Shown here: one piece after another, positions 1 to 64,000 of the stretch
Position numbering within the stretch: the stretch's first letter is position 1
How the letters are laid out: the number at the start of each line of letters is the position of its first letter
Assembly: GCA_019038625.1 (NCBI GenBank)
Contig: JAHOYU010000077.1
Location: 3,703 to 67,702 of the forward strand
Origin: Candidatus Latescibacterota bacterium
GTDB lineage: Bacteria; Krumholzibacteriota; Krumholzibacteriia; Krumholzibacteriales; Krumholzibacteriaceae
Length of the DNA: 64,000 nucleotides
Direction: 5' to 3'
Notes under the pieces: generated by a model
Seen by the model: the letters and a program-made list of their open reading frames with translations, nothing else
Database searches by the model: none
Told to the model about the DNA's origin: nothing
Program-made: the position numbers and the translations under genes

Positions 1-228
1 CAGGGGAATGTGACTGCGCTCGAACAACGTCCCTACCGTCACCGTAAACGGCTTGCGACAGTGGCCGCACTTGTACAGTCCAGGGCGTGTAGACTTACCC
101 TCAAGCTTGTAAGCCTTGTCCATACCGCCGCAATGTGGGCAGACAACGCCATCAGGCCAGCGAACCTTTTCAAGGTACTCACGTGCCGCCTGTTCATCAT
201 GGAAGTATTGCGCGGAAAGTTGGCTCAT
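1..228 (-). CDS. IS1595-family (ISXO2-like) transposase, N-terminal 76 aa only; the gene runs off the left edge
   Basis: Reverse-complement translation from ATG at 228 gives MSQLSAQYFHDEQAAREYLEKVRWPDGVVCPHCGGMDKAYKLEGKSTRPGLYKCGHCRKPFTVTVGTLFERSHIPL. It has the zinc-ribbon CPHCGG...CGHC and the TVTVGT motif typical of the N-terminus of IS1595-family transposases. AAGGAG RBS at 236-241. It is absent from the ORF track because no stop codon lies within the window. Confidence 0.7.
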   Translation of the reverse strand, partial: MSQLSAQYFHDEQAAREYLEKVRWPDGVVCPHCGGMDKAYKLEGKSTRPGLYKCGHCRKPFTVTVGTLFERSHIPL

Positions 229-231
229 CGG

Positions 232-837
232 TTACTCCTTGAAAGGATTACCATCGGGTGATTTGCCTTTTAAGCATGCAACTGAATTCCAAAGATATTC
301 GCGGTCTTTATCTGAAAGATTTTGATCGCATTTCAGGGTATCAACTATCTGCCCTTGGCGATCCCAAATCTCTTTGAGTAGGGGAATTCTTCCTTCAAGT
401 ATTTTTAGTCGCTCAAGATTAAGTTGATCCAATTGGGCTTTAAGCTGTTTCTCTTGGGTTTCAAGTTGTTGGATTTGAATAGATAAATGCTTTTTATCAG
501 TTTTAAGCCGTTCTGACTTGATGGTGAGTTCATCATAGCGAATTTGCAGAGTGTCCTTTTCGGATTGAATTTGACTTAAGCGATCTTCACTTTCCTGTTT
601 GGCTTTTAAATCGAGGGCTTTATGAAATTGATGAAGGCGGATAAGAGCGGCGACAACTATGATTGTCAACGCGATGTATGCCAAAGTCGATTGGCTAAAA
701 TATATCAACGCCGCTACAATGGAATTGCCAATTCCAAGAATGAAATAAAGGCCATGTTTAAACTTGTCCGGGATGATACCGGTCTGAGCTTTTGGGCTGG
801 GGTTACTATTTGCAATCTTTTCCATGTGTTGCTCCAT
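232..837 (-). CDS. membrane-anchored coiled-coil protein (two predicted TM helices, then a long heptad-rich region)
   Basis: 201-aa ORF. Hydrophobic segments LYFILGIGNSIVAALIYF and IALTIIVVAALI are followed by a K/E/Q/L-rich coiled coil. Promoter-like element just upstream at 843-900. A diverged truncated copy lies at 57353-57652. The stop overlaps the RBS of the transposase gene. Confidence 0.55.
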   Translation of the reverse strand: MEQHMEKIANSNPSPKAQTGIIPDKFKHGLYFILGIGNSIVAALIYFSQSTLAYIALTIIVVAALIRLHQFHKALDLKAKQESEDRLSQIQSEKDTLQIRYDELTIKSERLKTDKKHLSIQIQQLETQEKQLKAQLDQLNLERLKILEGRIPLLKEIWDRQGQIVDTLKCDQNLSDKDREYLWNSVACLKGKSPDGNPFKE

Positions 838-842
838 AGCTT

Positions 843-900
843 GAAAGGTCTATTTCCAATATACATCCTTTGTATCTGGTATGTCAAGTATATAATCGCC
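843..900 (-). promoter_or_regulatory. sigma70-like promoter (TTGACA, 18-nt spacer, TATATT) reading leftward; copy 1 of a repeated element that begins GGCGATTATATACTTGAC
   Basis: The reverse complement is ggcgattatatacttgacataccagatacaaaggatgtatattggaaatagacctttcaa. It is nearly identical to 57279-57338, and its first 23 nt recur inverted at 58047-58064. Confidence 0.5.
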
Positions 901-1055
901 TTAGAAAGTGGGCTTTGAACAACGGCTATCAAGAGGGGCTTAGTCTGGACAGGATTAACCCCGATGGAAACTACGAGCCGAGTAATTGTCAATGGCTGAC
1001 TCGCGGTGAAAACACAAGCAAAATGCACCGGGAAAAACACCGAGTTCAGGTTTAA
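901..1055 (+). pseudogene. HNH homing-endonuclease C-terminal remnant; its 5' part is replaced by the repeat element
   Basis: ORF 870-1055 encodes ...NGYQEGLSLDRINPDGNYEPSNCQWLTRGENTSKMH, which resembles the C-terminal half of HNH_3 endonucleases with the catalytic His replaced. The N-terminal 10 codons of the ORF lie inside the repeated promoter element, so the gene appears to have been interrupted. Confidence 0.45.
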
Positions 1056-1101
1056 TGTAGTTTATAGCAGCAGCACTCACACTTAGCAAAAGGAGAAGCA
1101 G

Positions 1102-1845
1102 ATGGGAAAGCTGCATGAACTATTGAGTGTGGAGCCGGATGTTGTCGGCACTGCAAAAGCCATTGTTGACGAGGGCATCAGCACCCTTGGCAAGAAAGGC
1201 GAAAGGTTTACGGGACTGCGCAAGACCTACCAGCCCCTGGACGAGGAGGGCACCAGCTACCCGCCTGAGATTACTCAGGTACAGGAAACGGTATCGGGCA
1301 AGCTCGATTACGTAGCGGGAACGCTGGCCAAGGCGATTAATATCGTTTTGAGCAAAGAGGTCACGAACACGCTGACCTCGGCCAAGCTCCTGATTGGCAA
1401 AGAAGACTTCGGGGAGTTCCCGGCCACCGTCTACTTGGCTCTGGAAAAGCAGGTTAAGGAGTTCAGGCGCGTGCTTCAGGCGGTGCCTACCCTTGACCCG
1501 GCGTACACATGGAAGGCTGACCCTGGCCGCGCACATACTATGGTAACAGATACCGTTGAAACTCAGCGCACGGAGAAACAGCATCAGCCGGTGGTGATGT
1601 ACGAGGCCACCAAGGAACACCCGGCGCAGGTCGAGATGATCAGCCGGGATGTGGTAGTCGGCAACTGGAACACGATCAAAGAGAGTGGCATGATCTCCGT
1701 CAGGGCCAAGAGTGAGATGCTTGCCCGCTGCGATCAGGTCATCAGGGCCATCAAGACGGCGCGCCAGCGCGCTAACGACATCGAAGCTAGCAAGGTCACC
1801 GTGGGCATGGCGATCTTAAAATTTATAACCGAAGAAAGGAAGTAG
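1102..1845 (+). CDS. hypothetical protein (247 aa)
   Basis: Long ORF with a GGAG RBS 8 nt upstream. No motif recognised. Confidence 0.55.
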   Translation: MGKLHELLSVEPDVVGTAKAIVDEGISTLGKKGERFTGLRKTYQPLDEEGTSYPPEITQVQETVSGKLDYVAGTLAKAINIVLSKEVTNTLTSAKLLIGKEDFGEFPATVYLALEKQVKEFRRVLQAVPTLDPAYTWKADPGRAHTMVTDTVETQRTEKQHQPVVMYEATKEHPAQVEMISRDVVVGNWNTIKESGMISVRAKSEMLARCDQVIRAIKTARQRANDIEASKVTVGMAILKFITEERK

Positions 1846-1977
1846 TACCGATAGGGGTATGCGTCAGCTTTCGCCTTAGTAATGGGGAATAATCCCCTGA
1901 GCAGACGTAACAATTCAGCTTATTACCCCTCAGTCTCAAGAAGGAGCGGTGCATTGAATAACTTGCCAAGGTTACTT

Positions 1978-2014
1978 TGCCGAAACGTGGGTTCGAGTCC
2001 CACCGGGGCCGCCA
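1978..2014 (+). other. tRNA 3'-half fragment: T-arm GTGGG-TTCGAGT-CCCAC, 3' acceptor strand CGGGGCC, discriminator G, encoded CCA
   Basis: Canonical GGTTCGAGTCC T-arm. The complementary 5' acceptor strand (GG followed by pyrimidines) is not found within 100 nt upstream, so this is not a complete tRNA. Confidence 0.5.
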
Positions 2015-2026
2015 ATAAAACTCTAT

Positions 2027-2056
2027 GGCCCCGTAGTTTAGTGGCAGAACGCGGCT
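2027..2056 (+). other. tRNA 5'-half fragment: acceptor strand GGCCCCG, TA, D-arm GTTT-AGTGGCA-GAAC
   Basis: GGCCCCG is the exact complement of the 3' acceptor strand at 2004-2010, which lies 12 nt upstream. No T-arm or 3' acceptor strand follows within 90 nt. Confidence 0.45.
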
Positions 2057-2103
2057 ATAAGCAGACACCCTGGCGTGAGCGAAAGATGCAGACAGCGTTC
2101 CGA

Positions 2104-2176
2104 ATTGCTATAGCTCAATTGGTAGAGCTTCTGACTATGGATCAGACTGTTACCGGTTCAAATCCGGTTAGCGAAT
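2104..2176 (+). tRNA. tRNA gene, 73 nt, no encoded CCA; anticodon loop CUAUGGA, identity uncertain
   Basis: Cloverleaf read by hand: acceptor ATTGCTA/TAGCGAA with six of seven pairs and an A1-A72 mismatch; D-arm GCTC-AATTGGTA-GAGC; anticodon stem TCTGA/TCAGA; 5-nt variable loop; T-arm ACCGG-TTCAAAT-CCGGT. Confidence 0.5.
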
Positions 2177-2195
2177 ATTGAGAGACTTGTAATCT

Positions 2196-2238
2196 CTTGG
2201 GGGGGGGAACAGGCGAGTTCCCTCCCCCCTTTTATTTA
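2196..2238 (+). terminator. rho-independent terminator
   Basis: GGGGGGGGGAAC, loop AGGCGA, GTTCCCTCCCCCC, followed by TTTTATTT. This is a near-perfect 12-bp GC-rich hairpin with a T-tract, immediately after the tRNA region. Confidence 0.7.
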
Positions 2239-2250
2239 AACGGGGATCGA

Positions 2251-2427
2251 ATGACCTACGATGAGTCAAATCTTGAAGATGGCTGCTGCCCGTGGTGTGG
2301 GCATAAGCTTACCCTGCGTAGAATATATGGTAAGTACCACGAAGCGGAGTGCGAGAATTCCAAGTGCGTCGAGGGCTATTACTATGATAGCAGCCCACCT
2401 GAGGTTCACTTTGGACGACCGGAGTAG
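2251..2427 (+). CDS. small Cys4 zinc-ribbon protein
   Basis: An internal ATG of ORF 2197-2427 gives MTYDESNLEDGCCPWCGHKL...HEAECENSKC. The upstream part of that ORF is the terminator hairpin. Confidence 0.5.
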   Translation: MTYDESNLEDGCCPWCGHKLTLRRIYGKYHEAECENSKCVEGYYYDSSPPEVHFGRPE

Positions 2428-2730
2428 ATGATGGATTTATCAAAGCTCAATAAGCTGCTCACCCTGCCGCCGTGGGAATGGGAGGGCATGTGCTTAGTGA
2501 ATCAAGAAGGCGAAACAATTATTGAGGCGGCCCATCCGTCATACGCTACTAATCTCGAAGAATGGAAGCCGTTACTCGCCGCCGCCCCTGACCTGCTGGC
2601 AGAGGTTGAGAAGTTGCGGGAGAAGTTGGCGCAGATAAGCATCTGTGCCAGCAACGCTCAATATGGTCGGCTGGATATGAATGAGGCCATGAGCAGCATA
2701 GCCAAAGCCGCAAAACTGGAGTGTAAGTGA
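2428..2730 (+). CDS. hypothetical early protein; paralog of 63174-63488
   Basis: Shares the M(M/I)DL(S/T)K..PW N-terminus and the AAAPDLLAEVE(K/R)LR segment with the 104-aa ORF at 63174-63488. ATGATGG overlap with the upstream stop. Confidence 0.55.
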   Translation: MMDLSKLNKLLTLPPWEWEGMCLVNQEGETIIEAAHPSYATNLEEWKPLLAAAPDLLAEVEKLREKLAQISICASNAQYGRLDMNEAMSSIAKAAKLECK

Positions 2731-2960
2731 TGGCAATATGTAAGGTGTGCAAGCCGCTGATAGCCGCACTGACCAACGAGGTGTATGCTATAAAGGCCGA
2801 GAGAGATAAGCTGCGAACCGAGAAATCCGTGTATAAGGAACTGGCCGAACTGCGAAGTAGTTTGTTATGCCTCTATCGCGTTGGAGGGAGACCAAGTGAC
2901 CGGCTGCTTGATGGGCTGGATAGATTGCAAAAGAAAGCCGAAGAACTGGAGGGCAAGTGA
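2727..2960 (+). CDS. hypothetical protein (77 aa, coiled-coil-like)
   Basis: Start overlaps the upstream stop (GTGATGG), consistent with operon-style coupling. Confidence 0.45.
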   Translation: MMAICKVCKPLIAALTNEVYAIKAERDKLRTEKSVYKELAELRSSLLCLYRVGGRPSDRLLDGLDRLQKKAEELEGK

Positions 2961-3259
2961 CTGATGAACAGGCACCCTTGAACCTTGAGCCTCGCTTCAA
3001 CGGGCCGGTTTACGAGCCTGTGCAAGATCACTCACGGCTGTACAAGCAGCACGAGGTTATCAGGGGTTACATGCTGTACGCATACCGGCATGGCAGCGGC
3101 TGGCGCACCCTGGCCGAGATAGAAAAGGCCACCGGCTTTCCGCAAGCTTCTATCAGCGCACAACTCAGGCACCTGCGTAAACCGCGCTTTGGAAGCTATG
3201 CGGTAGATAAGCGCAGACGGCGCGATGCGGGCCTTTGGGAATACAGAGTATCACATTAA
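2957..3259 (+). CDS. hypothetical protein (100 aa), possible winged-helix regulator
   Basis: ORF overlapping the upstream stop; basic C-terminus. No firm motif. Confidence 0.45.
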   Translation: MTDEQAPLNLEPRFNGPVYEPVQDHSRLYKQHEVIRGYMLYAYRHGSGWRTLAEIEKATGFPQASISAQLRHLRKPRFGSYAVDKRRRRDAGLWEYRVSH

Positions 3260-3269
3260 CCGGGAGTAA

Positions 3270-3524
3270 ATGATGGCGAACTGGCGGCATAGGGTTAAGC
3301 TCAGAGACCTGTTTGAGTCATTCGACCCACAAGAAACCGCAGAGGCCGAGAAGGCCGAAGTGCTGCGGGTGGGCAAGGCTGTACTTGCAAGGGTTAAGGG
3401 CGAAGATTGCCTTAATGGGTTCCGCCTGAAACGCTTTATTGAGGCCGAAACGGAAGCGCAGTCTAATCGCGTGATCGAGAGCCTATACGATTTTTGCGAC
3501 CAACACCTTATCTGGGTTGATTAA
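3270..3524 (+). CDS. hypothetical protein (84 aa)
   Basis: ORF with a GGAG-type RBS. Confidence 0.45.
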   Translation: MMANWRHRVKLRDLFESFDPQETAEAEKAEVLRVGKAVLARVKGEDCLNGFRLKRFIEAETEAQSNRVIESLYDFCDQHLIWVD

Positions 3525-3553
3525 CCGATCCAAATCACCGAAAGGGACTACAG

Positions 3554-4870
3554 ATGAAAGGATTTAGAATAACCCTACTGATGCTCGATCATTACGGCGG
3601 AGTGAAAGCCGCCCTTGTAAGGCCGGGAGATATACCGGTGATCAAAGTCGAGGGGCCGAATGGAGCCGGGAAGACAACGGTGATCGATTCGATCTTTGCC
3701 GTTGTTGCGGCCCAGACACTGCAAGACCCCATTCGTCACGGCGCGAAAAAGGCCACTATCACGCTGGCCATGAGCAATGAGGAAAAAGATGAAATCACGG
3801 TCACCAGACACATGACCGCGAAGACATCCAGGCTGGAGGTGAGCTACAACGGCGTCCCGCAGGAAAGCCCGCAGACCCTGCTCAACAAGCTGTTCAGCAA
3901 GGTATCGATTGATCCGCTGGCCTTTGCGCGCATGAAAAAGCGGGAGCGCATTGACGTTATACTCGACCTGACCGGCAAGAAGGATGAGATAGCCAAGCTG
4001 GATGCCGAATACCAATGCGCGTACGATGAGCGCACGCTTACCAACCGCATAATCAAGACGCTTCAAGGTAAGCTGGATGGCGAGGAACGCCCGGAGAACG
4101 ATAAGCCAGAGGCCGAGATAGACACACAGGGCGTACTTGATAAACTGGCGGCGGAGCGGCAGCGGATACGGGGGGTTGAAAGCAGCAACGATCAGCGTAA
4201 GATTCTGAGCAACAAGATTCTTGAGGCCGAAGTTGATAGGGACAATAATGCCCGCCAGATAAAGCAGTACGAAGACACTATAGCCTCCCTCAGGGAAGAC
4301 GATAAGAATTTGCAGGAGGCGATAAGCGAGAGAAACAAGGCTATAGCCGATATCGATGATGGGTTGAAGGGCGAGGCACCAAGCGAAGTTGCAGCGCTTG
4401 AACAATCCCTGGTTGACGCACAGGCCCACAACGGTCGGGTGGCCGCTGAAAACGCATACTGGACGCTCATAGCCGATGCGAAGTCCGAGAAAGAAACGTC
4501 TGCGGCCTACACCCGCAAGCTGGAACAGATCGAGGTAGCAAAGCGGGATATCCTGTGCGAGAACCTCCCGTTCAAGGAGATCACCATTACCGGCGATACC
4601 ATTCTAATCGAGGGTAAGCCGTTTGATGACCTGTGCGGCATGGAAAAGATGTTTGCCAGCATGGAAATAGCCCTGCGGATGAATCCAAGCCTACGGGTGA
4701 TCAGGATTGCCGATGGCGCTGAACTGGATAAGAAAAGCTGGAAGAAGATCGAGAGCTTTGCCGTCAAGAATAACCTTCAGGTATGGACTGCCGTTGTGTC
4801 CGATGACCGACACAGTGGTAGTTTCTACATAGAGGAAGGAGTGTTATCGGCAAAAGAAGAGCAAGGGTAG
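3554..4870 (+). CDS. SMC/SbcC/RecF-like AAA ATPase (recombination or repair)
   Basis: Walker A GPNGAGKTT near the N-terminus, a long central coiled coil, and a C-terminal Walker B-like LRVIRIADGAELD. RBS GGGACTACAGATG. Confidence 0.7.
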   Translation: MKGFRITLLMLDHYGGVKAALVRPGDIPVIKVEGPNGAGKTTVIDSIFAVVAAQTLQDPIRHGAKKATITLAMSNEEKDEITVTRHMTAKTSRLEVSYNGVPQESPQTLLNKLFSKVSIDPLAFARMKKRERIDVILDLTGKKDEIAKLDAEYQCAYDERTLTNRIIKTLQGKLDGEERPENDKPEAEIDTQGVLDKLAAERQRIRGVESSNDQRKILSNKILEAEVDRDNNARQIKQYEDTIASLREDDKNLQEAISERNKAIADIDDGLKGEAPSEVAALEQSLVDAQAHNGRVAAENAYWTLIADAKSEKETSAAYTRKLEQIEVAKRDILCENLPFKEITITGDTILIEGKPFDDLCGMEKMFASMEIALRMNPSLRVIRIADGAELDKKSWKKIESFAVKNNLQVWTAVVSDDRHSGSFYIEEGVLSAKEEQG

Positions 4871-4948
4871 CGTGGAGTGATGACAAGTATGGCAAAGGCA
4901 CGGTAGCGTAGGGTTCGGTTCGGTAGAGTAAGGTAAAGGTATGGTGGA

Positions 4949-5377
4949 GTGAAGCATGGTGGAGTTATGGTGCTGGCCGTCCCATCAATAAAGGTGGCTG
5001 ACTTGAGTAAAAAGTCCAAGGGCACATACCGGGCGTGTAGCGGTAAAGGCGTAGAGTTTTTTGACAAAGAGTGGTGGGCTGATGCCGCCGCGATATTGAG
5101 TAGGAAGCTCCCGAAGTCGGTAGTAGTTCGTGGTGAAGAGGTAAGGCAGAACATAGGAGGGGGAAGGGTAAAAAGGCTGGTTGTAAAGGAGTGGATTATC
5201 AACAAGGCCTTTCTGGGCAATCGGGTAGACGATTACAGGAAATGGAACGTGATGAAGTATATCGGTGACAAGGGCGTATGCCTTCTGTACTGCCTGTACC
5301 ACCAGAAAATGACACTACAGGCGCTGGATATCATTGAGGAGGCCGAACCTCATATCCTGCACATACCTGGGGAATGA
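4949..5377 (+). CDS. hypothetical protein (142 aa; the start may be the Met 6 codons downstream)
   Basis: ORF only. Confidence 0.4.
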   Translation: MKHGGVMVLAVPSIKVADLSKKSKGTYRACSGKGVEFFDKEWWADAAAILSRKLPKSVVVRGEEVRQNIGGGRVKRLVVKEWIINKAFLGNRVDDYRKWNVMKYIGDKGVCLLYCLYHQKMTLQALDIIEEAEPHILHIPGE

Positions 5378-5484
5378 TTCTAAACATGCCGCCTGTAAGC
5401 CTCCAGGGGTCGCGCTTACCTACCTTGGCGGGGAACGGCGTGAAGCCCTTGGAGCAGGGCGGGCTTAACTTAAGGAGAATTGAC

Positions 5485-6117
5485 ATGCCTAGAGTCCATT
5501 TTGTAGCAAAGGCACGCAAGGATAACGAAGTATGTAAAAAGGGCGAAAGTTACTACTGGTGGAAGCACAAGACCGGCCCGCGTAGCAGCATAAAACGCAT
5601 GAGTAAAGCCAGACCAAGGGGCAGTGAGCTTACCCTGTCCGACAAGATTGGCCGCATGAGGGCCGCTGGCGAGGCCATAGAAGACTCGTTTGGTAATCTG
5701 GATACTGGTGATGTTGATAGCGCGGAAAGCGTCATCAGCGCCCTTGAGGAAGCTGAGAGTGAGGTGCGTGAGGTGGCCGATGAGTACCGGGAGTCGGCTG
5801 AGAACATGGAAGAGGGCTTTGGCCACTCCACCTCCCAGAGCGAGGCCATCGAAGAGCAGGCCGATGAGGCCGAGAGCTACGCCGATGAGATCGGGAACCT
5901 CAAGGATAGCATCGAGAATGTTGAGATACCCGACAGGGATGATTTCGAGACGGATGCCAAGGAAGAGATCGAAAGGCAGGTCAATGCCAACGAGCTTGAG
6001 GAAGCCGAGAGCGACAGCGCAGTAGCGCAGGTTATGGACGAAAAATACGATGAGGCCGTGAGTGGTTACATAGATGAGATAGGCGGGTACCAAGGCGAAG
6101 CACCGTGCCCCGTATAA
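5485..6117 (+). CDS. highly acidic protein (basic N-terminus, D/E-rich C-terminal 150 aa)
   Basis: Internal ATG with AAGGAG 7 nt upstream. MPRVHFVAKARKD... is followed by long runs such as EEAESEVREVADEYRESAENMEEG. Confidence 0.5.
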   Translation: MPRVHFVAKARKDNEVCKKGESYYWWKHKTGPRSSIKRMSKARPRGSELTLSDKIGRMRAAGEAIEDSFGNLDTGDVDSAESVISALEEAESEVREVADEYRESAENMEEGFGHSTSQSEAIEEQADEAESYADEIGNLKDSIENVEIPDRDDFETDAKEEIERQVNANELEEAESDSAVAQVMDEKYDEAVSGYIDEIGGYQGEAPCPV

Positions 6118-6137
6118 CCAAGCCGGAGGACAAATAG

Positions 6138-6563
6138 ATGTCAAAACTGGCCAGTGAAATGTTTACCAAAGAGCAGGACGCGGCACGGCTGGTGGTGCTG
6201 AAAGAGGTCATGGATACACAGGCCAGAAACATGGCTTCTCTGCACCAGCAGGAGCTGAAAGCCTATTGGGAGAAGGCCGCTGACCTTGTCTATCTCGACG
6301 GCGAGATCAACCTGCGGCTACGCAAGCTCATCTTTGAGGCGGTAAGCCGGCACTACAGCCCAAATATGCTGGACGCGCTTGGCGGCGACAAGTACTCCGA
6401 GGATGAAAAAAACGAGATGAAGAAGGATGTAATCAGGGCCACTATTCTAATGGCCGAACTCATTTCAGTCACTTTCTCCGCACCCAATATGCTGACCGAA
6501 CCGGAGAACAACTTACTCGATGCCCTGATAGACGCGCGGTTCTCGCACGCTCTCTCAAGGTGA
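6138..6563 (+). CDS. hypothetical protein (141 aa)
   Basis: ORF with RBS GGAGGACAAATAGATG. Confidence 0.5.
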   Translation: MSKLASEMFTKEQDAARLVVLKEVMDTQARNMASLHQQELKAYWEKAADLVYLDGEINLRLRKLIFEAVSRHYSPNMLDALGGDKYSEDEKNEMKKDVIRATILMAELISVTFSAPNMLTEPENNLLDALIDARFSHALSR

Positions 6564-6576
6564 GGAAGGATAGGAT

Positions 6577-7161
6577 ATGATGGACGAGATTACCTATATT
6601 TTTACTGTCTATGCCGCGCTTGCTATCCTCTCCTGCGCGGGGATAGCGGCTTACCTCATGTCCCGCCAGGCAAAGCGCCACCGGAAGCATGTTGGCCGCG
6701 TTAGAGCGGAAGAGATCAAGAATACAATCCACTGCTATCAGAGGTTTTGGGGCAGCGTGCGCGAAAACCGTGAGCGTATCGCGGCCATCCGCTGCGAAGA
6801 GGTGTTCCCCCTCCTGCGCATCCGCACATCCCTTGTCCACCAGCTTAAGCATTCCGCTGAGGAACGGCACCGGCTTATCGGTGAGGTGCAGCGCTACAGG
6901 AACATGGCTGGCGTGGCCGGTGATGCGTATGGCCTAATGATAAACGAATGCCGTCTGGGCCTGAGCAGCAGCAAGAGCACCATGAGGTGCCTGCGCGACA
7001 TTCAGGAGATAATCCACAACGCCAGCGCAATGCTGGCAGCACAGGAGGTAGTCAGTGACGAGGGCGCAAAACAAGCAGCTATCAAGGTTGAGAAAAAAAG
7101 GGTGGGAAGTAGTCGCAAAGCCAAAGGGAGAAGAGGAGCCGGTACTGCTAAGAAGGGCTGA
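6577..7161 (+). CDS. membrane-anchored protein with an N-terminal TM helix and a basic C-terminus
   Basis: IFTVYAALAILSCAGIAAYLM hydrophobic helix, then an R/K-rich tail. Confidence 0.5.
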   Translation: MMDEITYIFTVYAALAILSCAGIAAYLMSRQAKRHRKHVGRVRAEEIKNTIHCYQRFWGSVRENRERIAAIRCEEVFPLLRIRTSLVHQLKHSAEERHRLIGEVQRYRNMAGVAGDAYGLMINECRLGLSSSKSTMRCLRDIQEIIHNASAMLAAQEVVSDEGAKQAAIKVEKKRVGSSRKAKGRRGAGTAKKG

Positions 7162-7514
7162 AATTGATTTCAGCGGCTATTTCTACAAACAGATATTGCC
7201 AAACGGCACTGTGGAAAACATCAGTAAACCGTGAGGATGTGATGCGAGCAATACAAGGAAAATATACGGAAGCTGTTATCTATACAGGGGCGAGTGCTGT
7301 CTCGTACTGCGGCCAAGGCCATGCTGTCTATGAAAAACTTCACCTCGTCAATGGAGGGCATCTATAGTCAATCGGTGGTCGAGAGCACGATAGATGAGGC
7401 TCCTATGGCCTACAAGGATGCGTCCCTGATAGAGTCAACCATCGGCCCGGCTGCGGAGATTGTTGACCGTCTTGTTCCGCTTCATAACCTGAAAGCCTGT
7501 TAGGGGGTAGATGG

Positions 7515-7952
7515 ATGGTTCTCGAAATAATAAACCCGTCCGATAGCTACACGATGGAAACGGACGATAAGGCGGCGGCTTGCGCTGCGGTCTCTCTTCT
7601 TGGCTCAGGCCAATACGGCCTGAAAGACTTGGCAAACGGGGAAGATATTCTTCCAGTGCTAATTTTCTGCCAGGACGAAGACCATTTCAATGAGATATTC
7701 AAGAAATACGCCGGAATGGGCCTGAATGAAGTAATGGAAACAAGGCGGGAGCAGGTCGCGGAGGCTCTTGAGAGCGTTCTTATCGGCGACAGGGCCGCAT
7801 ATGAAGATGCCATTAAAGGCATAACAGATGATACCGAGAGGGCTGCGTTCGCCGAAAAATGGCATGCCGAGAAACGCACATCACTGAATGACATTGGCGG
7901 CAGAGCAAAAGATATAGCGGCTGCCCTGCGAAGAAGCTCAGAAACACCCTAA
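7515..7952 (+). CDS. hypothetical protein (145 aa)
   Basis: ORF with RBS GGGGGTAGATGGATG. Confidence 0.5.
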   Translation: MVLEIINPSDSYTMETDDKAAACAAVSLLGSGQYGLKDLANGEDILPVLIFCQDEDHFNEIFKKYAGMGLNEVMETRREQVAEALESVLIGDRAAYEDAIKGITDDTERAAFAEKWHAEKRTSLNDIGGRAKDIAAALRRSSETP

Positions 7953-8005
7953 CCATTGACTTTCGCCGGGCTATAAACTATTATTAATAACCGAAAGGAG
8001 CAACG

Positions 8006-8929
8006 ATGCCGATAATAATGACACCAGAGCAGTTAGCCAAGCGCAGGACGCATATCTGCTCATCTGAGGTGGGCAAGATATTCAACGAAAGCCCATTCGG
8101 GAATGCCTGGGATGTCTGGTGCGAAAAGGTCTGGGAGTTGGAGGATTGGCCGAGTACGCCCATGCAAGAGGCGGGTAACTACCTGGAACCGGCAATCGCC
8201 GCTTGGGCCTGCGACCAGCTTGGTATTGAATGGGAACTTGACCAAGAGAAGTTAGAGGGCATCAAGGGCTTGCACATGAGCCACCCCGACGGCGAGGATA
8301 AGGCTAACCCAAAGGTTGGCGGGGAGTGGAAGCTTGTGACCATGACAGCCGGTTGGGGTAAGGCCCAAGATGAAATACCTGGCTTTGTCGCCCTACAGGT
8401 TGCCCATCAGATGTATGTAAAGGATTATGACAAGGTTCATGTCGTGGTGTTTAAGCGCACGATGGGAGAGCCTTTCAGCTTGTACGAGATCGGCAGAACT
8501 CCGGTGGTTGAAGAGATGATCAAGACGGTGGTGGAGCATACCGAATGGTGGTGGAATGAGTACGTACTGACCAAGAAAGAGCCGGAGAACACGCCACTGC
8601 CCTCACTTGATACCCTGAACAGAGTCATCCGACTGCCGCATCCTGATAATACAACGGTTATCCCGCTGTCGCTGGTGGAAGCGTGGGATGAAGCGCGTAG
8701 ACAGCGCCTGGAAGCGGAAAAGTTTGAGAAGGAGCAGAAGAAGGCCATGCTGATGGCTCTTGGCGAGTACGAGGCGGCAAACCTTGATGATGGAAGCCTG
8801 ATCTGGTTAAAGACGGAAGGTGCTGGCAGGCGAATCGATACGAAGAGATTCAAGAAAGAAGAGCCGGAGCTTTACATCAAATTCAGTAACGAATCCACCC
8901 GGCAGATACCGCGCTGGAAGAAAGGTTGA
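8006..8929 (+). CDS. YqaJ-like (lambda-exonuclease fold) recombination exonuclease
   Basis: The N-terminal ICSSEVGKIFNESPFGNAWDVW..AGNYLE pattern matches the GxSE...G...E core of YqaJ-type viral recombinase exonucleases. It sits in a module with RecT and the ATPase. RBS AAAGGAGCAACGATG. Confidence 0.6.
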   Translation: MPIIMTPEQLAKRRTHICSSEVGKIFNESPFGNAWDVWCEKVWELEDWPSTPMQEAGNYLEPAIAAWACDQLGIEWELDQEKLEGIKGLHMSHPDGEDKANPKVGGEWKLVTMTAGWGKAQDEIPGFVALQVAHQMYVKDYDKVHVVVFKRTMGEPFSLYEIGRTPVVEEMIKTVVEHTEWWWNEYVLTKKEPENTPLPSLDTLNRVIRLPHPDNTTVIPLSLVEAWDEARRQRLEAEKFEKEQKKAMLMALGEYEAANLDDGSLIWLKTEGAGRRIDTKRFKKEEPELYIKFSNESTRQIPRWKKG

Positions 8930-8935
8930 GGGGCT

Positions 8936-9112
8936 ATGGACAATACAGCCGAAGAGCATTCAGCAGTGATCCAGGCTAAGATTGCCGACATGGCCGATAC
9001 AATTGAGATATTGCAAGATAAAGACCTTATGCGTCAGATAAAGAGCAGCGAGAAAGACATCGCGCAAGGCCGCACCATTCCAGCCTCTGTAATTAAAGCC
9101 AAATATGGTTGA
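8936..9112 (+). CDS. small hypothetical protein (58 aa, below the ORF-track cutoff)
   Basis: ATG at 8936 with GGGGCT upstream. Encodes MDNTAEEHSAVIQAKIADMADTIEILQDKDL... Confidence 0.3.
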   Translation: MDNTAEEHSAVIQAKIADMADTIEILQDKDLMRQIKSSEKDIAQGRTIPASVIKAKYG

Positions 9113-9334
9113 GGGGCTGAAACGAGAAAGCGTAAACACAACGGAAATTGCGAGGGGGTGGCGTGAAAGGCAAAGAGTTGTACCCCGAAGGTGCGTTCTT
9201 GGATGCCGCTGGTCAAAAGTATCGACCATCAAACGGTACCGATGGTGAAATGTTTCAAGCCATGTGGTGCGATAAGTGTAGGCTTGAACCTGATCAAGAT
9301 CAACGGGAGTGGAAAAGGTACTCGGAGAAATGAA

Positions 9335-9526
9335 ATGAAAAAGATACATGTCTATCGACCAGGAACCGGAAAGAGTTTCTGCGGGTTGGTTGTGGGCTTA
9401 CATTCGGGGGTGAAGATCGTGCGAGATACTACTGCCGGGAAATTAATCGGCTGGCGCGGCAAGTACACGGTTGGGGATTTCTGTGCTAAGTGCGTGAAGG
9501 CAAGTGAAATAAAGGCGGAAGTATGA
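9335..9526 (+). CDS. small hypothetical protein (63 aa)
   Basis: ATG immediately after the stop of ORF 9148-9333 (ATGAAATGA arrangement). Its end overlaps the next gene's start (ATGA). Confidence 0.35.
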   Translation: MKKIHVYRPGTGKSFCGLVVGLHSGVKIVRDTTAGKLIGWRGKYTVGDFCAKCVKASEIKAEV

Positions 9527-10200
9527 GAAAGCGCGGCCACAACGCTATTGGTTATTGCCACGAAACGCGGAATCCTATCGGCGGCTGTCTGCACGGCTGT
9601 TCCTATTGCTACGCCCACCGGATGAGCAAGCGGTTCCCAAATCTGTCAATGGAGCCGAAATTTTACCCGGAGCGGCTTGGAAAGATGGCCCGCGAACTCG
9701 CCACGACCGAGCCGAGCAGAATATTTGTCGGCAGTATGGGTGATATGTTCGGGGACTGGGTACCCCGGCATTGGATTTTGCATGTGCTTGCGGTGTGCTA
9801 CATACTTGAACGGCATAGGTTTTTGTTTTTGACGAAGAATCCTGCACGGTATGGAGAATTTCGATTACCGGAAAACTGCTGGTGTGGAACCAGTATTGAG
9901 GGCGGCAAGGATGATGAAGTCGCGCGTCGCTTGGAAATGTTGGCAATCCACGCGCCGCGAGAAAGGTCTTTTATATCTCTGGAGCCGCTATTGACAGAAC
10001 CGTCTTATTTGTTACGCAATCACCCCTACCGCTGGCTGATTATCGGCGGTCTAACGGGTAAGGGAGCGCGACCGGCTCCAGGCGGGTGGGTAAAAAATGC
10101 AATATACATGGCGAAAGTGCAGGATAGGCCCGTCTACATCAAATCCAACGCCGGGCATCCGGAAATAGTACAAGAATTCCCCGAAGGTTTATTGTTGTAA
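9523..10200 (+). CDS. DUF5131 (phage Gp37/Gp68-like) protein with a CxxxCxxC motif (radical-SAM-like)
   Basis: WNP-like start: IGYCHETRNPIGGCLHGCSYCYAHRMSKRF matches the WNPvtGC...GCdhCYA signature of the Gp37/Gp68 family. Confidence 0.55.
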   Translation: MRKRGHNAIGYCHETRNPIGGCLHGCSYCYAHRMSKRFPNLSMEPKFYPERLGKMARELATTEPSRIFVGSMGDMFGDWVPRHWILHVLAVCYILERHRFLFLTKNPARYGEFRLPENCWCGTSIEGGKDDEVARRLEMLAIHAPRERSFISLEPLLTEPSYLLRNHPYRWLIIGGLTGKGARPAPGGWVKNAIYMAKVQDRPVYIKSNAGHPEIVQEFPEGLLL

Positions 10201-10215
10201 TTAATAGGAGATGTT

Positions 10216-10416
10216 ATGCCAGATGATAAAGACCACAAGGGCATCAGGGTATCAAGTCTTATGGATTTAGATTGGGCAAGGAGTCAAAAACTGCCTGTCT
10301 TTATTCCCGCTGACAAATCTTGGGCAGCCCCCAAACCGGCAGCGGTTTTGATTAATCAGGCGGGCCATGTTCTACTGCGCCTGTTCAGGGCCGGTATGTA
10401 CGTCTACGTGAAATGA
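10216..10416 (+). CDS. hypothetical protein (66 aa)
   Basis: ORF with RBS AGGAGATGTTATG. Confidence 0.4.
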   Translation: MPDDKDHKGIRVSSLMDLDWARSQKLPVFIPADKSWAAPKPAAVLINQAGHVLLRLFRAGMYVYVK

Positions 10417-10434
10417 CCAACGCACCTGAAAGGG

Positions 10435-11583
10435 GTGAATATTATGGTGGAGAACAAAGATAATACCTCAACGGAGATGACAACGCGGGATAAGTCATTC
10501 ACAAGCCAGCTTGTTTCAACCGGTGGGACGCACATCGGCAAGCTCCTGCAAAAGCGTCATGATATTGAATACTTCATCGGGCAGGCGGTCATCAGCCTGA
10601 TGGGCAGTGAAAAGGAAAAAGAATACAATATCGCACGCCAACATCCCCACCAGCTTCTTAAGGTAATAGGCCAGCAGGCCATACTTGGCCTTCAGAGCAG
10701 CCTGGGGCTGTGCCATATCGTTGCTTTCGGGCAAACCCTACAACTTATGGTAGACTACAAGGGATATCTGGAAGTGGCGCACCGTCACCCACAGATCAAG
10801 CAGATTATTGCGAAAGCCGTCTATGAGAAAGACGAGATCGATATAGATTCTGCGCGCAAGCCGCCGGTGGCCCACCGCATAAGCCTCGATGATGACCGTG
10901 GTAAGCTCCGTGGCGCATACGCTATGGTGGAGTATACAAACGGCGGTTTTGATTTCCGCTGGTGCCCTGAGTCTGAGATTCTCGATATACGCGACAAGTA
11001 CTCTAAGGCGTGGAAAGCCAAAGGCAAGTCAAGTGTCTGGGGCCAGCGTCCGAGTGAGATGTACGTCAAGACAGCCGTTAACCTACTGTGGAAAATACTG
11101 CCGAAGACGGATGCAATGCACCAGCTTTACAAGTTTGACAACGCGGCCAGCGCCGAAATGCCGTCAGACCGGACACCCGAAGGCGAAACGACTGAAAACC
11201 TGTCAGAAAGAATGCGGGAGGAAAGCGCACGCCAGCGCGGCCAGACCACAGAAGAACCGTCCGCGCCAGCCAACATCGAAGACGCTCAGTTTGAGGAAAC
11301 GGAGCCAGCGACAGAGCCGCCACCCGAAAAACCGGAGAAAGGCAAGAAGGGGACTACGAGCAGCAAGAAGGAAAAGCCAGCAACGAACCCGGCTGCGGGG
11401 AAAAAGAATACGTTTTCTGCCAAACACCACCAGCGCCTTGCCGATCTGATTGAATTCTTCGGCAACCCGAAGGTAGTGGATGCCCGACAAACTCTTGACA
11501 TTATGAAATTTCACATTGGGGATCATACGCCAGAAGACGTAGAGCGTATCGCCCAACTGCTTGAAAACGGCTCAACTAATTAG
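10435..11583 (+). CDS. RecT-family single-strand annealing protein
   Basis: The N-terminal 230 aa follow the RecT pattern, including the C-proximal ...SVWGQRPSEMYVKTAVNLLWKILP (the M..KT....L.K.LP signature). A low-complexity acidic/basic tail follows. Adjacent to the exonuclease and ATPase. Confidence 0.6.
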   Translation: MNIMVENKDNTSTEMTTRDKSFTSQLVSTGGTHIGKLLQKRHDIEYFIGQAVISLMGSEKEKEYNIARQHPHQLLKVIGQQAILGLQSSLGLCHIVAFGQTLQLMVDYKGYLEVAHRHPQIKQIIAKAVYEKDEIDIDSARKPPVAHRISLDDDRGKLRGAYAMVEYTNGGFDFRWCPESEILDIRDKYSKAWKAKGKSSVWGQRPSEMYVKTAVNLLWKILPKTDAMHQLYKFDNAASAEMPSDRTPEGETTENLSERMREESARQRGQTTEEPSAPANIEDAQFEETEPATEPPPEKPEKGKKGTTSSKKEKPATNPAAGKKNTFSAKHHQRLADLIEFFGNPKVVDARQTLDIMKFHIGDHTPEDVERIAQLLENGSTN

Positions 11584-11663
11584 CATCTGGCCGGGCGGCG
11601 TGGTGCCAATAGGCGTTATCTGACCCTGGCCAGATATTTTAACAATCTAACTACGAGGAAGAG

Positions 11664-11912
11664 ATGGATACACAGGAGAAGAAACCCACTGCCGAAGAAG
11701 ACGATGCGCTGGTCAGGGATTGGCGTAAGGCGCTTATTGATAGGGGCATGAAGCCTCTCGACTTCTGCAAGCTCTATCCCAATGAAATACCGTCAAAGAA
11801 CGTGTTTACACAGGCCATCAACGGGCATACCAACTTGCAGGACAGGTTCAGGGATGCCATGACCGCCTTTGTGGGCGAGACAAGGGCTATGGTTGCCGAT
11901 GAGCGCAGATAA
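11664..11912 (+). CDS. hypothetical protein (82 aa)
   Basis: ORF with RBS GAGGAAGAGATG. Confidence 0.45.
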   Translation: MDTQEKKPTAEEDDALVRDWRKALIDRGMKPLDFCKLYPNEIPSKNVFTQAINGHTNLQDRFRDAMTAFVGETRAMVADERR

Positions 11913-12558
11913 GGGCGTTACTAATACACCGCCCTTCCTGCGTATGTTTCACGAATTCTGGCTGAATACTGATCTCCCAAAGCTTAATCATGGGCAGCGC
12001 GGCAGTTTGGTTTATCTGATGCTTGAAGCGTGGACGCACCACTGGCCAGAGTTCGACATACCGGAAGGCTCTGTAAACCATAAAGTATATGATGCCTTTG
12101 TGAAGTACGGTAAGCCTTACCTTGAACTGGAACGCGACTATTACCTTCGGGGAGAAAAATCAGGCACCGCCAGGGTAACGGTTGACGGGTGGTTTAAGGC
12201 CAATCCGGAACAGGATGAGCTATTCAAGCAGTTCCACAAAGCGTATCCTCGCAAGGATGGGGAGGTAGAACCAAGACGGGCATGGAAAGATGCGAAGATC
12301 AAGCCCGAATTCTTCTCCCAGCTAATGAAGGCCTTGGAAGCACAGATAAAATCAGGCCAGTTGCCAGCCGACAAAGAGCGGAAGCGGTTCTGCAAGCAGG
12401 AAAGCCGCTGGATAAGGGGTAAGCACTGGCAGGATGAAATCATTGAACGGAGTAACAATGGAGATAGAAAAGCTGGAAGCTCTCAACGGGGACTCCCTGC
12501 GGACGAAAATGCAGGATACATTGAAGGACAATCCGATTTTACAAAGCTTGATGTCTGA
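11899..12558 (+). CDS. putative replication-initiation or helicase-loader partner protein
   Basis: 219 aa from an internal ATG. Its stop overlaps the start of the DnaC-like gene (ATGTCTGA), so the two are translationally coupled. The function is inferred from position only. Confidence 0.35.
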   Translation: MSADKGVTNTPPFLRMFHEFWLNTDLPKLNHGQRGSLVYLMLEAWTHHWPEFDIPEGSVNHKVYDAFVKYGKPYLELERDYYLRGEKSGTARVTVDGWFKANPEQDELFKQFHKAYPRKDGEVEPRRAWKDAKIKPEFFSQLMKALEAQIKSGQLPADKERKRFCKQESRWIRGKHWQDEIIERSNNGDRKAGSSQRGLPADENAGYIEGQSDFTKLDV

Positions 12559-13381
12559 GCTTATAGACCTGTCGCCCGCGCAAGATGACTGTAGCATGAC
12601 TACTTGCTGCGGGGATTGCGGGCTTTCCTATATGACAACGGATATCGCCGGTAAGATTTTCATCTACATGCCGTGTCATCATTGCAAGGGAGAGATTTAC
12701 GAGAAATTCCGCACCGCCTATGCGAAGTTTCACCGGGTAGTAGAGCAAGCACAGCACTTTGAGAGCTTCGTCACCGATAACATGATTGGCCCCAGGCTTG
12801 GTGCGGCAACCTTCAAGAGCTTTGAGACTTACGGGACACCCACGGAGATAGGACGGCAGGAGCGTGCCCTTTCTACTTGTAAGGCGTATGCCCATTATTT
12901 TGATAACAGAACCGTACAGTGGATGGTTCTGGCCGGTGGATGTGGAACGGGCAAGGGTCATCTGGCCATGAGTATAATGCGTGCGATAATTGAGCGCGGG
13001 GAAGGTCCGTGCCGTTTTATCAGCATGGACAGGATGATGCTGGAGATCGGTGAAACCTACCGCAGTGACAGCCCCGTAAGCACAATGAAGTACTTGGATG
13101 CCTTGTGTGAGGTCAGGCTGTTGACAATAGACGATCTTGGGCGTAACATTAATATAAACGAGCATGTCAGGGGCAGGCTGTTCACGATAATCAATACGCG
13201 CAACCTGAACATGCTTCCCACCATCTTTACCACGAACTTGCTGCCGAAGGATGACGATAACCCGGAGCGCAGCACGCTCAAAAAGGTCTTAGGCCAAGCT
13301 AACTACGAAAGAATCTTCGATAAGACCACGGATAACCTCTATGTCCCTTTTGAATGGCGCTCTTACCGGGAAAAGAAATGA
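12551..13381 (+). CDS. DnaC/IstB-like AAA+ helicase-loader ATPase with an N-terminal Cys-rich zinc finger
   Basis: Walker A GGCGTGKGHLAMS, Walker B LLTIDDLG, sensor FTTNLL. Upstream CCGDCG...CHHC zinc-finger. The start is chosen at the ATG coupled to the upstream stop; the ORF track allows 12434. Confidence 0.65.
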   Translation: MSELIDLSPAQDDCSMTTCCGDCGLSYMTTDIAGKIFIYMPCHHCKGEIYEKFRTAYAKFHRVVEQAQHFESFVTDNMIGPRLGAATFKSFETYGTPTEIGRQERALSTCKAYAHYFDNRTVQWMVLAGGCGTGKGHLAMSIMRAIIERGEGPCRFISMDRMMLEIGETYRSDSPVSTMKYLDALCEVRLLTIDDLGRNININEHVRGRLFTIINTRNLNMLPTIFTTNLLPKDDDNPERSTLKKVLGQANYERIFDKTTDNLYVPFEWRSYREKK

Positions 13382-13394
13382 GAGAGGCAGGGCG

Positions 13395-14123
13395 ATGCAC
13401 GGAATGAAATGGCCAAAGGATTATATCAATCAGGTTATCTGTGGCGATTGTCTTGAGGTTATGAAAAGTATGCCGGATGAGTGTGTGAACATGGTGTGGA
13501 CTGACCCGCCGTATAACGCTGGCAAGGATTACGGCACATATAAAGACAAGTTATCTGACAATGAATATCTAAAAATGTGCGAGATGTGGGCGCGAGAGAT
13601 GAAGCGAGTCTCTGGAAACAGGATGGCCATATTTGTGCCGCAGAAATACAAGCTGGATTGGTGGTTGCTGCTGGGGTCGGATTACCGTGAAATTATACTT
13701 ACGTGGTCTCCAGAGGGCAGTTTGCGCGGAGGGTTTTGCAACCAGTTTTCCACGCTTCTTACAAACATGCGGCCCCTGAAATACACGAAAAACGTATGGC
13801 ACAATTGCCAAATGCCGGGATTGGGATATTTTTTCCGCGAAAACAATTACAATCACCCCGGTTATACGTCGGAAGATATTACCGCCCGTGTCATAATGGC
13901 GTTTTCAGAATTGGGGCAAAAAATCTTAGACCCCTTCGGAGGCGCGGGTACCACTGCGGCGGTGTGTAAAGTGCTGGGGCGCAATTCTGTTAGCGTTGAA
14001 GTGGACGCGGGGTGGTGTGAAATGGCTCGTAAGCGGATAGCACAAGCCGCCGAGCAACAAGACTTGTTTCGTAATCCCGTACAAGAGAGACAAGCCGAAC
14101 AGCACAAGTTGGGGTTGGCGTGA
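13395..14123 (+). CDS. DNA methyltransferase (beta-class N6-adenine or N4-cytosine), orphan
   Basis: DPPY motif (VWTDPPYNAGKDY) precedes the FxGxG AdoMet motif (ILDPFGGAGTTAAV). No restriction endonuclease partner nearby. Start at the internal ATG with RBS GAGAGGCAGGGCGATG. Confidence 0.75.
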   Translation: MHGMKWPKDYINQVICGDCLEVMKSMPDECVNMVWTDPPYNAGKDYGTYKDKLSDNEYLKMCEMWAREMKRVSGNRMAIFVPQKYKLDWWLLLGSDYREIILTWSPEGSLRGGFCNQFSTLLTNMRPLKYTKNVWHNCQMPGLGYFFRENNYNHPGYTSEDITARVIMAFSELGQKILDPFGGAGTTAAVCKVLGRNSVSVEVDAGWCEMARKRIAQAAEQQDLFRNPVQERQAEQHKLGLA

Positions 14124-14497
14124 AAAAAAAACAGCCGGAAAAGAAACTACAGGAAGCGTGTCTTGAGATCGCGGGACTGAGCGAGTGCTTCAACGCCTTT
14201 CCGGTGGACATCAACCCGGTTCCCGGTGGCGGTAAACTCGATTGGCGCATTGCCGGGTACCCTGATCTGCTTATCGTGGGGTATAGGGAAGACCGTCAGT
14301 TCCATGTTGAGCTTAAGATAGGGCGCAACGGCCTGAACAGGAAGCAAAAGACATGGCACGCGCGCTACAAGGCCGTCAACGGTTCCGCTTTCGTCTGCCG
14401 TACTACCCTGGAATTCGCTGAAGTGCTGCTTTCAAAGGCCAGAGAGTACGGCTGGCGGGATCAGCGGCTTGAACTTATCCGTGTGGGGCTGCAATGA
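14120..14497 (+). CDS. VRR-NUC domain nuclease (PD-(D/E)xK)
   Basis: GYPDLLIVGY...FHVELKIGRNGLNRKQKTWH matches the VRR-NUC pattern (PD...E.K...Q..W). GTG start overlapping the methyltransferase stop (GTGA). Confidence 0.6.
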   Translation: MKKKQPEKKLQEACLEIAGLSECFNAFPVDINPVPGGGKLDWRIAGYPDLLIVGYREDRQFHVELKIGRNGLNRKQKTWHARYKAVNGSAFVCRTTLEFAEVLLSKAREYGWRDQRLELIRVGLQ

Positions 14498-14742
14498 GTG
14501 ATTGTGCGCACCAACTCCGAGGGCAATATTGGCGGAGGATGATTGATGGCAGAGAGGCCGCACTAATCAACCTGTCGCATCTTACTCTAAACATTAGTAA
14601 GGAGTTTGGGTTCCTCGGCGCGTTTATTGCACTCCATCGGTACAAGGGTAGGTTGGAGCCGCACCTGAGTATATATCTGTGGAAGTGGCACCTATCAATT
14701 GGTTGGAGATGGATAGAAAACAACCTCAAGGAGAGCGTATGA
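14494..14742 (+). CDS. hypothetical protein (82 aa)
   Basis: ATGA overlap with the upstream stop. Confidence 0.35.
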   Translation: MSDCAHQLRGQYWRRMIDGREAALINLSHLTLNISKEFGFLGAFIALHRYKGRLEPHLSIYLWKWHLSIGWRWIENNLKESV

Positions 14743-15227
14743 AGCGCGTAGCGGTGACAAGAACCGTGGATGGGGATCAGGGCACATTCGGGAAGATCGT
14801 GGCTGGTGGACGCTCCTGGTGTTCCCTGGAGCTACCCGGAAGGGGCAATAAGCCCTACGTTTCGCGCATACCGGCGGGAATTTATACCTGTCAGTGGACG
14901 TATAGCACTGCTTTTGAGCGCGACCTGTATATCGTTCTCAACGTTCCGGGCCGTAGCGGGATAATGCTGCACTCAGCCAATTGGGCTGGCAACAGGGATA
15001 AGAACTACTATTCGCAGTTATTGGGCTGTATCGCTCCCGGCCTTGGTTATGGGCAGATGATTCCCACTGCCAACGAACAGCATTGGCAACCGCAGTGGGC
15101 CGTCACGGACAGCAGGGATGCCCTGAAAGAGTTTGAAGATTACCTTGACCGTAAAGAATTTGAGCTTCATGTTATAGATGCAATTTCAGATGTATCTTAT
15201 GAATGGGCGCTTGCGCCCGCAGCATGA
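14739..15227 (+). CDS. putative cell-wall hydrolase (candidate endolysin) with a His...Cys motif reminiscent of the YkuD/L,D-transpeptidase fold
   Basis: LHSANWAGN...(18 aa)...LLGCIAPG resembles the H...(S/T)xGC(I/V) catalytic signature. It lies directly upstream of a holin-like gene. RBS CAAGGAGAGCGTATG. Assignment is tentative. Confidence 0.3.
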   Translation: MKRVAVTRTVDGDQGTFGKIVAGGRSWCSLELPGRGNKPYVSRIPAGIYTCQWTYSTAFERDLYIVLNVPGRSGIMLHSANWAGNRDKNYYSQLLGCIAPGLGYGQMIPTANEQHWQPQWAVTDSRDALKEFEDYLDRKEFELHVIDAISDVSYEWALAPAA

Positions 15228-15238
15228 GAGGTAACATC

Positions 15239-15574
15239 ATGAGTATAGCACTGATAGTCGATTGGGCCGTAGATAATTGGGCCATGCTGGCCGCGTCCTT
15301 TCCCGTTCTCGCAGCCGCGTTGGCCTGGGTGGCCCACCGCATAGGCAAGCTGGGGCCGATCATCATGGAGCTTTACCATGTGCTCAAGGACAAAGAGGCA
15401 TCCGACAAGGAGATCGCCACCATAGTCTGGATGTTCGCCGCAGTTCTGGTAGGCTTGTTCAGTAAGCCAAGTTACAAGGTGCTGAACTACGCGCCCGATC
15501 ACCAGATAGCGTTGCTCAAGGCCAAGCAGTTTATACCGGCCTCATACCGGCCAGAAGTAAAGGCCGTAACTTAA
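15239..15574 (+). CDS. holin-like small membrane protein (two to three TM helices)
   Basis: An internal start gives MSIALIVDWAVDNWAMLAASFPVLAAALAWVAH and a second hydrophobic helix IVWMFAAVLVGLF, with a charged C-terminus. Confidence 0.45.
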   Translation: MSIALIVDWAVDNWAMLAASFPVLAAALAWVAHRIGKLGPIIMELYHVLKDKEASDKEIATIVWMFAAVLVGLFSKPSYKVLNYAPDHQIALLKAKQFIPASYRPEVKAVT

Positions 15575-15590
15575 CCCAAAGGGGTTAACC

Positions 15591-16067
15591 ATGTTTCTTC
15601 TCGATTTACTGGCGGCAATAGGCTCCGTTATGCTCAGGATGTTCAGAGGCAGAACGGGCCGTGTGGCGCGTTATCTTGAGCCGGTGGCAGAATCGATCAT
15701 CCGGCAGCTTGATAAAACCGAACTGACGGCTGAAGAGCGGTTTAAGCTGGCGTTTGAAACGCTGACCAACTTCGCCATTGGGAGCGGGGCAGAGGCCGCT
15801 GATCACGCTATCAACCTCGTTATCGAATGGGAATTAGCTGAGGGGCGTGGTAAGAACATCAAGAAGATATTCGATGAAGGTCTACAGCAGGCCCGCGAGG
15901 TCGTGGCGGAAGTGGGCAAGCTGGCCATCGAAAGCGACATGGACAAGAAGCTGGAGGCCGCAGAACAGTTGCGTATGCGACTAACTCACGACATGAAGGA
16001 ATGGTTGACCGAAACGAATACGCTTTTTTTACTTGTGGAAGCGGCGGTTGCGGAAACTAAAGAATGA
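15591..16067 (+). CDS. membrane-anchored coiled-coil protein (candidate spanin or antiholin-like lysis accessory)
   Basis: N-terminal hydrophobic MFLLDLLAAIGSVMLRMF, then predicted helical or coiled-coil sequence. Last gene of the plus-strand block. Confidence 0.4.
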   Translation: MFLLDLLAAIGSVMLRMFRGRTGRVARYLEPVAESIIRQLDKTELTAEERFKLAFETLTNFAIGSGAEAADHAINLVIEWELAEGRGKNIKKIFDEGLQQAREVVAEVGKLAIESDMDKKLEAAEQLRMRLTHDMKEWLTETNTLFLLVEAAVAETKE

Positions 16068-16072
16068 ATATA

Positions 16073-16108
16073 AACCGGCCTTGAGTATGGGAGTTCTCAA
16101 GGCCGGTT
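16073..16108. terminator. bidirectional rho-independent terminator between convergent gene blocks
   Basis: AAACCGGCCTTGAG, loop, CTCAAGGCCGGTTT forms a 14-bp perfect stem with T-runs on both flanks. It sits between the plus-strand stop at 16067 and the minus-strand stop at 16111. Confidence 0.65.
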
Positions 16109-16110
16109 TT

Positions 16111-16527
16111 CTACTCCCTCAACAGCCGTTCTATTTCTTTCAGGAGTTCGTTGTTCTCCTTCTGGCGGTCAATGAAGCCGTCCACCTTTGTTTCCAGCTT
16201 GACGATCCTGCCGTTCGTATCGTTCTTAAGATCGCCGTGCATCTTGTAGTTGGCAAAACCGGTTCCGACAACGGAAACCGCCGCTGCTGCAACGATGCCG
16301 ATAAGCCAGTAAAAAATGCGGCGTAAATTCTTGACCTCTTCTTTGCTTGCGCGAGTCTTGTATACATCTGCGATAGCTTCCCGAATGTTATTGTCCATCT
16401 GCGCTATCTCTTTGGGCATAAAGGGTGTCTGTGGTTGCCGTGGTGTCGGTTGTCTCCATTGAATCTGTCGCAATGTCGCCGGTTTCAGCCACCTCCATCC
16501 GTTCGACAAGCAGGGTGCGGATGACAA
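16111..16527 (-). CDS. single-pass membrane protein with a C-terminal coiled coil (the start is probably the internal Met near 16416)
   Basis: TM helix FYWLIGIVAAAAVSVVGTGF, then K/E-rich helical sequence. Its 5' end overlaps the 3' end of 16388-16678 in another frame. Confidence 0.4.
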   Translation of the reverse strand: MSSAPCLSNGWRWLKPATLRQIQWRQPTPRQPQTPFMPKEIAQMDNNIREAIADVYKTRASKEEVKNLRRIFYWLIGIVAAAAVSVVGTGFANYKMHGDLKNDTNGRIVKLETKVDGFIDRQKENNELLKEIERLLRE

Positions 16528-16678
16528 GCAATCGTACTTTCATACTGTCCTGCTGGGCGCGCAGGCTGTCATCCTTCTCCGCAAGCGTGTCCGCGCGGCT
16601 GCTGTCTGGCGATTTACTGGCAGCAGAGAGGGCGACAAATAGCGCCAGGCAGCATATAATCAATAGTCGAAACATCAC
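16388..16678 (-). CDS. small protein with a predicted signal peptide (acidic, Thr/Asp-rich mature part)
   Basis: MMFRLLIICCLALFVALSAASKS is a cleavable Sec-type signal peptide. The ORF overlaps the next gene out of frame. Confidence 0.45.
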   Translation of the reverse strand: MMFRLLIICCLALFVALSAASKSPDSSRADTLAEKDDSLRAQQDSMKVRLLVIRTLLVERMEVAETGDIATDSMETTDTTATTDTLYAQRDSADGQ

Positions 16679-16684
16679 TTCTCC

Positions 16685-18739
16685 CTAATTGACAGAACGA
16701 GTCCCCTGTACGCCCATGACATTCAAGGGTATTGATACTCCAGTACCTGTGCTCGGATCGAGGGTATCAAACACCGCTCCTATATAGCTCCCAGTTACGT
16801 CCGTGTGAAACGCCCGATAGGCATAGGTAGTATCCGTTGCCAAGCTATCGGTGGTTAGTACGGAGAACACGCCCTCTTCCCATGGGCCGTTGGTATCACT
16901 CGCGTCCAGAATCGTATCTGGCGTAGCGTGTCTGCCAAGTGGGAAGTATTGAAACCCACGAACTGTGATTGGGGTTGTGTTTGGCGTATACGTGAATCCG
17001 GTTGTTCCCGTAAACTGAGCGAGAACATACTTGACGGTATCTGCGTCTGTTGAGATAGTACCATCTGTTATGTCAGTTCTAACCGTGTCCGCTACATCGC
17101 TGTGTATGCGAGTGCCAGTAGTAGCCGAGAAGGCGGTTACAATATAAGCCGTGTCGATAGCAAGAGTGTCTGCTGTTATTGAAGTGTTGATGAAGAAGAC
17201 ACTATCTGTTCCAACGATAGACCATTGTACGTTGGTTGAGTCCGTGGATACGAATACCCTGGTTATCGTGTCGGCTGGAACGGCCTGCTTGTAAAAGGTA
17301 AACCCCACGCTGTCAAGAGAGCCGTCAGTCCCTACCGAGTCAACTGTTGCGCCAAGAGATAACTGAGGAGCAAGGCCGGTTACTTTGAGCGTGTCCGGGT
17401 TATTAGTTACCCCGGTAGTTACGTGTGAAAGGTTGGCAGGAGTATCATCATAATATATAACGATATGGTTATCTGTTATGCTGAACGTCAGAAGCTCGTT
17501 CGCATTTTGCGTATCACTAAACTGATCCCCCGCATCCTTTGCCATCAGCATCATTATCCGCAGGGTATCAGAATCGAGATATGACAGTAGCGTATCTTCT
17601 CCGGCAGTAGTGAAATCGAGCACCTGCCAGCCGGTTTCCTCTGACGTTGTAATCAGGGAATCAGTAAACACTACAACCCCATAAGCTCCGCCTCCGGAGC
17701 CATCGGCCCAACCTGGGAAAGAATTGTAATCATTTCTGTCAGGAACGCCAGTCCATGAACCTTCGACAAATAGCAGAGTATCGGCTTCTGTATTTGCATT
17801 AGCAGTGAGATTCATGTGCAGCTTTGCGGAATCTATGCTAACTGCGCTGGTGCTGTAGCCCGATAAATCAAAGGACATCAGGCCACGAAGAATATTCATC
17901 CGGCTGCCGTTATCATTGACGGCCTTGATTCTTAGGGTGGCGTTGGATGGATTTATAGCAAACTCAGAACCCCGGACGGAATCCCACGCCGCCTGTGTAG
18001 TGGCCCCAACCAGAAAGCCGAGTTCGGTAGTATCGCCCGCCATCATTGTATCATTGACCGAGGGGTCAACTGTAATTGGAAACACGGCCCCAGCCGTATC
18101 TACCAGCACAGTCAGGCTGTCTGCTGTGTAGTTGACGGTCAGCGGGACAGCCGAACCAGCAGCATCCCACGCCACCAATTTACCGAGTTCAGCAACTACC
18201 GCGCTTACAGCGTTCCTGACCCGACCCTTGCCCACGCCTTCATTTTCATGAGTGGACGTAAAATTAAAACCCCATGCCAAGCGATCAGGGCTGTCAGCCT
18301 CAAGATAATAATTGGCCTTCAACCCGTGAGCATGGATGTTAAACTCTATTCCGACATCAGTAGTATCGAAGGCCGGGAGAAATTCAACGAAGCCCTGTTT
18401 GCGCTCGAATCTGATCGCGCCAGTTTCGTTATAGGCAATATCAAACTTACCCGTCCGGATTACCTTGCTGAATGTGCCCGTGGTATCATCAGGCTCAAAG
18501 TTTAGATTAACCATCGTGCCGGAACTGTCACGGTGAATGGGCTGTAGGCCGATCATCGTAACGAACTTGCCGGAACCAATGCTATCAACCTCAAACGTCT
18601 TGCCGTTCAGCGTCCGTTTGCTCACCCGCTCTATTGTATTCGCTGGCTGCTGAAACTTCTCAGGCTTGTTGATCTTAAAACCCTTAGCCGACATCACTGA
18701 GGGCAATAGCATTAACAGCAATACAAGTGCGAATCTCAT
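16685..18739 (-). CDS. large protein (about 684 aa from Met16), beta-rich and Thr/Ser/Asp-rich, with a predicted N-terminal signal peptide
   Basis: AAGGAGGG RBS 7 nt before ATG. MRFALVLLLMLLPSVMSAKG signal peptide. The ORF track extends to a TTG at 18784. Confidence 0.55.
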   Translation of the reverse strand: MRFALVLLLMLLPSVMSAKGFKINKPEKFQQPANTIERVSKRTLNGKTFEVDSIGSGKFVTMIGLQPIHRDSSGTMVNLNFEPDDTTGTFSKVIRTGKFDIAYNETGAIRFERKQGFVEFLPAFDTTDVGIEFNIHAHGLKANYYLEADSPDRLAWGFNFTSTHENEGVGKGRVRNAVSAVVAELGKLVAWDAAGSAVPLTVNYTADSLTVLVDTAGAVFPITVDPSVNDTMMAGDTTELGFLVGATTQAAWDSVRGSEFAINPSNATLRIKAVNDNGSRMNILRGLMSFDLSGYSTSAVSIDSAKLHMNLTANANTEADTLLFVEGSWTGVPDRNDYNSFPGWADGSGGGAYGVVVFTDSLITTSEETGWQVLDFTTAGEDTLLSYLDSDTLRIMMLMAKDAGDQFSDTQNANELLTFSITDNHIVIYYDDTPANLSHVTTGVTNNPDTLKVTGLAPQLSLGATVDSVGTDGSLDSVGFTFYKQAVPADTITRVFVSTDSTNVQWSIVGTDSVFFINTSITADTLAIDTAYIVTAFSATTGTRIHSDVADTVRTDITDGTISTDADTVKYVLAQFTGTTGFTYTPNTTPITVRGFQYFPLGRHATPDTILDASDTNGPWEEGVFSVLTTDSLATDTTYAYRAFHTDVTGSYIGAVFDTLDPSTGTGVSIPLNVMGVQGTRSVN

Positions 18740-18752
18740 AATCATACCCTCC

Positions 18753-19631
18753 TTATTTGGATGCCCAGGGAAAGTTAACATCAAACATAATCATATCAGG
18801 ATGAATCACCCAACCAACAATTTGAGAAGCATGTCCGGCAGTAGTGTCTGCCGGGGCTTCTGTCAATCCTCCCGCCGTAGTGCTGACATATAAATAAGCG
18901 CCTATTTTAGTCCAGTTCCAAGTTGTATTATGAGCCACGCCGCGTGTCATTATGGTGCCAGAAGAGCCGTTACTTATGTTGGCCGTCGCCATGCCCATGC
19001 CGCGCTTGGCGTAAAACGATCCCGCACCGCTGCTCGTATCGGCATCCGCAAGTTTCCAAGTGCTGTCCGGGGCATAATAAAGAAGCTCGAAGGCACTGAT
19101 GGACTCTCCGGCCTTAGTCCACGAAGAAGGAGTATAGCCCTCCTTCATGTCCACATCGCCATCAGCTATGGTAAGATCGAAGAAGGGACTAACACTTATC
19201 CCGTCCACACGCAGTAGATCAGTAACCACGCTGTCAGCATTGGCAGCTAACGTACTATCACGGTTGAACGCATCATGTGCCGTTGCCGTGTCGCTTGCAA
19301 TTTCGGCAACAAGAATAGTGTCCGCACCGGAGATAATCGTGTCGCCGGAAATAGACATCGTGGTAAAGATGATCTGCCCATCTGCTCCGTAGGCAAATAC
19401 CAGTGTGCTATCAGCGCTCGCCGGTCTTGCCGCTGGCAGGTACATGGCGGAGTCAAGGTCTGCCGCCCACGACAGGGAGGTCGTAACCAGATCGGTATTC
19501 TTCCAGCCGACTCGACTGGTCTCCGTGATCTGTGCTGAGAGTGGAATAGCAAGGAGGCTGAGACCAATCAGCGCCCCCACGATACTTCTTATAAGCGCTC
19601 GTGTTCTCATGTTATTCTCCTCGGATTTCAT
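18753..19631 (-). CDS. protein (292 aa) with a predicted N-terminal signal peptide, paralog A
   Basis: Signal peptide ...RALIRSIVGALIGLSLLAIPLSAQ. Shares W(A/W)(A/E)DLDS(A/T)MYLP.ARP..ADS....YGA.GQI with 19612-20241. Confidence 0.55.
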   Translation of the reverse strand: MKSEENNMRTRALIRSIVGALIGLSLLAIPLSAQITETSRVGWKNTDLVTTSLSWAADLDSAMYLPAARPASADSTLVFAYGADGQIIFTTMSISGDTIISGADTILVAEIASDTATAHDAFNRDSTLAANADSVVTDLLRVDGISVSPFFDLTIADGDVDMKEGYTPSSWTKAGESISAFELLYYAPDSTWKLADADTSSGAGSFYAKRGMGMATANISNGSSGTIMTRGVAHNTTWNWTKIGAYLYVSTTAGGLTEAPADTTAGHASQIVGWVIHPDMIMFDVNFPWASK

Positions 19632-20241
19632 AGCTTACCCTGGTATCCCAGTAAACCGTCTTAAGATTAGCTCCGGTTATTTGCACGTCCACCGTCTGGC
19701 TATCAGTATTAGCCACTATATCGAAGTCGAAAGCTGCTCCGTCGCTATAATGGCTACTCAGTACAATCGAACTGCCCAGAATCGTCACGTCCCCGGCGGT
19801 GTCTCGGTAGAATGCGGCCTCTACTCGGTAGCTGGCTGCTTCGTCAGTCGCTGCGCGGGCTGTAGTCATCGCCAAGACAGAGATCGTCTGCTGTGCGGCC
19901 AACGGAATAGCCACGGCCACTTCCATCGTACTGGTCGTGGTGGTATCGGTAGCAATGGAAACGCTCTCGTAGTACCCTGCTCCGCCGCCACTTCCATAAG
20001 TCCAGACTATCTGCCCGCCAGCCCCATAGGTCAGTACCCATGAACTGTCGGCATCGTCCGGTCTGGCGGGCGGTAGGTACATCGTTGAATCCAAGTCCTC
20101 TGCCCACCACAGGCCAAGGGCGGTTGCATATCCATTGCTAAACCCCGGTCTCGTTCCCGTTACCTGCGCACTCGCCATTTGCGGCACCAGCAGCAGAAGA
20201 GATAGCATGATGGTAAGTCTTGTAATCCATTTTCTGTTCAT
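19612..20241 (-). CDS. protein (209 aa) with a predicted N-terminal signal peptide, paralog B
   Basis: Signal peptide MNRKWITRLTIMLSLLLLVPQMASAQ. Paralogous core with 18753-19631. Confidence 0.55.
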   Translation of the reverse strand: MNRKWITRLTIMLSLLLLVPQMASAQVTGTRPGFSNGYATALGLWWAEDLDSTMYLPPARPDDADSSWVLTYGAGGQIVWTYGSGGGAGYYESVSIATDTTTTSTMEVAVAIPLAAQQTISVLAMTTARAATDEAASYRVEAAFYRDTAGDVTILGSSIVLSSHYSDGAAFDFDIVANTDSQTVDVQITGANLKTVYWDTRVSYEIRGE

Positions 20242-20254
20242 TTGCTTATTCCTC

Positions 20255-20656
20255 TTAGCTGGCTAAGGTTCGGTAGACAAGTCGGCAAGACCACTTGACG
20301 GTTTCTCCATCCGCGCCGGTTACCGTCACCACAATGGAATTCCCGCTGGCATCCAGGGAGGCCGCGTAGGAGGCTTCGGCACTCATGTGCGAATCGAGAG
20401 AAGCATCATACCCCTCTCGCGCAAGGCTGCTCACCCGCTTGAAGGTGGCCGATAGCTTATAGACCGCTATCTTTGCCCCGGAAACGCCCCAAGCCATGCA
20501 AATAGCCTCGCAGTCAACCACCTGACCGGCAGCGACAGGCAGCGTCAGCACGGTTGTCTCGGTAGCATCAGAGGTAACAGCAGACCCCTCTATGCTGCTC
20601 GAATGCTTTGAGGCGTTGCTGCTGTTGTAAATATTACCCCATAGTCGATTGCCCAT
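20255..20656 (-). CDS. hypothetical protein (133 aa) downstream of the tail fiber
   Basis: ORF with RBS. No signal peptide. Confidence 0.45.
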   Translation of the reverse strand: MGNRLWGNIYNSSNASKHSSSIEGSAVTSDATETTVLTLPVAAGQVVDCEAICMAWGVSGAKIAVYKLSATFKRVSSLAREGYDASLDSHMSAEASYAASLDASGNSIVVTVTGADGETVKWSCRLVYRTLAS

Positions 20657-20668
20657 GATGGTCTCCGT

Positions 20669-21898
20669 TTATGCGTTTACTCCGCGATTATCCAACCAAC
20701 CCAATGTGCAAACGTCAACAGCATAAGCATCCTGGGATGGTCGTATTCTGATTTGTCCGCTGCTGTTAACCCTGACTTCTATCTGCCCGGTACTGAACCG
20801 GACACCTGTATTCAACGGCACCGCAAGCTGTGGAAACGGCGCGGTCGTGTACTCGTTGGGCGCTTCATCGTCAATGCTAAGAGAACTGAAATAAACACTT
20901 CCGGCCACCGCATTTGTACCGGCGGTCGCCGTGATTATCGCGGAAACGCTGGAATCTGGTGGAACCGTAAGCGCCTGGGTAGTAGCAGGAGAGGCATCAA
21001 TGTTACCATCACCAGCAGCATTCCTGTCCTCAACGGTTTCCTTCCACAGAAAAGTATCAGCATCCTGGCTAAAATCCTTGATCTGTGAACTGGAATCGGT
21101 TTTAATCCAGCCGATTCTACGGAAAGTGGTATATCCGGTTGGCAGTGTGGGGCTTGACGCGCTGGTGCTGATCATAATGTCAGTGGTATCGCTCTCAGGG
21201 TTATAGATCAGATGCACGGCGTACCACGTATTTACAATGATGGAAAGGCCTGATTGCAGGCTCCCGTTGCCGGTACCCACTACCCACCCGCTTAAGGTCT
21301 TTGTATAATTTGAGGCCAATGTCGGTGAGGTGCTATCCGTGCTGTCCCGGCATTTACCGGCTGACACCCCGAAGGTAGTAACAGCCGAGTAAGAAAGGGT
21401 TAGCCCGCTGAGATGTTCGGGCGGCACGCTGGCCGCAGAACCGCCAATGTTGGTAAGATTGGACCCGTCAAGTACGGGCAACTTGGCATCGTCATCGAGT
21501 AGCAGGACTTCACCGCCATCCGTGCCAGCATCCTTGGTGGCGGCTGTACCGAGGCCGAGAGATGAGCGCATTGCGGTAGCGCTTGCCTGTGCAAGCAGGT
21601 CGCGTGCATCGTCTGTGATCTGGAGGGCGAGAACGTAATCGATGGTGTCAATGAGATTATCGTCACTATCGTAAAGCTCAATCTTGTAAAGACCTTCACC
21701 AAATATAGCAGCCATCCCATAGCTGTTGAGAATAACCGGATTGGCGTTGGCGCTTGACATGCCACCGTCTTGCCATGTGACCTTGGGGGTGCTTGTTCCA
21801 GCTTCGTAGGTTCTTACCTTGCCACCGGAAAGAGGCGCTCCTGAGCTATCGAATGCCTGAAACCAGGGGTTATTCAGGGGAGGTGCGTAATCAGCCAT
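20669..21898 (-). CDS. tail fiber protein
   Basis: The N-terminal region ...DDARDLLAQASATAMRSSLGLGTAATKDAGTDGGEVLLLDDDAKLPVLDGSNLTNIG matches the conserved tail-fiber N-terminal (collar-attachment) motif common to many phages. The C-terminus is beta-rich. Confidence 0.6.
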   Translation of the reverse strand: MADYAPPLNNPWFQAFDSSGAPLSGGKVRTYEAGTSTPKVTWQDGGMSSANANPVILNSYGMAAIFGEGLYKIELYDSDDNLIDTIDYVLALQITDDARDLLAQASATAMRSSLGLGTAATKDAGTDGGEVLLLDDDAKLPVLDGSNLTNIGGSAASVPPEHLSGLTLSYSAVTTFGVSAGKCRDSTDSTSPTLASNYTKTLSGWVVGTGNGSLQSGLSIIVNTWYAVHLIYNPESDTTDIMISTSASSPTLPTGYTTFRRIGWIKTDSSSQIKDFSQDADTFLWKETVEDRNAAGDGNIDASPATTQALTVPPDSSVSAIITATAGTNAVAGSVYFSSLSIDDEAPNEYTTAPFPQLAVPLNTGVRFSTGQIEVRVNSSGQIRIRPSQDAYAVDVCTLGWLDNRGVNA

Positions 21899-21937
21899 TT
21901 TTTCAAGCGCTCCTGCAGTCGCTATCTCCCTATGCGC

Positions 21938-21983
21938 CCAATATCGCGCAGGGATTTTCTCAACTGCTTGCCAGGGTTAGGCA
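21938..21983. repeat. 46-bp direct repeat, copy 1 (intergenic, between the giant gene and the tail fiber gene)
   Basis: aatgcgcccaatatcgcgcagggattttctcaactgcttgccagg is repeated exactly at 22087-22132, where it encodes the last 15 residues of the giant protein. Confidence 0.7.
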
Positions 21984-22085
21984 TTTTGGGAACCAACGGT
22001 TGCCCGCCCTTTGGCGTGCGCTTGATTACTGCCTTATATATAACAGCTTTTGGTAGAGATTCCAAATACCAGTTCAACCAATCAT

Positions 22086-25000
22086 CTATTTCTTAATGCG
22101 CCCAATATCGCGCAGGGATTTTCTCAACTGCTTGCCAGGATCAGGAGGCTTTGGGAAAACAGGAGATTCCCGAACCGGAACCGCCTTAAGTTCGGGATTG
22201 ATTTTCCTCTGCTCCTTGATGAACCGACTCTTAACGGACTTCGCAGTTTTCTTCTCCATTGACCCATCCGCGACAGCCCTATCCACTGCACTCTTGAAAC
22301 GCTCCCGCTCTCCTGCGGTAAACACGGTGGTCGCCGCATCGTCCAACATACCGTAGACAGTTTGCTTACTCTTACCAGGATAAGGTTTACGGTAAAAACG
22401 GCGCATCACGGGTATAAACCGCGTTTCTATCTTTTCATCAGTTGCCAGTGAGATGCCGGTAGCCACCGAATTGCTGACAAACTTCCCAATTCCACCGCCC
22501 AGGAAGTTGATCGTGTGGTCAATATACTCAGGGCTGACATCCGCCGCACCGAAAGGCTTACGCTGCGTAGCGGTCTTCTCTGCCAACCAGCGAGTGAATT
22601 CCCTTGTGGATGGGCGCACGCCCTTGAAATATAACTGGTGCCGTGGCTTTTTAGGCCCATAGGCCGGTTGATCTGGTGCCACAGGGCCACCGAAAAATGT
22701 TTTATTTGTAGCCAACTGCACCGGCAGATCAAGGGCAGTCGGTGAAATGATCTGTGTCAACGGGCCACCGCCAACAGGACTTGCAGCATCGGCCACCGCG
22801 CCCACCATCCTGGCCGCGAGTTTAACTGGATCAGGGTTATTGCCTAATGCCATTTCTGCCGCCAGTCCACCGAGCGCCCAATAGACGTTAAGCCCGTAAG
22901 GCAACGGTACGCTCAATGTTCTGCCGCCGCCAAGATGCCAAGTAGCGTTCTGATCCTTTTGGAAGTCGGCCACTTCCTCCCAATCGTCAGGATCGATCAT
23001 GCGATTCTTTAACTCGTTGAGAAATGCGGTGGCTATGATAAGGCCGATCAGCGCCTGTGCCCTTACCTGTCCTGCCGTCTTAGGCTTACCGGGGATGCCG
23101 ATTGTTCTCAAATTACGGGCTATGCCCTGAATCGTAGCATTTGAGAACAGGTACAGACTGTTCAATATCCTACCGATTTCACCTTTTTTATTAAAGTTGA
23201 CGGTCACGTTTTTAGCATAACTCGCGGCCACTTCCTTTGTCGCGCCAGCACCCTTAAGGTGATGGTATACCGACAGGCGGATACCGCTCTCCACCATCTC
23301 ATTGTAATCCTGTATTAATTGCCCAAGGACTTTTATCGGTGCGACTATCCGACCTTTACCCGTGTAAGAGCGCACCTTGCGCTCAAGCTGTTTTATCCTC
23401 TGCTCCAACGGCTTGTTGTCAAACCAACCTACCTTACCGCCAGTAGCCTTCAAGTCCTCATACTCAGCAGCCCAACCTTTATCCGCATCACTTCTGATGT
23501 TACCGCGCACACCGTTGATAGCCGCAGGTAGTGAGGCAAGTGTCTTAGTCGCCAGCTTAAATCCATGATCGGAAGTGATATGGAATGTGGCCGTGGGGGT
23601 ATCCCTGATGAAGTTGAAGATCGGGAATACGGGCGAAAACGTTGTTATTACCCCGCGCTGTATGGTGTTAAACAGTTCAAGCGCACCGCCGATTATGGGC
23701 ACGGTACTCTCTGTACCTAAGCTTTTCATTGCACGGGCGAGAACCACATCCCTGATAGTCACCTCTATGGTCTTGCCCTCTTCCTTGACGGCAAATATCT
23801 CATGCGCATAATCACTCGCCGGATCACGAAACGCAATCTCTCCCTCTTCGTTTATTGTCGAAGGGTTAAAGACCTCCTTGGCATCCCAAAGCGGATGAGG
23901 ATTGTTGCGCACGAACTCAAGGAACGTACTGGCTACCTTGTTCTTTTCCTCGCGCATTACCGCCTGCTCGTAGTCTACGATGGCCTGCACGAATGGATTG
24001 TCCGCAATCGACCAGCGCCCATGTGCCCGCTTAATGGACTTCCCGCTTACCGAGAATCCCTTACCGATACCACGATAGGCTTTCTTACCCGCCTTACCCT
24101 TGAGCGGTACGTAATAATTGTACTGGTCCTTATACTTCTGGTAAGCTTCTTCTGTGATCTCACCATAGTCACGGTAACGTTCGAGCGTCACGTTGATAAT
24201 CTTCTTACGGAACTCATCGGCAAACTCTTCTATGCCCGTACCCTCGTAACGATCCAGAACAACAGCAGCCTGGTTTAATGATATACCGGCCCCGAAAGTA
24301 TCATCCCGATCCTCAAGCCTCGCACTCAGCTTCGCAAGTTCCTTTTCAGCCACCTCTGGCGTGATAACCCCAGCCTCAAGCTGTGCGTTAAGATCGTCAA
24401 TCATCTCTCCGTACTTAGCCTGACGGCGTTCGGCGGTGTGCTTCGCGTACATGAACCCACCGAGTTTGCCCACACTATATCCAGCTTGAGCCAAGCGCAC
24501 CATGAACGACTTCCTGCCCTTGGTCAGAAAATCCTCAAGTTTATCAAGCTCGTGCGACACTCTGCCGGGGAACAACTCTGCGGCCAGCCGCGTATCCTCT
24601 GTCTGCGGAACCACATCATAAGCTTTCTGGATTGTCTCTATTCTGTTCAGCTTATCGACTACCACGCGCACAAACTTCTCCCTGTTTGTCTCATCATCAA
24701 TCTGAGGAATGGTGCGCTCAAGATCAGCAGAGACATCGGTGCGGGCGAAGCGCAACCCCTGCTCTGCGGCCACCATCTGCCGCTCAAGCTCTGCGATCTT
24801 CTGCAAGTAACGCATCTGTATGTTTTCCGTGCTCACCCCGTTGCGCATCGGCGGTAGGTTAGCCAACAACTCTGATACCTGCTGTATCTCCTTCTCTATG
24901 GCAACAGGGTCAAGGGTACGGGCGAACAAAGGCTGACCAGCCTCTCTCTCCGCTCTCTTGCGCCCCATACTCGCCCTCAGAGCATCATCGAGCAACACCC

Positions 25001-28000
25001 TTAGTTCGGCTTCACTGAACGCAAATCGCACACCTATGGCCTTCAGGGTGCGCCGTATGAAGGCCATCAGCCTGTCCAACAGACTCGGTGCTACCGTTCC
25101 ATCCTCTATCTGTCCGGCAAGCATTTCCTCGGCAGCTTTTTCAAGGGGAATGTTCCACCTGTCGGCTATGCCCTGGATTTCATCTTTGTACTTCTTATGC
25201 TCGATCAACTCCTTGCGGTAGAACTCATCGATACCACTACCGAGTACCCGGCGTAGCCCGTAGTGCGCTACAACCTCATGCAATACAGTGCTAACCGCTT
25301 TCTTGCGTTGCCGCAGGCTATCGGCTATCAGATACATTTCTTCGGTAGTCGGATCGAAGAAGCCACGGATTACGCCGCCCTTTTCCATCTCAGCCTTCAC
25401 CGCATCCTGGTACTGCGCTGGCAGGTCTTCAACGGACTGCACGGTATTCACCGGCACGTCAATCTTGGCGGCCAGTGGCTTAACCGCATCCTCGATGAAC
25501 TTGACGGACTTAGGTTTTGCGGCAGGCTTGCCTTCCCGTGTTGCAAAGCGGAGCTTGCCTTCTGGCGGTTTCTCGGTGGGTTTTACTTCCTCAGCAGCGG
25601 GCTTTTTCTTTAGACGCGCCTCTCTGCTATCAATCAAATATTTAGCATCGGAGAAGGCTCGTGCGTGCATCTTAGCACCATCCTTTTCCAATCTAAAGGC
25701 ATACTTTTCCCCAAGCGGAGACATAGGATTAATTTTAACAACTCTATACCCGTGTTTTTTTGCATACTCTCGAACTTCTTTAATTTCTGACCTGCGCACA
25801 GCATAGCCATCAAATGTCTTGACGGCCTCATAATCTTCACCGAGAGACTTGGCTTTGCGCTGTGCTGCTCCCTGAGACTTAAATGGACGACCAGTGCTGG
25901 TGAATATTAGTTCTGGTTCAATCTTTACTTCCTCGCGCTGCTCAGGCGCGTCCTCAACGGGCGGAGCGGATTTCTCAAGCTCGGTCAGCTTGCGCTTGTC
26001 CTTCTCAACCTGTCGGGCAACAGCGGCCAGCGCATCCTTGCTCATCTTTTTACCGATAACATTCTTACCAGACTCAAGAATCATCTCGCCTTCGCGGATG
26101 TCGTTCTTCTTTGCCTGGATTGCGGCTGCATCAAGAACTGGCTTCACTTCCTCTTTCATTCCCGCAGCTTCGGTTACAGGCGCGGCGGGTTCGGGTTTGG
26201 CTGGGGGTGTGCTGGCATCAACAATAACAGCCGGAAATGATTTTACCCCAAGCATTGCAAGGGCATCAAATCGATGACCACCCTCAAGGATATATGGCCC
26301 CTTGTCTTCTATGGCTACAATAAGTGGATTGATTTCTTTATTGCTCTTAATTTCATCCGCAAGTTTACGGATGCGTTCATTCTCAGTAGCACTATGGGAG
26401 GGTTTGTTTACGTCTTCTGCCACTGTGAAGGCATCCATAGAAACATCCCTAACGCCCGGTAATATTTCATATTCACCTTCGTCATAGGTTGATTCTATCG
26501 AACCCATGTTAGGTACGGCTTTGCGGACAGTGTAACCGTACAGCTTATCTTTGGTCGTTGGGGCCGCCCTAACGCTTTCAATGTTCGCCTCTACCGCCTC
26601 AGCCTTTTCCTCGCCCTTTTCTTCCGCAACGACTTCAGGCTCCGGTGCGACCTCAGCTTGTGCTTCTTCTTCTTTTTCTTCCGCTTTTTCCTCGAAAACT
26701 TCACGTGCATGCTCTCTCGCGTACACATCAACTGGCTTGTCGCTCTTATATAGTTCATCTACGGCCTCCACTGTACCAAGTTTGGAAACCTTATCCTCGA
26801 TAAACTTGCGTGTATCATCGGTTATCTCTGCCTCTGCCTCAACCGCCTTCGCCAGCTTCTTTTCAATCTCTGTTGCTGGTTCTTTTTCCTCAGCCTTGCG
26901 CTTTTCCTCAGCGGCGAGGGCTGAAACTTCCTCTTTCGCTGGCTCTTCTGGCTTCTCTGCGGCTTTTTCCTCTTCCGCCACCTCTTTGACCGGCTCTTCA
27001 GCGATCACCTCTTCAGCGGCCTCTGCGGGCTTTTCGGTGGTAACTTCTTCGCCAAACATTTTATTCAGATCAGATTCAAGTTCGTCGGCTGTTTCAGCGG
27101 GCTTTTTCGCAGTGGGCTCTTCTTTGGGCTTTTCGACCTCTTTTTTAACCTTAACTTCTTTCTCTGTAACGGGTTTAGTGGGGGGCTCTTCAGCCACCGC
27201 AAGTTCTTCATCCTCTATCAGTGCTTCAGCCTCCTCCGCGCTTACCTCGGCCTCTACCTCTGGCCCCAATTCTTTCGTGAACGGCTGTTTGGCCTTGTCG
27301 CCCTCGACTGTCTTTTCTGCCTCAAGTTTCTCTTTTACGGCAGCTTGCATATCATCTCTTATCTTGCGCTCACGAATTAGTTGCTCTTCCTGCTCAAGAC
27401 CCAAATCGCCTTTCCCCTGCTCTTCCTCCAAGGCTTTTACGCGGTTCTCCTGTGCTTTCTGGATATAACCCGATACGGCACTTCCACCACCACCCATAAT
27501 CATCGCAGGGCCAATAACAGCAAGCCCGTCCTTCATCTTCTGGCGATACTCGGCACCCTCCATGCCTAAGATTTCAGCCTCAAGCGGTTCTTCGGCGTAT
27601 TCTGTTGCCCCCTCGGTTAATGCCGCCACGGTAGCCATAACAAGCTTCTTGCCCTTATACTTGGAAAATATGGCAGTAAAGCCTATTTGGTTGAGAACCG
27701 CGCTACCCACGGTCATCAACATCATATCCTTGAACGCTTCATCCGGCTCATTCCCGCGCTCACGCGATTCACCATAGGTATTTGCCCCCTCCATCATGCC
27801 CGCAGAAATACCACCAATAGCAGTCGCGGCGAGTTTCCCGAATCTTAGCGCAGCCGCGCCAGGAAGCATCGCGGCGAGAAACGATGGAGCCATATTACCA
27901 ACTCCATACAAGGTAAATCGAGGGTCAAGGATGATCTCAGGGTTATCCCAAAGGTTCTTGCCCTGTAATTCTTTCGCCATTGGGTGTTCTTCGGCCTTCT

Positions 28001-28622
28001 CCTTTAAGAAGTCCCTTACGCGCCTTGCCCCTATTTCAAGGGCACCCTCTCCTTCAACCTGTTCTGCTACCGCGTGCGTTATGGCAAACGGAATACTCGC
28101 TACGTCGAGGACACCTGCGGTCAATCCCTCGGCCAGTGATTCCATATACCCTTGTGGGTCGGCTATAGATCGTTGATCTTCTGGCATCTGCTCAACCACA
28201 CCACCGGCTTCAGGCATTACCGGGAGTTCGGACACGGTATCATACGGCTCCGGCTCCAAGCCTACGATATCCGCAATACCAGACTCTTGCGCGGCGGCAG
28301 CCAATTCCTTGTCGGCCTCTAACGAGAACCGATCCGGTTCAGCCGCTACCGCTGTTTCTGGAAATAGTGGGCGCTGCCCTTCGACCATAGCCTGATGCGC
28401 CTCGGTAAGCTGGTCACCGGCCATAGGATTAGGGAGATACTTATTAAGGAAGTGATCTTTAATGCGTGTCTGGTCTTCTGCGGCAATAGAATTAAAACGG
28501 TTATCTGCAATATTATTATCGAAATACTTCATAACTATCGCAGACTGTTGTTCGTGGGGCAACCTGATAAACCGTTCATCCCGCTGCCACTTATTGATTA
28601 ATCTGCTCAGGCGATCAGGCAT
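22086..28622 (-). CDS. giant 2178-aa protein with an internal ParB/Srx-like nuclease domain; probably an ejected internal-virion or polyvalent protein
   Basis: Single uninterrupted ORF. N-terminal region with Gly/Ala-rich hydrophobic segments; 300 aa of E/K/A-rich low complexity; ParB-like motif NPLIVAIEDKGPYILEGGHRFDALAMLG at about 26200-26360; HEVVAHYG motif; about 1000-aa C-terminal globular region. It sits in the slot occupied by large ejection proteins in podovirus-like gene orders. Confidence 0.6.
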   Translation of the reverse strand: MPDRLSRLINKWQRDERFIRLPHEQQSAIVMKYFDNNIADNRFNSIAAEDQTRIKDHFLNKYLPNPMAGDQLTEAHQAMVEGQRPLFPETAVAAEPDRFSLEADKELAAAAQESGIADIVGLEPEPYDTVSELPVMPEAGGVVEQMPEDQRSIADPQGYMESLAEGLTAGVLDVASIPFAITHAVAEQVEGEGALEIGARRVRDFLKEKAEEHPMAKELQGKNLWDNPEIILDPRFTLYGVGNMAPSFLAAMLPGAAALRFGKLAATAIGGISAGMMEGANTYGESRERGNEPDEAFKDMMLMTVGSAVLNQIGFTAIFSKYKGKKLVMATVAALTEGATEYAEEPLEAEILGMEGAEYRQKMKDGLAVIGPAMIMGGGGSAVSGYIQKAQENRVKALEEEQGKGDLGLEQEEQLIRERKIRDDMQAAVKEKLEAEKTVEGDKAKQPFTKELGPEVEAEVSAEEAEALIEDEELAVAEEPPTKPVTEKEVKVKKEVEKPKEEPTAKKPAETADELESDLNKMFGEEVTTEKPAEAAEEVIAEEPVKEVAEEEKAAEKPEEPAKEEVSALAAEEKRKAEEKEPATEIEKKLAKAVEAEAEITDDTRKFIEDKVSKLGTVEAVDELYKSDKPVDVYAREHAREVFEEKAEEKEEEAQAEVAPEPEVVAEEKGEEKAEAVEANIESVRAAPTTKDKLYGYTVRKAVPNMGSIESTYDEGEYEILPGVRDVSMDAFTVAEDVNKPSHSATENERIRKLADEIKSNKEINPLIVAIEDKGPYILEGGHRFDALAMLGVKSFPAVIVDASTPPAKPEPAAPVTEAAGMKEEVKPVLDAAAIQAKKNDIREGEMILESGKNVIGKKMSKDALAAVARQVEKDKRKLTELEKSAPPVEDAPEQREEVKIEPELIFTSTGRPFKSQGAAQRKAKSLGEDYEAVKTFDGYAVRRSEIKEVREYAKKHGYRVVKINPMSPLGEKYAFRLEKDGAKMHARAFSDAKYLIDSREARLKKKPAAEEVKPTEKPPEGKLRFATREGKPAAKPKSVKFIEDAVKPLAAKIDVPVNTVQSVEDLPAQYQDAVKAEMEKGGVIRGFFDPTTEEMYLIADSLRQRKKAVSTVLHEVVAHYGLRRVLGSGIDEFYRKELIEHKKYKDEIQGIADRWNIPLEKAAEEMLAGQIEDGTVAPSLLDRLMAFIRRTLKAIGVRFAFSEAELRVLLDDALRASMGRKRAEREAGQPLFARTLDPVAIEKEIQQVSELLANLPPMRNGVSTENIQMRYLQKIAELERQMVAAEQGLRFARTDVSADLERTIPQIDDETNREKFVRVVVDKLNRIETIQKAYDVVPQTEDTRLAAELFPGRVSHELDKLEDFLTKGRKSFMVRLAQAGYSVGKLGGFMYAKHTAERRQAKYGEMIDDLNAQLEAGVITPEVAEKELAKLSARLEDRDDTFGAGISLNQAAVVLDRYEGTGIEEFADEFRKKIINVTLERYRDYGEITEEAYQKYKDQYNYYVPLKGKAGKKAYRGIGKGFSVSGKSIKRAHGRWSIADNPFVQAIVDYEQAVMREEKNKVASTFLEFVRNNPHPLWDAKEVFNPSTINEEGEIAFRDPASDYAHEIFAVKEEGKTIEVTIRDVVLARAMKSLGTESTVPIIGGALELFNTIQRGVITTFSPVFPIFNFIRDTPTATFHITSDHGFKLATKTLASLPAAINGVRGNIRSDADKGWAAEYEDLKATGGKVGWFDNKPLEQRIKQLERKVRSYTGKGRIVAPIKVLGQLIQDYNEMVESGIRLSVYHHLKGAGATKEVAASYAKNVTVNFNKKGEIGRILNSLYLFSNATIQGIARNLRTIGIPGKPKTAGQVRAQALIGLIIATAFLNELKNRMIDPDDWEEVADFQKDQNATWHLGGGRTLSVPLPYGLNVYWALGGLAAEMALGNNPDPVKLAARMVGAVADAASPVGGGPLTQIISPTALDLPVQLATNKTFFGGPVAPDQPAYGPKKPRHQLYFKGVRPSTREFTRWLAEKTATQRKPFGAADVSPEYIDHTINFLGGGIGKFVSNSVATGISLATDEKIETRFIPVMRRFYRKPYPGKSKQTVYGMLDDAATTVFTAGERERFKSAVDRAVADGSMEKKTAKSVKSRFIKEQRKINPELKAVPVRESPVFPKPPDPGKQLRKSLRDIGRIKK
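22087..22132. repeat. 46-bp direct repeat, copy 2 (3' end of the giant ORF, encoding ...PGKQLRKSLRDIGRIKK)
   Basis: Exact duplicate of 21938-21983. Confidence 0.7.
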
Positions 28623-28917
28623 TGAACGGCCTTATTGGGGGGTGGCACGATGACTAAAAAGTACTTAAGGCAACCCACGCTGGAGAAATCAAAATAGGGG
28701 ACACCATAATCCCTTGTGCAGTTTTGGAAGATGGCACAAGGTTACTCACACAACAAGGCTTTCTTGTTGCTATTGGTCGTTCAGGACAACCCGCAAAAGG
28801 GCGCGGGTCACAACTCGAAAAGATGGCCCTTTTTTTGGATATAAAAAACATAAGACCCTACGTAGACAAAGAGTTAGAGGATTCGAGTAAACCAGTTCTT
28901 TTCCAGTTATTTCATGC

Positions 28918-29148
28918 TCAAGGAAATTCTTCAGACATGCAACCTTGCTCTACGCGAGAAAGATGCCTAATGGTTCTTATCTCGTCCTGTAGAATGTTTG
29001 CAACTTCAGGTATGTGGTGTTGCGCCTTGACCCTTGATTGAATTAGCTTATATGCTTCAATGGCTACTTCGTGAAGGTCTTCGGATTTTGGCGAAGCGTC
29101 CACAATGTCCTCCTTGTTACTCATTGGAGTAGAATGCGATTCGTTCAT
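28918..29148 (-). CDS. small hypothetical protein (76 aa)
   Basis: AAGGGGGAC RBS before ATG, directly downstream of 29184-29999. Confidence 0.45.
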   Translation of the reverse strand: MNESHSTPMSNKEDIVDASPKSEDLHEVAIEAYKLIQSRVKAQHHIPEVANILQDEIRTIRHLSRVEQGCMSEEFP

Positions 29149-29183
29149 CTTGTCCCCCTTTGGGTACGTTAATTACAATCGCC

Positions 29184-29999
29184 CTATTTTAGCTCTATCC
29201 CAACTTCTTCTGCCAAAGTATCAAGTTCCGATCCCTCGTCTCCAGAAACCTCTTCACCAAATCCAATCCTTTCATCAACCATTTCTGCAATCTTTTTCTT
29301 ATCTTCGTCAGTGAGAGGCTTTGTGCCCGTGATTTCACGGTTGCCGTTTTCATCCGGTTCCCCCCAGGTATAAAGATCGTTCTCGTACCGGTAATCGCTA
29401 ACCGCGCTACTTAAAACATCTAACCGTTGTTTTGGAGTCAGTTTTTTCCCAGACTCATCCTTTTGATTGGCAAGCTTATTTTGCAATTCCTTATCTAATA
29501 CCATCATCCGGTTTGCGGCCCGTTCGTTCTCGATCCTGATTTGATTATTCGTCTTGAATGTCTCAAACCGATATTCTGCGGATTTATCCTCTACCGCTGC
29601 CATTAGCTTGGGATGTATCTCATTCCACTGCTCATCGGACATATTGGGATCAAGCTCAGGAATTTCCTGCGGGTTTACGCCCATTTCATCTATTGCATAC
29701 TGACGAAACTCCTGATATTGTTGCGCGTTCTCAACAAGCGGTAGACTTTTCATGGCCATGTTAAGCACGCGCCGGTTCGACTGGTATTGGTATTCCTTAT
29801 CCTCGCGCCCTTCTGTTATACCGCGCCTTGCCTTGTCGGCCTTGAGCTTATCTATCTGAAGACCGCCACGTTCAAGCGCCTGCTCGGACGCTGCCTGACG
29901 GATAGACCTGCCCTGCCTGGATGTCTTGATTGCCTCTGCCTGTTGCATTGCAGGGCCAAGAACTTGTCCCGTATCAAGCTGAGGAATTGCCATGATCAC
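29184..29999 (-). CDS. virion-associated protein (271 aa), possible internal or core protein
   Basis: Charged, helical-looking ORF in the structural block. Confidence 0.5.
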   Translation of the reverse strand: MIMAIPQLDTGQVLGPAMQQAEAIKTSRQGRSIRQAASEQALERGGLQIDKLKADKARRGITEGREDKEYQYQSNRRVLNMAMKSLPLVENAQQYQEFRQYAIDEMGVNPQEIPELDPNMSDEQWNEIHPKLMAAVEDKSAEYRFETFKTNNQIRIENERAANRMMVLDKELQNKLANQKDESGKKLTPKQRLDVLSSAVSDYRYENDLYTWGEPDENGNREITGTKPLTDEDKKKIAEMVDERIGFGEEVSGDEGSELDTLAEEVGIELK

Positions 30000-30002
30000 C
30001 CC

Positions 30003-30689
30003 TTATCCATATACTTTCTGGTTCACCGGATCAACAGTATTCCGGTTAAACTGGCTTCCGGCTGGCGTGGCCGCATCCGCCACACCGGCCACGCCCGTAT
30101 CCTCTTTCGCCAAATCGCGCAGGGTCACGTCTCTTGCCGTAGAGCGGGCAACGTTGGCTACGTTGATACCTGCCCCTGCGTAAGCCTCACCCTTGGCCAT
30201 CTCAGCGGATGCAATCTGACCAGCAGCAGCAGAACCAGCCGCCACCTGACCGGCAGCCGAAGCCTGACCGACACCGGCCATCTGCCTCAGAGGCTCAAGG
30301 CTTTGGTAATACCGGGCAAGAAAACGATCACGCTCATCGGTGGCATAATCTTGGCCGTAGCGCACAAGCTCTTTCCCGAACTTCCCGCTACCAAGTTCAC
30401 CTTTGGCCGAGGCCGCGCGTCTTGCGGCCTTTTCGCCCTCTTCCATTCTAAACTGGTAGCCTGGGCTTTCGGTAAACTCGCCGGGGCCAGCCTGTATTTT
30501 TTCATCATAGAGTTTAAGCGCATCCTCACCGGCAGCACGCCACGGCTGTAGGTCTGCCCTTGACTGTGCCGCAGCGTCACGGATAGTTGCCTGCGCCTTA
30601 GAAGCAGACTTTGCCTGAATCGCGGCTGATCCAGTAGCCGCAGCCGCACTTACACCCGCTGCTATTAACGTACTTGTAGCTACGGCCAT
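30003..30689 (-). CDS. virion-associated protein (228 aa), Ala/Gly-rich
   Basis: ORF in the structural block; low-complexity A/G-rich ends. Confidence 0.5.
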   Translation of the reverse strand: MAVATSTLIAAGVSAAAATGSAAIQAKSASKAQATIRDAAAQSRADLQPWRAAGEDALKLYDEKIQAGPGEFTESPGYQFRMEEGEKAARRAASAKGELGSGKFGKELVRYGQDYATDERDRFLARYYQSLEPLRQMAGVGQASAAGQVAAGSAAAGQIASAEMAKGEAYAGAGINVANVARSTARDVTLRDLAKEDTGVAGVADAATPAGSQFNRNTVDPVNQKVYG

Positions 30690-30690
30690 C

Positions 30691-31173
30691 TCACACCTTC
30701 TTGATAAGTAGATGCTCTAATGAAGTATAACCATTTCGGGCATAGTAGCGCAATAAGACCCGCTCTCTGGGGTTGTCATGCGTTCCCATAATACAGAATT
30801 GCGCTCCTGCGGCCTTTGCCGTAGACTCAAACTGTTCCAATAGCCAGTGTTCAACGCCGCTACCTCGATGATCTTTCGCAACATACCACCAAGCTTCCTG
30901 GCAAACCGACTGCTCTCTGCACAGCAGCCACGGACTGATAGTACCGGCAATCGTACCCACCACCTCATTATTATCACCAATGGCGAGTATCAGGATGCCA
31001 AAGTCATTGTTAATCAAAAGCTTTATAGTCTCAAGCAGGCTGAACGCATTGGCATCAAGCCCCTTATCCTTCAGCGTAGTCTCATTGTAGAACGCCGCAC
31101 CAAGACCAATCAGTTGCGTCAGATACGGCTCAACCATCCCATCGCTGACGATATTTATAATCCGGTAGTTCAT
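30691..31173 (-). CDS. GNAT-family N-acetyltransferase
   Basis: Motif A-like ...AKDHRGSGVEHWLLEQFESTAKAAG (R-x-x-G-x-G) and overall GNAT pattern. Embedded between tail genes. Confidence 0.6.
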   Translation of the reverse strand: MNYRIINIVSDGMVEPYLTQLIGLGAAFYNETTLKDKGLDANAFSLLETIKLLINNDFGILILAIGDNNEVVGTIAGTISPWLLCREQSVCQEAWWYVAKDHRGSGVEHWLLEQFESTAKAAGAQFCIMGTHDNPRERVLLRYYARNGYTSLEHLLIKKV

Positions 31174-31196
31174 TTAAGTATCCACAACGATTGTCT

Positions 31197-33455
31197 TTAT
31201 GAATCAACGGCTATGGTGCCTACAAATCCATCGCCGAATTTTACTTTTAGATTGCCATCGGCGCTATTGCCGTATATTTGTATGACTCCACTTATTGTAT
31301 CCGGCTCGGTTACGCCATCGGTGACACAGATGATGTCTGTCCGAACCTTGCCCGCTTTATCCCACGAGAATTCGGTGCCAAGGGTCGTTACTTTGATTGT
31401 GCTTTCGGTCGGGGGTGTAGGCAAGGTGCCGCGCGTTCGCCTGATGCGTATCCAGTAGTAGTCCACTACATTGTCACCCGCGCCCGTAACTTCGTTGACC
31501 GTCCGCACTCCCCAGTCGGTCAGGTTGTCTTTATCAAAGGTGATAGCTCCAGAGTTCTGGAAGCCTGATGTGCTATCGTCTGGAGTGAAAGCGTGCCAAG
31601 TTCCAGCATCCTTGACATACTCAAATGTCGGGATAATGGTATGGCTTGCTGGCGTGACAAGGATCGCATTTATCTCGTCCCACTTCGCTGCCGCCGCTAT
31701 GTAGATATAGTCGTCGTCACTTGGGAAGAGCTGGACGTTTGTTCCAGAATCCCCGAAAGCAGTAGTCCGATCCGTGTAAGTATCCGTATCATAAGAAAAC
31801 GCGGCGGTTATGGAAGCCAGCGTCCCAAGATGCTGGTGAATAACATCAACATTGCCGTTAGAGCCAACGGCAGCTACGTTCATATCGGTGTTGGCCGTGT
31901 CTGTTACACTCACGCTAAGGCCATGAACATCACCTGCCGTGGCTCCCGCGTTATCTACCAGGACGCAGTTAGCGTGTCCTACCTTGGCAGCATCATCAAA
32001 GGCTGTAGCATCGAAGTTTACGCTATTCCCACATATTCCAGAGTAAATATCCGCGTCCACTTCCAGAAAAACGGCGCGATGATTGTCCTTCCCGGCGGTT
32101 ATGAGATAGTGAAGTGCGTGATCGTTATTGGCTTCATCACAATGCACCTTGAATGAAGCCCCGGCATTTACACCAATATGAAAATGCACATCCCCATTAT
32201 CAAGCACGAACATAAGAGGATGGTTAATTACCACGAAGTCCACGCCAGTCAGGTCATCTGGAGAAGCCGCTCCGGTCGAGTCTAAAGAGATAGTAATCGT
32301 AGTCTCTTCTACTGCGATAATCTCTCCGGTTGCCCCAATATAAGAAGCATCGCTTGCATCCGTTATTCTAAGCACATCTCCTACTACCACACCGTCAGTT
32401 ACAAATGTTTCTCCGGCTTTAAGAAACGTGAATGTAGCGGCAGTGAAAGTAGCGGCTATATCATACCATAAGGTTTTCGTCTTGGCATACTCCCGCATCA
32501 GGAGAGAGGGTCCATACTTATTGGCAATCGCGTACATCCCGTTACCCCAGTAACAACCGCCATCATTTGAGAATAGATCACCCTCGCTCCCAAAGAATCC
32601 AGTGGAATCGGCATCGTCCCCCAATTGCACGTTCTCGTGGAATGTCACTTTCTTAGCAGCATCCACGGTCATCACGACCACCCACGCCCCTGTAGCATAC
32701 GACTCAAGAGTGAACCCGGCAGCCGTCTTGCTGGCCACCAAGCGCCACTTGTCGGCGTTATCGTCACCTTCGTCGGCACTCAGGTAGATAATCCCGTCCG
32801 TATCCTCGGCACCCTTGACCGTCAGATCATCGCTCGTTACAAGCGTACCGCCCACGGTAGCATTGCCCGCAATTGTCGCCGTGGCACCGCCTACGTCTCC
32901 TACTACATCAAGATCACCACCAACGTCAGCATTGCCGGTAATATTGGCGGTTGCGCTCTCCATTTCCCCTGTTACATCAAGAGACGCGCCAGTTATGGCC
33001 CCAGCTATCGTCGCCGTAGCTCCAGCAACGTCGCCGGTCACATCAAGGTCTCCTCCTACATCCGCATCGCCAGTGACATTCAGGGTCGCGCTCTCCACCT
33101 CGCCAGTAACATCAAGCGAATCACCGGTTATCGCGGCACCTGAAATATCACCGTCAATACTCGCATCACCATCGGCTTCAATATTACGGCCCGCCAGAAC
33201 GTCCCGTTCCGCGATCACATCCTTGCCAGACTTGATGTCGCCCAGATCAGAGGTAGTAATATCATTCTTAACCTCAAGGCTATTGAGCGACAGATCACTA
33301 TCAATACCGGTTGCGGTTTCAACCGCTTCAGTGGTATCAGATAACTCTCTTACTATGGCCCCAAACCACTCCTGCCACGCCACGGACATAATGGTCTTTT
33401 CTTCATCCTCGAAGAAGGGCGTTTCAATCGGTGGCTCTATGAACTGGTTGGCCAT
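31197..33455 (-). CDS. large tail or structural protein (752 aa) with tandem 45-aa repeats
   Basis: Repeats AITG(D/A)SLDVTGE.ESAT.N.TG.ADVGGDLDV.GDV.GATATIAG occur twice, then a beta-rich body. Confidence 0.55.
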   Translation of the reverse strand: MANQFIEPPIETPFFEDEEKTIMSVAWQEWFGAIVRELSDTTEAVETATGIDSDLSLNSLEVKNDITTSDLGDIKSGKDVIAERDVLAGRNIEADGDASIDGDISGAAITGDSLDVTGEVESATLNVTGDADVGGDLDVTGDVAGATATIAGAITGASLDVTGEMESATANITGNADVGGDLDVVGDVGGATATIAGNATVGGTLVTSDDLTVKGAEDTDGIIYLSADEGDDNADKWRLVASKTAAGFTLESYATGAWVVVMTVDAAKKVTFHENVQLGDDADSTGFFGSEGDLFSNDGGCYWGNGMYAIANKYGPSLLMREYAKTKTLWYDIAATFTAATFTFLKAGETFVTDGVVVGDVLRITDASDASYIGATGEIIAVEETTITISLDSTGAASPDDLTGVDFVVINHPLMFVLDNGDVHFHIGVNAGASFKVHCDEANNDHALHYLITAGKDNHRAVFLEVDADIYSGICGNSVNFDATAFDDAAKVGHANCVLVDNAGATAGDVHGLSVSVTDTANTDMNVAAVGSNGNVDVIHQHLGTLASITAAFSYDTDTYTDRTTAFGDSGTNVQLFPSDDDYIYIAAAAKWDEINAILVTPASHTIIPTFEYVKDAGTWHAFTPDDSTSGFQNSGAITFDKDNLTDWGVRTVNEVTGAGDNVVDYYWIRIRRTRGTLPTPPTESTIKVTTLGTEFSWDKAGKVRTDIICVTDGVTEPDTISGVIQIYGNSADGNLKVKFGDGFVGTIAVDS
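32865..33134 (-). repeat. tandem 135-bp coding repeat (two units) inside the 752-aa gene
   Basis: Two consecutive 45-aa units are near-identical at protein and DNA level. Confidence 0.55.
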
Positions 33456-35296
33456 CAGTGATACCCGCCTTCATAGCCAATAAATCCGGCCACCATTACA
33501 GTTTTGATTGGGTCGGATATAGTAAACCTTAACCCGATTGTTCGCGCACTGCCAAGTTGGAACCAACGTGCCCTTGCCTCATATTCGCCAAGAGCGCCAA
33601 TATCGGTTATCCGTGGAGGGTTCCAGCTTTTACCACCGTTATATGATAGCTCCACCATTGCCTCTGGAGAACTACCCTGGCCACTTACCGCACCAGTACC
33701 AGGCTCCATCTCAAGTTCTACCTCTTTGACGATTATCCTGTACCTGTCATTAATCACATTAGGCACTGTCCTTTGCCTGATGACAGTATTGCCATCCTCG
33801 GTATAAACATCCGGGTCAAGGTAGTAAATCTTGTTATTCCGGTAATCGCCTACGAGATGATAATTCTCGAACAGGGCATAAGTGTTTCCGCGATGCCTGC
33901 CGTACCCGTCTATGTTGTCCTTCCAGCTTTTACGCTCATGCCATTCCTCTTCGGTGAAATCATAGCTGAATGTAACATCGTCTGTCGGGAAGCTTATCAC
34001 GTAGAATTCGTGGCCGCCTTGGCCGTAGGAGAACGACACTGCATCATCCACCTTACTCAACGCTTCCATTCTCGCAACCGTCTGGGGCGTAGATATATCA
34101 ACTGCGCTCATCCCTATGGCGGAATAGACATGCTTGTTATGGCCAAGCCACGTAAGTCTTTCTTGAAGGGCAGACACAGACCACTTCGCACCAAGTCCTA
34201 TTTCGAGATTACCGCCAGAACGGCGCTTGAACACAAGTTCAGCATCTCCGCTATTATAAAATACTTCCGTGCTTTTCTTCTTCCACACCCACAGGTTGCG
34301 CTTGTGGCTCAATATGCGTAGCGTATCAGTCGGCTTGACCTCTGCCCTGGCCACATCGAGAGCATTCCAGATGAGGCCGTTGTTTACCGCACTATGGAAA
34401 AAGTCGGGGCTATTCGGCCTGCCGGATATAAAAAAACCGTCCTGCGCGGTGCCACTCAGGCCACCCAAGAAGCTATAGTCGCTTTCATCAAGGCGCGTAA
34501 ACGAACCGCTTGAATCATCATACACGTATCCCGCGATAGTCCCGTCACAGATGAATAACTGCCTCCCCCCCACTAAGTTCCAGATGGAAGACATATCAAC
34601 AAGCCCGGCCTTCGTGGCCATAGGAGTATTGGCATTAATGGTGGTCACCGTGAAGTCGCTGTCTATTCTCTTCAGCAACGGCCCATGCACAACATACAGG
34701 TAATCGCCCATTATGTGCATACCGCGCATACTATAGTTTAGATTGATAACCTGGGTAAGGCTCACATCGCCCATTACGAGGGCTAAACTTGCAGTTGCAG
34801 TAAACTTAACACCACCAGAAGCACCGGCCACTATGTCCATCGTATACGTACCGGGACTCACCACAGGATCGCCATCCGTACCCGCAACAGATGGGACAAG
34901 AACCCCGCCGCTGATAGTAACTACGGTGAATGTCAGACGATGAGTTTCATCTTCTTCTGGCGCGGTCGCACCAACCATTTGGGCAACAGTTTGTTCGGTA
35001 TTATCCGCACTACCGCCTGCCGCCCTTCTGAGCTTATCACTTGAGATAGTCCATTGACCAGAACCTTTTGTCCAATCGGAATCGGCAGAAAAATCACCAC
35101 TTGTAATCTGGTCAGACTGTAGGTCGGTTTCTGTAAGATCGAGTTTTTCCACAAGGCCGGGAGTATTAATAAGCGCATCACGACCCCGCCCACGATCACG
35201 CTCAAGAAACATATTGACCGTGCGCTGTGGGTCGGCGTATACGCTTATACCCTCGCGGCTTCCGCCAACGAGAGGGATTTCTTTTCTCTGCGTCAT
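33455..35296 (-). CDS. large tail or structural protein (613 aa)
   Basis: Shares the domain FTV.(T/S)ISGG.(L/T).PS.AGT.G..VS..G....DIVAGASGGV.F with the 494-aa protein at 37526-39010. Confidence 0.5.
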   Translation of the reverse strand: MTQRKEIPLVGGSREGISVYADPQRTVNMFLERDRGRGRDALINTPGLVEKLDLTETDLQSDQITSGDFSADSDWTKGSGQWTISSDKLRRAAGGSADNTEQTVAQMVGATAPEEDETHRLTFTVVTISGGVLVPSVAGTDGDPVVSPGTYTMDIVAGASGGVKFTATASLALVMGDVSLTQVINLNYSMRGMHIMGDYLYVVHGPLLKRIDSDFTVTTINANTPMATKAGLVDMSSIWNLVGGRQLFICDGTIAGYVYDDSSGSFTRLDESDYSFLGGLSGTAQDGFFISGRPNSPDFFHSAVNNGLIWNALDVARAEVKPTDTLRILSHKRNLWVWKKKSTEVFYNSGDAELVFKRRSGGNLEIGLGAKWSVSALQERLTWLGHNKHVYSAIGMSAVDISTPQTVARMEALSKVDDAVSFSYGQGGHEFYVISFPTDDVTFSYDFTEEEWHERKSWKDNIDGYGRHRGNTYALFENYHLVGDYRNNKIYYLDPDVYTEDGNTVIRQRTVPNVINDRYRIIVKEVELEMEPGTGAVSGQGSSPEAMVELSYNGGKSWNPPRITDIGALGEYEARARWFQLGSARTIGLRFTISDPIKTVMVAGFIGYEGGYH

Positions 35297-35307
35297 ATAG
35301 ATAGTCT

Positions 35308-36315
35308 TTAGTTGGTGTTGTCAGCAACCTGCTCGTTAACAACTGCCTTTGGAGAAGCCTGTGAATCGCTTGCCACGCTGCTGCTATTAAGCGCTCTTAA
35401 GAACGCCCGACTCTCCGAAGCCCTACTCGCAAGCCACTCTGGAACGGGAGCGCCGTATTCCGGGGCAAGTTCAATCGCAAGATTATACTTTAGCGCACGG
35501 AGAAATTCTTTAGGCAATAGGATGTCTGTAGAGCGCTCACTAACCAGGTAAGTTCTGAACGGCTGCCACAAATCAAGTTTTATCAAATCCGTGGCATCGG
35601 GGATATTGTCAAACCAAAGTGATCCGCTGTTTATCCCACGGTTATAATACATATTCTCCGGGGCGGCAGTGGACGCAAGGCCAGTAAGCTCTCTCATTCT
35701 TGTTCTGGCAATTATGCCAAGAGGGTCTTCTGCGCTACTTGTTTTAATGTTCGCCCACATGATCCTGTTAGGTCGTTGCATATTAAGCACTGTTGCGCTA
35801 CCTGCCGTCACGGCATCCGCAATGGCGGTCATGGTTATACTCGTAACGGTTTTGAACAGGAGATCGCTGTAGGCGTTACCAGCATTTGCACCCGTTACGT
35901 GATCTACCTGACCCTTGCCCTTCTCATTTGTGCCGGTAATGATGAAGGTGTTCCCGCTCTCATCGCCATCTGAAACCAAAATAACCTGTCTGGCAATATC
36001 CATTGTAGCAACGCTATCAGCAGCCAGGGCACCATCTATTGTAATACTCTCAGCAGCGGCGGCCTCAGTGCCTATGCCGTCAGCATCACCGCTGGCAACA
36101 TCGCTCTCCCCGATTGTATAGACCCTGCGGCCTACAACGAGAGGGAAATAGAACTCATCAAAATCATTCATTGCCAGCCGGTCGGCAGACCAGCTATCCA
36201 ACATATTATTAAGAGTCTCAATCCCATCATTGACCTTATTGGCCGGAGGCGGTTGTTCGGCATCATAAACTCCCAACTGCTGGAAGCTGGCCCTGACTAA
36301 TTCATATACAGTCAT
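35308..36315 (-). CDS. structural protein (335 aa), paralog of 36357-37334, carrying one copy of the FKTVTS module
   Basis: N-terminal similarity to the 325-aa neighbour. Contains TFIITGTNEKGKGQVDHVTGANAGNAYSDLLFKTVTSITM. Confidence 0.5.
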   Translation of the reverse strand: MTVYELVRASFQQLGVYDAEQPPPANKVNDGIETLNNMLDSWSADRLAMNDFDEFYFPLVVGRRVYTIGESDVASGDADGIGTEAAAAESITIDGALAADSVATMDIARQVILVSDGDESGNTFIITGTNEKGKGQVDHVTGANAGNAYSDLLFKTVTSITMTAIADAVTAGSATVLNMQRPNRIMWANIKTSSAEDPLGIIARTRMRELTGLASTAAPENMYYNRGINSGSLWFDNIPDATDLIKLDLWQPFRTYLVSERSTDILLPKEFLRALKYNLAIELAPEYGAPVPEWLASRASESRAFLRALNSSSVASDSQASPKAVVNEQVADNTN

Positions 36316-36356
36316 ATTTCTACCCTCGATAATGGGGATTTGAGTTAATAATTCCT

Positions 36357-37334
36357 TTAACGATTGTAGTTATCATAGTACCTGTCCCTGCTCTTGCGGC
36401 GCAGAACCATACTACGATGGCCGCTATCAAAGTTGTTCAGCATCTTAAGCTTCTTTTCAGCTTCTGAAATAACCCAGGCATAAACCGCTGAGGGCACTGC
36501 GTTCCTGTTCTCCGCGCCCCATTCCTTAGCGAGATTCCAGCGGATACAGGACATCCACTCATCAGGCAGATCAGGAGTATCGCTGCGATTAACAAACGTT
36601 TCTATGGGCATGAGTGCGCTGAACATGATACGCCCGTCAACGTCACTGAGCGGTGGCCAGATATAAAGCCTGCTATTGGTCAGCCTGGGCTGGAAGAAGC
36701 CAACAGACGGGGCAGCAGACGCTTGGCTACGTTGATTGATTGCGAAGAAGCGCTGCCTGGGCCACAGCAGAATAGGTTGTTCGTCTCCACTATTGTTCCG
36801 ATACCGAACATTATCGCGGTCAATATCTATCGGACGCACGATCTTGGTAGTGTAGTTCACAACCGTGTTGTTCTCACTGGCAGCGCCTGTAAGCACATCG
36901 GTTAGCGTAACAACGTTTGCAGATGGTACGCCATCGACAGTCGTGTACTGCATAAACCCTGTATCGAGTTCCACGCCGATATAGTCACCATTGGTTATAT
37001 CATCGTCATCATCGACAGTAATAGTACCGGCGGCTGCCGCTGCATCTGCGGCAAGTTCAGTGCCATACGGAGTGAAAGTAGCGTTGTCGCCACTTGGCCC
37101 CAAAGCATAATACTGGCTATCTTTCTGCGGAAAAAGCGCAATATCTTCTTTCGTCCATATCCCAACGCCCTGCGTCTGCCACTCGCGCATCATCTCATTA
37201 AGCGCACTAAGGGCATCGTTAAACTTCTCAGGCGGTATTCCTTCGCCCGTCTGGTATAAATGCAACAGGCGTGCCGCTCCGCGAATCAAGCCATCCGCAG
37301 TCTGTGTGATTGTCACTACGCCCGACGTTGCCAT
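36357..37334 (-). CDS. structural protein (325 aa), paralog of 35308-36315
   Basis: N-terminus LIRGAARLLHLYQTGEGIPPEKFNDALSALNEMMREW aligns with ELVRASFQQLGVYDAEQPPPANKVNDGIETLNNMLDSW of the neighbour. Confidence 0.5.
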   Translation of the reverse strand: MATSGVVTITQTADGLIRGAARLLHLYQTGEGIPPEKFNDALSALNEMMREWQTQGVGIWTKEDIALFPQKDSQYYALGPSGDNATFTPYGTELAADAAAAAGTITVDDDDDITNGDYIGVELDTGFMQYTTVDGVPSANVVTLTDVLTGAASENNTVVNYTTKIVRPIDIDRDNVRYRNNSGDEQPILLWPRQRFFAINQRSQASAAPSVGFFQPRLTNSRLYIWPPLSDVDGRIMFSALMPIETFVNRSDTPDLPDEWMSCIRWNLAKEWGAENRNAVPSAVYAWVISEAEKKLKMLNNFDSGHRSMVLRRKSRDRYYDNYNR

Positions 37335-37525
37335 AATCAGTAACCTCCGCGCTCCCTGTTCAGCCCGGAATTCATAGACTGAGGATTAGCCACAGAAGCT
37401 TCGCGGATAGTCATACGGCGTTTCTGATTGCTATCCTTTTTAGCGGGCTTCTTCTTACCCTTTGATCTCATGCCTTGAGCGTCCTTCATTTGCTTTTCGC
37501 CTCACTGCAAATAGTTGTGCCCTTA

Positions 37526-39010
37526 TCACAGATCGTCCTGGGTAGGGCTTTCATCGATAAACTCCCAATCGTATTCCGGCCTTGCGATTATATCAACGGC
37601 ATCATCAACCTTAGCCCGTACAAAGTCCTGCGCGTGTCGTGCCTCGTAACAGTTACCGGCTGGCGGCTTGCACACCCACTGGTTCTTCCAGTTCTTACGA
37701 ACTTCGTAGTAGTGAAAATGAAACCCGCAGATTTCGCATGTTACCTTATAGTCGTAGTCTATCGATCCTTGCCCTTCACCAGCATCCACGCCACTTAACT
37801 TCAAACTCGCATCATCCATCTGGATCGTAAGCCCTGAAACCAACTCCAACACGCTTATATCGTCCATCTGAATCGTCAGACTTGTAGAGCCGCTAAAAAT
37901 CACTCCGCCAGAAGCACCGGCCACTATATCCTGCTCATGGTCACCGGCTGCGCTCACGGCAGTTCCAGAAGTCCCAGCCAGAGAGGGCGTAACCGTTCCC
38001 CCGCTAATGCTATCGACCGTAAAGTATAGCCGGTAGGTCTTGCCTTCCACAAAAGCTACTGCCAGATCGCCAGCAACTTGAGAGGCCGTGTCTGGGCCAG
38101 TGGGACTGTAGCCAGTCACCTCTTTGAGTGACGCATTGTCCAGATAGCATGATTGGGTAATGCCAGCCGTGGTATCCTTACGGATACGCAGGACTGGCCC
38201 TTCTCCGACAACCGTGACAGCCGATATGGCAGTAGAATAGGTGCCATTTGCCGACACGTTGGAAAACGATGGCCCGTAGGTGGCCGCGCCCACAATATCC
38301 ATGCGCATTGGCATGGTGCCAGAAAGATTGGATACTTCGATTGTCGCTCTGTAGGTAGTATTGTCCTTGAGTACCGCACTAAAATCAGTGTCTGCTATGC
38401 CCCAGCCGCCAGCACTTGTCGTTTCCTTGATCCACAAAACGCCGGTAGCAGTGGAGAAGTAACCGGTAGTCGGCACCCAATTGCCAGCACCACCAGTGAA
38501 GGTAATGTCGCCGCCAACAAGAAGCTCTGAGCCAAGTATTTCATCACCTGTTCCGGGTGTTCTCGTAAGCTTTCCACCGGCAATAGCCCATTGGCTTTCC
38601 AGCGTCCAACCAGTATCACCTCCCGAAAAGTCTCCGTTAGAAATATGCTCTACTGCCAATGGCGTATCTATAGACCTGGGGCCATCAGATTGGAATCTTA
38701 GGCCATCAGTCACGTCTGTCGGCGTAAAATAAATGGTGTACGTGCCAACTTCGCTCAGTTTTGGCCCTTGGACATTGCCTAACCACGGCCTTACGGTGCC
38801 ACCGGTAATGCTGTCGATGGTAATCACCAAGACGTAGGTTGTACCTATAAGCAGATCATCGGTCAGATCAGCTTCAAGCTGTTCGGCACTATCCTCGCCC
38901 ACGCCGGAAGATGTACGTGTAAGCTTTCCACCGGCAATCCCCCACTGATCTCCGAGAGTCCAGCCGGTAGAAGATGCAAAATCCCCATTCTGTAGCAGTT
39001 CAGCGGCCAC
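37526..39010 (-). CDS. structural protein (494 aa) with an internal duplication and a C-terminal Cys4 zinc-ribbon
   Basis: LQNGDFASSTGWTLGDQWGIAGGKLTRT repeated as ISNGDFSGGDTGWTLESQWAIAGGKLTRT. C-terminal CEICGFH...CKPPAGNC. Shares a domain with the 613-aa protein. Confidence 0.5.
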   Translation of the reverse strand: MAAELLQNGDFASSTGWTLGDQWGIAGGKLTRTSSGVGEDSAEQLEADLTDDLLIGTTYVLVITIDSITGGTVRPWLGNVQGPKLSEVGTYTIYFTPTDVTDGLRFQSDGPRSIDTPLAVEHISNGDFSGGDTGWTLESQWAIAGGKLTRTPGTGDEILGSELLVGGDITFTGGAGNWVPTTGYFSTATGVLWIKETTSAGGWGIADTDFSAVLKDNTTYRATIEVSNLSGTMPMRMDIVGAATYGPSFSNVSANGTYSTAISAVTVVGEGPVLRIRKDTTAGITQSCYLDNASLKEVTGYSPTGPDTASQVAGDLAVAFVEGKTYRLYFTVDSISGGTVTPSLAGTSGTAVSAAGDHEQDIVAGASGGVIFSGSTSLTIQMDDISVLELVSGLTIQMDDASLKLSGVDAGEGQGSIDYDYKVTCEICGFHFHYYEVRKNWKNQWVCKPPAGNCYEARHAQDFVRAKVDDAVDIIARPEYDWEFIDESPTQDDL

Positions 39011-39175
39011 TGGACCAACCCCGGACCCATGCGGTCCAACCCAAAATTTATTAAATCACCGCAACACAATAAGCGCCATAGAGATACGTGGATATCAATT
39101 GAAAATGGCAATAATTTGCATAACAGCTAAATGATTATAACATAGACTGTTGGCCGCCGGACCAACCCGGTCCCG

Positions 39176-40423
39176 TTAATAATCACTGATAGGCGGTAGG
39201 ATTATCATATCCACGCTACCGGCCACGAAGTTTGTAATCTCTGCCCTGACCGCTGCCACCGCACCAACGGAACTACCCCGCTCACTGGCAACCTGCGGGC
39301 CATCAGTCTCAAACCAGCGTGCAGTATCCTCGTTACGCTCACCGTCTATAAGCCGGTCAAGGGTAGATACGAAGTTGTGGGTAAGATCACCATCCGAAGA
39401 ATGCTCGATGGCAAAGGTTATCCCGCTGTCGAAACGTTCCAGCGGTATGGGCGGGCCGTCCATTGAATCCGCGCTGCCAATCTCCACATTATCAGTAACC
39501 GCACCAGAGGCCCGTATGCTGGTTATCGTCCTGAAGTTCTTGGCAGAGGTGGCCGTGCCCGCGTTTGAGCCTGTGACAGCCTCTGAGAGCGCGTTACCGC
39601 GCCGGTCAGTGCCTTCAATGGTCAACGTTATACCACTGTTATCACCCGTACCCTCGATAGTGATATGTCTTGCGGTCAACTCGCAGAGTTCTCCGTTGAA
39701 CACAACGTCACCGGCACCGGACATCACCTGGGATATCGCTATGCCATCGAGTTTATCCACGGTACCGACTGTAAACCCTGAAGCATGGGTAGCGCCATCA
39801 ACAGCAACGCGGTTTACCGTCTTGAACAGCAGTGAACCTGTAACAGTTGCATCGTTCCCACCCGTAATGGCCTCGCTGATCTCGACATCATTGGCATCAC
39901 GGCCATAGACCGTGAACGTATCGCCCGAATCATCACCAGCGTTTGCAATCGCAACTATCTGGGCAACACCAAGATCGCCCACCCCGTACATATTGGCAAC
40001 CTTGGCCGCAGCACCATCGATAGCCAGGTTACGTGCATTAGCCGGAGTCTGCGCCTCACAGGCACCGTCATCATTGGCAACCTGTCCGACTTCCACTTCA
40101 CCAGAGGCTGCGCCATCGATTGAAACACGGGTAACGCTCTTGAACGTCTGGGTTGTATCGCCGGTAGTAGCTGCGGGGCCGGTCATTGATTCTTGAATTG
40201 GACTGCCGTTACTCCCCTCGCCGTAGACAACAAACGTGCGTGCCGACTCGTCTGCCGCGCAGGTAATGCGGATAGCAGCCGCTACGCCGAAGTTTGCTTT
40301 AACGTCAGTGACTACCAGGGCACCGTTAAGCAGCAAATCTGCGGCAGCACCGGTTGTCTGATCCGCGCAAACTCCGTTTGCATCCAGCGAGGACAGGGCA
40401 AGTGTAATCTTCTTCTGACGCAT
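39176..40423 (-). CDS. structural protein (415 aa) built from about four copies of a 50-aa module
   Basis: The module TF.VYG...G..I.E..TG.....T...FKTV..V..DGA recurs about four times. The same module appears once in 35308-36315 and once in 41483-42781. Confidence 0.5.
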   Translation of the reverse strand: MRQKKITLALSSLDANGVCADQTTGAAADLLLNGALVVTDVKANFGVAAAIRITCAADESARTFVVYGEGSNGSPIQESMTGPAATTGDTTQTFKSVTRVSIDGAASGEVEVGQVANDDGACEAQTPANARNLAIDGAAAKVANMYGVGDLGVAQIVAIANAGDDSGDTFTVYGRDANDVEISEAITGGNDATVTGSLLFKTVNRVAVDGATHASGFTVGTVDKLDGIAISQVMSGAGDVVFNGELCELTARHITIEGTGDNSGITLTIEGTDRRGNALSEAVTGSNAGTATSAKNFRTITSIRASGAVTDNVEIGSADSMDGPPIPLERFDSGITFAIEHSSDGDLTHNFVSTLDRLIDGERNEDTARWFETDGPQVASERGSSVGAVAAVRAEITNFVAGSVDMIILPPISDY

Positions 40424-40533
40424 TGCATGTTCTCCTCATTTTACAGAAATATCCTTAATCATTGTGTTTTCTCCACACGAGTTTAGAAAAGCCGGGGCTA
40501 TAAAAGCCCCCGGCCACAGAGAATAAATTACGA

Positions 40534-41439
40534 TCAAGGAACTGCGCCAGCAGCAGGATTAAGCACACCGCTAAGATTGATCACATGAGAGGCGAAGTTC
40601 TGACACACGAAAAAATCATTCGTGGCCGCAAGTGGTGCAGCGGTGTTCAAAGGACATTGTAAGTAGTTGTCGTAAATCGCTCCAGTTGCAGAGCTATCCG
40701 ACTTGATGCCCAGTACCAGACCGGCATCCAAATCGATATTTACGATGCGGTTGTTGTGTATCCGAATATTGGTCGAGTTGCCTGTAAGATGATCGATGAC
40801 CGATGCCGAGCAATCAACATGCCACTTGTTGTTTCTGATAATGCAGGTGTCGCTGGTTCCGGTAAAAAAGATCGAACTGGTCATCGCACCAGCGCCAGTA
40901 ATAAAGTCACAGCCCTCGATAATCACATTGGCGATAGTGGTAGCGATATCGACATGCTTCTTAAAGTCCAAAGCCGCCGTATCCCTGAACACACAGTTAC
41001 GGATAACCGTTCCATCAGCAGCGGCAGCAAGATCAATTGCCTGCACGCAGTCCGCAATACCAGACGCGAACTTCAGGTTCTCAAGCACCGTATTAGCCAC
41101 GGTAATCATCACCGCGCCAGCGGTGGCAGTCGATGTAAATGTGGGAACCCTGTTGCCCTGGCCAAGACCCCTGATGGTCAAATTGGCAACATCAACGGCA
41201 AAGATAGCCGCAGTAGACAGGTTCTCGGTATGGCCAGCCGCAATCAGAATCGTATCACCAGCCGTAGCCTTGCCGATAGCAATGTCGATTGTAGCATAGG
41301 GGTTGTCTTTCGTACCCCTTCGGGTAGTACCGCTATTCGCATCAACCCAGATCACCTTATTCCCAGAGCCGGGTATTTGATTCATGGGAAGCTCTTTTAC
41401 CGCAGCATCCCCGCTTATTACACTTGGGAAACTACTCAT
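40534..41439 (-). CDS. right-handed beta-helix (pectate-lyase-like) protein, candidate spike or depolymerase (301 aa)
   Basis: NLTIRGLG...TVIRNCVFRDTAALDFKKHVDIATTIANVIIEGCDF... shows typical parallel beta-helix rungs. The C-terminal about 250 aa are paralogous to 41483-42781. Confidence 0.55.
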   Translation of the reverse strand: MSSFPSVISGDAAVKELPMNQIPGSGNKVIWVDANSGTTRRGTKDNPYATIDIAIGKATAGDTILIAAGHTENLSTAAIFAVDVANLTIRGLGQGNRVPTFTSTATAGAVMITVANTVLENLKFASGIADCVQAIDLAAAADGTVIRNCVFRDTAALDFKKHVDIATTIANVIIEGCDFITGAGAMTSSIFFTGTSDTCIIRNNKWHVDCSASVIDHLTGNSTNIRIHNNRIVNIDLDAGLVLGIKSDSSATGAIYDNYLQCPLNTAAPLAATNDFFVCQNFASHVINLSGVLNPAAGAVP

Positions 41440-41482
41440 TTTTCACATCTCCCTTAGGCTTAGTAGCCTAAACTGCGATAAG

Positions 41483-42781
41483 TTAGATAGTATCAGCGCC
41501 AGGCTCTAACACACCACTGACATTGATAGTGTTGGAGGCATAGTTCTCGGACGTATAGTAATCAGCCGTAACGGCAATAGGTTCGGCATCAGTTTTGGGC
41601 GACAAGCAGTAGTTATCGTAGACCAATCCCGTTCCGTCACCGGAAGAATCAAGGCCAAGTACCAGGCCGGCCCCAGTGTCGATATTAATTATTCGATTAC
41701 CGTAAATCGCAATATCGAGCGGATCGTCAGCCAAGTGGTCAATGACACCAGCCGAACAGTCAACATGCCAGAAGTTATTACGGATAATGCAGTAAGAACT
41801 CGTCCCGGCGAAATCAACAGATTCTGTCATCCCACCGGCAGCGGTAGTAAAATCACAGCCCTCAATAATGAGATCGGTAACAGTTGTGGCGATATCAATG
41901 TGTTGCAAAAAGTCCAGGGCCGCACTTGAATCTCTGAACACACAGTTACGGATAACAGTACCGTCTGCGGCGGCGGAAAGATCAATCGCGTTTGCGCAAT
42001 CAGTGATGTTGGACACGAACTTCAAGTTCTGAAGTGTCGTATTCGCGGCTGTAATCATCACCGCGCTAAGTTGTGCGGTGGTGGTAAATGTCGGTATCCT
42101 CTGGTTTTCACCCATACCTTTGATGGTCAACCCTGCGGTACTCACGTTAAAACCTACCGCAGTGACATACGCACCGTTCATCGGTATGTAAAGTGTGCTC
42201 GGAGTGGCGGCAGTAGTGCAGATGCCGTCAGGATCAGCGACCGTCCCGATAGTAATATTGCCAGAAGTCGCGCTGCCAACATAGACCGATGTAACGGTCT
42301 TGAATTTTTGGGTGGTATAGACGGTGCCAGAGGACGCGGGGCCAACTCGCGCCTCGCTAACAGGTTGGCCCCTGCCATTCGTACCGGTGATGGTAAAGGT
42401 GTCGCCAGAATCGTTTTGATCACTTGTGATCCCTACGACACATTCAGTCGCCAGCGTTGCCACTACCGTAAGATTCTCGGTATGCCCGGCTGCAATCATT
42501 ATCGTATCGCCGGTCTTGGCCGCAGCGATGGCCGCAGCTACAGTAGCATACGGTCTAACGTATGTCCCGTCACCGCCCTTAGCAGCGTTAACGTCAACCC
42601 ATAGAACTTTCTCTACCGGGCCGACAAGAGGCTGAATGGGCATGTTCAGAATCGACACGCCGTCACTAAAGCCTTCTGGGTAATTTGAACTATACATTAT
42701 TTCTCCTACGGACGCTCGTAGCGCCCCTTCGGGATAACCCGTAGTTCGTGATTGAAAGCTAATGGTACGGCAGCCGGTCAA
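41483..42781 (-). CDS. right-handed beta-helix protein, paralog of 40534-41439, with an extra N-terminal module (432 aa)
   Basis: The C-terminal domain aligns with the 301-aa neighbour (TVIRNCVFRDSSAALDFLQHIDIATTVTDLIIEGCDF). The N-terminal part carries the FKTVTSV module. Confidence 0.55.
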   Translation of the reverse strand: MTGCRTISFQSRTTGYPEGALRASVGEIMYSSNYPEGFSDGVSILNMPIQPLVGPVEKVLWVDVNAAKGGDGTYVRPYATVAAAIAAAKTGDTIMIAAGHTENLTVVATLATECVVGITSDQNDSGDTFTITGTNGRGQPVSEARVGPASSGTVYTTQKFKTVTSVYVGSATSGNITIGTVADPDGICTTAATPSTLYIPMNGAYVTAVGFNVSTAGLTIKGMGENQRIPTFTTTAQLSAVMITAANTTLQNLKFVSNITDCANAIDLSAAADGTVIRNCVFRDSSAALDFLQHIDIATTVTDLIIEGCDFTTAAGGMTESVDFAGTSSYCIIRNNFWHVDCSAGVIDHLADDPLDIAIYGNRIINIDTGAGLVLGLDSSGDGTGLVYDNYCLSPKTDAEPIAVTADYYTSENYASNTINVSGVLEPGADTI

Positions 42782-42862
42782 TGACCGACCACCGTACCCG
42801 TAGCAAAATATTTATCGCCCGTTATCGGACGGCTAAACCGCGTAAGTCCTTATTGGGTAGGC

Positions 42863-43792
42863 TCATCCCCCTTCAGAGCCAAAAACGCCTTTTGCGTCCG
42901 TCCAGCCAAAAGAGCAACGGAAATATCCGCTGAACTTGGCGTTTTTGGTATCGAAATCGTCGTCTTGCTCGAACTTGTCAGGGTCACGATCAAAATACTT
43001 CAGACCGTCCGGGCAGTCGGTGATGATAAACCACGCATCGGCATCGGTGAAGTAATGGTTGATAGTGTACCCTTCGGGGAACGTGCCCAGGTTACGCAGA
43101 GCGTTAATGTCGTTATTGGCCGTACCAACACGCAGCGGAGATTTAAGAATCCTCTCCGCCTCGTACTTCAATTGGCGCGGGATGGCCAGCTTGCGCGGCA
43201 TAACCTTGATCTTCAGCCCACGGTCATTAGTCCAGCCAGCAATGTCGATATCTGCCTGTTCCAATGCCTTTTCGCTGAGATCGGATGGGGTTTCGAGTTC
43301 GTTCCGGTATGTCCCGCCGTAACCACCTTGGTTCGGGTGAACAGACGAGAACATTTCCAGGCCGTCAGCGCCGGTGTACGCAGAGTTGAAGCCACGGTTG
43401 AAGACATTTGCGGCCACATGCTCTTTCGTCTGGCGAAGACTGTAGGCCAGAGCACGCGGTTTGCGCAGCATCTGGTTGGTGATGCGGTACTGGCTGTCAC
43501 GCCACATCTCCCAGGAGACAATAAATCCGAGGGCGTATGCAATGTGCGCGTACCGCTGGACAAAACCCTGACTCATTGAGTCGTAGGTAATGCCCTTGTT
43601 CTCAGGCTTGATCGGAGCGAGTCCGAGAGATGTCAGGCCGACATCTTCCTCGTAAGCCTTATCCGAGGAGTTGTAGGAAAAGAGTTCGGTGTATTCCTCC
43701 GGGTATTTCTTGTACTCCGCTGCATAAGTGGAGTTCATTCCCGGCCACAGGAATTTACCGAACCCTCCGCGAGTTATTACGCCTGCTGCCAT
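42863..43792 (-). CDS. putative major capsid protein (309 aa)
   Basis: Assigned by position (after scaffold-like proteins, before the spike and tail genes) and size. No diagnostic motif recognised. Confidence 0.4.
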   Translation of the reverse strand: MAAGVITRGGFGKFLWPGMNSTYAAEYKKYPEEYTELFSYNSSDKAYEEDVGLTSLGLAPIKPENKGITYDSMSQGFVQRYAHIAYALGFIVSWEMWRDSQYRITNQMLRKPRALAYSLRQTKEHVAANVFNRGFNSAYTGADGLEMFSSVHPNQGGYGGTYRNELETPSDLSEKALEQADIDIAGWTNDRGLKIKVMPRKLAIPRQLKYEAERILKSPLRVGTANNDINALRNLGTFPEGYTINHYFTDADAWFIITDCPDGLKYFDRDPDKFEQDDDFDTKNAKFSGYFRCSFGWTDAKGVFGSEGG

Positions 43793-43849
43793 GTTGGTAA
43801 CCTCGTTTTGGTTTCGTTAAAAGCAAACGCTAATAGCATACTGTCGCTA

Positions 43850-44446
43850 TCAGGCATGCACTCCTGTCGAACCGGTTGACCCGGTAGTGTCCGCACCATG
43901 ACCGTACTGGTGGATGTTAAATCCGACAAGAAGATCGGCGTTTGCACCGAGTTCATTGTCGGCCCTGTCCTCTACTTCCAAGATGAAGAAAATCAGGGTG
44001 TTGGTGGTATTGACCGTACTCTGGTCGATTTCCATGCCAGATGCGCCGGAATCGGTATCGACTCCAGCCGCTACCAAATCCGCATTGGCCCCCACATCTC
44101 CATCTTCTACTGTTCCGCTTGACTGAACCCGCATAACCAAATTCGGGTCCATGCAAACAAGCACGTATGCGCCTGTCGAAGCAGGCAGATACGTTGGATC
44201 GAGAATGCCGTCTTCCCATCGTTCAATACTGGTGATAACCCCGCAAGGGCAATCACCAGCATCCGAATCGGTGACATTGGGGACATTCTTGCTGGCCCCA
44301 TTGGCAAGCAGTTTGACAATATCGCCAACTGCCAGTGCCTTGTCCTGCCCGGACGGCACATAGCACCGCCTGGACTCACCGTTGTAGGATGCTCCACTGA
44401 GAAAACCGACAGGCTCGAAACCGCGAACCCTGTCTACGTTAGCCAT
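43850..44446 (-). CDS. head-associated protein (198 aa), possible decoration or minor capsid protein
   Basis: Gly/Asp-rich ORF between the scaffold-like genes and the putative capsid gene. Confidence 0.4.
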   Translation of the reverse strand: MANVDRVRGFEPVGFLSGASYNGESRRCYVPSGQDKALAVGDIVKLLANGASKNVPNVTDSDAGDCPCGVITSIERWEDGILDPTYLPASTGAYVLVCMDPNLVMRVQSSGTVEDGDVGANADLVAAGVDTDSGASGMEIDQSTVNTTNTLIFFILEVEDRADNELGANADLLVGFNIHQYGHGADTTGSTGSTGVHA

Positions 44447-44470
44447 TGTAAGAAACTCCCGTTACAAACA

Positions 44471-45484
44471 TTAACGGTAAGCCTCGGCCTCTTGTTTGCC
44501 TACACTCAGGCCAGCGGGTGTTCCTGGCGCACCAGGGAGATTAACCGCAGCCCCCAGACCTTCCGGGGGAGTGGCCAGCATCTGCTCCAGCCTGTTAATC
44601 TCTTCCTGTTTCTGCGCCTTGCGTTCAAGGAACATTGCTTCAGGAATCTCCACCAGATAACCGCGCGTGGAAGCACCACCCTCATCAGTACCTACATGAC
44701 GACTAACGGCGCTACCCATTTGCGAAGCCGAACTCGCATCTCCGTCTGATTCGACTTTTGAACCATCGGCAACCAAGTTCCAGCCATCTTCGATGAAGCT
44801 CTTGATTCGTTCCCCGCCCGCAATATCACTAACACACCGCCTCCGATAGCCGGGGCGTTGTGGAAACGTCAGTACACCGCGAGTAGTAAGGCTTTTTCTT
44901 ACCGGCCTGTTGCCGGGAAGCCCTTCCCTGCGCACATGCTGACGTTCCGTTGATTGATCGCCACCTTCCTGTAACCTGGCAAGCTCATCACGCGCTGCGG
45001 CAAGCCTACGCTCTACCGCAAGGCGCTTCTCTACCCGTCCAAGTTCTGCTTCAGCCGTTGCCAATTCATCGTCTTCTGACGATAAGGCAGCCGACTGTCG
45101 CATGGTCTGAGGTGGCTGTTCCCCGCCGTTGTTGGTAGGTGATTGCTTTTGTTCCCCGCCGTTATCGGCAGGCAATTGCTCTTGTTCGGCATGTCCGGTA
45201 GCAGGATTGGGATTGCTCTCAGGCTGCCCGGAAGTGTCATCGGCTTGCGCGCCAGGGCCGTCATCGCCCAGAATTTTCAGCGCCCATAGCCCGTCACCAA
45301 CCTGGACGGCTACAGTATCAATCCCATCATTTGCTTTCAACATCTTCCTGCGTGTCCCGGTTGCAGACTGTTTGGTGTAAGGCTTGCCATCCGGCCTGTA
45401 AAACACGCCCTGCTTCTCATCGTACCCTTTTGGGTACACTTTTTTAACGACACTTTTGGTCGCACCTTCTCTGATACTCGTCAT
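44471..45484 (-). CDS. head morphogenesis protein (337 aa) with a disordered central region and a coiled coil
   Basis: Low-complexity Q/E/P/G-rich middle and a coiled-coil segment; location within the head module. Confidence 0.4.
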   Translation of the reverse strand: MTSIREGATKSVVKKVYPKGYDEKQGVFYRPDGKPYTKQSATGTRRKMLKANDGIDTVAVQVGDGLWALKILGDDGPGAQADDTSGQPESNPNPATGHAEQEQLPADNGGEQKQSPTNNGGEQPPQTMRQSAALSSEDDELATAEAELGRVEKRLAVERRLAAARDELARLQEGGDQSTERQHVRREGLPGNRPVRKSLTTRGVLTFPQRPGYRRRCVSDIAGGERIKSFIEDGWNLVADGSKVESDGDASSASQMGSAVSRHVGTDEGGASTRGYLVEIPEAMFLERKAQKQEEINRLEQMLATPPEGLGAAVNLPGAPGTPAGLSVGKQEAEAYR

Positions 45485-45513
45485 TGTATTGTCACTCCAT
45501 AAAGGAATTCGTT

Positions 45514-46326
45514 TTAGTAACCAACGTCAGAATACTCTTCTTCCTGCTGCTGCATCGACTTCAGGTAATCGGCCTGCGTACCCATCTTGGCCGCTACAAA
45601 ACTATCGCAGGCGGATTTACCAGCAGGCGGAAGATTTGCGTAAGTAAGTTTCCCACCGCCACCTCCAACACCACCGCCACCTCCGGCCTCGGCATCAGAA
45701 ATTTGTTCTTGCTCGTTCCCACCGCCCTTGGACTTGTAGTAATCGGGATACGCGCCTCTCATGTGCGTATCCACGAAGGCAAGCTTCTCGGCCAATGAAA
45801 GATCGTCATTGAGGCTTTGGTGAAATCTATCCGCTTCGGCTGTCATCTCCGGGTTTGTCTCATACCAATCCTTGTTATTCTCATGCCAGCCCAGAAAGAC
45901 AGGGCTTTCCGTGCCACCACTGCCCTCTGCCGTCTTTGCTACTTCACGGTGCTTCTCTTCCAGGCCGTCAAGTTCCTTGCTTATCTGATCGTACTTGTCG
46001 GTATCACCGTCTTCAACCGCTGTGCGCTGCTGCTCTTTCAGCCTGTCCTTGAGCGCGGTTATCTCGGCCATAGTCTCCTGCTGGTGGCGAAGCTCCATAC
46101 TGTCGAACTTCTTGTTAAGCTTCGACAACTGGCCTTCAAGCGACCTGTTGGCGACCTTCTGGTTGTTGATCACCTTTTTACTATCCCGCATGTATTCAGC
46201 CGCAGGTTTGTGCTTTCCGGCATCGCCTTTCCATTGGTCTTCAGGAACCCACCCTGCATCCGAGGCGAGTTTCTCAACGACCTCTGTTTGTTCTGCCGTT
46301 AGATTATCGAAATCAACTGGACTCAT
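45514..46326 (-). CDS. scaffolding-like protein (270 aa, acidic, coiled-coil, Gly-rich C-terminus)
   Basis: Composition and position downstream of the portal gene. Confidence 0.45.
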   Translation of the reverse strand: MSPVDFDNLTAEQTEVVEKLASDAGWVPEDQWKGDAGKHKPAAEYMRDSKKVINNQKVANRSLEGQLSKLNKKFDSMELRHQQETMAEITALKDRLKEQQRTAVEDGDTDKYDQISKELDGLEEKHREVAKTAEGSGGTESPVFLGWHENNKDWYETNPEMTAEADRFHQSLNDDLSLAEKLAFVDTHMRGAYPDYYKSKGGGNEQEQISDAEAGGGGGVGGGGGKLTYANLPPAGKSACDSFVAAKMGTQADYLKSMQQQEEEYSDVGY

Positions 46327-46351
46327 CGTCTTGTAACCCCTCTTAGGTTAG

Positions 46352-46795
46352 TTAGAACTGCTTCCCATGATTGTAGTAAATATCTACATCGTTTACCACG
46401 CGCCATTTGCACTTTTCGTCAAGCTGTACTTCAACTCCTGAATGGCGCACGAAATCAACCAAATCTCCAATCTCCGCCCACGGAGTGCCGCCCGGCTGGT
46501 CGGCCCAGGCACAGGCTCCTATTTCCCTGATAATGCCTTTCTCGCAAGCCTGCTGGTGTGCGTCTTTGACGGTATCGGGAATCTCGATCAGACTCTTTGA
46601 CCTGTCCATACCCATTGACTTATACAGAAAAGTCTTAAAATCAACGGGTTCGATCAGCACCCTTGTACCGGCTGGCCCCTTGTACTGGCTTACGGGCTTC
46701 TGGGCCGTCTTTATGCGCGGCCCAAGGGCGGCAGGGGGGTAATCTCCAACAAATCCATCAGCTATAATATTCTTCTCCGTTGCACCCATCTTCAA
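46352..46795 (-). CDS. hypothetical head-module protein (147 aa)
   Basis: ORF with RBS. Confidence 0.4.
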   Translation of the reverse strand: MKMGATEKNIIADGFVGDYPPAALGPRIKTAQKPVSQYKGPAGTRVLIEPVDFKTFLYKSMGMDRSKSLIEIPDTVKDAHQQACEKGIIREIGACAWADQPGGTPWAEIGDLVDFVRHSGVEVQLDEKCKWRVVNDVDIYYNHGKQF

Positions 46796-47106
46796 ACCCC
46801 TTGTGGGTTAGTTAATAAAAAAGCCCGCGCCTACCACTTTCACGGTGGTAAGTTCGGGCTTATGGATAAAACCGGCGTTGCCGGGTATTCATAGAGGCAT
46901 GTTATTTATCAAGATTGTCTGGCCCACTGGCTACTGTTCCTCTGGTTATCCCACCTTCATTCAGGTGGAAACCAAAGTTGATCAGTCCGGTGGTTCGCTT
47001 CGCCTTTACATCGTATAATACCTTTCTCATCAGAGTTAGATATTTTTCTATTTTCGCGTCATCAGCCATCTCATATACCTTAGTATGCGCCTTTAGCCGC
47101 TATTTG

Positions 47107-47406
47107 TCAATATAGAGGCTTGTCCGTAGCCGGTGTCCGCGTTGCGCCCGCCTTTTTCTTCTTTGCCACTCGTTCAGGCTTTACTGCCAGCGCCTGTTCC
47201 ACGGCCCTGCAGTAGCCATTCGAGTCCGCTACTTTCCCATGGGTCAGATCGGGCCTGTCCATGTCAATGACCTTATTCTGACTCAATCTCCTGCGCTCAT
47301 CTTCCAGCGCGGCACTAAGCGCTCTCCTGAAATGTTGGGTAACAGGATGATTGAACCATTGCTGAAATACATCATCATTTACCGGTAGATTTCTTATTCT
47401 TGCCAT
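47107..47406 (-). CDS. hypothetical protein (99 aa)
   Basis: The ORF overlaps the portal gene's stop by 32 nt. Confidence 0.35.
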   Translation of the reverse strand: MARIRNLPVNDDVFQQWFNHPVTQHFRRALSAALEDERRRLSQNKVIDMDRPDLTHGKVADSNGYCRAVEQALAVKPERVAKKKKAGATRTPATDKPLY

Positions 47407-49423
47407 CTGCCTTCCCCTTCTTGGTCGGCTGCTTATCAGCCGGTTTGTCAGGTTTGTTGGCCTGTTTTATCCTCGCGGCGGCTTCCATCTTCTTGATATC
47501 TATTTCCTTCAGCGCTATCTCATGCTTCTGATCAAGCTCCTGTTTCTTAAGCTTCAACTCGCCTTCTTTAAGCTTCAACTCTTCCATCTTAAGCTTGAAC
47601 TCAGCGCCAGCGGCTTCCTTTTCCGCGAGTATCTCCAGCACTTTCGGGTCTGGCGGCGGCTTGTAATCCTCTGGTATCTTGAATCTTTCCTTGTCCTCTA
47701 TCTGCATCGCATCAAGCCAATACTCGAAAATAGCTTGGGCTACCGGCGGGACTACCGTTTGCCTCATCTCCATAAGCTTGTCGGCCTTGAGCATCTTCTG
47801 GATGTGCATCACATCTTCGGGCAGCGCGGAAAGCGTTATATCAACACTCTCTGAGTTAAAGTCTCTGGCAAAGACTTCCTGCTGCTCGTTTACATCCATT
47901 ACGTTGTAATATTCCGCCCGGCCAAGATGCTCCATGTCCAGACGGTAAATCTTTTTGAGTTCCTCGCCAATGCCACGGTGGACACGGCCCATAACCGCAG
48001 TATGCAGCTTAAGCCCCTGTTCTATCAGGGCAAGCGTAGTAGTGGCCGGTTGATTTGAGCCGGAGGCTTGACCGCCCAACACATCTACGCTCATACCCAG
48101 ACGCTGATAGGCTTCCATCAGCAGCCCAAGTGTATGGAACAGGGTCATGCTCGGCTCACGCGCGGGCAGCATCATAAACTTCTTGCGCAGATCGTCTACA
48201 TCCGATGCTTCCTTGAACTCGTTCGGCTCAAACTCAAGGTTGCCGGACTCGTTGGATGCCATCAGCAGATCAGAGGTATACAGGCCAGCGTTGGTATTAT
48301 ACCAGATGCCGGAATCAATTATCTCTCTGATTATCGCGTTAATGGCATCATTGGGGTGGGAAAGCAACTGGCCGAATCCGAAGCCGTAAACCGACTTATC
48401 GATTGCGGGCATAAACAGGATGCGGGTAAACATCTCACGCGCTTCTATCTTTGCGATCTCTTTCCCGTCGGGTGTCAGCCAGATATCGTCTTCCTTGTAT
48501 CTGGCCTTTATCCTCGCAACAGTATCTGTTTCCTTGTGAACGGTCACTATGTAAGGCTCTGCATAGCCATCACCGTCCAAGTCCCACCATCTATGCTGCT
48601 CCAGAAAGATATAATTACCTTCATCTTCTCCCTGTGAGGTCTGCTTCGCCTCCTGATCACCCTCGCCTATCTTCTCCAAGATATCTGACCATGCACCGCT
48701 ATTAATGCGCTCCTTAACAGTATTCCGGGTCAACTCAAGGTAATGGGTAGCGCGTTTGGCGGTCTTCAGGTCGGTAACTTCGGGGTGGATCACTAAGTCC
48801 ATCGCAGATACATACTCACTGTAATTGCGCTTCTCTTCCACGTAGCGGTATGTTTTCTTGAAGGCGCAGCCGAATACTGGCAGGCCGAACAGGGCAGCGT
48901 CAGTCTCAGGCATCCATTCAGGCATTTCCTCTGTAAGCTGGTAGTTCACAAAGTCGGCAACGCGCTGTGCGCTACTGGCCTTCTGGCCGTCCGGGTCTTG
49001 GCCGATTACCTTGCCCTTTACTATTCTATTGCTGAATATCGCTCCTGTCGCCCTGGAACTGAACTGGACACACGATTGGGCCAGCAAAGGCATTATAACA
49101 GAACATGCTCCTGCGAATGGCGTGTCCTTTTCCTCCACATTCATCTTAACGAACTTGATGGCCATCGCCATAGTCCGTTCCCAATCTTTGCGCGCGTCCT
49201 TATCGTACTTATACTCCTGAGTGACCTTCACGCCAATCCGGCGTACAACCTCGTCTTTCAGCGCGGGTACGATATTCGCCATCTTGCTCCACTTCACAAG
49301 CTGCTTCGGGTCAGTGCCCTTGGCGTTGTTGCCCGTAGCGTCCTTCAGACCCCGTGAAGCATAGTACTTTCTGTTCTTCGTCACGTATTTCGGCATTTCA
49401 CCGCCCCTTTTTCTTCCATTCAA
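47375..49423 (-). CDS. portal protein (682 aa)
   Basis: Size, position (after the terminase and before the scaffold and capsid genes), and a K/E-rich helical tail. Overall pattern typical of podovirus-type portal or connector proteins. Confidence 0.6.
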   Translation of the reverse strand: MNGRKRGGEMPKYVTKNRKYYASRGLKDATGNNAKGTDPKQLVKWSKMANIVPALKDEVVRRIGVKVTQEYKYDKDARKDWERTMAMAIKFVKMNVEEKDTPFAGACSVIMPLLAQSCVQFSSRATGAIFSNRIVKGKVIGQDPDGQKASSAQRVADFVNYQLTEEMPEWMPETDAALFGLPVFGCAFKKTYRYVEEKRNYSEYVSAMDLVIHPEVTDLKTAKRATHYLELTRNTVKERINSGAWSDILEKIGEGDQEAKQTSQGEDEGNYIFLEQHRWWDLDGDGYAEPYIVTVHKETDTVARIKARYKEDDIWLTPDGKEIAKIEAREMFTRILFMPAIDKSVYGFGFGQLLSHPNDAINAIIREIIDSGIWYNTNAGLYTSDLLMASNESGNLEFEPNEFKEASDVDDLRKKFMMLPAREPSMTLFHTLGLLMEAYQRLGMSVDVLGGQASGSNQPATTTLALIEQGLKLHTAVMGRVHRGIGEELKKIYRLDMEHLGRAEYYNVMDVNEQQEVFARDFNSESVDITLSALPEDVMHIQKMLKADKLMEMRQTVVPPVAQAIFEYWLDAMQIEDKERFKIPEDYKPPPDPKVLEILAEKEAAGAEFKLKMEELKLKEGELKLKKQELDQKHEIALKEIDIKKMEAAARIKQANKPDKPADKQPTKKGKADGKNKKSTGK

Positions 49424-49706
49424 CCATGATTAAACGCTCACGTTCCTTAAGCGCGGCAATGGCATCTGCGAATGACCGGTGTATGTGATCCTCATGTATG
49501 CGTAAACCACGATTGTTGCAGCCATCCAGGCGCAACATAATCGCATCAAAGATTTGAGTTGGAATATCAAGCGTTTTTGTCCAACGTATTTTAGCAGCAT
49601 CTATTTTAAGTTCTATGGGCCGACCTGCCCTTTGTAAGCCTTGCCCGCTTATTCCTACTATTTCATTGTAACTGCCCTTGGGCCATCCATCATCGTATTT
49701 CGGCAT
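49398..49706 (-). CDS. hypothetical protein (102 aa)
   Basis: ORF between the terminase and portal genes. Confidence 0.4.
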   Translation of the reverse strand: MPKYDDGWPKGSYNEIVGISGQGLQRAGRPIELKIDAAKIRWTKTLDIPTQIFDAIMLRLDGCNNRGLRIHEDHIHRSFADAIAALKERERLIMVEWKKKGR

Positions 49707-49710
49707 CTTT

Positions 49711-49998
49711 TCAGCCTTTCTGAGTTAGCAGCTTTTGTGCGATCTCGTTGGCTGGTACGGTTAAGTCACCGTCTCTTAGTATCTTATCTAAAAGTATACC
49801 GGGTAGGCTACCGCACATTTCTACCGTACCAACATTGGGGCTATTCTTTTTGAGAGTCGTCTTATAAAACACCACCGCCACACTATCACCTGCAAGATGT
49901 ATCTTAAAATCCCCACTTGCGTAACTGGCGAATGGCTTTATTGTATGCTGCGAATTTGGTAATCTAAACGCTTCTGGTTTAATCTTCTTCCAGGCCAT
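49711..49998 (-). CDS. hypothetical protein (95 aa)
   Basis: ORF. Confidence 0.4.
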   Translation of the reverse strand: MAWKKIKPEAFRLPNSQHTIKPFASYASGDFKIHLAGDSVAVVFYKTTLKKNSPNVGTVEMCGSLPGILLDKILRDGDLTVPANEIAQKLLTQKG

Positions 49999-50065
49999 CG
50001 TCTAACTCTCCTTCACGATTTCAAGCCAGTCTTTGAACTTAAACAGCAGTTGGCGGCTGCAAGCA

Positions 50066-50383
50066 TTAGACGGTTATCTTGTCAACGGTCTTTCCCTGTT
50101 CGTTCATCACGTAGACTGTTGCCGGTGGTTCGATGATAAACGACTTCATGCTATCCAGATCAAGTCTAAGCGCGAAACTCGGCTTTACCTTAACATCACC
50201 ACAAAAGGTTGTAGCCCCCGCTTCTTCTGGGGTACTGGCCCTAACGTAGTTTTGTATATTCTGGTGATTCACACAAGTTGCTTCTCGCATTTTAGTCTCC
50301 ACCAGTTTCTGAGCCGGTGGATTACTACCAGCTTCTGCTGTGTTCTCCACTTCTTGATACAACTCGATCTTGATCGTAAACAT
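50066..50383 (-). CDS. hypothetical protein (105 aa)
   Basis: AAGGAG RBS before ATG at 50383. Confidence 0.45.
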   Translation of the reverse strand: MFTIKIELYQEVENTAEAGSNPPAQKLVETKMREATCVNHQNIQNYVRASTPEEAGATTFCGDVKVKPSFALRLDLDSMKSFIIEPPATVYVMNEQGKTVDKITV

Positions 50384-50568
50384 CGCGCTACTCCTTCTTC
50401 TTCTGGATACTGCGTTGTGCTTCCGCCAACTGCTGCTTCTTCTTCAAATATATATCACGCATATCCTTATGGTCAACCTGTCTCGCTCCCATGTTGATCG
50501 CCGCGTCAATCTTGCTGTTCATGGCATCAAAATGAACGCTGTTTTTACCCGTGTTTTGGAGCCAAGTC

Positions 50569-50724
50569 TGACGCAGACCTATCTTAAGGCCGAACTCAAT
50601 TTGTGTCTATCGCCACGCCTCTGTCCGACATGCTCACTCGGTTTGACCTTTACCCATTTGAGATAGCATTGCATGGTTGACATCGGGCAACCTATGAGTT
50701 TAGCAACTTGTCCTGTAGTATATG
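50569..50724 (-). CDS. small helix-turn-helix protein (52 aa, Xis/AlpA/MerR-like)
   Basis: MLETYTTGQVAKLIGCPMSTMQCYLKWVKVKP... with an AGGAGAAAGG RBS. Below the ORF-track size cutoff. Confidence 0.4.
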
Positions 50725-50933
50725 TTTCAAGCATTTGCCTTTCTCCTGCGCCTCTCGCGCCTTCTCAATGTCCTGCGCCACTTTCGGGAACTCCGCTCTT
50801 CCTCTTCCCCGCTTGACAAAGCCAATAGAATGCTGTATTATTAAACTCAACGGATGCAAAGCCCGTTCGCAAGCGGCTGACACAGGGTCTCGATCCGGCA
50901 AGCGCTCCACTCAAAAGGTGGGGCGTTTTGCTT

Positions 50934-51164
50934 TTAGCCTTTTCCCACACAATCCTCTTTCTCTGCATTCTTGATTATCTCCATCGTGCAGGCCAAGCAG
51001 AATTTCCTGACAAGTTCATTTGATAACCGCGCCGGTTGCCCGCAATCGCATACGCCTATGATTGGAAAGGAAGTCTGGTATTCAATGCTCATCTTGTTAC
51101 CCTCTTTATCAATGCCCATGACCACTATTCGGTTCTGATGACAACTCTCTTTGTTCTCCGCCAT
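50934..51164 (-). CDS. small Cys-rich (zinc-ribbon-like) protein
   Basis: ...CDCGQPARLSNELVRKFCLAC... Confidence 0.35.
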   Translation of the reverse strand: MAENKESCHQNRIVVMGIDKEGNKMSIEYQTSFPIIGVCDCGQPARLSNELVRKFCLACTMEIIKNAEKEDCVGKG

Positions 51165-51493
51165 AGGTAGGTAGCCAAGTCACGCCAATATGGGCACGCC
51201 CCCTCTGGAATGCACTCATCGGCTGGCTTAAATCCATAGGGCTTCCATGCTCCGCGCCGATCTTTGTAGCACTTAAACCAGCGCCACGCTACGCTGGTTC
51301 TAAAAATATGATTCCACCACCCTACACGATACCATAACCAGAATAGCGGAACAACAGGAGCTATTGCATATCTTAAGTCGGGCCAATTGCCCAGAGTCGC
51401 CCATCCTACGTTTACCCACGGGAATCTCATCGGCCCTAAATCGTCAACATACTCACGGCTCACCGTTATCGTGCTCTGAAATGCTGGAAACAT
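51125..51493 (-). CDS. Trp-rich hypothetical protein (122 aa)
   Basis: ORF immediately downstream of the terminase gene. Confidence 0.4.
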   Translation of the reverse strand: MFPAFQSTITVSREYVDDLGPMRFPWVNVGWATLGNWPDLRYAIAPVVPLFWLWYRVGWWNHIFRTSVAWRWFKCYKDRRGAWKPYGFKPADECIPEGACPYWRDLATYLWRRTKRVVIRTE

Positions 51494-51673
51494 CAGAACC
51501 CCCTTAGTGTTCCGGATGAACGTAACCGCAGATCAAACCCTTTACCTGAATGTATTTCCATCTCCACGGATGTTCTCGCTGCCATTTCGCAAAACGCATT
51601 TCAGCAAGTCCAATCTCAAAGGCTTGCTTGTCGCACATCTCCCGAAAGCTACCCATATAGTTATTGCTCATAA

Positions 51674-54229
51674 TCAGTACCCACTTATAGGGCTTTTGCC
51701 CTTGTCGCGTTGACGGTGGAGTGCCGCATGTCGCCTGTGTTGCAGGCTATCCTTGTAAGTTTTGTTCTCGCGCCTCTGGTATTCAACCGGCTTTATCCTG
51801 AAAGCAAAGGTCTGGGCCAGCGCATCTCCAAAGTCCGGGCTGTCAAGTTCACGCGCCTTCATATGCTCCTTGCGCTCCAACTGTATCTTATCCGCAACGC
51901 TAAAGCCATACTCGATAGATGTCAGGTCTGTTTCAAGGTAATCGTACTCGCGCTGCTCCAGGCCACTCAGGTCTGCGGTCTTCAGCCATTCGCGCATGTT
52001 TCCCCACATCTCGGCCCGCTTATTGAAGTATTTCTTCTTGCTTGACCGGCTACCCGCCACAACGGAGAACCAGCGGCACTTAAGCTGCCTGCCACGATCA
52101 ATGACACCTGTCCCCGGCCCTGTCTCATCGATAAACACGGCATCGGCACCGTATTCGTCTTCAGCGTCCTGCACCAAGCTAACAATTGTCATGTTATCAA
52201 GCTCTCGATACTCGCGTATCTCCAGTATTCTAAGTCCCTGCCTTATAACAATAACAGTCCTGTCGTCACCGAAACGGGCTACATCAACGCCTATCACAAT
52301 AGGCGAATCCTTGTAGAGATCGTAATCAAGCTTCCGCTTACGGGCCTCTTCCACCCAATCAAGGGCAATAAACTGCATTGAACTTGCGCGCGGAAACTCA
52401 CCCTTCACCCTGACCCTCACAAAATCGCTGTCTTCTCCGTAATCGTCTATCCACTCCTGGATAAGCTGTTTCTCGGCCTTTTTCGCCGTCCTGCTGTCCA
52501 CCTTGAAAGTCACCCAACGCTTGCGGAACTTCGTCCAGCAGGCTCTAAAGCGGCCCACGTTTCTTGTCGGGTTGCCGAAACATATCCAGATAGAGCCGGT
52601 TGTGGTCATGGCACCGCTGGCCACCTCCCATATCTTGTCATCGATAGCACTCGCCTCATCGAAGATCATCAGCACGTTTTCTTCGTGTGTACCGGCAAAC
52701 GCCTCTGTATTCTGCTTGCTCCAGGGTGCGGCGGTCATAAAGTGCGTGGTAGGGTGTTCGATTGCGCGGAACTTGGTGGCAGTCCATTCAAACCAATGCT
52801 GGTTGATAACCATCTGGTGCCACTTCGATAGCTCCATCCATGTCTTGTCGGTCAACTGCATCTTGGTATTGGCGGTCACAACGGCCTTGATCGGTGTCCG
52901 CGTGGACATGAACCAGAGGATAATCCAGGCTACAAGGGCCGTGTTGTGTGTGACGATGAAATCATTTGCCAGATATAATTGATCCTCAGCCTCAACAGTT
53001 ATACACATGCATTCTGCTTCACCGGCAAGCTCCACGCGATCAATAAACCTTTCCAGATATCGCTTCTGTGATGTCGGCCTTATTCTCTCTGCCTTGCGCT
53101 TAATGTAGCACGGAGTAAATCCGTCTGGAAACGTCAAGGAACACAAGTAGGCTCCGTTATGCGTCTTACTATGCAGTCTTGCCTTCCCGCCGATGGAACG
53201 AGTTAGCCATATCACGTCTTCGATGAGCAACTTAGATACAGAGCAATATTGAGCACATCCAGTATCAGAAACATATCCATCGGTGTCCATCAGGCCACGT
53301 AGCACCTCTTCGCGCACCTCACGGAGATTATACTTATAAATATCGGGCACATGTTTTTCTCGCGCACCACACTTGTCAACGCCGAGTCGCTCCAACGCTG
53401 GTCGCAAATGTCCCACATTAAATACCTTTGCCTTCGTCTCTCGCTTGCTTTGCCCCTCGGTGAGCCTATAGCGCGCCGAAGCGATGCGCTCAAACACCTC
53501 AGCGTCCATATTTGTAATACGGCTTGTATTTCGGCAACCATCCCCCAGCCATGCGCCCAGTGTATACGGATCAACATTGACCCACTGATATGGATATTCT
53601 ACCGCACCATGACGCGGTATTTGGAATCTTCGTGCGCGCCCCTGCCCGTTTTTCCGCCGCGGCCCAGTTTCGGCGATCTCAGCAGTGCTCTTTGTTTCCC
53701 AATCTTTTCTGCGCTCTTTCACAAGCCATAAGTGCTCGGCGCACGTTAAGGTGCTGCTTTCATCGTCAAATATCACTCGATATATTGGCTTGATGCCCTG
53801 TGGGTGAATTTGTGCAATTCTTGTAGGCTTTCCGTCCCTACCAAAGACGGTATCTCCGGGCTTCAAATCTCCCCAGCGCCGTACACCGGTTGGCGTGTCC
53901 AGCTTCATATCAGTTGGATGCGCTTTTCCTGCCCCGTGGCCGCTGCTGACGGCCATCTGGATAGCGCGTGTTATGTTCCCATCTTTGCGCTTGAGCAGTT
54001 CTTCACGCAGCAGTCCAAGAAACTTGGTCTGCCAGATATCCGGCCCTGTCTCTTTTTCGAGAATAGTGCCCGATCTGCCCCAGGGAAGCGCCCACATGAC
54101 AAAGCCGTAAGGGTCATCCTTGAAGCTCATTATCTTCAAGGTCAACTCTTTCTCGTTCAACTCCGCCTTTGCCGCGCCATCGTGGTGCGATCTGCCTGTA
54201 GATTGGGCATGTGCTGTGGCCTCACTCAT
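51674..54229 (-). CDS. terL: terminase large subunit interrupted by a 327-aa intein
   Basis: Walker A is split: ...VSSGHGAGK | intein | TALVAWIILWF..., which reconstitutes GHGAGKT. Downstream terminase ATPase and nuclease pattern (...TTTGSIWICFGNPTRNVGRFRACW...). The extein is about 524 aa. Confidence 0.8.
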   Translation of the reverse strand: MSEATAHAQSTGRSHHDGAAKAELNEKELTLKIMSFKDDPYGFVMWALPWGRSGTILEKETGPDIWQTKFLGLLREELLKRKDGNITRAIQMAVSSGHGAGKAHPTDMKLDTPTGVRRWGDLKPGDTVFGRDGKPTRIAQIHPQGIKPIYRVIFDDESSTLTCAEHLWLVKERRKDWETKSTAEIAETGPRRKNGQGRARRFQIPRHGAVEYPYQWVNVDPYTLGAWLGDGCRNTSRITNMDAEVFERIASARYRLTEGQSKRETKAKVFNVGHLRPALERLGVDKCGAREKHVPDIYKYNLREVREEVLRGLMDTDGYVSDTGCAQYCSVSKLLIEDVIWLTRSIGGKARLHSKTHNGAYLCSLTFPDGFTPCYIKRKAERIRPTSQKRYLERFIDRVELAGEAECMCITVEAEDQLYLANDFIVTHNTALVAWIILWFMSTRTPIKAVVTANTKMQLTDKTWMELSKWHQMVINQHWFEWTATKFRAIEHPTTHFMTAAPWSKQNTEAFAGTHEENVLMIFDEASAIDDKIWEVASGAMTTTGSIWICFGNPTRNVGRFRACWTKFRKRWVTFKVDSRTAKKAEKQLIQEWIDDYGEDSDFVRVRVKGEFPRASSMQFIALDWVEEARKRKLDYDLYKDSPIVIGVDVARFGDDRTVIVIRQGLRILEIREYRELDNMTIVSLVQDAEDEYGADAVFIDETGPGTGVIDRGRQLKCRWFSVVAGSRSSKKKYFNKRAEMWGNMREWLKTADLSGLEQREYDYLETDLTSIEYGFSVADKIQLERKEHMKARELDSPDFGDALAQTFAFRIKPVEYQRRENKTYKDSLQHRRHAALHRQRDKGKSPISGY
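52943..53923 (-). mobile_element. intein with a LAGLIDADG homing-endonuclease domain, inserted after the Walker A lysine of the terminase
   Basis: Begins AHPTDMKLDTPTG... (Ala at position 1). Block B-like TCAEHLW. Two LAGLIDADG motifs, LGAWLGDGC and LRGLMDTDGYV. Ends ...FIVTHN, followed by the +1 Thr of the extein. Confidence 0.7.
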
Positions 54230-54278
54230 TTTAGCTCATCCTTCCACCTTAATGGTTAACATTCCGAAATCTTTCATG

Positions 54279-54623
54279 TCACACCTTCGCAGTCTGGGTT
54301 AGTTGCTCCATCAGCGCAAAGAACGTATCGGCTGCTTCCGTACCACTCTTAACCAACTGCTGTTGCCGGGGTGGAACGCCCCACATACCGCTGAACTTGC
54401 AGATGAACAGCACCCCCTGGCGCTGGCAGGAGAACGTACCCCGTGAGGCCATAATCTCCATGCTCTTGAATATTTCGCTCTCGCCCTTACTCATCGGCTT
54501 CTCCATTTCATAAACTACTCCCGTAGTGATTTGATGAATCCGCAAAGCGCAAAGATGGACTACAGCAATGAGTTGATATTGGGATGCTTTCCAGGGCTTA
54601 AAAATTCCTCTATTGCATAGCAC
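54279..54623 (-). CDS. hypothetical protein (the start is probably the internal MEKPMSKGESEIFK)
   Basis: Shares the KGSEIFK N-terminal motif with 54560-55036. Confidence 0.4.
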   Translation of the reverse strand: MLCNRGIFKPWKASQYQLIAVVHLCALRIHQITTGVVYEMEKPMSKGESEIFKSMEIMASRGTFSCQRQGVLFICKFSGMWGVPPRQQQLVKSGTEAADTFFALMEQLTQTAKV

Positions 54624-55036
54624 ACCATTAATTCGCTTCGCTTGCGCGTGTTGAGCATGTCGGAAAATATTGCATCACCATCCCCGCCAATTCGTATAGC
54701 CTCTCTCGTAGCCATCCACCTCTTAGCCAAAATTTCAAGGGCCAGCGCATAAACCATATCGACATAGGACTTACTAACGCCCTTGTCTATTGGGATCAAC
54801 AGCATCTCCGACACTGGAAGGGGAATATTTAGACCATTAGTAAACCGAATTCGCTCATTTTTACCAACAACATCTCCCTTTAAGCAGTCGCCACGAGTGA
54901 TTTCCACGAAACTATCTTTAGTCCAGTTGTCATCCTTGATGTCCTCTGGCTTGAATATCTCTGACCCTTTATCAGACATTTTTCTTCCTCTCTGCAAGCA
55001 TCGCATCGGCAAGTCTGTAACTCGCTTCTGCGGCAT
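54560..55036 (-). CDS. hypothetical protein (158 aa)
   Basis: MSDKGSEIFKPEDIK... is paralogous at the N-terminus to the downstream gene. Confidence 0.45.
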   Translation of the reverse strand: MPQKRVTDLPMRCLQRGRKMSDKGSEIFKPEDIKDDNWTKDSFVEITRGDCLKGDVVGKNERIRFTNGLNIPLPVSEMLLIPIDKGVSKSYVDMVYALALEILAKRWMATREAIRIGGDGDAIFSDMLNTRKRSELMVCYAIEEFLSPGKHPNINSLL

Positions 55037-55232
55037 TTCCTGGCCTAATTGCTACACCGGCTTTCTTTGCATCTTTATACAGCGAATCCATAACCCCAGC
55101 CAGAGCCTGTCCCGCAAACCAATCGCGGAGAGACATACCCTCTGGTACAAGGCTACGATTACCGTCTTTGTCGAGAGCGCACATAGGATGATTACTTGGG
55201 AACGCTGGCCCTCCATCTATTTTATCACTCAT
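54972..55232 (-). CDS. hypothetical protein (86 aa) with a GMSLRDWFAGQALAG motif
   Basis: ORF only. Confidence 0.4.
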   Translation of the reverse strand: MSDKIDGGPAFPSNHPMCALDKDGNRSLVPEGMSLRDWFAGQALAGVMDSLYKDAKKAGVAIRPGNAAEASYRLADAMLAERKKNV

Positions 55233-55729
55233 TAGTCTTCCTCCGGTATCTTGACATTGGCCAGCTTGCAGACGGCTTCAAAGACAGCCGCGCTGAGGTT
55301 AGCATCAAGTGCGAGTTGGTCCTTCCGCTTGATGCTAACCTCCTTCTCGTGCGGTTTCGATGTCCAGATGCAATGCCCATATTCGGAGATGCTTACCTGA
55401 ACATGGTTGCCGCTCTTGACCGCCAATATCTTCAGCACGTCGAAAAGAAAAGCAAGATCGGCATTTGGGTACATAAATTCACGCGGCTCTCCATCCCTCT
55501 TGCGGCTAACGCAGAAAACCGCTCCACCCCACGGCTGCATCCAGTCGCCATCTTCATTCGGTTTAGCACCCATCGCCTTCCAGAAAATCTCCCTCCAGCC
55601 TTGATCTGACCTCTTTTCTTCACTCATCAGGGTTTGCCTCCCGGCCATAATTCGCAACCAGCGGGCCATGTCTGTATCAGGTCTACCAACGGAAAAAATA
55701 CAATCACAATAAGGGCTACAACCAGCCAA
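55232..55729 (-). CDS. hypothetical protein (the start is probably the internal MSEEKRSDQGW)
   Basis: ORF only. Confidence 0.4.
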   Translation of the reverse strand: MAGCSPYCDCIFSVGRPDTDMARWLRIMAGRQTLMSEEKRSDQGWREIFWKAMGAKPNEDGDWMQPWGGAVFCVSRKRDGEPREFMYPNADLAFLFDVLKILAVKSGNHVQVSISEYGHCIWTSKPHEKEVSIKRKDQLALDANLSAAVFEAVCKLANVKIPEED

Positions 55730-55802
55730 AACATATATCTCTTCTCGCCTTGCGTCATTGGGCGCTTGAATCGCGCCGGGTTCCCATTTTTATCGAGTAT
55801 CA

Positions 55803-56078
55803 TCACCCACCCCGTAACGAGTCGAGTTGATGGTTTGTCCCGTTAGGATCGGCAAGTAGTGCAATAGCCTTATTCATCCCTATGTGGTGCATGTGAACAT
55901 TGCGATTGAAGTGCTGAAGGAGGGTGGCAATGCTCAGGAACTCCACAAAAATAACTTCATTTGTCTCCTCATCGTCCTCCACCTCCCCGGATATGTGTTC
56001 ACGCCACCGCTTAAAGGCGCTATCCATTGCTTTAAGATTCACGGTTGTCTCCTTAAAAAACTCTTTCCGACTAATCAC
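55803..56078 (-). CDS. hypothetical protein (91 aa)
   Basis: ORF only. Confidence 0.35.
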   Translation of the reverse strand: MISRKEFFKETTVNLKAMDSAFKRWREHISGEVEDDEETNEVIFVEFLSIATLLQHFNRNVHMHHIGMNKAIALLADPNGTNHQLDSLRGG

Positions 56079-56616
56079 AATTCACCCCCCGCTCAAGAGC
56101 CTCACGCCAGCAGCTAATGAAGTAGGCCGCTGCCTTCCGGTTCTTCATCGCCTCAAGGATATCGTTCTCACTCCCACCAGGCGGTATGTACGAGTTTTGC
56201 CCGCTGATTTCATTGTGGTTGCCGTACAGGGCGGCGGCAAGGCCGAAGCTGGTGAAAGCATAGTAACCGGGGCCGACATTGACGTTCATATCCATGCGCA
56301 TCAGGTCGTAGCAGCGCAGCAGAACGTCTATCCATACCTTCTTCAACTCCGGTAGCCTTCTGTATTGCTCGTAGGGAATGAGGATAAGCGCCTCAAGATC
56401 GGTGAGAAACTGGCTGACGCGGCCAAGGGCTTCCGCTCCCATACCCTTGTGTGCGTCATCAGGGAGATCAAACGCGGCCTTCACGCCATCAAGGGTTTCT
56501 GAACGCCACCAAAATTCGGCGGCATCTCTGGGTATCGTGCCTATCTGGCTTGTATATCGATCTACAACCTCTATCGCTTGCTCACGTGATGTTTCTGGTG
56601 CTCCTACGATTTCCAT
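56071..56616 (-). CDS. hypothetical protein (181 aa)
   Basis: ORF only. Confidence 0.45.
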   Translation of the reverse strand: MEIVGAPETSREQAIEVVDRYTSQIGTIPRDAAEFWWRSETLDGVKAAFDLPDDAHKGMGAEALGRVSQFLTDLEALILIPYEQYRRLPELKKVWIDVLLRCYDLMRMDMNVNVGPGYYAFTSFGLAAALYGNHNEISGQNSYIPPGGSENDILEAMKNRKAAAYFISCWREALERGVNCD

Positions 56617-56641
56617 TGTCTGTTCTCCCCTTTAGGAGTGT

Positions 56642-56851
56642 TTAGCCTATCAGAACCTTCCAGATCAGCAGCACAAGGCAATAGCCGACACAGGCTACCG
56701 CCACCACGGCGAGAATGAACTTCGCCAGCACCCACCAGAGGACATCCATGACCAGCCGCTTGAGGTCAAAGTGAATGGGGTACATCATGCTCACCGCCTC
56801 TTCCTGAATAGCGCCCGTATCTGGTTGGCACTTTCGGCGGCAACGAGACAA
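56642..56851 (-). CDS. small membrane protein (69 aa)
   Basis: VLWWVLAKFILAVVAVACVGYCLVLLIWKV transmembrane helix. Confidence 0.4.
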   Translation of the reverse strand: MSRCRRKCQPDTGAIQEEAVSMMYPIHFDLKRLVMDVLWWVLAKFILAVVAVACVGYCLVLLIWKVLIG

Positions 56852-57144
56852 AATCCGGCATCCTGTAGCCGGTATTGTACCGTCCGCAGTACATTATCCC
56901 GGTTGAAGTAGACCTCAGTCCTGAGTTCCATAATATCGTTGCGAAGTTTCAGGATATCGACTTGGTTTGCATCGGGCTGAAGAGAACCGCCACAGGAGAG
57001 AAGCGCAGCCCAGCCAACGAACACTCCGGCCAGAATCCAGACGCAGACAGCGGTGGTTATCAAGCCTGACTTTATATTGGCGGTCACAACAGCCTCCCAA
57101 GGAAGATACCCACCATAATGCAGACAACCCAGATTGCGGGCCAT
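56791..57144 (-). CDS. membrane protein (117 aa)
   Basis: LITTAVCVWILAGVFVGWAALLS transmembrane helix. Confidence 0.4.
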   Translation of the reverse strand: MARNLGCLHYGGYLPWEAVVTANIKSGLITTAVCVWILAGVFVGWAALLSCGGSLQPDANQVDILKLRNDIMELRTEVYFNRDNVLRTVQYRLQDAGFCLVAAESANQIRALFRKRR

Positions 57145-57278
57145 ATCCAGAACGGAACCCTTCTTACTTCTCGGTATTCTTTCACATCAACCTCCCTCTG
57201 GGGTTATTTGTAGTGCCTGTAACCATCACAAGCGCCGTTGTTGTGCATAGACCGTTAATCTACGCACCGCTAAATATG

Positions 57279-57338
57279 GCGATTATATACTTGACATACC
57301 CGCCGCAAAGGATGTATATTGGAAATAGACCTTTCAAG
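57279..57338 (+). promoter_or_regulatory. promoter, copy 2 of the repeated element (TTGACA 57291-57296, 18-nt spacer, TATATT 57315-57320)
   Basis: 57 of 60 nt identical to the reverse complement of 843-900. Confidence 0.5.
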
Positions 57339-57352
57339 CTACGGAGTATCAA

Positions 57353-57652
57353 ATGAATGACAGTGGCAAAAAAACCACCGAGAAAGAAACCAAGAAGGCC
57401 ATCCCCCCGGATAGATTTAAATATAGCCTCTTTTTTGTTTTTGGGATAGGCCAGGTTGCTATTACAATACTTCTTAGCAATGGGAATCTCTTGTTGGGCT
57501 ACATTGTCGCCGTGATTGTTATCGCCGGAGCAATTATCCTTTTCAATGGGCATGGTAACGCACTCCTAATAAAAGTAAAACAGGAAGCCGAAGATCGTTT
57601 AAGACAAATCCAATCCGAAAAGGACACTCTGCAAATTCGCTATAAGGTTTTT
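57353..57652 (+). pseudogene. truncated, diverged copy of the 232-837 membrane coiled-coil protein gene
   Basis: Protein and DNA similarity (for example caatccgaaaaggacactctgcaaattcgctat) runs to ...EKDTLQIRY and then is lost. The ORF continues as unrelated sequence to 57862. Confidence 0.5.
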
Positions 57653-57726
57653 TTACAAGTCCCAATCCAACCCATTTCATCACATGCCCTTACTGCAAGG
57701 GCGAAGGCTGTAAAGACTGTGAAAAT

Positions 57727-58011
57727 TCAGGATTGTTTTATGATCCCCGTAAGGATTTTGAATAATCTGTCTGCAACGCGCCAAGCGGCTGCATGTTCCA
57801 AATGTAGAATTAAATTGCCGTCTTCTCTGTCATCTGGTGCTTGTAAAACACCACAGGTATGATTTGTTCGATAGGCAACGAGTTCGCCCAATTGCCATGC
57901 CCGCGCATCACCCTCATTGTCATTATGTTCATCTTGTATCAGTTCACCGTTAGCCTTAACATGCTGGAATATCTCAATTACTTGCTCAATCTCGTTCTTC
58001 TTGCCTTTCAT
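57727..58011 (-). CDS. hypothetical protein (94 aa) inside the MITE-like element, driven by the inverted repeat copy at 58047-58064
   Basis: RBS GGGGGATAAAACGATG. Overlaps the 3' end of the truncated plus-strand ORF convergently. Confidence 0.4.
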   Translation of the reverse strand: MKGKKNEIEQVIEIFQHVKANGELIQDEHNDNEGDARAWQLGELVAYRTNHTCGVLQAPDDREDGNLILHLEHAAAWRVADRLFKILTGIIKQS

Positions 58012-58075
58012 CGTTTTATCCCCCTGTAGCGTTGAAGGCGAGGTACGTCAAGTATATAATCGCCATTAATTTTGA

Positions 58076-58492
58076 CTACTCCCCAAGGTGCGCCCTGATC
58101 TCTGCCTGCATCTTGGCCTTGCTGGTAGCGCCCTTGCTCAACTCGCAGCCAACTTCCACGGCCCTGGCCTTGAGTCTCTTGCCCGTTGTCTCTGTGGGAT
58201 CAACGTCTTCAGGCTGTACTTCTACCGGCTCCGCCTTCACCGCATAGATTTCAGCGGCGGCAAGCACAACCTCCACCGGCCAGCCGTTCAGGCGGTGATA
58301 CCGCGTTTCCCGGCCCTCTGCGAGTGTTGACCGCTCAACATGCAGACACTGCACGGCGTTGTCCATGAAAACCAGATGACAGAGTACGCCAGGGCACCCC
58401 ACGCGCTCAAACGAGGCATCGGGGGTCACGATATCACTATCGTGGAACGGCCTGAAGTCTACGGGTTCATCCAATCGCTTAAACATCTTCAA
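58076..58492 (-). CDS. hypothetical protein (138 aa)
   Basis: ORF only. Confidence 0.4.
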   Translation of the reverse strand: MKMFKRLDEPVDFRPFHDSDIVTPDASFERVGCPGVLCHLVFMDNAVQCLHVERSTLAEGRETRYHRLNGWPVEVVLAAAEIYAVKAEPVEVQPEDVDPTETTGKRLKARAVEVGCELSKGATSKAKMQAEIRAHLGE

Positions 58493-58516
58493 GCTCCTGT
58501 TAAGGTAATGGGTTAG

Positions 58517-58837
58517 TTAGGGCAGGGTATAGCCGAGCGTTGTGCTCTTACTGCGCGTATTGGCTATCTTTCGTATCCGACCATTAATACCAACCACGTG
58601 ATACTCCCGCCAGATTACGCCAGAGGTGGTTACAGTAGAACCCAGAGGCTTCACCTCGACCAACCGTCCGATAATCCTTTCGCTCTCACCAATGGGCCAG
58701 TTCTTTCCGCGATTGACCGCGTATAGCTTCCCGCTTCGGAGACCGGCAAAGAACGGCTGATGCATTACCTCATGCCCACTGCGTACCCTCGTTTCCCACC
58801 AGACACGCAAGCGCTGTAGCGGTATCGAGATTGTCAT
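58517..58837 (-). CDS. hypothetical protein (106 aa)
   Basis: ORF only. Confidence 0.4.
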   Translation of the reverse strand: MTISIPLQRLRVWWETRVRSGHEVMHQPFFAGLRSGKLYAVNRGKNWPIGESERIIGRLVEVKPLGSTVTTSGVIWREYHVVGINGRIRKIANTRSKSTTLGYTLP

Positions 58838-59097
58838 TTAATGCGCTCCCATTCCATATGAATCGTTCTGATTCTTTGGAGGGTAAGCTGGCAGTTGTCG
58901 CCCCATGTACCAACTGCTACCGGCTGCTCATTGGGATATATTGTATCACAAACGACAAGGCCGTACACTTTGCCGTTGGCTGTCGTGTCGCACGCCAGAT
59001 ACCTCTCTATCGAACGACTTGACAGCTTGGTGGTGGTGATAACGCACCACAATATAATTATGGCGACAATCGTTAATGGTACAACACAATTTTTCAT
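58834..59097 (-). CDS. small membrane-anchored or secreted protein (87 aa)
   Basis: N-terminal hydrophobic VVPLTIVAIIILWCVITTT. Confidence 0.4.
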   Translation of the reverse strand: MKNCVVPLTIVAIIILWCVITTTKLSSRSIERYLACDTTANGKVYGLVVCDTIYPNEQPVAVGTWGDNCQLTLQRIRTIHMEWERIK

Positions 59098-59137
59098 AAT
59101 CCCTCCAATGCTATATTATCGGCAATTATAAACTATT

Positions 59138-59178
59138 TGTCAATTGCCCTTGACATCCTGTAATAAATTGTTTATAGT
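59138..59178 (+). promoter_or_regulatory. sigma70 promoter (TTGACA, 17-nt spacer, TATAGT) with an overlapping palindrome TGTCAATTGCCCTTGACA (candidate operator)
   Basis: -35 at 59150-59155, -10 at 59173-59178. Divergent intergenic region between the minus-strand block and the plus-strand small genes. Confidence 0.5.
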
Positions 59179-59220
59179 AAGGGTAAGAAGTTCACTTTCA
59201 CTCCCGGCAGGAGGACGGCA

Positions 59221-59376
59221 ATGAGCACCAATAGAAATAAAACGCTTGATAAGCTTGCCAGAATAAGGAGCCTGCTGCTGCTTGTTTTAGCCAGCGGAGA
59301 TTCCGGTATCACAACGGATGAGGCATATAGGCTACAGGACTGTCGTGACACAATCGCACGGATAATCGGCAGCTAA
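59221..59376 (+). CDS. small protein (51 aa), possible regulator
   Basis: GGCAGGAGGACGGCAATG RBS. Below the ORF-track cutoff. Confidence 0.4.
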   Translation: MSTNRNKTLDKLARIRSLLLLVLASGDSGITTDEAYRLQDCRDTIARIIGS

Positions 59377-59445
59377 CCACCCCTGCCGGGCGGCGCTTGT
59401 ACAGGCCGCCCGGCTTTCTCTTCACCCTACGCCAAGGAGCAGCAA

Positions 59446-59577
59446 ATGAACAGCAACCAGCGCCCCGGCATCACGCTTTGCTTCCCCCCTGAAGAGCCGG
59501 TCGAAGAGCTTGACTTCTCTGACGCTGCCGAGTACAGGCGGGTGGACGCATTAGAACTCGACCCGGACGAGGATTAA
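59446..59577 (+). CDS. small acidic protein (43 aa)
   Basis: AAGGAG RBS 7 nt before ATG. Confidence 0.35.
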   Translation: MNSNQRPGITLCFPPEEPVEELDFSDAAEYRRVDALELDPDED

Positions 59578-59578
59578 C

Positions 59579-59809
59579 GTGGCCGCCTGTAAACATAAGC
59601 GCCAGAAGTTTCTTGGCATCCAGGACTTCGGGCCTGACCTCCCCAAGCTCCGGCTCTACAACTGCCTTGATTGCAAGACAACGCTGGCAAGGCCCACAAG
59701 GAGAAAAACTATCGTGCATTACCCTGACGCTCAATTCTTCTTCACAATTCTATCCTGGTTTGCTATGGCCCTCGCCGTAGGCTGGCTGATAGAAACGTTC
59801 CGCAAATGA
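59579..59809 (+). CDS. small protein with a CxxC...CxxC zinc finger and a C-terminal TM helix (76 aa)
   Basis: GTG start directly after the upstream stop. CKHKRQ...CLDCKTT and FFFTILSWFAMALAVGWLI. Confidence 0.4.
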   Translation: MAACKHKRQKFLGIQDFGPDLPKLRLYNCLDCKTTLARPTRRKTIVHYPDAQFFFTILSWFAMALAVGWLIETFRK

Positions 59810-59811
59810 TG

Positions 59812-59838
59812 GACGGCCCGCCCCGGCGGGCCTTTTTA
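59812..59838 (+). terminator. rho-independent terminator
   Basis: GGCCCGCC, loop CCGG, CGGGCC, followed by TTTTTATT. Confidence 0.6.
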
Positions 59839-60091
59839 TTGCTATCAACGACCCACTTGCCCTCGAAAAAGAATCGACTTGGCTTGTATAAAAGCCTTTC
59901 TCTGCGTCCACAATCAGCGCAGACTCTGACCGGGGTAACGGGGTGCGGCGAGGGGAGTTTATCGTATGGCCCCCAATTATGCCACCTGATTTTACACAAC
60001 AATGGCTTTTTTCTCTCCGTGTCCATATTTCCTCCTTACCCTACTATCTAAAGTTCACGATCTCCCCGCACAGAGCGGCTATGGAAGCCGT

Positions 60092-60721
60092 TTAAGGCCC
60101 GTCAGCGGAATTGTCGTTTAATAGCTCTATACTGCCCTTACCACGTATTTCTTCCAGTTTCTCGTCAGCCTCCTTCATCCTCTCGACCAAGTCTGAAGTT
60201 GTCCGGATTTCCCGCTTATCAACATACATGGCAAAGTAGCGGCCCAGGAGTTCCAAGCACTTCTCCTTCGAGATGAACGTTAGCTCCATCCGGCTTCTTG
60301 TGATGTCTGAGCCGTCTTTCTGTGATATTGTTGTCACGGTCTGCTTAATCGACTTAACAGCGCTCTTGGATTCCCTGCTGATCTCAGAGCTTGGCCTGAT
60401 CGTTACGTTACCCTCGCCATCCCAGATAGCAAAGTCCTCGATGTTGAACGTGGCTCCCCTGGCAAGTTCTTGCACAACGTCAGCGGCCTCGATGTGCATC
60501 TCTTTCATCTTGGCGGCGAGAATCATCTCTACTCTGGCGACTATAATAGGATTGGTTAGCAACTTGGAGGCTTCTACGCCAGCGGATTTACGAGCAAGGG
60601 CGGGCTTAAGATCAATGACAGACTGCCTGCCGTTGAATTGGTTAATAACGTACTGATGGCAGAACTGTTCCTGATAGGCGTTTAAGCCGTATTTGTTGAC
60701 TATGGATTTTTTACCCGCCAT
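60092..60721 (-). CDS. terS: terminase small subunit
   Basis: N-terminal ...YGLNAYQEQFCHQYVINQFNGRQSVIDLKPALARKSAGVEASKLLTNPIIVARVEMIL matches the phage TerS HTH pattern (L...QE.FC..Y...N...A...AGY...A..LL..P.I..RI). It lies 6 kb away from the large terminase gene on the same strand. Confidence 0.65.
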   Translation of the reverse strand: MAGKKSIVNKYGLNAYQEQFCHQYVINQFNGRQSVIDLKPALARKSAGVEASKLLTNPIIVARVEMILAAKMKEMHIEAADVVQELARGATFNIEDFAIWDGEGNVTIRPSSEISRESKSAVKSIKQTVTTISQKDGSDITRSRMELTFISKEKCLELLGRYFAMYVDKREIRTTSDLVERMKEADEKLEEIRGKGSIELLNDNSADGP

Positions 60722-60879
60722 CGTTAGTAATCCTCTTCGTCATCATCTACGAAATTGGAGATAGGCATCTTGTTAGTCTATTGCTAATTTGGTCAGCATC
60801 CGTGAGTTGTTGTTATCCATCTTTAAGTGTTTTATGTGCCTCTGATACGGCGCGCATAAAAATCTCAACGGGTTTGCTA

Positions 60880-61374
60880 TTATTGGTCTTCATCTCGCCC
60901 TCCTTTGGAGTACTTGTGTTCAACGATTAATCGGCTAATCTCTTTCTCGTCTTCTTCTTGATCGCTGGGTGGCTTTATTACTATGGCCAGTCTGTCGTGG
61001 CTATACAAATACGCTCTGGCGTACAACATTGCCGTTTCTCCCATCCCGTACTTTTCCCACTCCCCCTCGGAGAACCTCTCCCTGATAAATTGAGCACTCT
61101 TTTTGTCAAACACTGACACCACTAACCCCGGAGTCGCACAGGCCACAACATAAACCTTAAGGGACGAAACCATGTTAATTGCGCATTCTCCCATAGCGCG
61201 CTGCTGGGTAATTGCAAGCCGTAAAGCCCTTTCCCTTTTATGGGTTCTGATCACAAGCCCTACTATTATCAACGCCAGAACCACCACCACCCATTGTTGT
61301 TCCATTCTACCATCCTCCTTCAACGTGTTGTAGCTGTTTGCCCTTGAATGAGGCCACATAGGCAACGATATCAT
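60880..61374 (-). CDS. membrane protein (the start is probably the internal MEQQWVVVVLALIIVGLVI)
   Basis: Single TM helix, then a soluble domain. Confidence 0.4.
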   Translation of the reverse strand: MISLPMWPHSRANSYNTLKEDGRMEQQWVVVVLALIIVGLVIRTHKRERALRLAITQQRAMGECAINMVSSLKVYVVACATPGLVVSVFDKKSAQFIRERFSEGEWEKYGMGETAMLYARAYLYSHDRLAIVIKPPSDQEEDEKEISRLIVEHKYSKGGRDEDQ

Positions 61375-62200
61375 CCTTGGGTTGCTTGCTATCGAGTATT
61401 TGTTTCTTGAGCTTCCTGTTTACTTCCCTGATATTCACATGCCAGTGTTCAAGCCATGTGATATAGGCAAGTCGTTTCTGCTCTGGACTAATATCGTAGG
61501 GCCAGAGATCACAGAAGAGTTCGTAGTGGTATTCATACTCGTCAGATTTGTGTGCTTTGTTGGCAGCCCTTTCTATGTGTGAGATGAGGGGAATAACATT
61601 ATCATCCTCACCGATCTGTCGTGAGCCTTCAGGGTCACAAGGAGGCGAAGCCGATATGCTTTTGCCGTTTGTCTTTTTCTTTGAGGGTTTCTTTTTAGTC
61701 TTTAAGTCTTTTTCTTCTTCTACCTTCTTACTTCTCGCGCGAGGGGAATTAAGTAACTTCGTATCGACTTCTTTTTTACTTCGTAGTAGTGTCTGTGTGT
61801 AGTTATCACATAACTTGGCAAACTTAGGACAGTTAAGGGTTAAATGCCTTCCCTCTTCAGTTACAAAAAGACGGCCTTTTTTATCACAAAATTTTAAGAT
61901 TTTGAGTAAAAGTTGGCGAGAAAGTGCCGTTTTTTTGCGGAAAAAGGCGCAACTTATTGTCGTTTCCCCCGGAGAATCAACATCAAAGTTGTCTGCTATT
62001 ATCTCCATTGCCACAAAATATACCATGTAACCGTCACCGCCGAATAGTTCTATCAACTCGGAAATAAACGGGCTGTCCGCCGACTGTGATTTATGCTGGA
62101 ACCAAAGCAATTTTGTCTCCTTTAGAACGATTACAGCTACGACACGTCTGGCTTGTTCTTCCTGGACACGTTCCAATACGCCGTCTTGCAGTGAGGGCAC
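61307..62200 (-). CDS. hypothetical protein (297 aa) with a Lys-rich central linker; possible replication or regulatory protein
   Basis: N-terminal WFQHK...GGDGYMVYFVAMEI resembles replisome-organizer or DnaD-like N-terminal domains. This is weak. Confidence 0.35.
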   Translation of the reverse strand: MPSLQDGVLERVQEEQARRVVAVIVLKETKLLWFQHKSQSADSPFISELIELFGGDGYMVYFVAMEIIADNFDVDSPGETTISCAFFRKKTALSRQLLLKILKFCDKKGRLFVTEEGRHLTLNCPKFAKLCDNYTQTLLRSKKEVDTKLLNSPRARSKKVEEEKDLKTKKKPSKKKTNGKSISASPPCDPEGSRQIGEDDNVIPLISHIERAANKAHKSDEYEYHYELFCDLWPYDISPEQKRLAYITWLEHWHVNIREVNRKLKKQILDSKQPKDDIVAYVASFKGKQLQHVEGGW

Positions 62201-62394
62201 TGGCGCACATCTTCTTTCCTGCTATTCTAACCATGAACACCATTCATAGTGAATGGGGATAGGGACGGAGTAATTCTTTATCACTACCGGGAATCTCCCT
62301 GGCAACGTCCGCCTTGTGGACACAATTAACCCCTTGCGCTCAAGTGCATCCAATGTTGCAGGATCCAGAACGCCTCACGTTTAGCCTGGTTCAT

Positions 62395-62553
62395 TCATCA
62401 GCCTCCTTGTCGGCAAGAGTCTTGCTCGTTAGCTTTTCCCGTTCGTACTCAGACTTAAAAGATACGGTCGCAGCCGCTTCTGGGTTTGTCTTTGCCAAGT
62501 CTCTACGCATTTGATGCTGTGCCATAAGTATCTTATCGTGGTCGGCCATCACT
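62395..62553 (-). CDS. small hypothetical protein (52 aa)
   Basis: ATG overlapping the upstream stop (ATGGCCGACCACGATAAG...). Below the ORF-track cutoff. Confidence 0.3.
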
Positions 62554-63181
62554 CACTCCTTTCCAGCAGAGCGGCACGTCTGCATTTCCACACATCGGCT
62601 GAAGCCATATTAGAACCGTCCACGCTAAATATTTCATCGACTATAGTGAGTAAATACCGCACCTCTTGCGTTGGTGTCATTCCCCAAATATTCTTCTCTG
62701 CGCTCGGCCCGGCGGGCTGGCCCTTTGTAGTATATGTTGCCTCAAAAATATCCCTCTTGCAGGGGTACAATTCGCCTTTAATCCCTCGGATTAAAACGTC
62801 CTTGTCGGGATCATACTTATGAGTACCCTCAAGTGTATTAATCTCAAGGGGCGCTGACGGGACGGCAAATTCAACCTGCACGGGCCGCTTCACACACTTT
62901 AACCATTCAGCAGATTCTACGGCCTCACGAACCTCAGCTTCTCTTGCGGCCATGTAGTCGGAATATCCGTCACTCATTGTCATCCCCTTTAGGTAAGCGG
63001 CAACATCCCTCCTGTACCAGTTACACTCTTGGCGCATCAGCTCCCGCAGCAGGGCGTTGGCAAGGCGTTCAACCCCAGCCTCAAGCTCTTTGATGCGGGC
63101 ACGGCCAGCGAATAGCTCACAGTACGGACAACCTTCAAATATTACTCCATCGTACCTGCCATGCTTATCACATTTAGCCAT
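62549..63181 (-). CDS. hypothetical protein (210 aa) with an N-terminal zinc-ribbon (CDKHG...CPYC)
   Basis: ORF only. Confidence 0.45.
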   Translation of the reverse strand: MAKCDKHGRYDGVIFEGCPYCELFAGRARIKELEAGVERLANALLRELMRQECNWYRRDVAAYLKGMTMSDGYSDYMAAREAEVREAVESAEWLKCVKRPVQVEFAVPSAPLEINTLEGTHKYDPDKDVLIRGIKGELYPCKRDIFEATYTTKGQPAGPSAEKNIWGMTPTQEVRYLLTIVDEIFSVDGSNMASADVWKCRRAALLERSE

Positions 63182-63488
63182 CTTCGCCCTCCAGTTCTGC
63201 GGCAGCTAACTGTTGCGCTTTCTCCAGTACAAGCAATGGAACCATGCCCTTGAGGTTGGCTATCCCTTGAAGTGTAGCTCGTAGCCGTTCAACCTCTGCC
63301 AGCAGGTCAGGGGCGGCGGCGATGAGGCGGGCGTTAGCAACACTTTCTGTTGCCCCCGATACACAAGCCAATTCCTTGAATATTATCTCTCCTTTTGAGT
63401 AAGCATCAATAGCGTAGCTTCTGCCCAAACACATCTCAGCCTTCCACGGCCCTGGCGTGTGGCCCTCAAACTTTGTCAGGTCAATCAT
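63174..63488 (-). CDS. hypothetical protein (104 aa), paralog of 2428-2730
   Basis: MIDLTKFEGHTPGPW...AAAPDLLAEVERLR shared with the plus-strand gene at 2428. Confidence 0.5.
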   Translation of the reverse strand: MIDLTKFEGHTPGPWKAEMCLGRSYAIDAYSKGEIIFKELACVSGATESVANARLIAAAPDLLAEVERLRATLQGIANLKGMVPLLVLEKAQQLAAAELEGEDG

Positions 63489-63918
63489 CTTCGCCCTCCA
63501 ATCTGGACAACCTCTGCAATTTCCCTCTCGCCTTGACCAGCTTCAACTGATCGCGCTTGAGGATTTTCATCAAGACATCCAGTCGGTTCCAGTTCTTGGC
63601 CTCCAAGTTATACAGGATTAGTTGTTTGGCCTTTGCTACCCGCGCTCGGAGGGCAGCGACTTCAAGCCGCGCTTCAAGGTGGAGGGAGTCGATGTTCACC
63701 CGCGCCTTCACCTGCTCAGCCGTGGTGTCAGTTGCAGTATAGACACCAGCGTCAAGTACATCGTCGATTGGGGCGGCGCTCAGGCAGGCCGCGCAGGTCA
63801 TTGCAAGTAGTAGGTTAATCATTGGTTGCCTCCGTAAGTATCGGGCGACACTTCTTGATAATCTCGTTAGCCATCCGCCTGCCCTCACACCTTGCACATA
63901 GCCCACTTTCCGTTTCAA
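63481..63918 (-). CDS. exported or membrane-anchored coiled-coil protein (the start is probably the internal MINLLLAMTCAACLSAAP)
   Basis: Signal-peptide-like N-terminus, then a heptad-rich C-terminus. Confidence 0.4.
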   Translation of the reverse strand: MKRKVGYVQGVRAGGWLTRLSRSVARYLRRQPMINLLLAMTCAACLSAAPIDDVLDAGVYTATDTTAEQVKARVNIDSLHLEARLEVAALRARVAKAKQLILYNLEAKNWNRLDVLMKILKRDQLKLVKARGKLQRLSRLEGEDD

Positions 63919-64000
63919 CTTTCTTGCCGCACTTGCATCTATCTGAGTATGGGAGCCAATTATTCATCCCTCACCTTCCTTTCGGCCAGCCAGAGCAGGG

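Follow-up and report, generated by a model that had tools for sequence, protein, structure and literature searches.

A terminase large subunit gene in the window, the 64,000-nucleotide stretch of DNA analysed here, encodes a protein whose Walker A motif is divided by 327 residues that begin with alanine. This locus raises the question of what the insert is, by which route it could leave the protein, and whether it may still spread between terminase genes.

The terminase gene and its surroundings

The gene occupies positions 51674..54229 of the minus strand as a single reading frame, open through all 851 codons to the stop. Its assignment as a terminase large subunit in the initial annotation is borne out by matches of the precursor to the PHROG terminase large subunit families phrog_2, phrog_19299 and phrog_36964, by annotated phage terminases found with it by tblastn, and by a Pfam match that emerges on splicing. 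The N-extein (aa 1-102; 53924..54229, minus strand) aligns to intein-less terminases through ...SGHGIGK and ends in the Walker A residues GHGAGK. The C-extein (aa 430-851; 51674..52942, minus strand) opens with the Walker A Thr and comprises the remaining ATPase domain and a putative RNase H-like nuclease domain; it is matched by phrog_2 (aa 430-819, E=2.4e-35) and aligns to 80 IMG/VR terminases with 40-53% identity. Removal of the insert in silico gives a terminase of 524 aa, reading GHGAGKTALVAW, in which GHGAGKT is restored. On this spliced sequence the Pfam profile Terminase_6N, absent from the unspliced precursor, scores 23.9 bits (cut-off 22) over aa 97-288, that is, across the junction, while Terminase_6C reaches 13.2 bits, below its cut-off of 22.6. 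A comparison of the spliced extein with PDB sequences gave nothing significant, the best match being the Sf6 gene 2 terminase at an E value of about 0.5.

The gene sits within a cluster of packaging and head genes on the same strand, including those for portal (47375-49423; phrog_1216) and head closure (33455-35296; phrog_578). It adjoins the portal gene and is the only terminase seen among an apparently full set of phage structural genes. The nearest annotated terminase relatives belong to Uetakevirus and Purivirus podophages of Gram-negative bacteria (40-44% identity). A megablast search of phage and E. coli genome collections with the terminase gene returned no matches, which means that those collections contain no close relative of the source phage, and the exact precursor protein was found in one Logan assembly only (SRR14477300).

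Boundaries of the insert

At the DNA level the two junctions (marked by a slash) read ...GGA AAA / GCG CAT CCA... and ...ACA CAC AAC / ACG GCC..., and in the protein GHGAGK/AHPTDMK...FIVTHN/TALVAW, so that the insert (52943..53923, minus strand; Ala1 to Asn327) splits Walker A between Lys and Thr, as initially annotated. Precursor residue Ala103 is residue 1 of the insert, and no Ser, Thr or Cys nucleophile is found at this position. The terminase is uninterrupted at the junction in all 81 intein-less homologues compared (80 IMG/VR relatives and Pseudomonas phage UFJF_PfDIW6), where SGHGxGK is followed directly by Ser, Thr or Gly, then Ala, and then L..W; the insertion boundaries are therefore exact. 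With 327 residues inserted between its Walker A Lys and Thr, a P-loop ATPase could not bind nucleotide.

The presence of two serines 6-7 residues upstream of the junction (AVSSGHGAGK) might suggest other boundaries, either those of a class 1 intein starting at Ser95 or Ser96 or those of a domain insertion kept in the mature terminase. The uninterrupted reading of the 81 homologues leaves such boundaries a practically negligible probability, and block A is placed directly behind Gly-Lys in the alignment of the intein family (55 sequences, the query and 54 relatives). As the intein-less homologues all retain SGHGxGK, a start further upstream would delete the P-loop. An upstream Ser or Cys as the true start, raised with the initial annotation as the finding that would overturn it, is thus incompatible with the intein-less alleles, and the upstream Ser start was rejected.

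Used alone as a query against a database of 5.8 billion proteins, the insert recovered 85 relatives with E values down to 2e-88. Because of these relatives, the sequence matches to class 3 inteins and to PI-SceI, and a confident two-domain predicted fold, chance is excluded; judged from sequence and model, the terminase P-loop is interrupted by a genuine intein. Its distribution is sporadic.

The splicing domain

The conserved blocks of the splicing domain were located by alignment. Block B (intein aa 55-68; 53720..53761, minus strand) carries Cys61 (B:7), His64 (B:10) and Trp66 (B:12), and aligns to ...AAHQW of the MchDnaB1 and MsmDnaB1 inteins. It includes the motif TCAEHLW (intein aa 60-66), in which the positions of His64 and Trp66 are invariant (55/55 aligned sequences) and match the HQW of the class 3 structures. 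Block F (intein aa 304-319; 52967..53014, minus strand), reading ECMCITVEAEDQLYLA, aligns to VRCVEVD of class 3 DnaB-1 inteins and contains Cys307 (F:4; codon 53003-53005), the predicted initiating nucleophile, which is Cys in each of the 55 aligned sequences. Block G (52940..52963, minus strand), DFIVTHN/T, supplies Thr325 (G:5), His326, Asn327 and the +1 Thr; in the family alignment the T-H-N residues are kept in 55/55, 55/55 and 54/55 sequences respectively, and at +1, 40 of the 55 have Thr, 12 have Ser and two have Cys. Alanine is the first residue in 40 of the 55. Block B position 7, usually Thr or Ser, is occupied by Cys here.

None of the Pfam profiles for inteins or HINT splicing domains matched this protein at E<=0.1; the splicing domain was recognised instead from sequence matches in the PDB, from the alignment of the family and from the predicted fold. 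Among proteins of solved structure, the class 3 DnaB-1 inteins MchDnaB1 (6rix, 6riy) and MsmDnaB1 (6bs8) match best in sequence, with HxW and the block F Cys aligned; these are class 3 inteins with a Cys-His-Thr triad plus Trp (PMC7664689). The AlphaFold2 model of the intein (pLDDT 93.2, pTM 0.92) has a HINT plus LAGLIDADG two-domain architecture, for which Foldseek returned PI-SceI as the best match to the whole intein (TM 0.68-0.70), and the class 3 DnaB inteins 6rix, 6riy and 6bs8 together with the PI-SceI HINT domain as matches to the HINT part.

The initial annotation took the N-terminal Ala to imply a non-canonical mechanism, "class 2 or class 3-like", and this choice can now be narrowed to class 3. 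Class 3 is defined by a Trp(B:12)-Cys(F:4)-Thr(G:5) (WCT) triplet that class 2 (KlbA-type) inteins do not have, its F:4 Cys is absolutely required, and P-loop and terminase hosts have been noted for it (PMC2807308); further class 3 biochemistry is given in PMC5222942. Since the triplet is present here as W66, C307 and T325, the element is very probably a bifunctional class 3 intein in the terminase P-loop, with splicing predicted from sequence and model. A class 2 route, in which Thr+1 itself would be the nucleophile at the N-terminal junction and Cys307 no more than a helper, shares the Ala start of KlbA inteins and is conceivable for WCT inteins, as only mutation of F:4 separates the classes (PMC5222942). 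It is nonetheless very improbable: the triplet that class 2 lacks is invariant in this family, every WCT intein tested so far needs its F:4 Cys (PMC2807308, PMC5222942), and the closest solved structures belong to class 3 inteins.

The homing endonuclease domain

Pfam matches, alignment to PI-SceI and Foldseek all place a LAGLIDADG homing endonuclease domain at about intein aa 100-290 (53054..53626, minus strand). The Pfam scores are marginal: LAGLIDADG_3 reaches 23.4 bits with the intein alone (cut-off 22.5) and 20.1, under the cut-off, in the full precursor, and Hom_end 21.7 bits (cut-off 21.1) and again a value under the cut-off, 19.7, respectively. In NCBIfam the endonuclease region matches models for intein-containing Tes and RNR only weakly, with scores well short of the cut-off. 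The first LAGLIDADG motif (block C; 53534..53566, minus strand), YTLGAWLGDGC, aligns to YLLGLWIGDGL of PI-SceI (Asp218) and carries Asp128, a position held by Asp in 54/55 aligned sequences (LGAWLGDGC is intein aa 122-130). The second (block E; 53270..53302, minus strand), LRGLMDTDGYV at intein aa 208-218, aligns to LAGLIDSDGYV (Asp326) and carries Asp215, which is Asp in 52/55. In block D, Lys190 of KHVP (53354..53356, minus strand) aligns to Lys301 in the KNIP of PI-SceI, and the position is Lys in 51/55. Asp128, Lys190 and Asp215 are thus the counterparts of Asp218, Lys301 and Asp326, the active-site residues of PI-SceI. Foldseek matched the LAGLIDADG part to I-DmoI (TM on target 0.50-0.58; pseudo-dimeric alpha-beta fold), and among endonuclease domains also to PI-SceI, PI-PfuI and the Tli and Pho VMA inteins. 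On sequence and modelled structure the endonuclease is apparently intact. The initial annotation had described the insert as 327 aa whose removal leaves 524 aa, and all the motifs it quoted, TCAEHLW, LGAWLGDGC, LRGLMDTDGYV and the terminal HN followed by Thr, are present.

An element in decay was also considered, either an intein fixed and immobile with a dead endonuclease, or one that no longer splices, in which case the phage would be defective and its terminase gene a pseudogene. Endonucleases that are inactive or eroding are common among inteins, and mini-inteins and degraded endonucleases have been catalogued; the marginal Pfam scores, the occurrence of the exact protein in one public assembly only, and the want of a matching empty target site among the 81 intein-less alleles (see below) point the same way. 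Against this, the frame is open over 851 codons, all splicing residues and the three PI-SceI-equivalent endonuclease residues are kept, the AlphaFold2 model is confident throughout the endonuclease domain, and a relative (L085) is 70% identical through that domain. Moreover, a P-loop insert that fails to splice should be lethal, as the gene is the only terminase seen beside the portal in an apparently full structural set. We consider decay unlikely.

Proposed splicing and homing

Taking the element as a bifunctional class 3 intein, a route by analogy with this class can be proposed. The 851-aa precursor would be translated with a broken ATPase site. Cys307, with help from block B (His64 and Trp66) and block G (Thr325), would attack the Lys102-Ala103 peptide bond to give a thioester-branched intermediate. 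Asn327 would cyclise to set the intein of 327 aa free, and an O-to-N acyl shift would then restore a normal peptide bond, yielding the 524-aa terminase with intact GHGAGKT. The LAGLIDADG domain is in turn predicted to cut intein-less terminase alleles across the insertion point, whereupon repair would copy the intein in.

The intein could, instead of being purely selfish, serve as a conditional redox switch on DNA packaging: under oxidation Cys307 would be locked into a disulfide, for which Cys61 (B:7) and Cys305 (F:2) are the candidate partners, and the terminase would stay an inactive precursor until reducing conditions return. A redox trap between Cys48 and Cys118 has been shown in the class 3 intein MsmDnaB1 (PMC6195587); the residue aligned to Cys48 in the present intein is Ile. 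Cys is found at B:7 in 23/55 and at F:2 in 18/55 aligned sequences, frequencies from which the trait, if true, would be widespread. This idea, drawn by analogy, is quite improbable.

Mobility and relatives

In L085, the closest relative, identity is 70.5% for the intein (241 aa) but no more than 49.9% for the C-extein (375 aa), a contrast that comes from one partial contig of SRR17165179. The higher similarity of the intein than of its host gene hints at lateral spread of the intein and agrees with the proposal that phages disseminate class 3 inteins. The reconstructed intein-less homing site reads AGCGGCCACGGGGCAGGAAAA up to the junction and ACGGCCCTTGTAGCCTGGATT beyond it. When the 81 intein-less alleles were compared with this 42-nt site, no near-identical empty site and no natural target was found (best 31/42 nt, median 26/42), which leaves current homing a prediction. 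The GC3 of the intein is 0.495 and that of both exteins 0.64. As the other genes of the phage span 0.50-0.62, this value is not diagnostic, and compositional foreignness of the intein was discarded as an argument.

When the six-frame ORFs of the window (80 aa or longer) were searched with an HMM derived from the 55-sequence alignment, this gene was the only match, so no second intein was found there. A scan of bacterial genome contigs with the intein recovered one distant relative, a 990-aa P-loop protein of Shewanella profunda with 30% identity, which adds nothing on the origin of the intein.

Implications

The locus adds one more class 3 intein, of full length and with an endonuclease that appears intact, a contribution of modest weight that leaves current understanding unchanged. 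Its host lineage is related to podophages of Gram-negative bacteria, whereas most catalogued class 3 inteins of terminases come from actinobacteriophages. Gene callers and Pfam missed the terminase identity of the unspliced precursor, Terminase_6N being recognised only after in silico splicing. Such genes are easily mis-sized or mis-annotated, as allelic Salmonella phage genes carry no intein annotation. A compact class 3 intein of 327 aa with Thr+1 and a P-loop context may also be a possible reagent for protein engineering.

Comparison with known systems

The nearest precedents in solved structure, MchDnaB1 and MsmDnaB1 (PMC7664689, PMC6195587), match the present intein at an E value of about 2e-6, with about 30% identity in blocks A and B. 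They share with it His-x-Trp, the block F Cys, T-H-N and insertion in a P-loop, but are mini-inteins without an endonuclease and reside in bacterial chromosomal DnaB. PI-SceI, the yeast VMA1 intein, has the same combination of HINT and LAGLIDADG domains, and its residues 218, 301 and 326 are conserved here; it differs in being a class 1 intein (Cys1, Cys+1), in its larger size due to an extra DNA-recognition region and in its eukaryotic origin. The class 3 prototype, MP-Be DnaB of mycobacteriophage Bethlehem (PMC2807308), likewise lacks an N-terminal nucleophile and has the WCT triplet, Thr+1 and a terminal His-Asn. It is of similar size (341 aa, here 327), carries a LAGLIDADG endonuclease domain and is of phage origin, while it begins with Pro1 instead of Ala1, has a DnaB helicase host and has Ser, not Cys, at B:7.

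An allelic intein in the same terminase family is found in the Salmonella phages 66FD, 65FD and PAT1 (Uetakevirus; MT580117, MT580116, MT261384). It lies at the same junction (GHGIGK/A...VTHN/S) and has the same class 3 residues, with 36.5% identity in the intein and 41% in the C-extein; the records label the gene "terminase large subunit" without an intein feature.

Class 3 inteins in phage terminase P-loops are already on record (PMC2807308, Tori et al. 2010; PMC5050341, Kelley et al. 2016), and hundreds of such inteins have been catalogued. Kelley et al. 2016 (PMC5050341) call the terminase Lys/Thr site the "classic" P-loop insertion. According to that paper and to Gosselin et al. 2025 (bioRxiv 10.1101/2025.01.02.630785), the actinobacteriophage intein TerL1-a has the same type of host protein and the same Walker A insertion point and, like the present intein, a canonical in-frame LAGLIDADG endonuclease and a phage context. 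The WCT signature is common to the present intein and the class 3 terminase inteins of those papers, the passages considered here leaving the class of TerL1-a itself unstated. Compared with these actinobacteriophage inteins, to which the present one is likened through their published descriptions, the host terminase is of a different lineage. The combination of Ala1 and an intact endonuclease in a terminase P-loop, which the initial annotation had singled out as deserving a look, is the typical, precedented form of class 3, and the intein described here is an ordinary example of an already described kind.

A terminase gene interrupted in its P-loop

The gene at 51674-54229 (-) is a single unbroken open reading frame of 851 codons, which in direct translation (slashes marking the junctions) reads ...AVSSGHGAGK/AHPTDMKLDTPTG... 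at the N-terminal and ...LYLANDFIVTHN/TALVAWIILW... at the C-terminal junction. The insert between these points (52943-53923) encodes 327 aa, and the exteins without it encode 524 aa reading GHGAGKTALVAW. All motifs quoted in the initial annotation are present where described, and a terminase carrying a P-loop insert at Walker A is borne out by the reading frame, the junctions and the 524-aa remainder. The same annotation named an intein start at an upstream Ser or Cys, with another junction, as what would refute it, and this was checked against homologues that have no intein. Both exteins align to the terminase of Pseudomonas phage UFJF_PfDIW6, which reads GHGIGK/SALVSWLIKW with nothing between, and when IMG/VR was scanned with the C-extein as seed, 80 loci of 40-53% identity came back, all intein-less, in which SGHGxGK is directly followed by S, T or G and then A...W; where both exteins matched, 0 extra bases separate the two matches. 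An upstream Ser start was rejected since it would delete the P-loop kept by these homologues, and the junction as originally placed holds.

The precursor itself has no terminase match in Pfam, while the protein spliced in silico matches Terminase_6N (23.9 bits, curated cut-off 22) over residues 97-288, spanning the ligation point. PHROG terminase families also match the gene, and downstream of it, on the same strand, come a portal gene (47375-49423) and a head-closure gene. Together with the intein-free homologues, these sequence matches and neighbours identify the host gene as the phage's terminase large subunit. As the terminase profile match appears only after in-silico splicing, automatic annotation of 51674-54229 would probably give a hypothetical protein or a LAGLIDADG endonuclease. 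No small terminase subunit was recognised: of the frames just upstream of the terminase (54279-55036, -), which include one of 114 aa at 54279-54623, the scan covered the 158-aa product of 54560-55036, which has no PHROG match. Three small frames of 55, 122 and 76 aa (within 50934-51671, -) lie just downstream, toward the portal gene, and the structural-gene block also holds a very long frame of 2178 aa (22086-28622, -). The only tRNA gene in the window (2103-2177, +) is typed by ARAGORN as tRNA-His with anticodon ATG, and Rfam also recognises a tRNA there (58 bits, gathering score 29). Its first acceptor-stem pair is non-standard, and a wobble A is out of the ordinary for tRNA-His in bacteria or phages, where the anticodon is normally GTG.

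Class of the intein

With the insert alone as query, 85 relatives were found among 5.8 billion proteins (best E=2e-88, 48% identity), 54 of which span both junctions and were aligned with the query. Among these 55 sequences, His64 and Trp66 of block B, Cys307 of block F and the pair Thr325-His326 never vary and Asn327 is kept in 54, while residue 1 is Ala in 40 and the +1 residue is Thr (40), Ser (12) or Cys (2). The same residues were invariant in a further alignment, of 47 sequences. The best solved structures by sequence are MchDnaB1 (6rix, 6riy) and MsmDnaB1 (6bs8), in which block B ...HQW aligns to ...EHLW and block F ...RCVEVD... to ...MCITVE... of the terminase intein; both are class 3 inteins of known structure that have a Cys-His-Thr triad and a Trp (PMC7664689; PMC6195587). 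Class 3 is defined by the lack of a nucleophile at residue 1, a Trp(B:12)-Cys(F:4)-Thr(G:5) triplet and a +1 Thr or Ser (PMC2807308; PMC5222942), and all three are found here. Of the two classes first suggested, class 2 or class 3-like, the former (KlbA-type) is ruled out by its definition, absence of the triplet (PMC2807308), which this intein has, and class 3 splicing is very probable. The Pfam intein and HINT splicing profiles gave no match to the class 3 splicing domain at E<=0.1.

Endonuclease, and predicted splicing and homing

The proposed two-motif endonuclease is likewise supported. The intein scores just over the cut-offs of the Pfam profiles LAGLIDADG_3 and Hom_end, and in a pairwise alignment Asp128, Lys190 and Asp215 (conserved in 54, 51 and 52, respectively, of the 55 sequences) fall on residues 218, 301 and 326 of PI-SceI, the active-site residues of that enzyme. 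An AlphaFold2 model built from the family alignment has a mean pLDDT of 93.2, a pTM of 0.92 and no segment below 50, and its top Foldseek match in the PDB is PI-SceI (E ~1e-18, TM 0.68-0.70), followed by the endonuclease-containing inteins Tli VMA, Pho VMA and PI-PfuI and, further down, by class 3 DnaB mini-inteins (HINT part) and I-DmoI (LAGLIDADG part). Profiles, active-site positions and predicted fold thus point to a full bifunctional architecture without sign of decay, and the endonuclease is somewhat more likely active than not.

Before splicing, the terminase would be unable to bind ATP, because 327 residues part the Walker A Lys from its Thr, and a split P-loop loses ATP binding. The same argument has been made for P-loop inteins (PMC6195587). 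By analogy with dissected class 3 inteins (PMC2807308; PMC5222942), Cys307 would attack the Lys102-Ala103 bond to form a thioester branch, the N-extein would shift to Thr+1, cyclisation of Asn327 would release the intein and an acyl shift would restore GHGAGKT. The endonuclease may in turn cleave alleles that lack the intein, at the conserved sequence encoding the P-loop, and so spread the intein.

Extra cysteines are also present: Cys61 (53741-53743) occupies block B position 7, where Thr or Ser is usual, and Cys305 (F:2; 53009-53011) forms a Cys-x-Cys pair with Cys307. Of the 55 sequences, 23 carry Cys at B:7, 34 at B:6 and 18 at F:2. Judged from sequence, such a residue could be a redox partner of the catalytic cysteine. 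Redox-conditional splicing has been shown for MsmDnaB1 (PMC6195587); that Cys61 and Cys305, near the catalytic site, would by analogy make splicing and hence packaging redox-conditional is most improbable.

Distribution and possible mobility

Within this terminase lineage the intein occurs sporadically. It is absent from the 80 IMG/VR relatives, but Salmonella phages 66FD, 65FD and PAT1 have an allelic counterpart (36.5% identical) in the same position, and a few metagenomic terminase fragments (P0001-P0003, P0005, P0013, P0020, P0047, P0074) carry it too. In these cultured Uetakevirus phages (66FD: MT580117; L001:2974-5424) the class 3 intein lies in an 816-aa gene reading GHGIGK/ALRPD...IVTHN/SAF; the three phage records annotate just 'terminase large subunit', without an intein feature. 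The closest relative is on a partial Logan contig (SRR17165179; L085:1-2007), which begins inside the intein, so that its protein (P0084) was called from an internal Met; its penultimate residue is Lys instead of His (VTKN/T). Its intein, endonuclease included, is 70.5% identical over 241 aa, and its C-extein 49.9% over 375 aa, a contrast, from one contig, of the kind expected if the intein had recently moved laterally between terminase alleles that had already diverged. No near-identical empty homing site was found. The GC3 of the intein (0.495, against 0.64 for the exteins on either side) suggests a separate history, but it is also in the range of other genes of this phage (0.50-0.62).

Relatives of the same family also occupy the P-loop (GK/A...HN/T or S) of helicases and other ATPases, while about a quarter (P0007, P0009, P0010, P0016-P0019, P0022, P0024-P0026, P0028, P0030) are hosted by PhoH-family ATPases at an Arg/Thr junction (...MRGR/AQP...VTHN/TLND...) and not at the P-loop Lys, which puts this one intein lineage in two or more kinds of site. 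A 30% identical class 3 intein of Shewanella profunda DSM 15900 (NZ_JAKILG010000004; L084:2446-5418; TGSGK/AQPLDS...VVTHN/TRMF) lies in the P-loop of a 990-aa chromosomal protein, perhaps a conjugative coupling (TraD/IcmO-like) ATPase. Bvi IcmO is a known class 3 intein (PMC2807308; PMC5222942).

Comparison with known inteins

The paper defining class 3 (PMC2807308) already placed such inteins in helicase-like proteins, phage terminase large subunits among them, and mostly in the ATPase P-loop; its prototype, MP-Be DnaB (341 aa), has an endonuclease domain, as the terminase intein does. Kelley et al. 2016 (PMC5050341) call terminase Lys/Thr a 'classic' P-loop insertion and describe terminase inteins of class 3 that contain LAGLIDADG domains, and Gosselin et al. 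2025 (10.1101/2025.01.02.630785) count 287 class 3 and 293 terminase inteins in actinobacteriophages, almost all of them with canonical LAGLIDADG domains. An intein that starts with Ala and keeps its homing endonuclease intact, initially singled out as noteworthy, is therefore the standard form of class 3 in the terminase P-loop. What is new is the sequence itself, to which no full-length relative found exceeds 48% identity (one partial relative reaches 70%), and the presence of the intein in a terminase lineage related to Uetakevirus/Purivirus-type phages of Gram-negative hosts.

Follow-up and report, generated by a model that had tools for sequence, protein, structure and literature searches.

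The two terminase genes of the analysed window, a stretch of 64,000 nt from contig JAHOYU010000077.1 of a Candidatus Latescibacterota bacterium, lie on the minus strand. The small subunit TerS (209 aa, 60092-60721) was identified by Pfam (Terminase_2, 6.8e-19) and PHROGs (phrog_51, 1.2e-20) and forms the upstream boundary of an island of small genes. The large subunit TerL (851 aa including an intein, 51674-54229), matching several terminase large subunit PHROGs, forms the downstream boundary. The intein at 52943-53920, a segment resembling intein and PI-SceI chains in the PDB, is missing from the TerL of relatives. From the TerS stop to the TerL start 5,862 nt were measured, consistent with the 6 kb of the original prediction. 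Approximately 19 ORFs are located in between, 15 on the minus and four on the plus strand. An array of at least twelve small same-strand genes had been proposed for 54279-59100. Indeed, 14 ORFs of 33-181 aa occupy the minus strand of this segment, 12 of them called independently on Logan contigs of SRR14477300 and most preceded by GGAG-type ribosome-binding sites, but p169 lies inside on the plus strand, and the island extends to 60091 with g87a and three more plus-strand ORFs, p51, p43 and p76. Instead of the two single-pass membrane proteins initially counted, seven of the approximately 19 ORFs are predicted to be membrane or secreted proteins (g33 by eye). Base composition fluctuates more strongly along the island than along the structural arm (standard deviation of GC content 0.052 vs 0.035), with the lowest values in a MITE-like element (0.427) and in g139 (0.443).

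An iterated TerS HMM revealed 55 related loci in which TerS and TerL share a strand, TerS lies upstream and the gap ranges from an overlap to 1,003 nt; the island is missing from all 55 TerL relatives. Since TerS overlaps, abuts or lies within about 1 kb of TerL in these relatives, the 5.9 kb observed here have to be seen as lineage-specific inserted DNA. The close relatives L083, L163 and L172 are short contigs from marine-sediment metagenomes on which TerS and TerL never occur together; amino acid identity is 92 % for the TerL of L083 and 84 % for the TerS of L172 (68-84 % over the TerS orthologues). In L172, what follows TerS is not TerL but a set of unrelated small genes, including a reverse-oriented one. 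About seven genes common to the relatives constitute a scaffold: g106, g136, g33, g98, g48, g181 and g71. Four of these (g136, g98, g181, g71) are present in both L083 and L163, and counterparts of g106 and g48 also occur in L163. Six ORFs of the segment 54279-59100 have orthologues in the relatives with dN/dS values of 0.19-0.62, thus they are real genes, and the scaffold is kept under purifying selection. Between the scaffold genes, at least three slots hold cargo that differs in each sampled relative. The slot g136|g33 spans 863 nt here, including the MITE-like element, 254 nt in L163 and about 720 nt with other ORFs in L083. The slot g181|g71 is occupied by five genes here and by two in L083 but has no gene in L163, while g71|TerL is empty here and contains four genes in L083.

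Downstream of TerS follows g87a (59763-60026, minus strand; 87 aa, basic), called in Logan contig L001 and preceded by the ribosome-binding site aaggagga. Its four cysteines make a zinc ribbon possible; no family match was obtained in Pfam or PHROGs, and the gene is not conserved in L172. It converges with p76, the 3' ends of the two overlapping by 47 nt. The next minus-strand gene, g87b (58834-59097; 87 aa, five cysteines, called in L001), has a predicted N-terminal membrane helix or signal and likewise lacks a family match. The scaffold begins with the very basic g106 (58517-58837, minus strand; 106 aa, pI 11.4), which found nothing in Pfam, PHROG, PADLOC or PDB; its orthologue in L163 is 54 % identical (dN/dS 0.46). 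Orthologues of g136 (58076-58486, minus strand; 136 aa) share 79-82 % identity at a dN/dS of 0.31-0.34, with only four representatives among 1.84 billion proteins. Its AlphaFold2 model (pLDDT 85.9) combines an N-terminal beta-plus-helix domain, for which no fold relative was detected, with a C-terminal helix-extended-helix motif of the SAP/HeH/LEM-like type. Foldseek searches with the model against PDB and BFVD gave nothing below E = 0.1; the C-terminus gave weak matches to SAP-, LEM- and Rho-N-like proteins. A 33-aa membrane mini-ORF, g33 (57084-57185, minus strand; MKEYREVRRVPFWIWPAIWVVCIMVGIFLGRLL), was read from the sequence and is not among the genes called on the Logan contigs; its start region and ribosome-binding site are kept in L163 and L083, and its stop overlaps the start of g98 (GTGA). 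A predicted membrane helix in g98 (56791-57087, minus strand; 98 aa) is signal-like, ends in LLSC, lipobox-like by eye, and is followed by a heptad-rich helix. This putative small lipoprotein has orthologues of 68-71 % identity that retain LLSCG (dN/dS 0.19-0.32). The adjacent g48 (56642-56788, minus strand; 48 aa, called in L002), a predicted single-pass membrane protein, has a 44-aa counterpart in L163 (dN/dS 0.62). The acidic, all-helical g181 (56071-56616, minus strand; 181 aa) had two matches among 5.8 billion proteins, itself and one 83 % identical relative. Its dN/dS is 0.20-0.24; the AlphaFold2 model reached a pLDDT of 59 and found no match in PDB by Foldseek. Between g181 and g71 lies a variable block (54560-56078, minus strand), which L163 lacks and for which L083 has other genes. 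It comprises g91 (55803-56078), g59 with a predicted membrane helix (55627-55806), g131 (55232-55627), g86 (54972-55232) and g139 (54560-54979). Homologues of g86 (phrog_2201, 1.9e-17) occur in phages of Proteobacteria and are all annotated as hypothetical; g131 and g139 had no match in PDB or the phage database. The last scaffold gene, g71 (54279-54494, minus strand; 71 aa, orthologues 80-85 % identical, dN/dS 0.24-0.27), is located immediately upstream of TerL.

Two island proteins sharing a KGSEIFK N-terminus, g139 and g71, had been taken for paralogs. This was ruled out, as BLASTP yielded zero alignments between them even at E<=100; the common part is confined to the ribosome-binding site plus ~10 initial codons. 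In BLASTN, window positions 54999-54952 corresponded to 3075-3124 of L163 and 4193-4242 of L083, placing a junction at 54952-54999 on the minus strand. The start of g139 bears a ribosome-binding site and first codons that in the relatives belong to g71. The duplicated ribosome-binding site plus ten codons marks a recombination scar.

The MITE-like element of the original prediction rests on a real inverted repeat, and its ends are terminal repeats of the IS1595 family of insertion sequences. The 787-bp element (57278-58064) lacks a transposase, bears p169 and g94 and is bounded by terminal inverted repeats at 57278-57300 and 58042-58064. The surrounding 25-nt inverted repeat (57276-57300/58042-58066) is complementary at 24 of 25 positions and absent from shuffled sequence. 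The same 18-mer end flanks transposase genes of the IS1595 family in at least seven IMG/VR contigs, in which elements with these ends range from 40 bp to 3.4 kb. A parent-like IS copy with the start of a transposase gene is present at 1-900 of the window, and its segment 535-903 is 69 % identical, in inverted orientation, to 57275-57643. On the plus strand, p169 (57353-57862) is a truncated paralogue of the 201-aa IS ORF1 (232-837): its first ~97 aa, with two predicted membrane helices, resemble ORF1, followed by unrelated sequence overlapping g94. The acidic cargo gene g94 (57727-58011, minus strand; 94 aa, ribosome-binding site aggggga, called in L001) had no family match; a weak, 34 % identical match is located downstream of TerL in L083. 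The slot is empty of the element in L163 and L083. Insertion sequences of the IS1595 family reportedly include members with passenger genes and MITE derivatives, as described by Siguier et al. in 2009 (cited in PMC3281130). Ends of the ISNwi1 group in ISfinder read GGnnATTAT and are accompanied by 8-bp direct repeats. The inverted ends of the island element, GGCGATTATATACTTGAC, start with this motif and an IS copy resides in the same genome, but no clean 8-bp target duplication was found. The element is also large for a MITE, with two ORFs aboard, and is the one non-autonomous copy within the window. The mycobacteriophage elements MPME1 and MPME2 are ultra-small transposons of about 440 bp in phage genomes. 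By description, the island element is likewise short with inverted-repeat ends, has no full transposase and is present or absent at a site among close phages, whereas transposon family, size and host group differ.

A cassette of reverse-oriented genes (59221-59809, plus strand), at which the AT skew changes sign, consists of p51 (59221-59376) and p43 (59446-59577, pI 4.1), both called in L001, and the uncalled ORF p76 (59579-59809) with a CxxC motif and a predicted C-terminal membrane helix. Upstream, two back-to-back sigma-70 promoters are predicted at 59115-59178, TTGACA-17-GATAAT on the minus strand toward g87b (59143->59115) and TTGACA-17-TATAGT on the plus strand toward p51 (59150-59178). 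Each agrees with 11 of 12 consensus positions, as does a promoter of p169's own (57291-57320, plus strand). Three of the five near-consensus sites in the 64 kb fall into the island; shuffled sequences had a mean of 0.06 such sites, and three were reached in none of 200 shuffles. These promoter and terminator calls are consensus predictions, and the sigma-70 -35/-10 rules would not hold for a Bacteroidales host, the group named in the label of the source contig. The minus-strand promoter block is kept at 34 of 35 positions in L163 between flanks that both differ. Folding energy indicated a terminator-like hairpin 3' of p51 (59385-59414, plus strand; -25.4 kcal/mol, z = -3.95, equalled by 0/200 shuffles), followed by UUUCUCUU. 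A second intrinsic-terminator-like hairpin with seven G-C pairs (59815-59832, plus strand), then TTTTTATT, closes the p43-p76 unit.

As anticipated by the original prediction, neither searches of Pfam, PHROGs, PADLOC and PDB nor two structure models linked any island ORF to a known function; the sole ORF matching Pfam or PHROGs was g86, with a family of unknown function. The ORFs could have turned out to be ordinary conserved housekeeping genes throughout, which they did not. The accessory character of the island is borne out by its absence in 55 relatives, the varying content, the near-orphan genes and the inserted MITE-like element. Its proposed role in anti-defence or host takeover finds no direct support: neither island ORFs nor the cargo ORFs of the relatives matched known defence or anti-defence families in Pfam, PHROGs or PADLOC. 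That small orphans inhibit immunity or redirect the host, with their turnover reflecting an arms race, is a rather unlikely explanation. The genes are small, fast-changing and differ among close relatives, and some units with their own predicted promoters could be expressed ahead of the late genes. DNA-mimic inhibitors are often very acidic, as is p43. The one hint, an indirect one, comes from another phage contig (L168), in which a g136 homologue of 43-47 % identity lies within a small-gene array, four genes from a protein with PF24729 Acb2_Tad1_hairpin. However, this association is a single case of a distant homologue, and the structure models gave no match. Host-takeover genes are usually early, and most island genes belong to the late packaging operon. 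The island therefore resembles Acb2/Tad1 anti-defence arrays in its small fast-evolving genes and this one homologue, but differs in its late-operon location and in lacking a recognised anti-defence gene.

Somewhat less probable still is a lineage-specific housekeeping module, with scaffold genes needed for packaging or lysis and dispensable cargo. Purifying selection, the same gene order in three relatives, co-orientation with TerL and overlapping stop/start codons would fit. With its SAP/HeH-like motif, g136 could bind DNA and assist TerS. In lysis, holin- or spanin-like roles could fall to the small membrane proteins and to the lipoprotein-like g98, whose cluster recalls lysis cassettes, which adjoin the terminase genes in lambdoid phages; zero endolysins were recognised among the window ORFs scanned. 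Nevertheless, the packaging machine can do without the scaffold genes, as they are missing in the 55 relatives with adjacent TerS and TerL. No match to holin, spanin, endolysin or packaging families was obtained for any of them, and among the window ORFs scanned a DUF5675 protein with small ORFs behind it, at 14.7-16.7 kb, may represent a lysis region. An artefact, either a chimeric assembly of TerS and TerL from different genomes or chance reading frames, is highly improbable. The source is a metagenome-assembled contig, and the Logan assembly of SRR14477300 breaks within the island at 57335 and 57614. These breaks coincide with two repeated blocks common to the IS at 535-903, where a k-mer assembler is expected to break. 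Contigs from other samples place island genes before TerL (L083) and small genes after TerS (L172), and a dN/dS far below 1 in most shared genes together with the frequent ribosome-binding sites argues against chance frames.

We consider it the best explanation, with a probability of about 65 %, that the TerS-TerL interval is a lineage-specific, fast-changing accessory region of the 'moron' type, grown at a normally tight junction. Two routes of growth appear in the sequence, recombination at a gene start, as with the g71 start before g139, and insertion of the MITE-like element. Morons are carried by lambdoid phages in general (HK97/HK022). A published analogue comes from P22-like phages, whose late operon contains the 'ant moron' (immI region; PMC2629481). 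Ant moron and island are both blocks of variable length within a morphogenetic or late operon, differ in gene set by phage and change much faster than the remaining operon, contain small, independently transcribed and oppositely oriented genes (here predicted); one member of the ant moron type likewise bears an insertion sequence (PMC2629481). In contrast to the ant moron, situated between genes 16 and 9, the island occupies the TerS|TerL junction, lacks ant, arc, mnt and sieA homologues and interleaves about seven conserved scaffold genes with variable cargo. The tight packing and several overlapping stop/start codons suggest that most island genes would be read through within the late operon, with the internal promoter kept in L163 possibly raising transcription toward TerL. 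The p51, p43-p76 and p169 units would be expressed separately from their near-consensus promoters and end at hairpin terminators. With seven of ~19 ORFs membrane or secreted, one lipoprotein-like and one carrying an HeH-like DNA-binding motif, the island may serve interactions with the host or competing phages rather than virion assembly, for instance through cell-envelope or superinfection-exclusion proteins.

The gene content of the window corresponds to most of one tailed-phage genome, and the same sequence is contained in the Logan contigs of SRR14477300. The plus-strand arm (1-16.7 kb) encodes a DNA methyltransferase and proteins resembling RecE, RecT and DnaC. Genes for the small (TerS) and large (TerL) terminase subunits and for portal, major head, adaptor, head-closure and DNA-ejection proteins are located on the minus-strand arm (16.7-64 kb). 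A tRNA-His with the anticodon ATG instead of the usual GTG was predicted by ARAGORN at 2103-2177 (+). The plus-strand arm ends with a gene for a DUF5675 protein (14679-15227, +) and small ORFs after it, which may represent the lysis region, and a GNAT acetyltransferase gene is located within the structural gene arm (30691-31173, -). TerS (60092-60721, -) matched Pfam Terminase_2 with an E-value of 6.8e-19 and 69.3 bits (cutoff 26.1), and TerL (51674-54229, -) matched PHROGs of the terminase large subunit. TerS shares its strand with TerL and lies 5.9 kb upstream of it; match and position both fit a small subunit of the Terminase_2 type. The P-loop of TerL is interrupted by a 326-aa intein (52943-53920, -), inserted between GHGAGK and T and reaching from AHPT to THN; its first residue is alanine, not cysteine or serine. 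The splicing domain resembles the DnaB and gp41-1 inteins, the middle part the LAGLIDADG endonuclease PI-SceI. The TerL of the close relative L083, 92 % identical, is free of the intein, as is every other TerL relative examined.

Approximately 180 loci with relatives of the C-terminal half of TerL (35-59 % identity) were gathered from viral, metagenome and genome collections, the relatives in the genome collection all having at most 52 % identity. TerS homologues were assembled into an iterated HMM, which was used to find TerS near TerL. Among these loci, a count that includes some contigs twice as the same contig occurs in two collections, 55 had a TerS homologue upstream and on the same strand, at distances from overlap to 1,003 nt. 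Tight linkage of TerS and TerL is thus the rule in the clade, at most about 1 kb in 55 related loci versus 5,862 nt here. About seven loci have 0.3-1.0 kb separating the two genes. The junction takes small insertions now and then, none of them near the 5.9 kb present here.

The gap, here called the island, holds 15 minus-strand ORFs (g87a, g87b, g106, g136, g94, g33, g98, g48, g181, g91, g59, g131, g86, g139 and g71; the number denotes the length in aa) and four plus-strand ORFs (p51, p43, p76 and p169). Gene calls were those of the Logan contigs of SRR14477300, to which three ORFs absent from them, g33, g59 and p76, were added: g33 and g59 each overlap the stop or start codon of a neighbour, and p76 is on the plus strand; the Logan contigs do not extend over the position of p169. 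The original prediction had placed an accessory island at 54279-59100, a span that does hold 14 minus-strand ORFs and misses the final kilobase adjoining TerS. Ribosome-binding sites of the GGAG type precede most island ORFs. Six island ORFs are real genes, since their orthologues in relatives yield dN/dS values of 0.19-0.62. The AT skew flips its sign exactly at the plus-strand ORFs.

Sigma-70-like sites with at least 11 of 12 consensus positions occur five times in the whole window, three of them in the island: 57291 (+), 59150 (+) and 59143 (-), all of them predictions. Shuffled sequence had a mean of 0.06 such sites, and none of 200 shuffles gave three. At 59115-59178, a predicted back-to-back promoter pair faces g87b in one direction and p51 in the other. 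The block of the minus-strand promoter is kept at 34 of 35 positions in the related contig L163, while the flanks on both sides differ. A hairpin of -25.4 kcal/mol with a U-rich run follows p51 (59385-59414), and 3' of p76 a G+C-rich hairpin is followed by TTTTTATT (59815-59832). Most minus-strand island genes are without a predicted promoter of their own. The Bacteroidales label of the source MAG would imply a host without -35/-10 sigma-70 promoters, but the strong Shine-Dalgarno sites and the presence of g86 homologues in proteobacterial phages would argue against such a host. The predicted promoters of the -35/-10 type fit this as well, and the bin assignment may differ from the true host.

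In searches of all island ORFs against Pfam and PHROGs, g86 alone obtained a match, to phrog_2201, a PHROG of unknown function. It is the only widespread island gene; its homologues, found in phages of Proteobacteria, occur in 27 GenBank phage records and are annotated as hypothetical in every one. In Paracoccus phage Shpa, the homologue comes after ERF, endonuclease and SSB genes. Two proteins among 5.8 billion matched g181, and its model of low confidence (pLDDT 59) gave no meaningful match in the fold search. For g136, four representatives were present among 1.84 billion proteins. Its model, of good quality (pLDDT 85.9), predicts a beta-plus-helix domain and a C-terminal helix-extended-helix, for which nothing under E = 0.1 was obtained in the PDB and BFVD; only the modelled C-terminus weakly resembles SAP-, LEM- and Rho-N-like domains. 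Sequence searches of the PDB with g86, g131, g136, g139, g94, g106 and p51 gave nothing meaningful; matches of p51 to designed repeat proteins were discarded as repeat artefacts without a significant aligned stretch. Hydropathy predicted p76, g87b, p169, g98, g48 and g59 as membrane proteins, g33 appeared hydrophobic by eye, and g98 has a conserved LLSC, a lipobox-like motif. The island DNA had no match in GenBank phages and E. coli genomes, single queries of IMG/VR with TerS, g181, g94 and ORF1 (a 201-aa ORF at the left window edge) gave no close relatives, and Rfam detected nothing in the island.

Close relatives were found as three sets of short contigs from marine-sediment metagenomes, sampled under SDBV/SDBU and SRR1555744. 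L083 encodes a TerL of 88-92 % amino acid identity, preceded by homologues of g136 (79 %), g98 (69 %), g181 (81 %) and g71 (85 %) and by a longer protein with the g86 domain (43 %). L163, L164 and L165 contain homologues of g106 (54 %), g136 (82 %), g98 (71 %), g181 (83 %) and g71 (80 %) and a counterpart of g48. The shared genes enclose at least three slots with different cargo among the window, L083 and L163. Between g136 and g33, the window has 863 nt including a repeat-flanked element, L163 has 254 unrelated nt and L083 about 720 nt with other small ORFs. Between g181 and g71, the five genes g91, g59, g131, g86 and g139 are present in the window, none in L163 and two in L083, and between g71 and TerL there are 50 nt in the window, at least three small genes in L163 and four (59, 67, 105 and 89 aa) in L083. 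The TerS-proximal end of the island differs in L172 (TerS 84 %), which has unrelated small genes, one of them reverse-oriented, after TerS instead of TerL. No family of known function was matched by any cargo ORF from the relatives. Shared genes with differing slots indicate that the island is positionally stable in the lineage, with a conserved scaffold and a fast-changing cargo. Small ORFs of 50-122 aa without assignment are also located between TerL and the portal gene (49424-51673, -); this run contains a predicted near-consensus plus-strand promoter at 50813 and differs in L083 as well. In L169, a contig with a g136 homologue, a homologue of the 122-aa ORF of this run is close to that gene.

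The slot between g181 and g71 also preserves a trace of recombination. The original prediction regarded g139 and g71 as paralogs on account of a shared N-terminus, a reading we reject: BLASTP gave no alignment of the two proteins, and the common part is confined to the first residues. On the DNA level, the ribosome-binding site and the first ~10 codons of g139 are those belonging to g71 in L163 and L083, while g71 of the window retains a diverged second copy of ribosome-binding site and gene start. The start of g139 is a recombination scar, left by DNA that was inserted at the start of a gene.

The element between g136 and g33 (57278-58064) has 787 bp and a GC content of 0.427. A third copy of its 25-nt inverted repeat was located at 878-902, and 57275-57643 is an inverted copy of 535-903 with 69 % identity. 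Exact copies of the 18-mer GTCAAGTATATAATCGCC occur in 14 IMG/VR contigs whose flanking sequences are unrelated; at least seven of these encode a protein of ~300 aa that begins 46-50 nt inside the repeat, and its plasmid homologues are annotated as IS1595 family transposase. Inverted partner repeats delimit elements of 40 bp-3.4 kb in at least nine contigs. The sole transposase similarity of the window is at its left edge, where 228 to 1 encodes the first 76 residues of an IS1595-family transposase (58 % identity, E = 6e-23). ORF1 (837-232, -), with two membrane helices and a coiled coil, ends directly upstream of the transposase start at 228, and the end repeat is at 878-900. The window edge (1-900, -), at which the transposase gene exits, thus belongs to an IS1595-family element, and the distance of 3 nt between ORF1 and the transposase gene indicates that this element carries an extra gene. 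A short ORF just beyond its end (870-1055, +), probably a truncated remnant, has a C-terminal part (LSLDRINPDGNYEPSNCQWLTRGEN) that by eye resembles the end of a homing endonuclease of the phage HNH type.

The element at 1-900 looks like the parent of the island element. The latter has both ends, of which 18 bases are identical to 883-900 and to the ends beside the IMG/VR IS1595-family transposase genes, and its only ORFs are p169, a truncated paralogue of ORF1, and g94, without a transposase. By its ends and ORFs it is a non-autonomous derivative of an IS1595-family element, and the label MITE-like in the original prediction was correct; the family is now known from the position of the 18-mer next to IS1595-family transposase genes. 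IS1595-family elements generate target-site duplications of 8 bp. An 8-bp duplication was not found at the island element, its flanks CTAAATAT and ATTAATTT being equal at 5 of 8 positions. Neither L163 nor L083 has the element in this slot or any copy of its terminal repeat in the locus. Interpretations of the 25-nt repeat as a phage promoter/operator or as the boundaries of an invertible segment were dropped because the 18-mer bounds IS1595-family transposase genes. The promoter-like TTGACA in the repeat probably belongs to the element, and the site at 57291, within an end of the element, is probably its own promoter. Elements with the same 18-nt ends in the unrelated IMG/VR viral contigs L191-L204 range from 40 bp (L198, ends back to back) over 375 bp (L203) to 3.4 kb (L200), which suggests an IS1595-family lineage with variable cargo moving among phage genomes.

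We interpret the island as a moron-type, high-flux accessory region that opened the TerS-TerL junction, with a probability of about 0.65. A moron is an accessory insertion in a phage operon, by the definition quoted in PMC2629481. Among published regions, the nearest counterpart is the 'ant moron' of the P22-like phages, located in their late operon, which has a varying length and gene set, independently transcribed genes and in one case an insertion sequence (PMC2629481). An artefact of assembly is very unlikely as the origin of the gap; the breaks of the Logan assembly (57335, 57614 and 843) are at the positions of the repeated blocks. The scaffold genes g106, g136, g33, g98, g48, g181 and g71 could instead form a lineage-specific housekeeping module. 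Their conservation in the relatives is compatible with this, g33-g98-g48-g181 were considered as a lysis cassette without a supporting match, and we hold such a module to be less likely than a function of the island in anti-defence, which is itself unlikely.

The latter function had been raised in the original prediction and found no direct support: no recognisable anti-defence gene was detected when all island ORFs were searched against PHROGs and Pfam, which has a model for Acb2/Tad1, ten proteins with PADLOC, where coiled-coil noise appeared on ORF1 alone, and a subset by sequence and by fold in the PDB. A suggestive pointer is contig L168, where an Acb2_Tad1_hairpin protein belongs to the same array of small genes as a distant g136 homologue. 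At 1327-2168 of this contig, a 208-aa ORF whose resemblance to TerL is restricted to the N-terminal part precedes the 74-aa Acb2_Tad1_hairpin protein and more small genes; L168 may be another interrupted terminase region.

Beyond the moron-type reading, we tentatively consider the island as a possible reservoir of new host-interaction functions that have no relatives among public proteins. Most notable in this respect are two parts of it: the self-contained p51 / p43-p76 cassette, predicted to encode a small basic, a very acidic 43-aa and a membrane-anchored zinc-ribbon-like protein, and the conserved near-orphans g136, g181 and g71.

Variable accessory regions in late operons are already well known, and current concepts are unchanged; this island is unusual in position and size, and the history of its insertions can be read more clearly than is usual. 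A junction closed in dozens of relatives and here extended to 5.9 kb is a clear natural illustration of the sites and mechanisms by which a phage genome expands, with readable traces in a duplicated gene start, a transposon relic with its parent in the same genome and slots of differing cargo. The TerL intein and the MITE-like element vary in presence among close relatives and can thus mark recent movement of mobile elements in phages of marine sediments. The near-orphans g136, g181, g71 and g98 and the predicted self-transcribed p51/p43-p76 cassette could reasonably be entered into screens for genes of phage-host conflict. If the island is such a reservoir, at least one of its products would be a new anti-defence or superinfection-exclusion protein, and the passenger-bearing IS1595-family element would be one vehicle moving such genes between phage genomes.

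Follow-up and report, generated by a model that had tools for sequence, protein, structure and literature searches.

We conclude that the segment at positions 57278-58064 of the window (the whole stretch of 64,000 nucleotides analyzed here) is quite probably an inverted repeat (IR)-bounded, transposase-less derivative of an IS1595 transporter insertion sequence (IS), lodged in a phage genome and generated by internal deletion or illegitimate recombination. The segment, referred to below as the cassette, is genuinely a remnant of a mobile element, though a rather ordinary one of a known class. The window is part of a 70,917-bp metagenome-assembled genome (MAG) contig whose encoded proteins include MBU8921225.1 and MBU8921294.1 (locus tag KOO63_05695). 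It consists of phage DNA and encodes a portal protein, large and small terminase subunits, a head-closure protein, a RecE-like exonuclease and a 2178-aa polyvalent protein. The features discussed below are listed in Table 1.

TABLE 1 Positions of the IS-related features and of the genes associated with them in the window
Feature	Position	Strand	Basis
IS1595-family transposase, first 76 codons, cut by the window edge	1..228	-	PF12760 Zn_ribbon_IS1595, E=1.7e-17
Cargo gene mem201, 201 aa, two TM helices and coiled coil, between IRL and transposase gene	232..837	-	ORF
IRL of the transposase-bearing copy at the left edge of the window	878..900	-	Exact 23-mer; then TTGACA-18-TATATT at 887-858
HNH endonuclease gene, C-terminal fragment, beginning exactly at the IS tip	903..1055	+	phrog_3377, E=5.5e-15
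Slot matching the 630-bp block of L208; 44 unrelated bp in the window	49999..50042	-	blastn synteny and alignment
Left terminal IR of the cassette, transposase-proximal (IRL) type	57278..57300	+	Exact 23-mer; 18-mer equals the family IRL consensus
Inward sigma70-type promoter TTGACA-18-TATATT, -35 within the IR	57291..57320	+	11/12 consensus
mem-prime, truncated and diverged paralog of the 232-837 cargo gene	57353..57643	+	49% aa identity over 82 aa
Nonhomologous filler between the cassette halves	57644..57726	.	Three-frame translation; no relatives found
orf94, 94-aa phage accessory gene enclosed by the IRs	57727..58011	-	Homolog in sister phage
Right terminal IR of the cassette	58042..58064	-	22/23 identical to left IR

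RESULTS

Boundaries and content of the cassette

The window was searched for the motif GGCGATTATATACTTGAC(A/G)TACC. Three sites were returned where none was expected: 878-900(-), 57278-57300(+) and 58042-58064(-). The 23-mer GGCGATTATATACTTGACATACC is exact at the first two of these and carries one mismatch at the third, and it was matched in none of 100 shuffled sequences. The second and third sites lie in inverted orientation, with tips at 57278 and 58064, and bound 787 bp (pair I5 of the self-comparison). Both tips of the cassette are the exact 18-mer GGCGATTATATACTTGAC. Its two 23-nt IRs are identical to each other at 22/23 positions and match the IRL of the left-edge copy at 23/23 and 22/23 positions. 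The position of the left tip was set from relatives flanked by target-site duplications (TSDs). Duplications across the family place the element tip at the first G, and the unit therefore runs from 57278 to 58064. A first-pass annotation of this DNA had described a 786-bp element starting at 57279 with 27-bp terminal repeats. The bounded unit is real, but the proposed start was one base off, and the repeats measured 23 nt with one mismatch, or 25 nt at 96% identity if two flanking bases are counted. The accompanying observation that the boundaries coincide to the base with the repeat near the left edge was accurate, as the outer boundary of the 878-900 copy is the motif tip.

The GC content of the cassette is 42.7%, versus 52.5% in its flanks. 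A tblastn search with three family transposases revealed no transposase remnant in or near the cassette; positions 1-228 were the only match in the whole window. Because the cassette has both IRs and lacks a transposase, it is nonautonomous, as had been suggested. Within the filler region, the frame 57646-57765(+) reads ...CPYCKGEGCKDCENSG... and has no start codon. This zinc finger-like fragment had no relatives in the DNA compared, and its last residues come from reading orf94 in antisense.

Elements sharing the terminal repeat are cargo-carrying IS1595 elements

A scan for the exact 18-mer GGCGATTATATACTTGAC gave 14 viral contigs in IMG/VR and, in bacterial genomes, at least 120 loci. Among the matches listed, the bacterial loci came mostly from Alphaproteobacteria, with Chloroflexota, Acidobacteriota, Verrucomicrobiota and others also represented. 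In the same set of listed matches, the 8-bp flanks were identical at 7 or 8 of 8 positions in 58 of 64 inverted pairs, element sizes ranged from 33 bp to 5.2 kb (most being 2.0 to 3.5 kb), and nearly all elements longer than 1 kb encoded an ORF of 300 to 325 aa starting 42 to 77 nt from one tip. Three further inverted pairs had apparent 9-bp duplications. The transposases of loci L066 and L015 matched PF12762 (DDE_Tnp_IS1595) at 1e-41 and 2.6e-27, respectively, and also contained PF12760 (Zn_ribbon_IS1595). Against the NCBIfam model NF033547, "IS1595 family transposase," the L066 protein scored 224.5 bits (cutoff, 75). An N-terminal Zn_ribbon_IS1595 domain and a C-terminal DDE_Tnp_IS1595 domain in the transposase are among the features that define the IS1595 family according to PMC8101967. 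The group examined here has both the Zn_ribbon and DDE domains in its transposase and an 8-bp TSD; the 787-bp unit has the family IRs and has neither a transposase of its own nor an 8-bp TSD. The terminal motif, which the first reading of the sequence had taken for a transposon end, is a genuine one, belonging to an IS1595-family IS with 8-bp target duplications at many loci.

The ORFs carried as cargo were very diverse: among the matches listed, 107 ORFs of at least 90 aa fell into 79 clusters, including PIN, DUF3800 and DUF1828 proteins. On this ground the group matches the concept of the transporter IS (tIS), an IS1595-family IS with passenger genes (Siguier, Gagnevin & Chandler 2009, as cited in PMC3129680 and PMC8101967); the concept also appears in PMC7986276. 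The elements sharing this IR are thus IS1595-family ISs carrying cargo genes. Derivatives that are truncated or lack a transposase and are flanked by perfect TSDs were present in viral contigs (L014, 375 bp; L002, 829 bp; and L009, 40 bp). True miniature relatives of the family are L014 and the 33- to 42-bp elements L009, L044 and L058. Relatives of the transposase were found in 478 plasmid records, and among 50,697 GenBank phage records a distant, fragmentary relative (identity of at most 32%) was found in only 3 short uncultured contigs.

A transposase-bearing copy at the left edge of the window

The copy at the left edge is represented here by its IRL, its cargo and 76 transposase residues, the remainder lying beyond the start of the window. 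Within the window it has a Zn-ribbon transposase N terminus placed alongside a family IR. The transposase that the earlier annotation had placed at this edge is indeed the N terminus of a matching IS1595 transposase, with 36 to 74% identity to the N termini of the 300- to 325-aa transposases that have the same IR. A homolog search with the 76-aa N terminus returned only fragments, at identities of at most 75%, and the first 40 bases of the window had no match in the metagenome scan.

The transposase gene starts at 228, three bases past the stop codon of mem201. The latter gene has a GC content of 39.5%, versus 51.1% for the window. A Pfam search with its product gave only weak coiled-coil matches, and a homolog search among 5.8 billion proteins returned only the protein itself (MBU8921225.1). 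It is unusual for cargo to separate the IR from the transposase gene, yet a small ORF occupies this position in L002, L015, L075 and L111 as well. On the other side of the IS tip, residues 2 to 44 of the HNH fragment correspond to positions 56 to 97 of the 196 positions of phrog_3377, and about 55 N-terminal residues are missing. Such a remnant would be expected if an insertion had hit that gene or a deletion had occurred next to it.

The terminal repeat supplies the -35 element of an inward promoter

The ends at 57278 and 900 both have the sequence TTGACA-18-TATATT (11/12), and at the former the -35 box TTGACA sits within the left IR. The proposal that the cassette carries its own promoter was therefore correct, a strong sigma70-type promoter being present at its left end. 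Among the matches listed, the TTGAC of the IR was followed at 16 to 18 nt by a TAnnnT -10 element in 48/56 transposase-proximal ends, compared with 15/56 distal ends and 16% of controls. The frequency at proximal ends indicates that the IR supplies the -35 element of the inward promoter of the IS itself. The IR was exact at the proximal end in 54 and at the distal end in 12 of 57 elements among the matches listed; as loci were selected on having one exact end, these counts are informative solely for the difference between proximal and distal IRs.

With TTGACG, the -35 candidate within the IR at the 58064 end, no inward promoter passed the scan. A weak hybrid site at 58078-58051, TAGTCA-16-TATACT (9/12), reads inward from this end, its TAGTCA lying in the flank and its TATACT in the IR; a TTGAAG-17-TATAAT site (10/12) at 58032-58060 reads outward. 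Across the family, outward -35 elements scored the same as a random control, so that firing into the flanks is not a property of these IS ends. Two ideas about transcription are not sustained by these results. The repeats had been thought to fire into the flanking genes, and the IR promoter instead reads inward to the element's own gene. The 94-aa ORF had been thought to be driven from the other end of the cassette, where the 9/12 hybrid is the only candidate.

The left part of the cassette is a mosaic copy of the cargo gene

mem-prime comprises about 100 codons and would encode two predicted TM helices and the start of a coiled coil; its ORF runs on to 57862 with no homology past 57643. As described previously, the left part of the cassette duplicates, in inverted orientation, the promoter and the 5' part of the 232-837(-) gene, with 177 nt at 73% identity (I1) and 88 nt at 84% identity (I2). 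Alignment of the two copies revealed a mosaic. The IRs are identical at 23/23 positions, 4 of the next 6 bases differ, and a 36-nt block containing the -10 element and the leader is identical. Identity drops to approximately 55 to 60% in the membrane-helix region and is approximately 90% over the last 74 nt, with an exact run of 34 nt, after which homology ends abruptly at 57643. The earlier mention of near-identical stretches thus holds for the 23-nt IR, the 36-nt promoter/leader block and the 34-nt block ending at 57643, but elsewhere the copies have diverged.

A simple history of duplication followed by deletion does not explain this mosaic identity. Short gene-conversion tracts are a possible cause, and constraint on a leader or operator sequence could possibly account for the identical 36-nt block. 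Within the identical patches, synonymous sites also are conserved. A second diverged paralog pair in the window has the same pattern: 2428-2730(+) and 63174-63488(-) have 44% protein identity and share a perfect 34-nt stretch (I3). We also note in connection with the mosaic that the phage encodes the RecE-like exonuclease mentioned above.

orf94 is a phage accessory gene found at another location in a related phage

The convergent 94-aa ORF reported previously does exist. A single homolog was found, P0003 (83% aa identity), on the 6.6-kb marine-sediment contig L208, which comes from sample SRR1555744/ERZ940452. L208 is a sister phage: from its large terminase (TerL) gene through the downstream genes to the beginning of its portal gene, nucleotide identity to the window is 83 to 93%, with 83 to 90% for the TerL and portal region. 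The orf94 homolog of L208 resides in a 630-bp accessory block together with two tiny membrane ORFs. The block is positioned between the homologs of window 50043-50137 and 49694-49998, i.e., between the TerL-downstream genes and the portal gene. No IR was found near the homolog in L208, where a search for degenerate IRs gave nothing above chance. In the window phage, orf94 is approximately 8 kb from the equivalent slot and inside IS ends (a comparison of two phages), and its upstream region meets the IR within about 10 bp. Since the homolog stands elsewhere in the sister phage and has no IR there, orf94 is a phage accessory gene and not a native part of the IS.

The cassette has no target duplication and no second copy

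The sequences flanking the cassette, CTAAATAT and ATTAATTT, match at 5/8 positions, and all lengths of 7 to 10 and all offsets gave fewer than k-1 matches. Random pairs reach 5/8 with a P of ~0.03 and AT-rich 8-mers with a P of 0.16; in AT-rich DNA, the match cannot be told apart from chance. An inversion between the two copies in the window was considered as a cause of the missing TSD and rejected: it predicts reverse-complementary flanks, and TTAGAAAG at 901 does not match the cassette flanks.

No second copy of the cassette was found in the window, in IMG/VR or in JGI metagenomes, and a 29-mer scan of the JGI metagenomes for the IR-promoter-cargo lineage returned nothing. The sole IMG/VR match to an 18-mer of the leader block, L210, proved on reading to be an unrelated chance match. 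A close relative for comparison with an empty site was sought as well. IMG/VR contained none (the best TerL match was at most 54% identical in aa sequence), nor did it contain a relative of the 138-aa protein encoded in the cassette flank, and the GenBank phage collection had no nucleotide match to window 56500-59000. L208 is the one close relative, and its sequence does not reach the cassette site. The first-pass annotation had looked to a TSD and to further copies as the checks on its proposal and had named, as the picture that would speak against it, a duplication with no defined ends, no TSD and no additional copies. The search for a TSD failed at every offset and the search for copies returned zero, but the ends are well defined, so that this picture applies by half. 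There is no sign that the cassette has moved as a unit.

DISCUSSION

Origin of the cassette

The left 366 bp of the cassette are the transposase-proximal end of an IS, comprising the IR, the sigma70 promoter, the conserved leader and a diverged cargo paralog of about 100 codons. In the right ~340 bp, the phage accessory gene orf94 meets a second, inverted IR within ~10 bp. In the history that we favor, this structure most likely originated by internal deletion or illegitimate recombination, either within one full-length copy or between two, in an event that removed the transposase and brought in orf94. The data show directly that the ends are those of an IS, that the promoter reads inward, that a transposase is missing and that orf94 has another location in a sister phage; we infer the route of deletion and capture. 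Because the ends of the cassette are intact, it should be mobilizable in principle, and we likewise infer that the left-edge transposase could still move it in trans.

The main rival, which we consider unlikely, is that two separate IS insertions facing each other were trimmed by deletions and trapped a resident orf94. Such a history would suit the nonmatching flanks, the origin of orf94 as a phage gene (as in L208) and the patchwork of an IS end, unrelated filler with the zinc finger-like fragment and a phage gene. The right flank, moreover, weakly resembles a further opposite-facing IR (a score reached by 69/2000 shuffles), a hint of repeated insertions at this site. However, two insertions would be needed, together with at least two deletions that spared orf94 and left only ~10 bp between its upstream region and an intact IR. 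Both IRs are intact and point inward, the whole 787 bp is low in GC, and in the sister phage orf94 is found ~8 kb away and not here. It is rather improbable, too, that the cassette is an active MITE or mobile insertion cassette (MIC) that recently transposed to this site as a 787-bp unit, mobilized in trans by the left-edge transposase, which is the reading of the first-pass annotation. A TSD is missing at every offset, whereas 58/64 family pairs among the matches listed have one; a second copy was found nowhere among the window, IMG/VR and the JGI metagenomes; and the cargo paralog is only 49% identical to that of the putative master copy, which argues that the cassette is not a recent derivative of the left-edge copy. 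These points have to be set against the two exact 18-nt tips, the single base by which the 23-nt IRs differ, the cognate transposase N terminus in the same genome and the small family derivatives that do transpose, as attested by the perfect TSDs at L014, L002 and L009.

Two more-skeptical readings were weighed. An assembly artifact, in which the MAG contig was misjoined at repeated sequence, is conceivable for a contig from a metagenome bin, and when the same run was assembled independently from k-mers, the contigs broke within the repeated blocks (L001 at its end, 57614, and L016 at its start, 843). Nevertheless, Logan contigs of SRR14477300 reproduce the junctions, L001 that of the IR with the right flank at 58064 and L016 that of the IR with the HNH gene at 900, and exact repeats of only 23 to 36 nt are not long enough to make a paired-read assembler misjoin sequences 56 kb apart; we consider an artifact highly improbable. 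The chance that no transposon is involved at all is close to negligible. On that view, the motif would be an early promoter or operator that the phage conserves and uses at three sites, with the left half explained as an ordinary tandem-free gene duplication. The motif does hold a consensus -35 and lies upstream of genes at all three sites, but the 18-mer bounds transposase-encoding, TSD-flanked elements at more than 130 unrelated viral and bacterial loci in several phyla. These TSD-flanked loci exclude its interpretation as a phage-specific promoter motif.

Relationship to known elements

The relatives with the same IR have all the hallmarks of IS1595 transporter ISs, namely, an 8-bp TSD, a single Zn-ribbon/DDE transposase and cargo inside the IRs. 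In contrast, the 787-bp unit has no transposase and no TSD. Two other differences concern the left-edge copy, in which the cargo lies between the IRL and the transposase gene (in most relatives it is downstream of the transposase), and the host replicon, which is a phage. The ISNwi1 subgroup of ISfinder has ends of the form ggnnatTAT, 8-bp direct repeats, passenger-gene variants and a DDEK+ER4 signature. The start of the IR, GGCGATTAT..., fits this end consensus, and the 8-bp TSD and the cargo-bearing 2- to 5-kb variants agree as well; we treat this assignment as presumptive and use it as a lead only.

MICs such as MIC231 of Bacillus cereus, which is mobilized by IS231, offer another parallel (De Palmenaer et al. 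2004, as cited in PMC3129680). In content the cassette is of this kind, with IS-type IRs around passenger coding sequence unrelated to transposition (orf94 and mem-prime), no transposase and a cognate transposase elsewhere in the genome. Unlike the cassette, MICs are TSD flanked and their mobilization in trans has been shown experimentally; the cassette has no TSD, is present in a single copy and is made up by half of a truncated gene. MITEs usually are shorter, noncoding, multicopy and flanked by TSDs. The cassette resembles them in being nonautonomous and in having terminal IRs that match an IS in the same genome. It differs in its length of 787 bp, in its content of a 94-aa gene and a gene fragment of ~100 codons, in its single copy and in its lack of a TSD. 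The label MITE, which had been applied to it initially, therefore does not suit it in the usual sense of that concept (PMC3129680), and "mobile-insertion-cassette-like remnant" fits better.

Implications for phage biology

Each of the kinds of element considered here (IS1595 elements, cargo-carrying ISs, MICs and MITEs) is already known (PMC3129680 and PMC8101967), and a phage as the host replicon is less usual. ISs are rarely seen in phage genomes, and the transposase type described here is common on plasmids and bacterial chromosomes. One phage holds both a cargo-carrying, transposase-bearing IS1595 copy and a transposase-less cassette that encloses orf94, a gene that has another locus in a sister phage. 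For annotation, GGCGATTATATACTTGAC is useful as a reliable 18-nt marker both of this IS group and of the inward promoter of its members.

If the cassette is mobile, it would provide a concrete route by which small accessory genes are moved around phage genomes, and also one by which phages ferry IS cargo between hosts. A further reading, which we hold to be doubtful, is that an active cargo-bearing IS1595 element uses its ends to capture phage accessory ("moron") genes and shuffle them between intergenic slots, the cassette being a snapshot of orf94 picked up from the TerL-portal region and moved ~8 kb. Were this true, IS-derived cassettes would give accessory genes a means of moving both inside a phage genome and from one phage to another.

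Sequences bordering the IS copy and the cassette

An HNH endonuclease gene fragment that lacks about 55 N-terminal residues begins exactly at the tip of the transposase-bearing IS1595 copy at the left edge of the window. The HNH gene was probably broken by insertion of the IS or by an IS-mediated deletion.

Inside the 787-bp transposase-less cassette, one frame encodes GFFTSPNPTHFITCPYCKGEGCKDCENSGLFYDPRKDFE*, with a DnaJ-like CxxCxGxG zinc-finger motif. The frame has no start codon, its tail runs antisense to the phage gene orf94, and no relatives of it were found among the DNA compared; either the frame is what remains of a gene or it arose by chance. In the right flank of the cassette, the stretch GCCATTAATTTTGACTAC bears, in a gapped alignment, a weak likeness to a second terminal inverted repeat (IR), facing the opposite way and abutting the first. 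Its score was matched by 69 of 2,000 shuffles. The stretch may have been left behind by an IR-IR junction or by another insertion.

Coordinates of the features described in this section
Feature	Record	Coordinates	Strand	Size or identity
HNH gene fragment	window	903-1055	+	
Inverted repeat	window	2576-2609 and 63289-63322		34 nt, perfect, 60.7 kb apart
Direct repeat	window	21922-21981 and 22086-22145		60 nt, 90% identity, 164 nt spacing
Direct repeat	window	40981-41181 and 41930-42130		201 nt, 72% identity
Genes containing the 201-nt repeat	window	40534-41439 and 41483-42781	-	
Large terminase (TerL)	window	51674-54229	-	851 aa
TerL middle	window	52976-53931		
Zinc-finger-like frame	window	57646-57765	+	
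IR-like stretch	window	58061-58079	+	
TerL of sister phage	L208	569-3226		885 aa
TerL middle of sister phage	L208	873-1924		
Shared element	L010	1598-3720		2,123 bp
Shared element	L064	931-3053		2,123 bp
IR-only element	L009	9805-9844		33-42 bp
IR-only element	L044	1619-1651		33-42 bp
IR-only element	L058	3549-3590		33-42 bp

Repeats elsewhere in the window

Both arms of the 34-nt inverted repeat lie inside small paralogous genes whose proteins are just 44% identical, and short gene-conversion tracts may be the source of this identical patch. The patch, set amid diverged paralogs, resembles those of the two cargo copies (the mem201 gene and its truncated paralog in the cassette). The 60-nt direct repeat occurs at the 3' (stop-codon) end of the gene for a 2,178-aa polyvalent protein and in the sequence that closely follows this gene. 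The copies of the 201-nt repeat fall within adjacent genes, which are probably tandem paralogs.

Putative inteins in the large terminase

Alignments of relatives to the window TerL cover about 470 aa of its full length, and residues ~298 to 379 give weak LAGLIDADG and homing-endonuclease matches, which together point to a probable intein. Hint/LAGLIDADG marks also are present in the TerL of the sister phage. The middles of the two genes have no nucleotide homology to each other, whereas the flanks on both sides are 88 to 90% identical; this suggests distinct inteins at one shared site.

Derivatives, cargo, and hosts of the IS group

Three loci carry elements that consist of two inverted IRs only, each surrounded by a perfect 8-bp target duplication; no derivative of this IS group could be smaller. 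The interiors of the elements sharing the IR (loci L002 to L133) hold highly varied cargo (107 ORFs of at least 90 aa, falling into 79 clusters), including PIN-domain, DUF3800, and DUF1828 proteins. Two-gene modules recur, such as a protein of ~270 aa followed by a PIN protein (L057, L063, L066, and L094), and the cargo modules may be addiction or defense modules.

One identical element, with the target-site duplication ATCGTATC in both cases, was found in an IMG/VR "viral" contig (L010; 54,985 bp) and in a contig from an Acetobacteraceae MAG (L064; 54,779 bp). The two contigs are probably one and the same prophage or plasmid. Some of the hosts labeled "viral" for this IS may therefore be integrated elements or have been misclassified.
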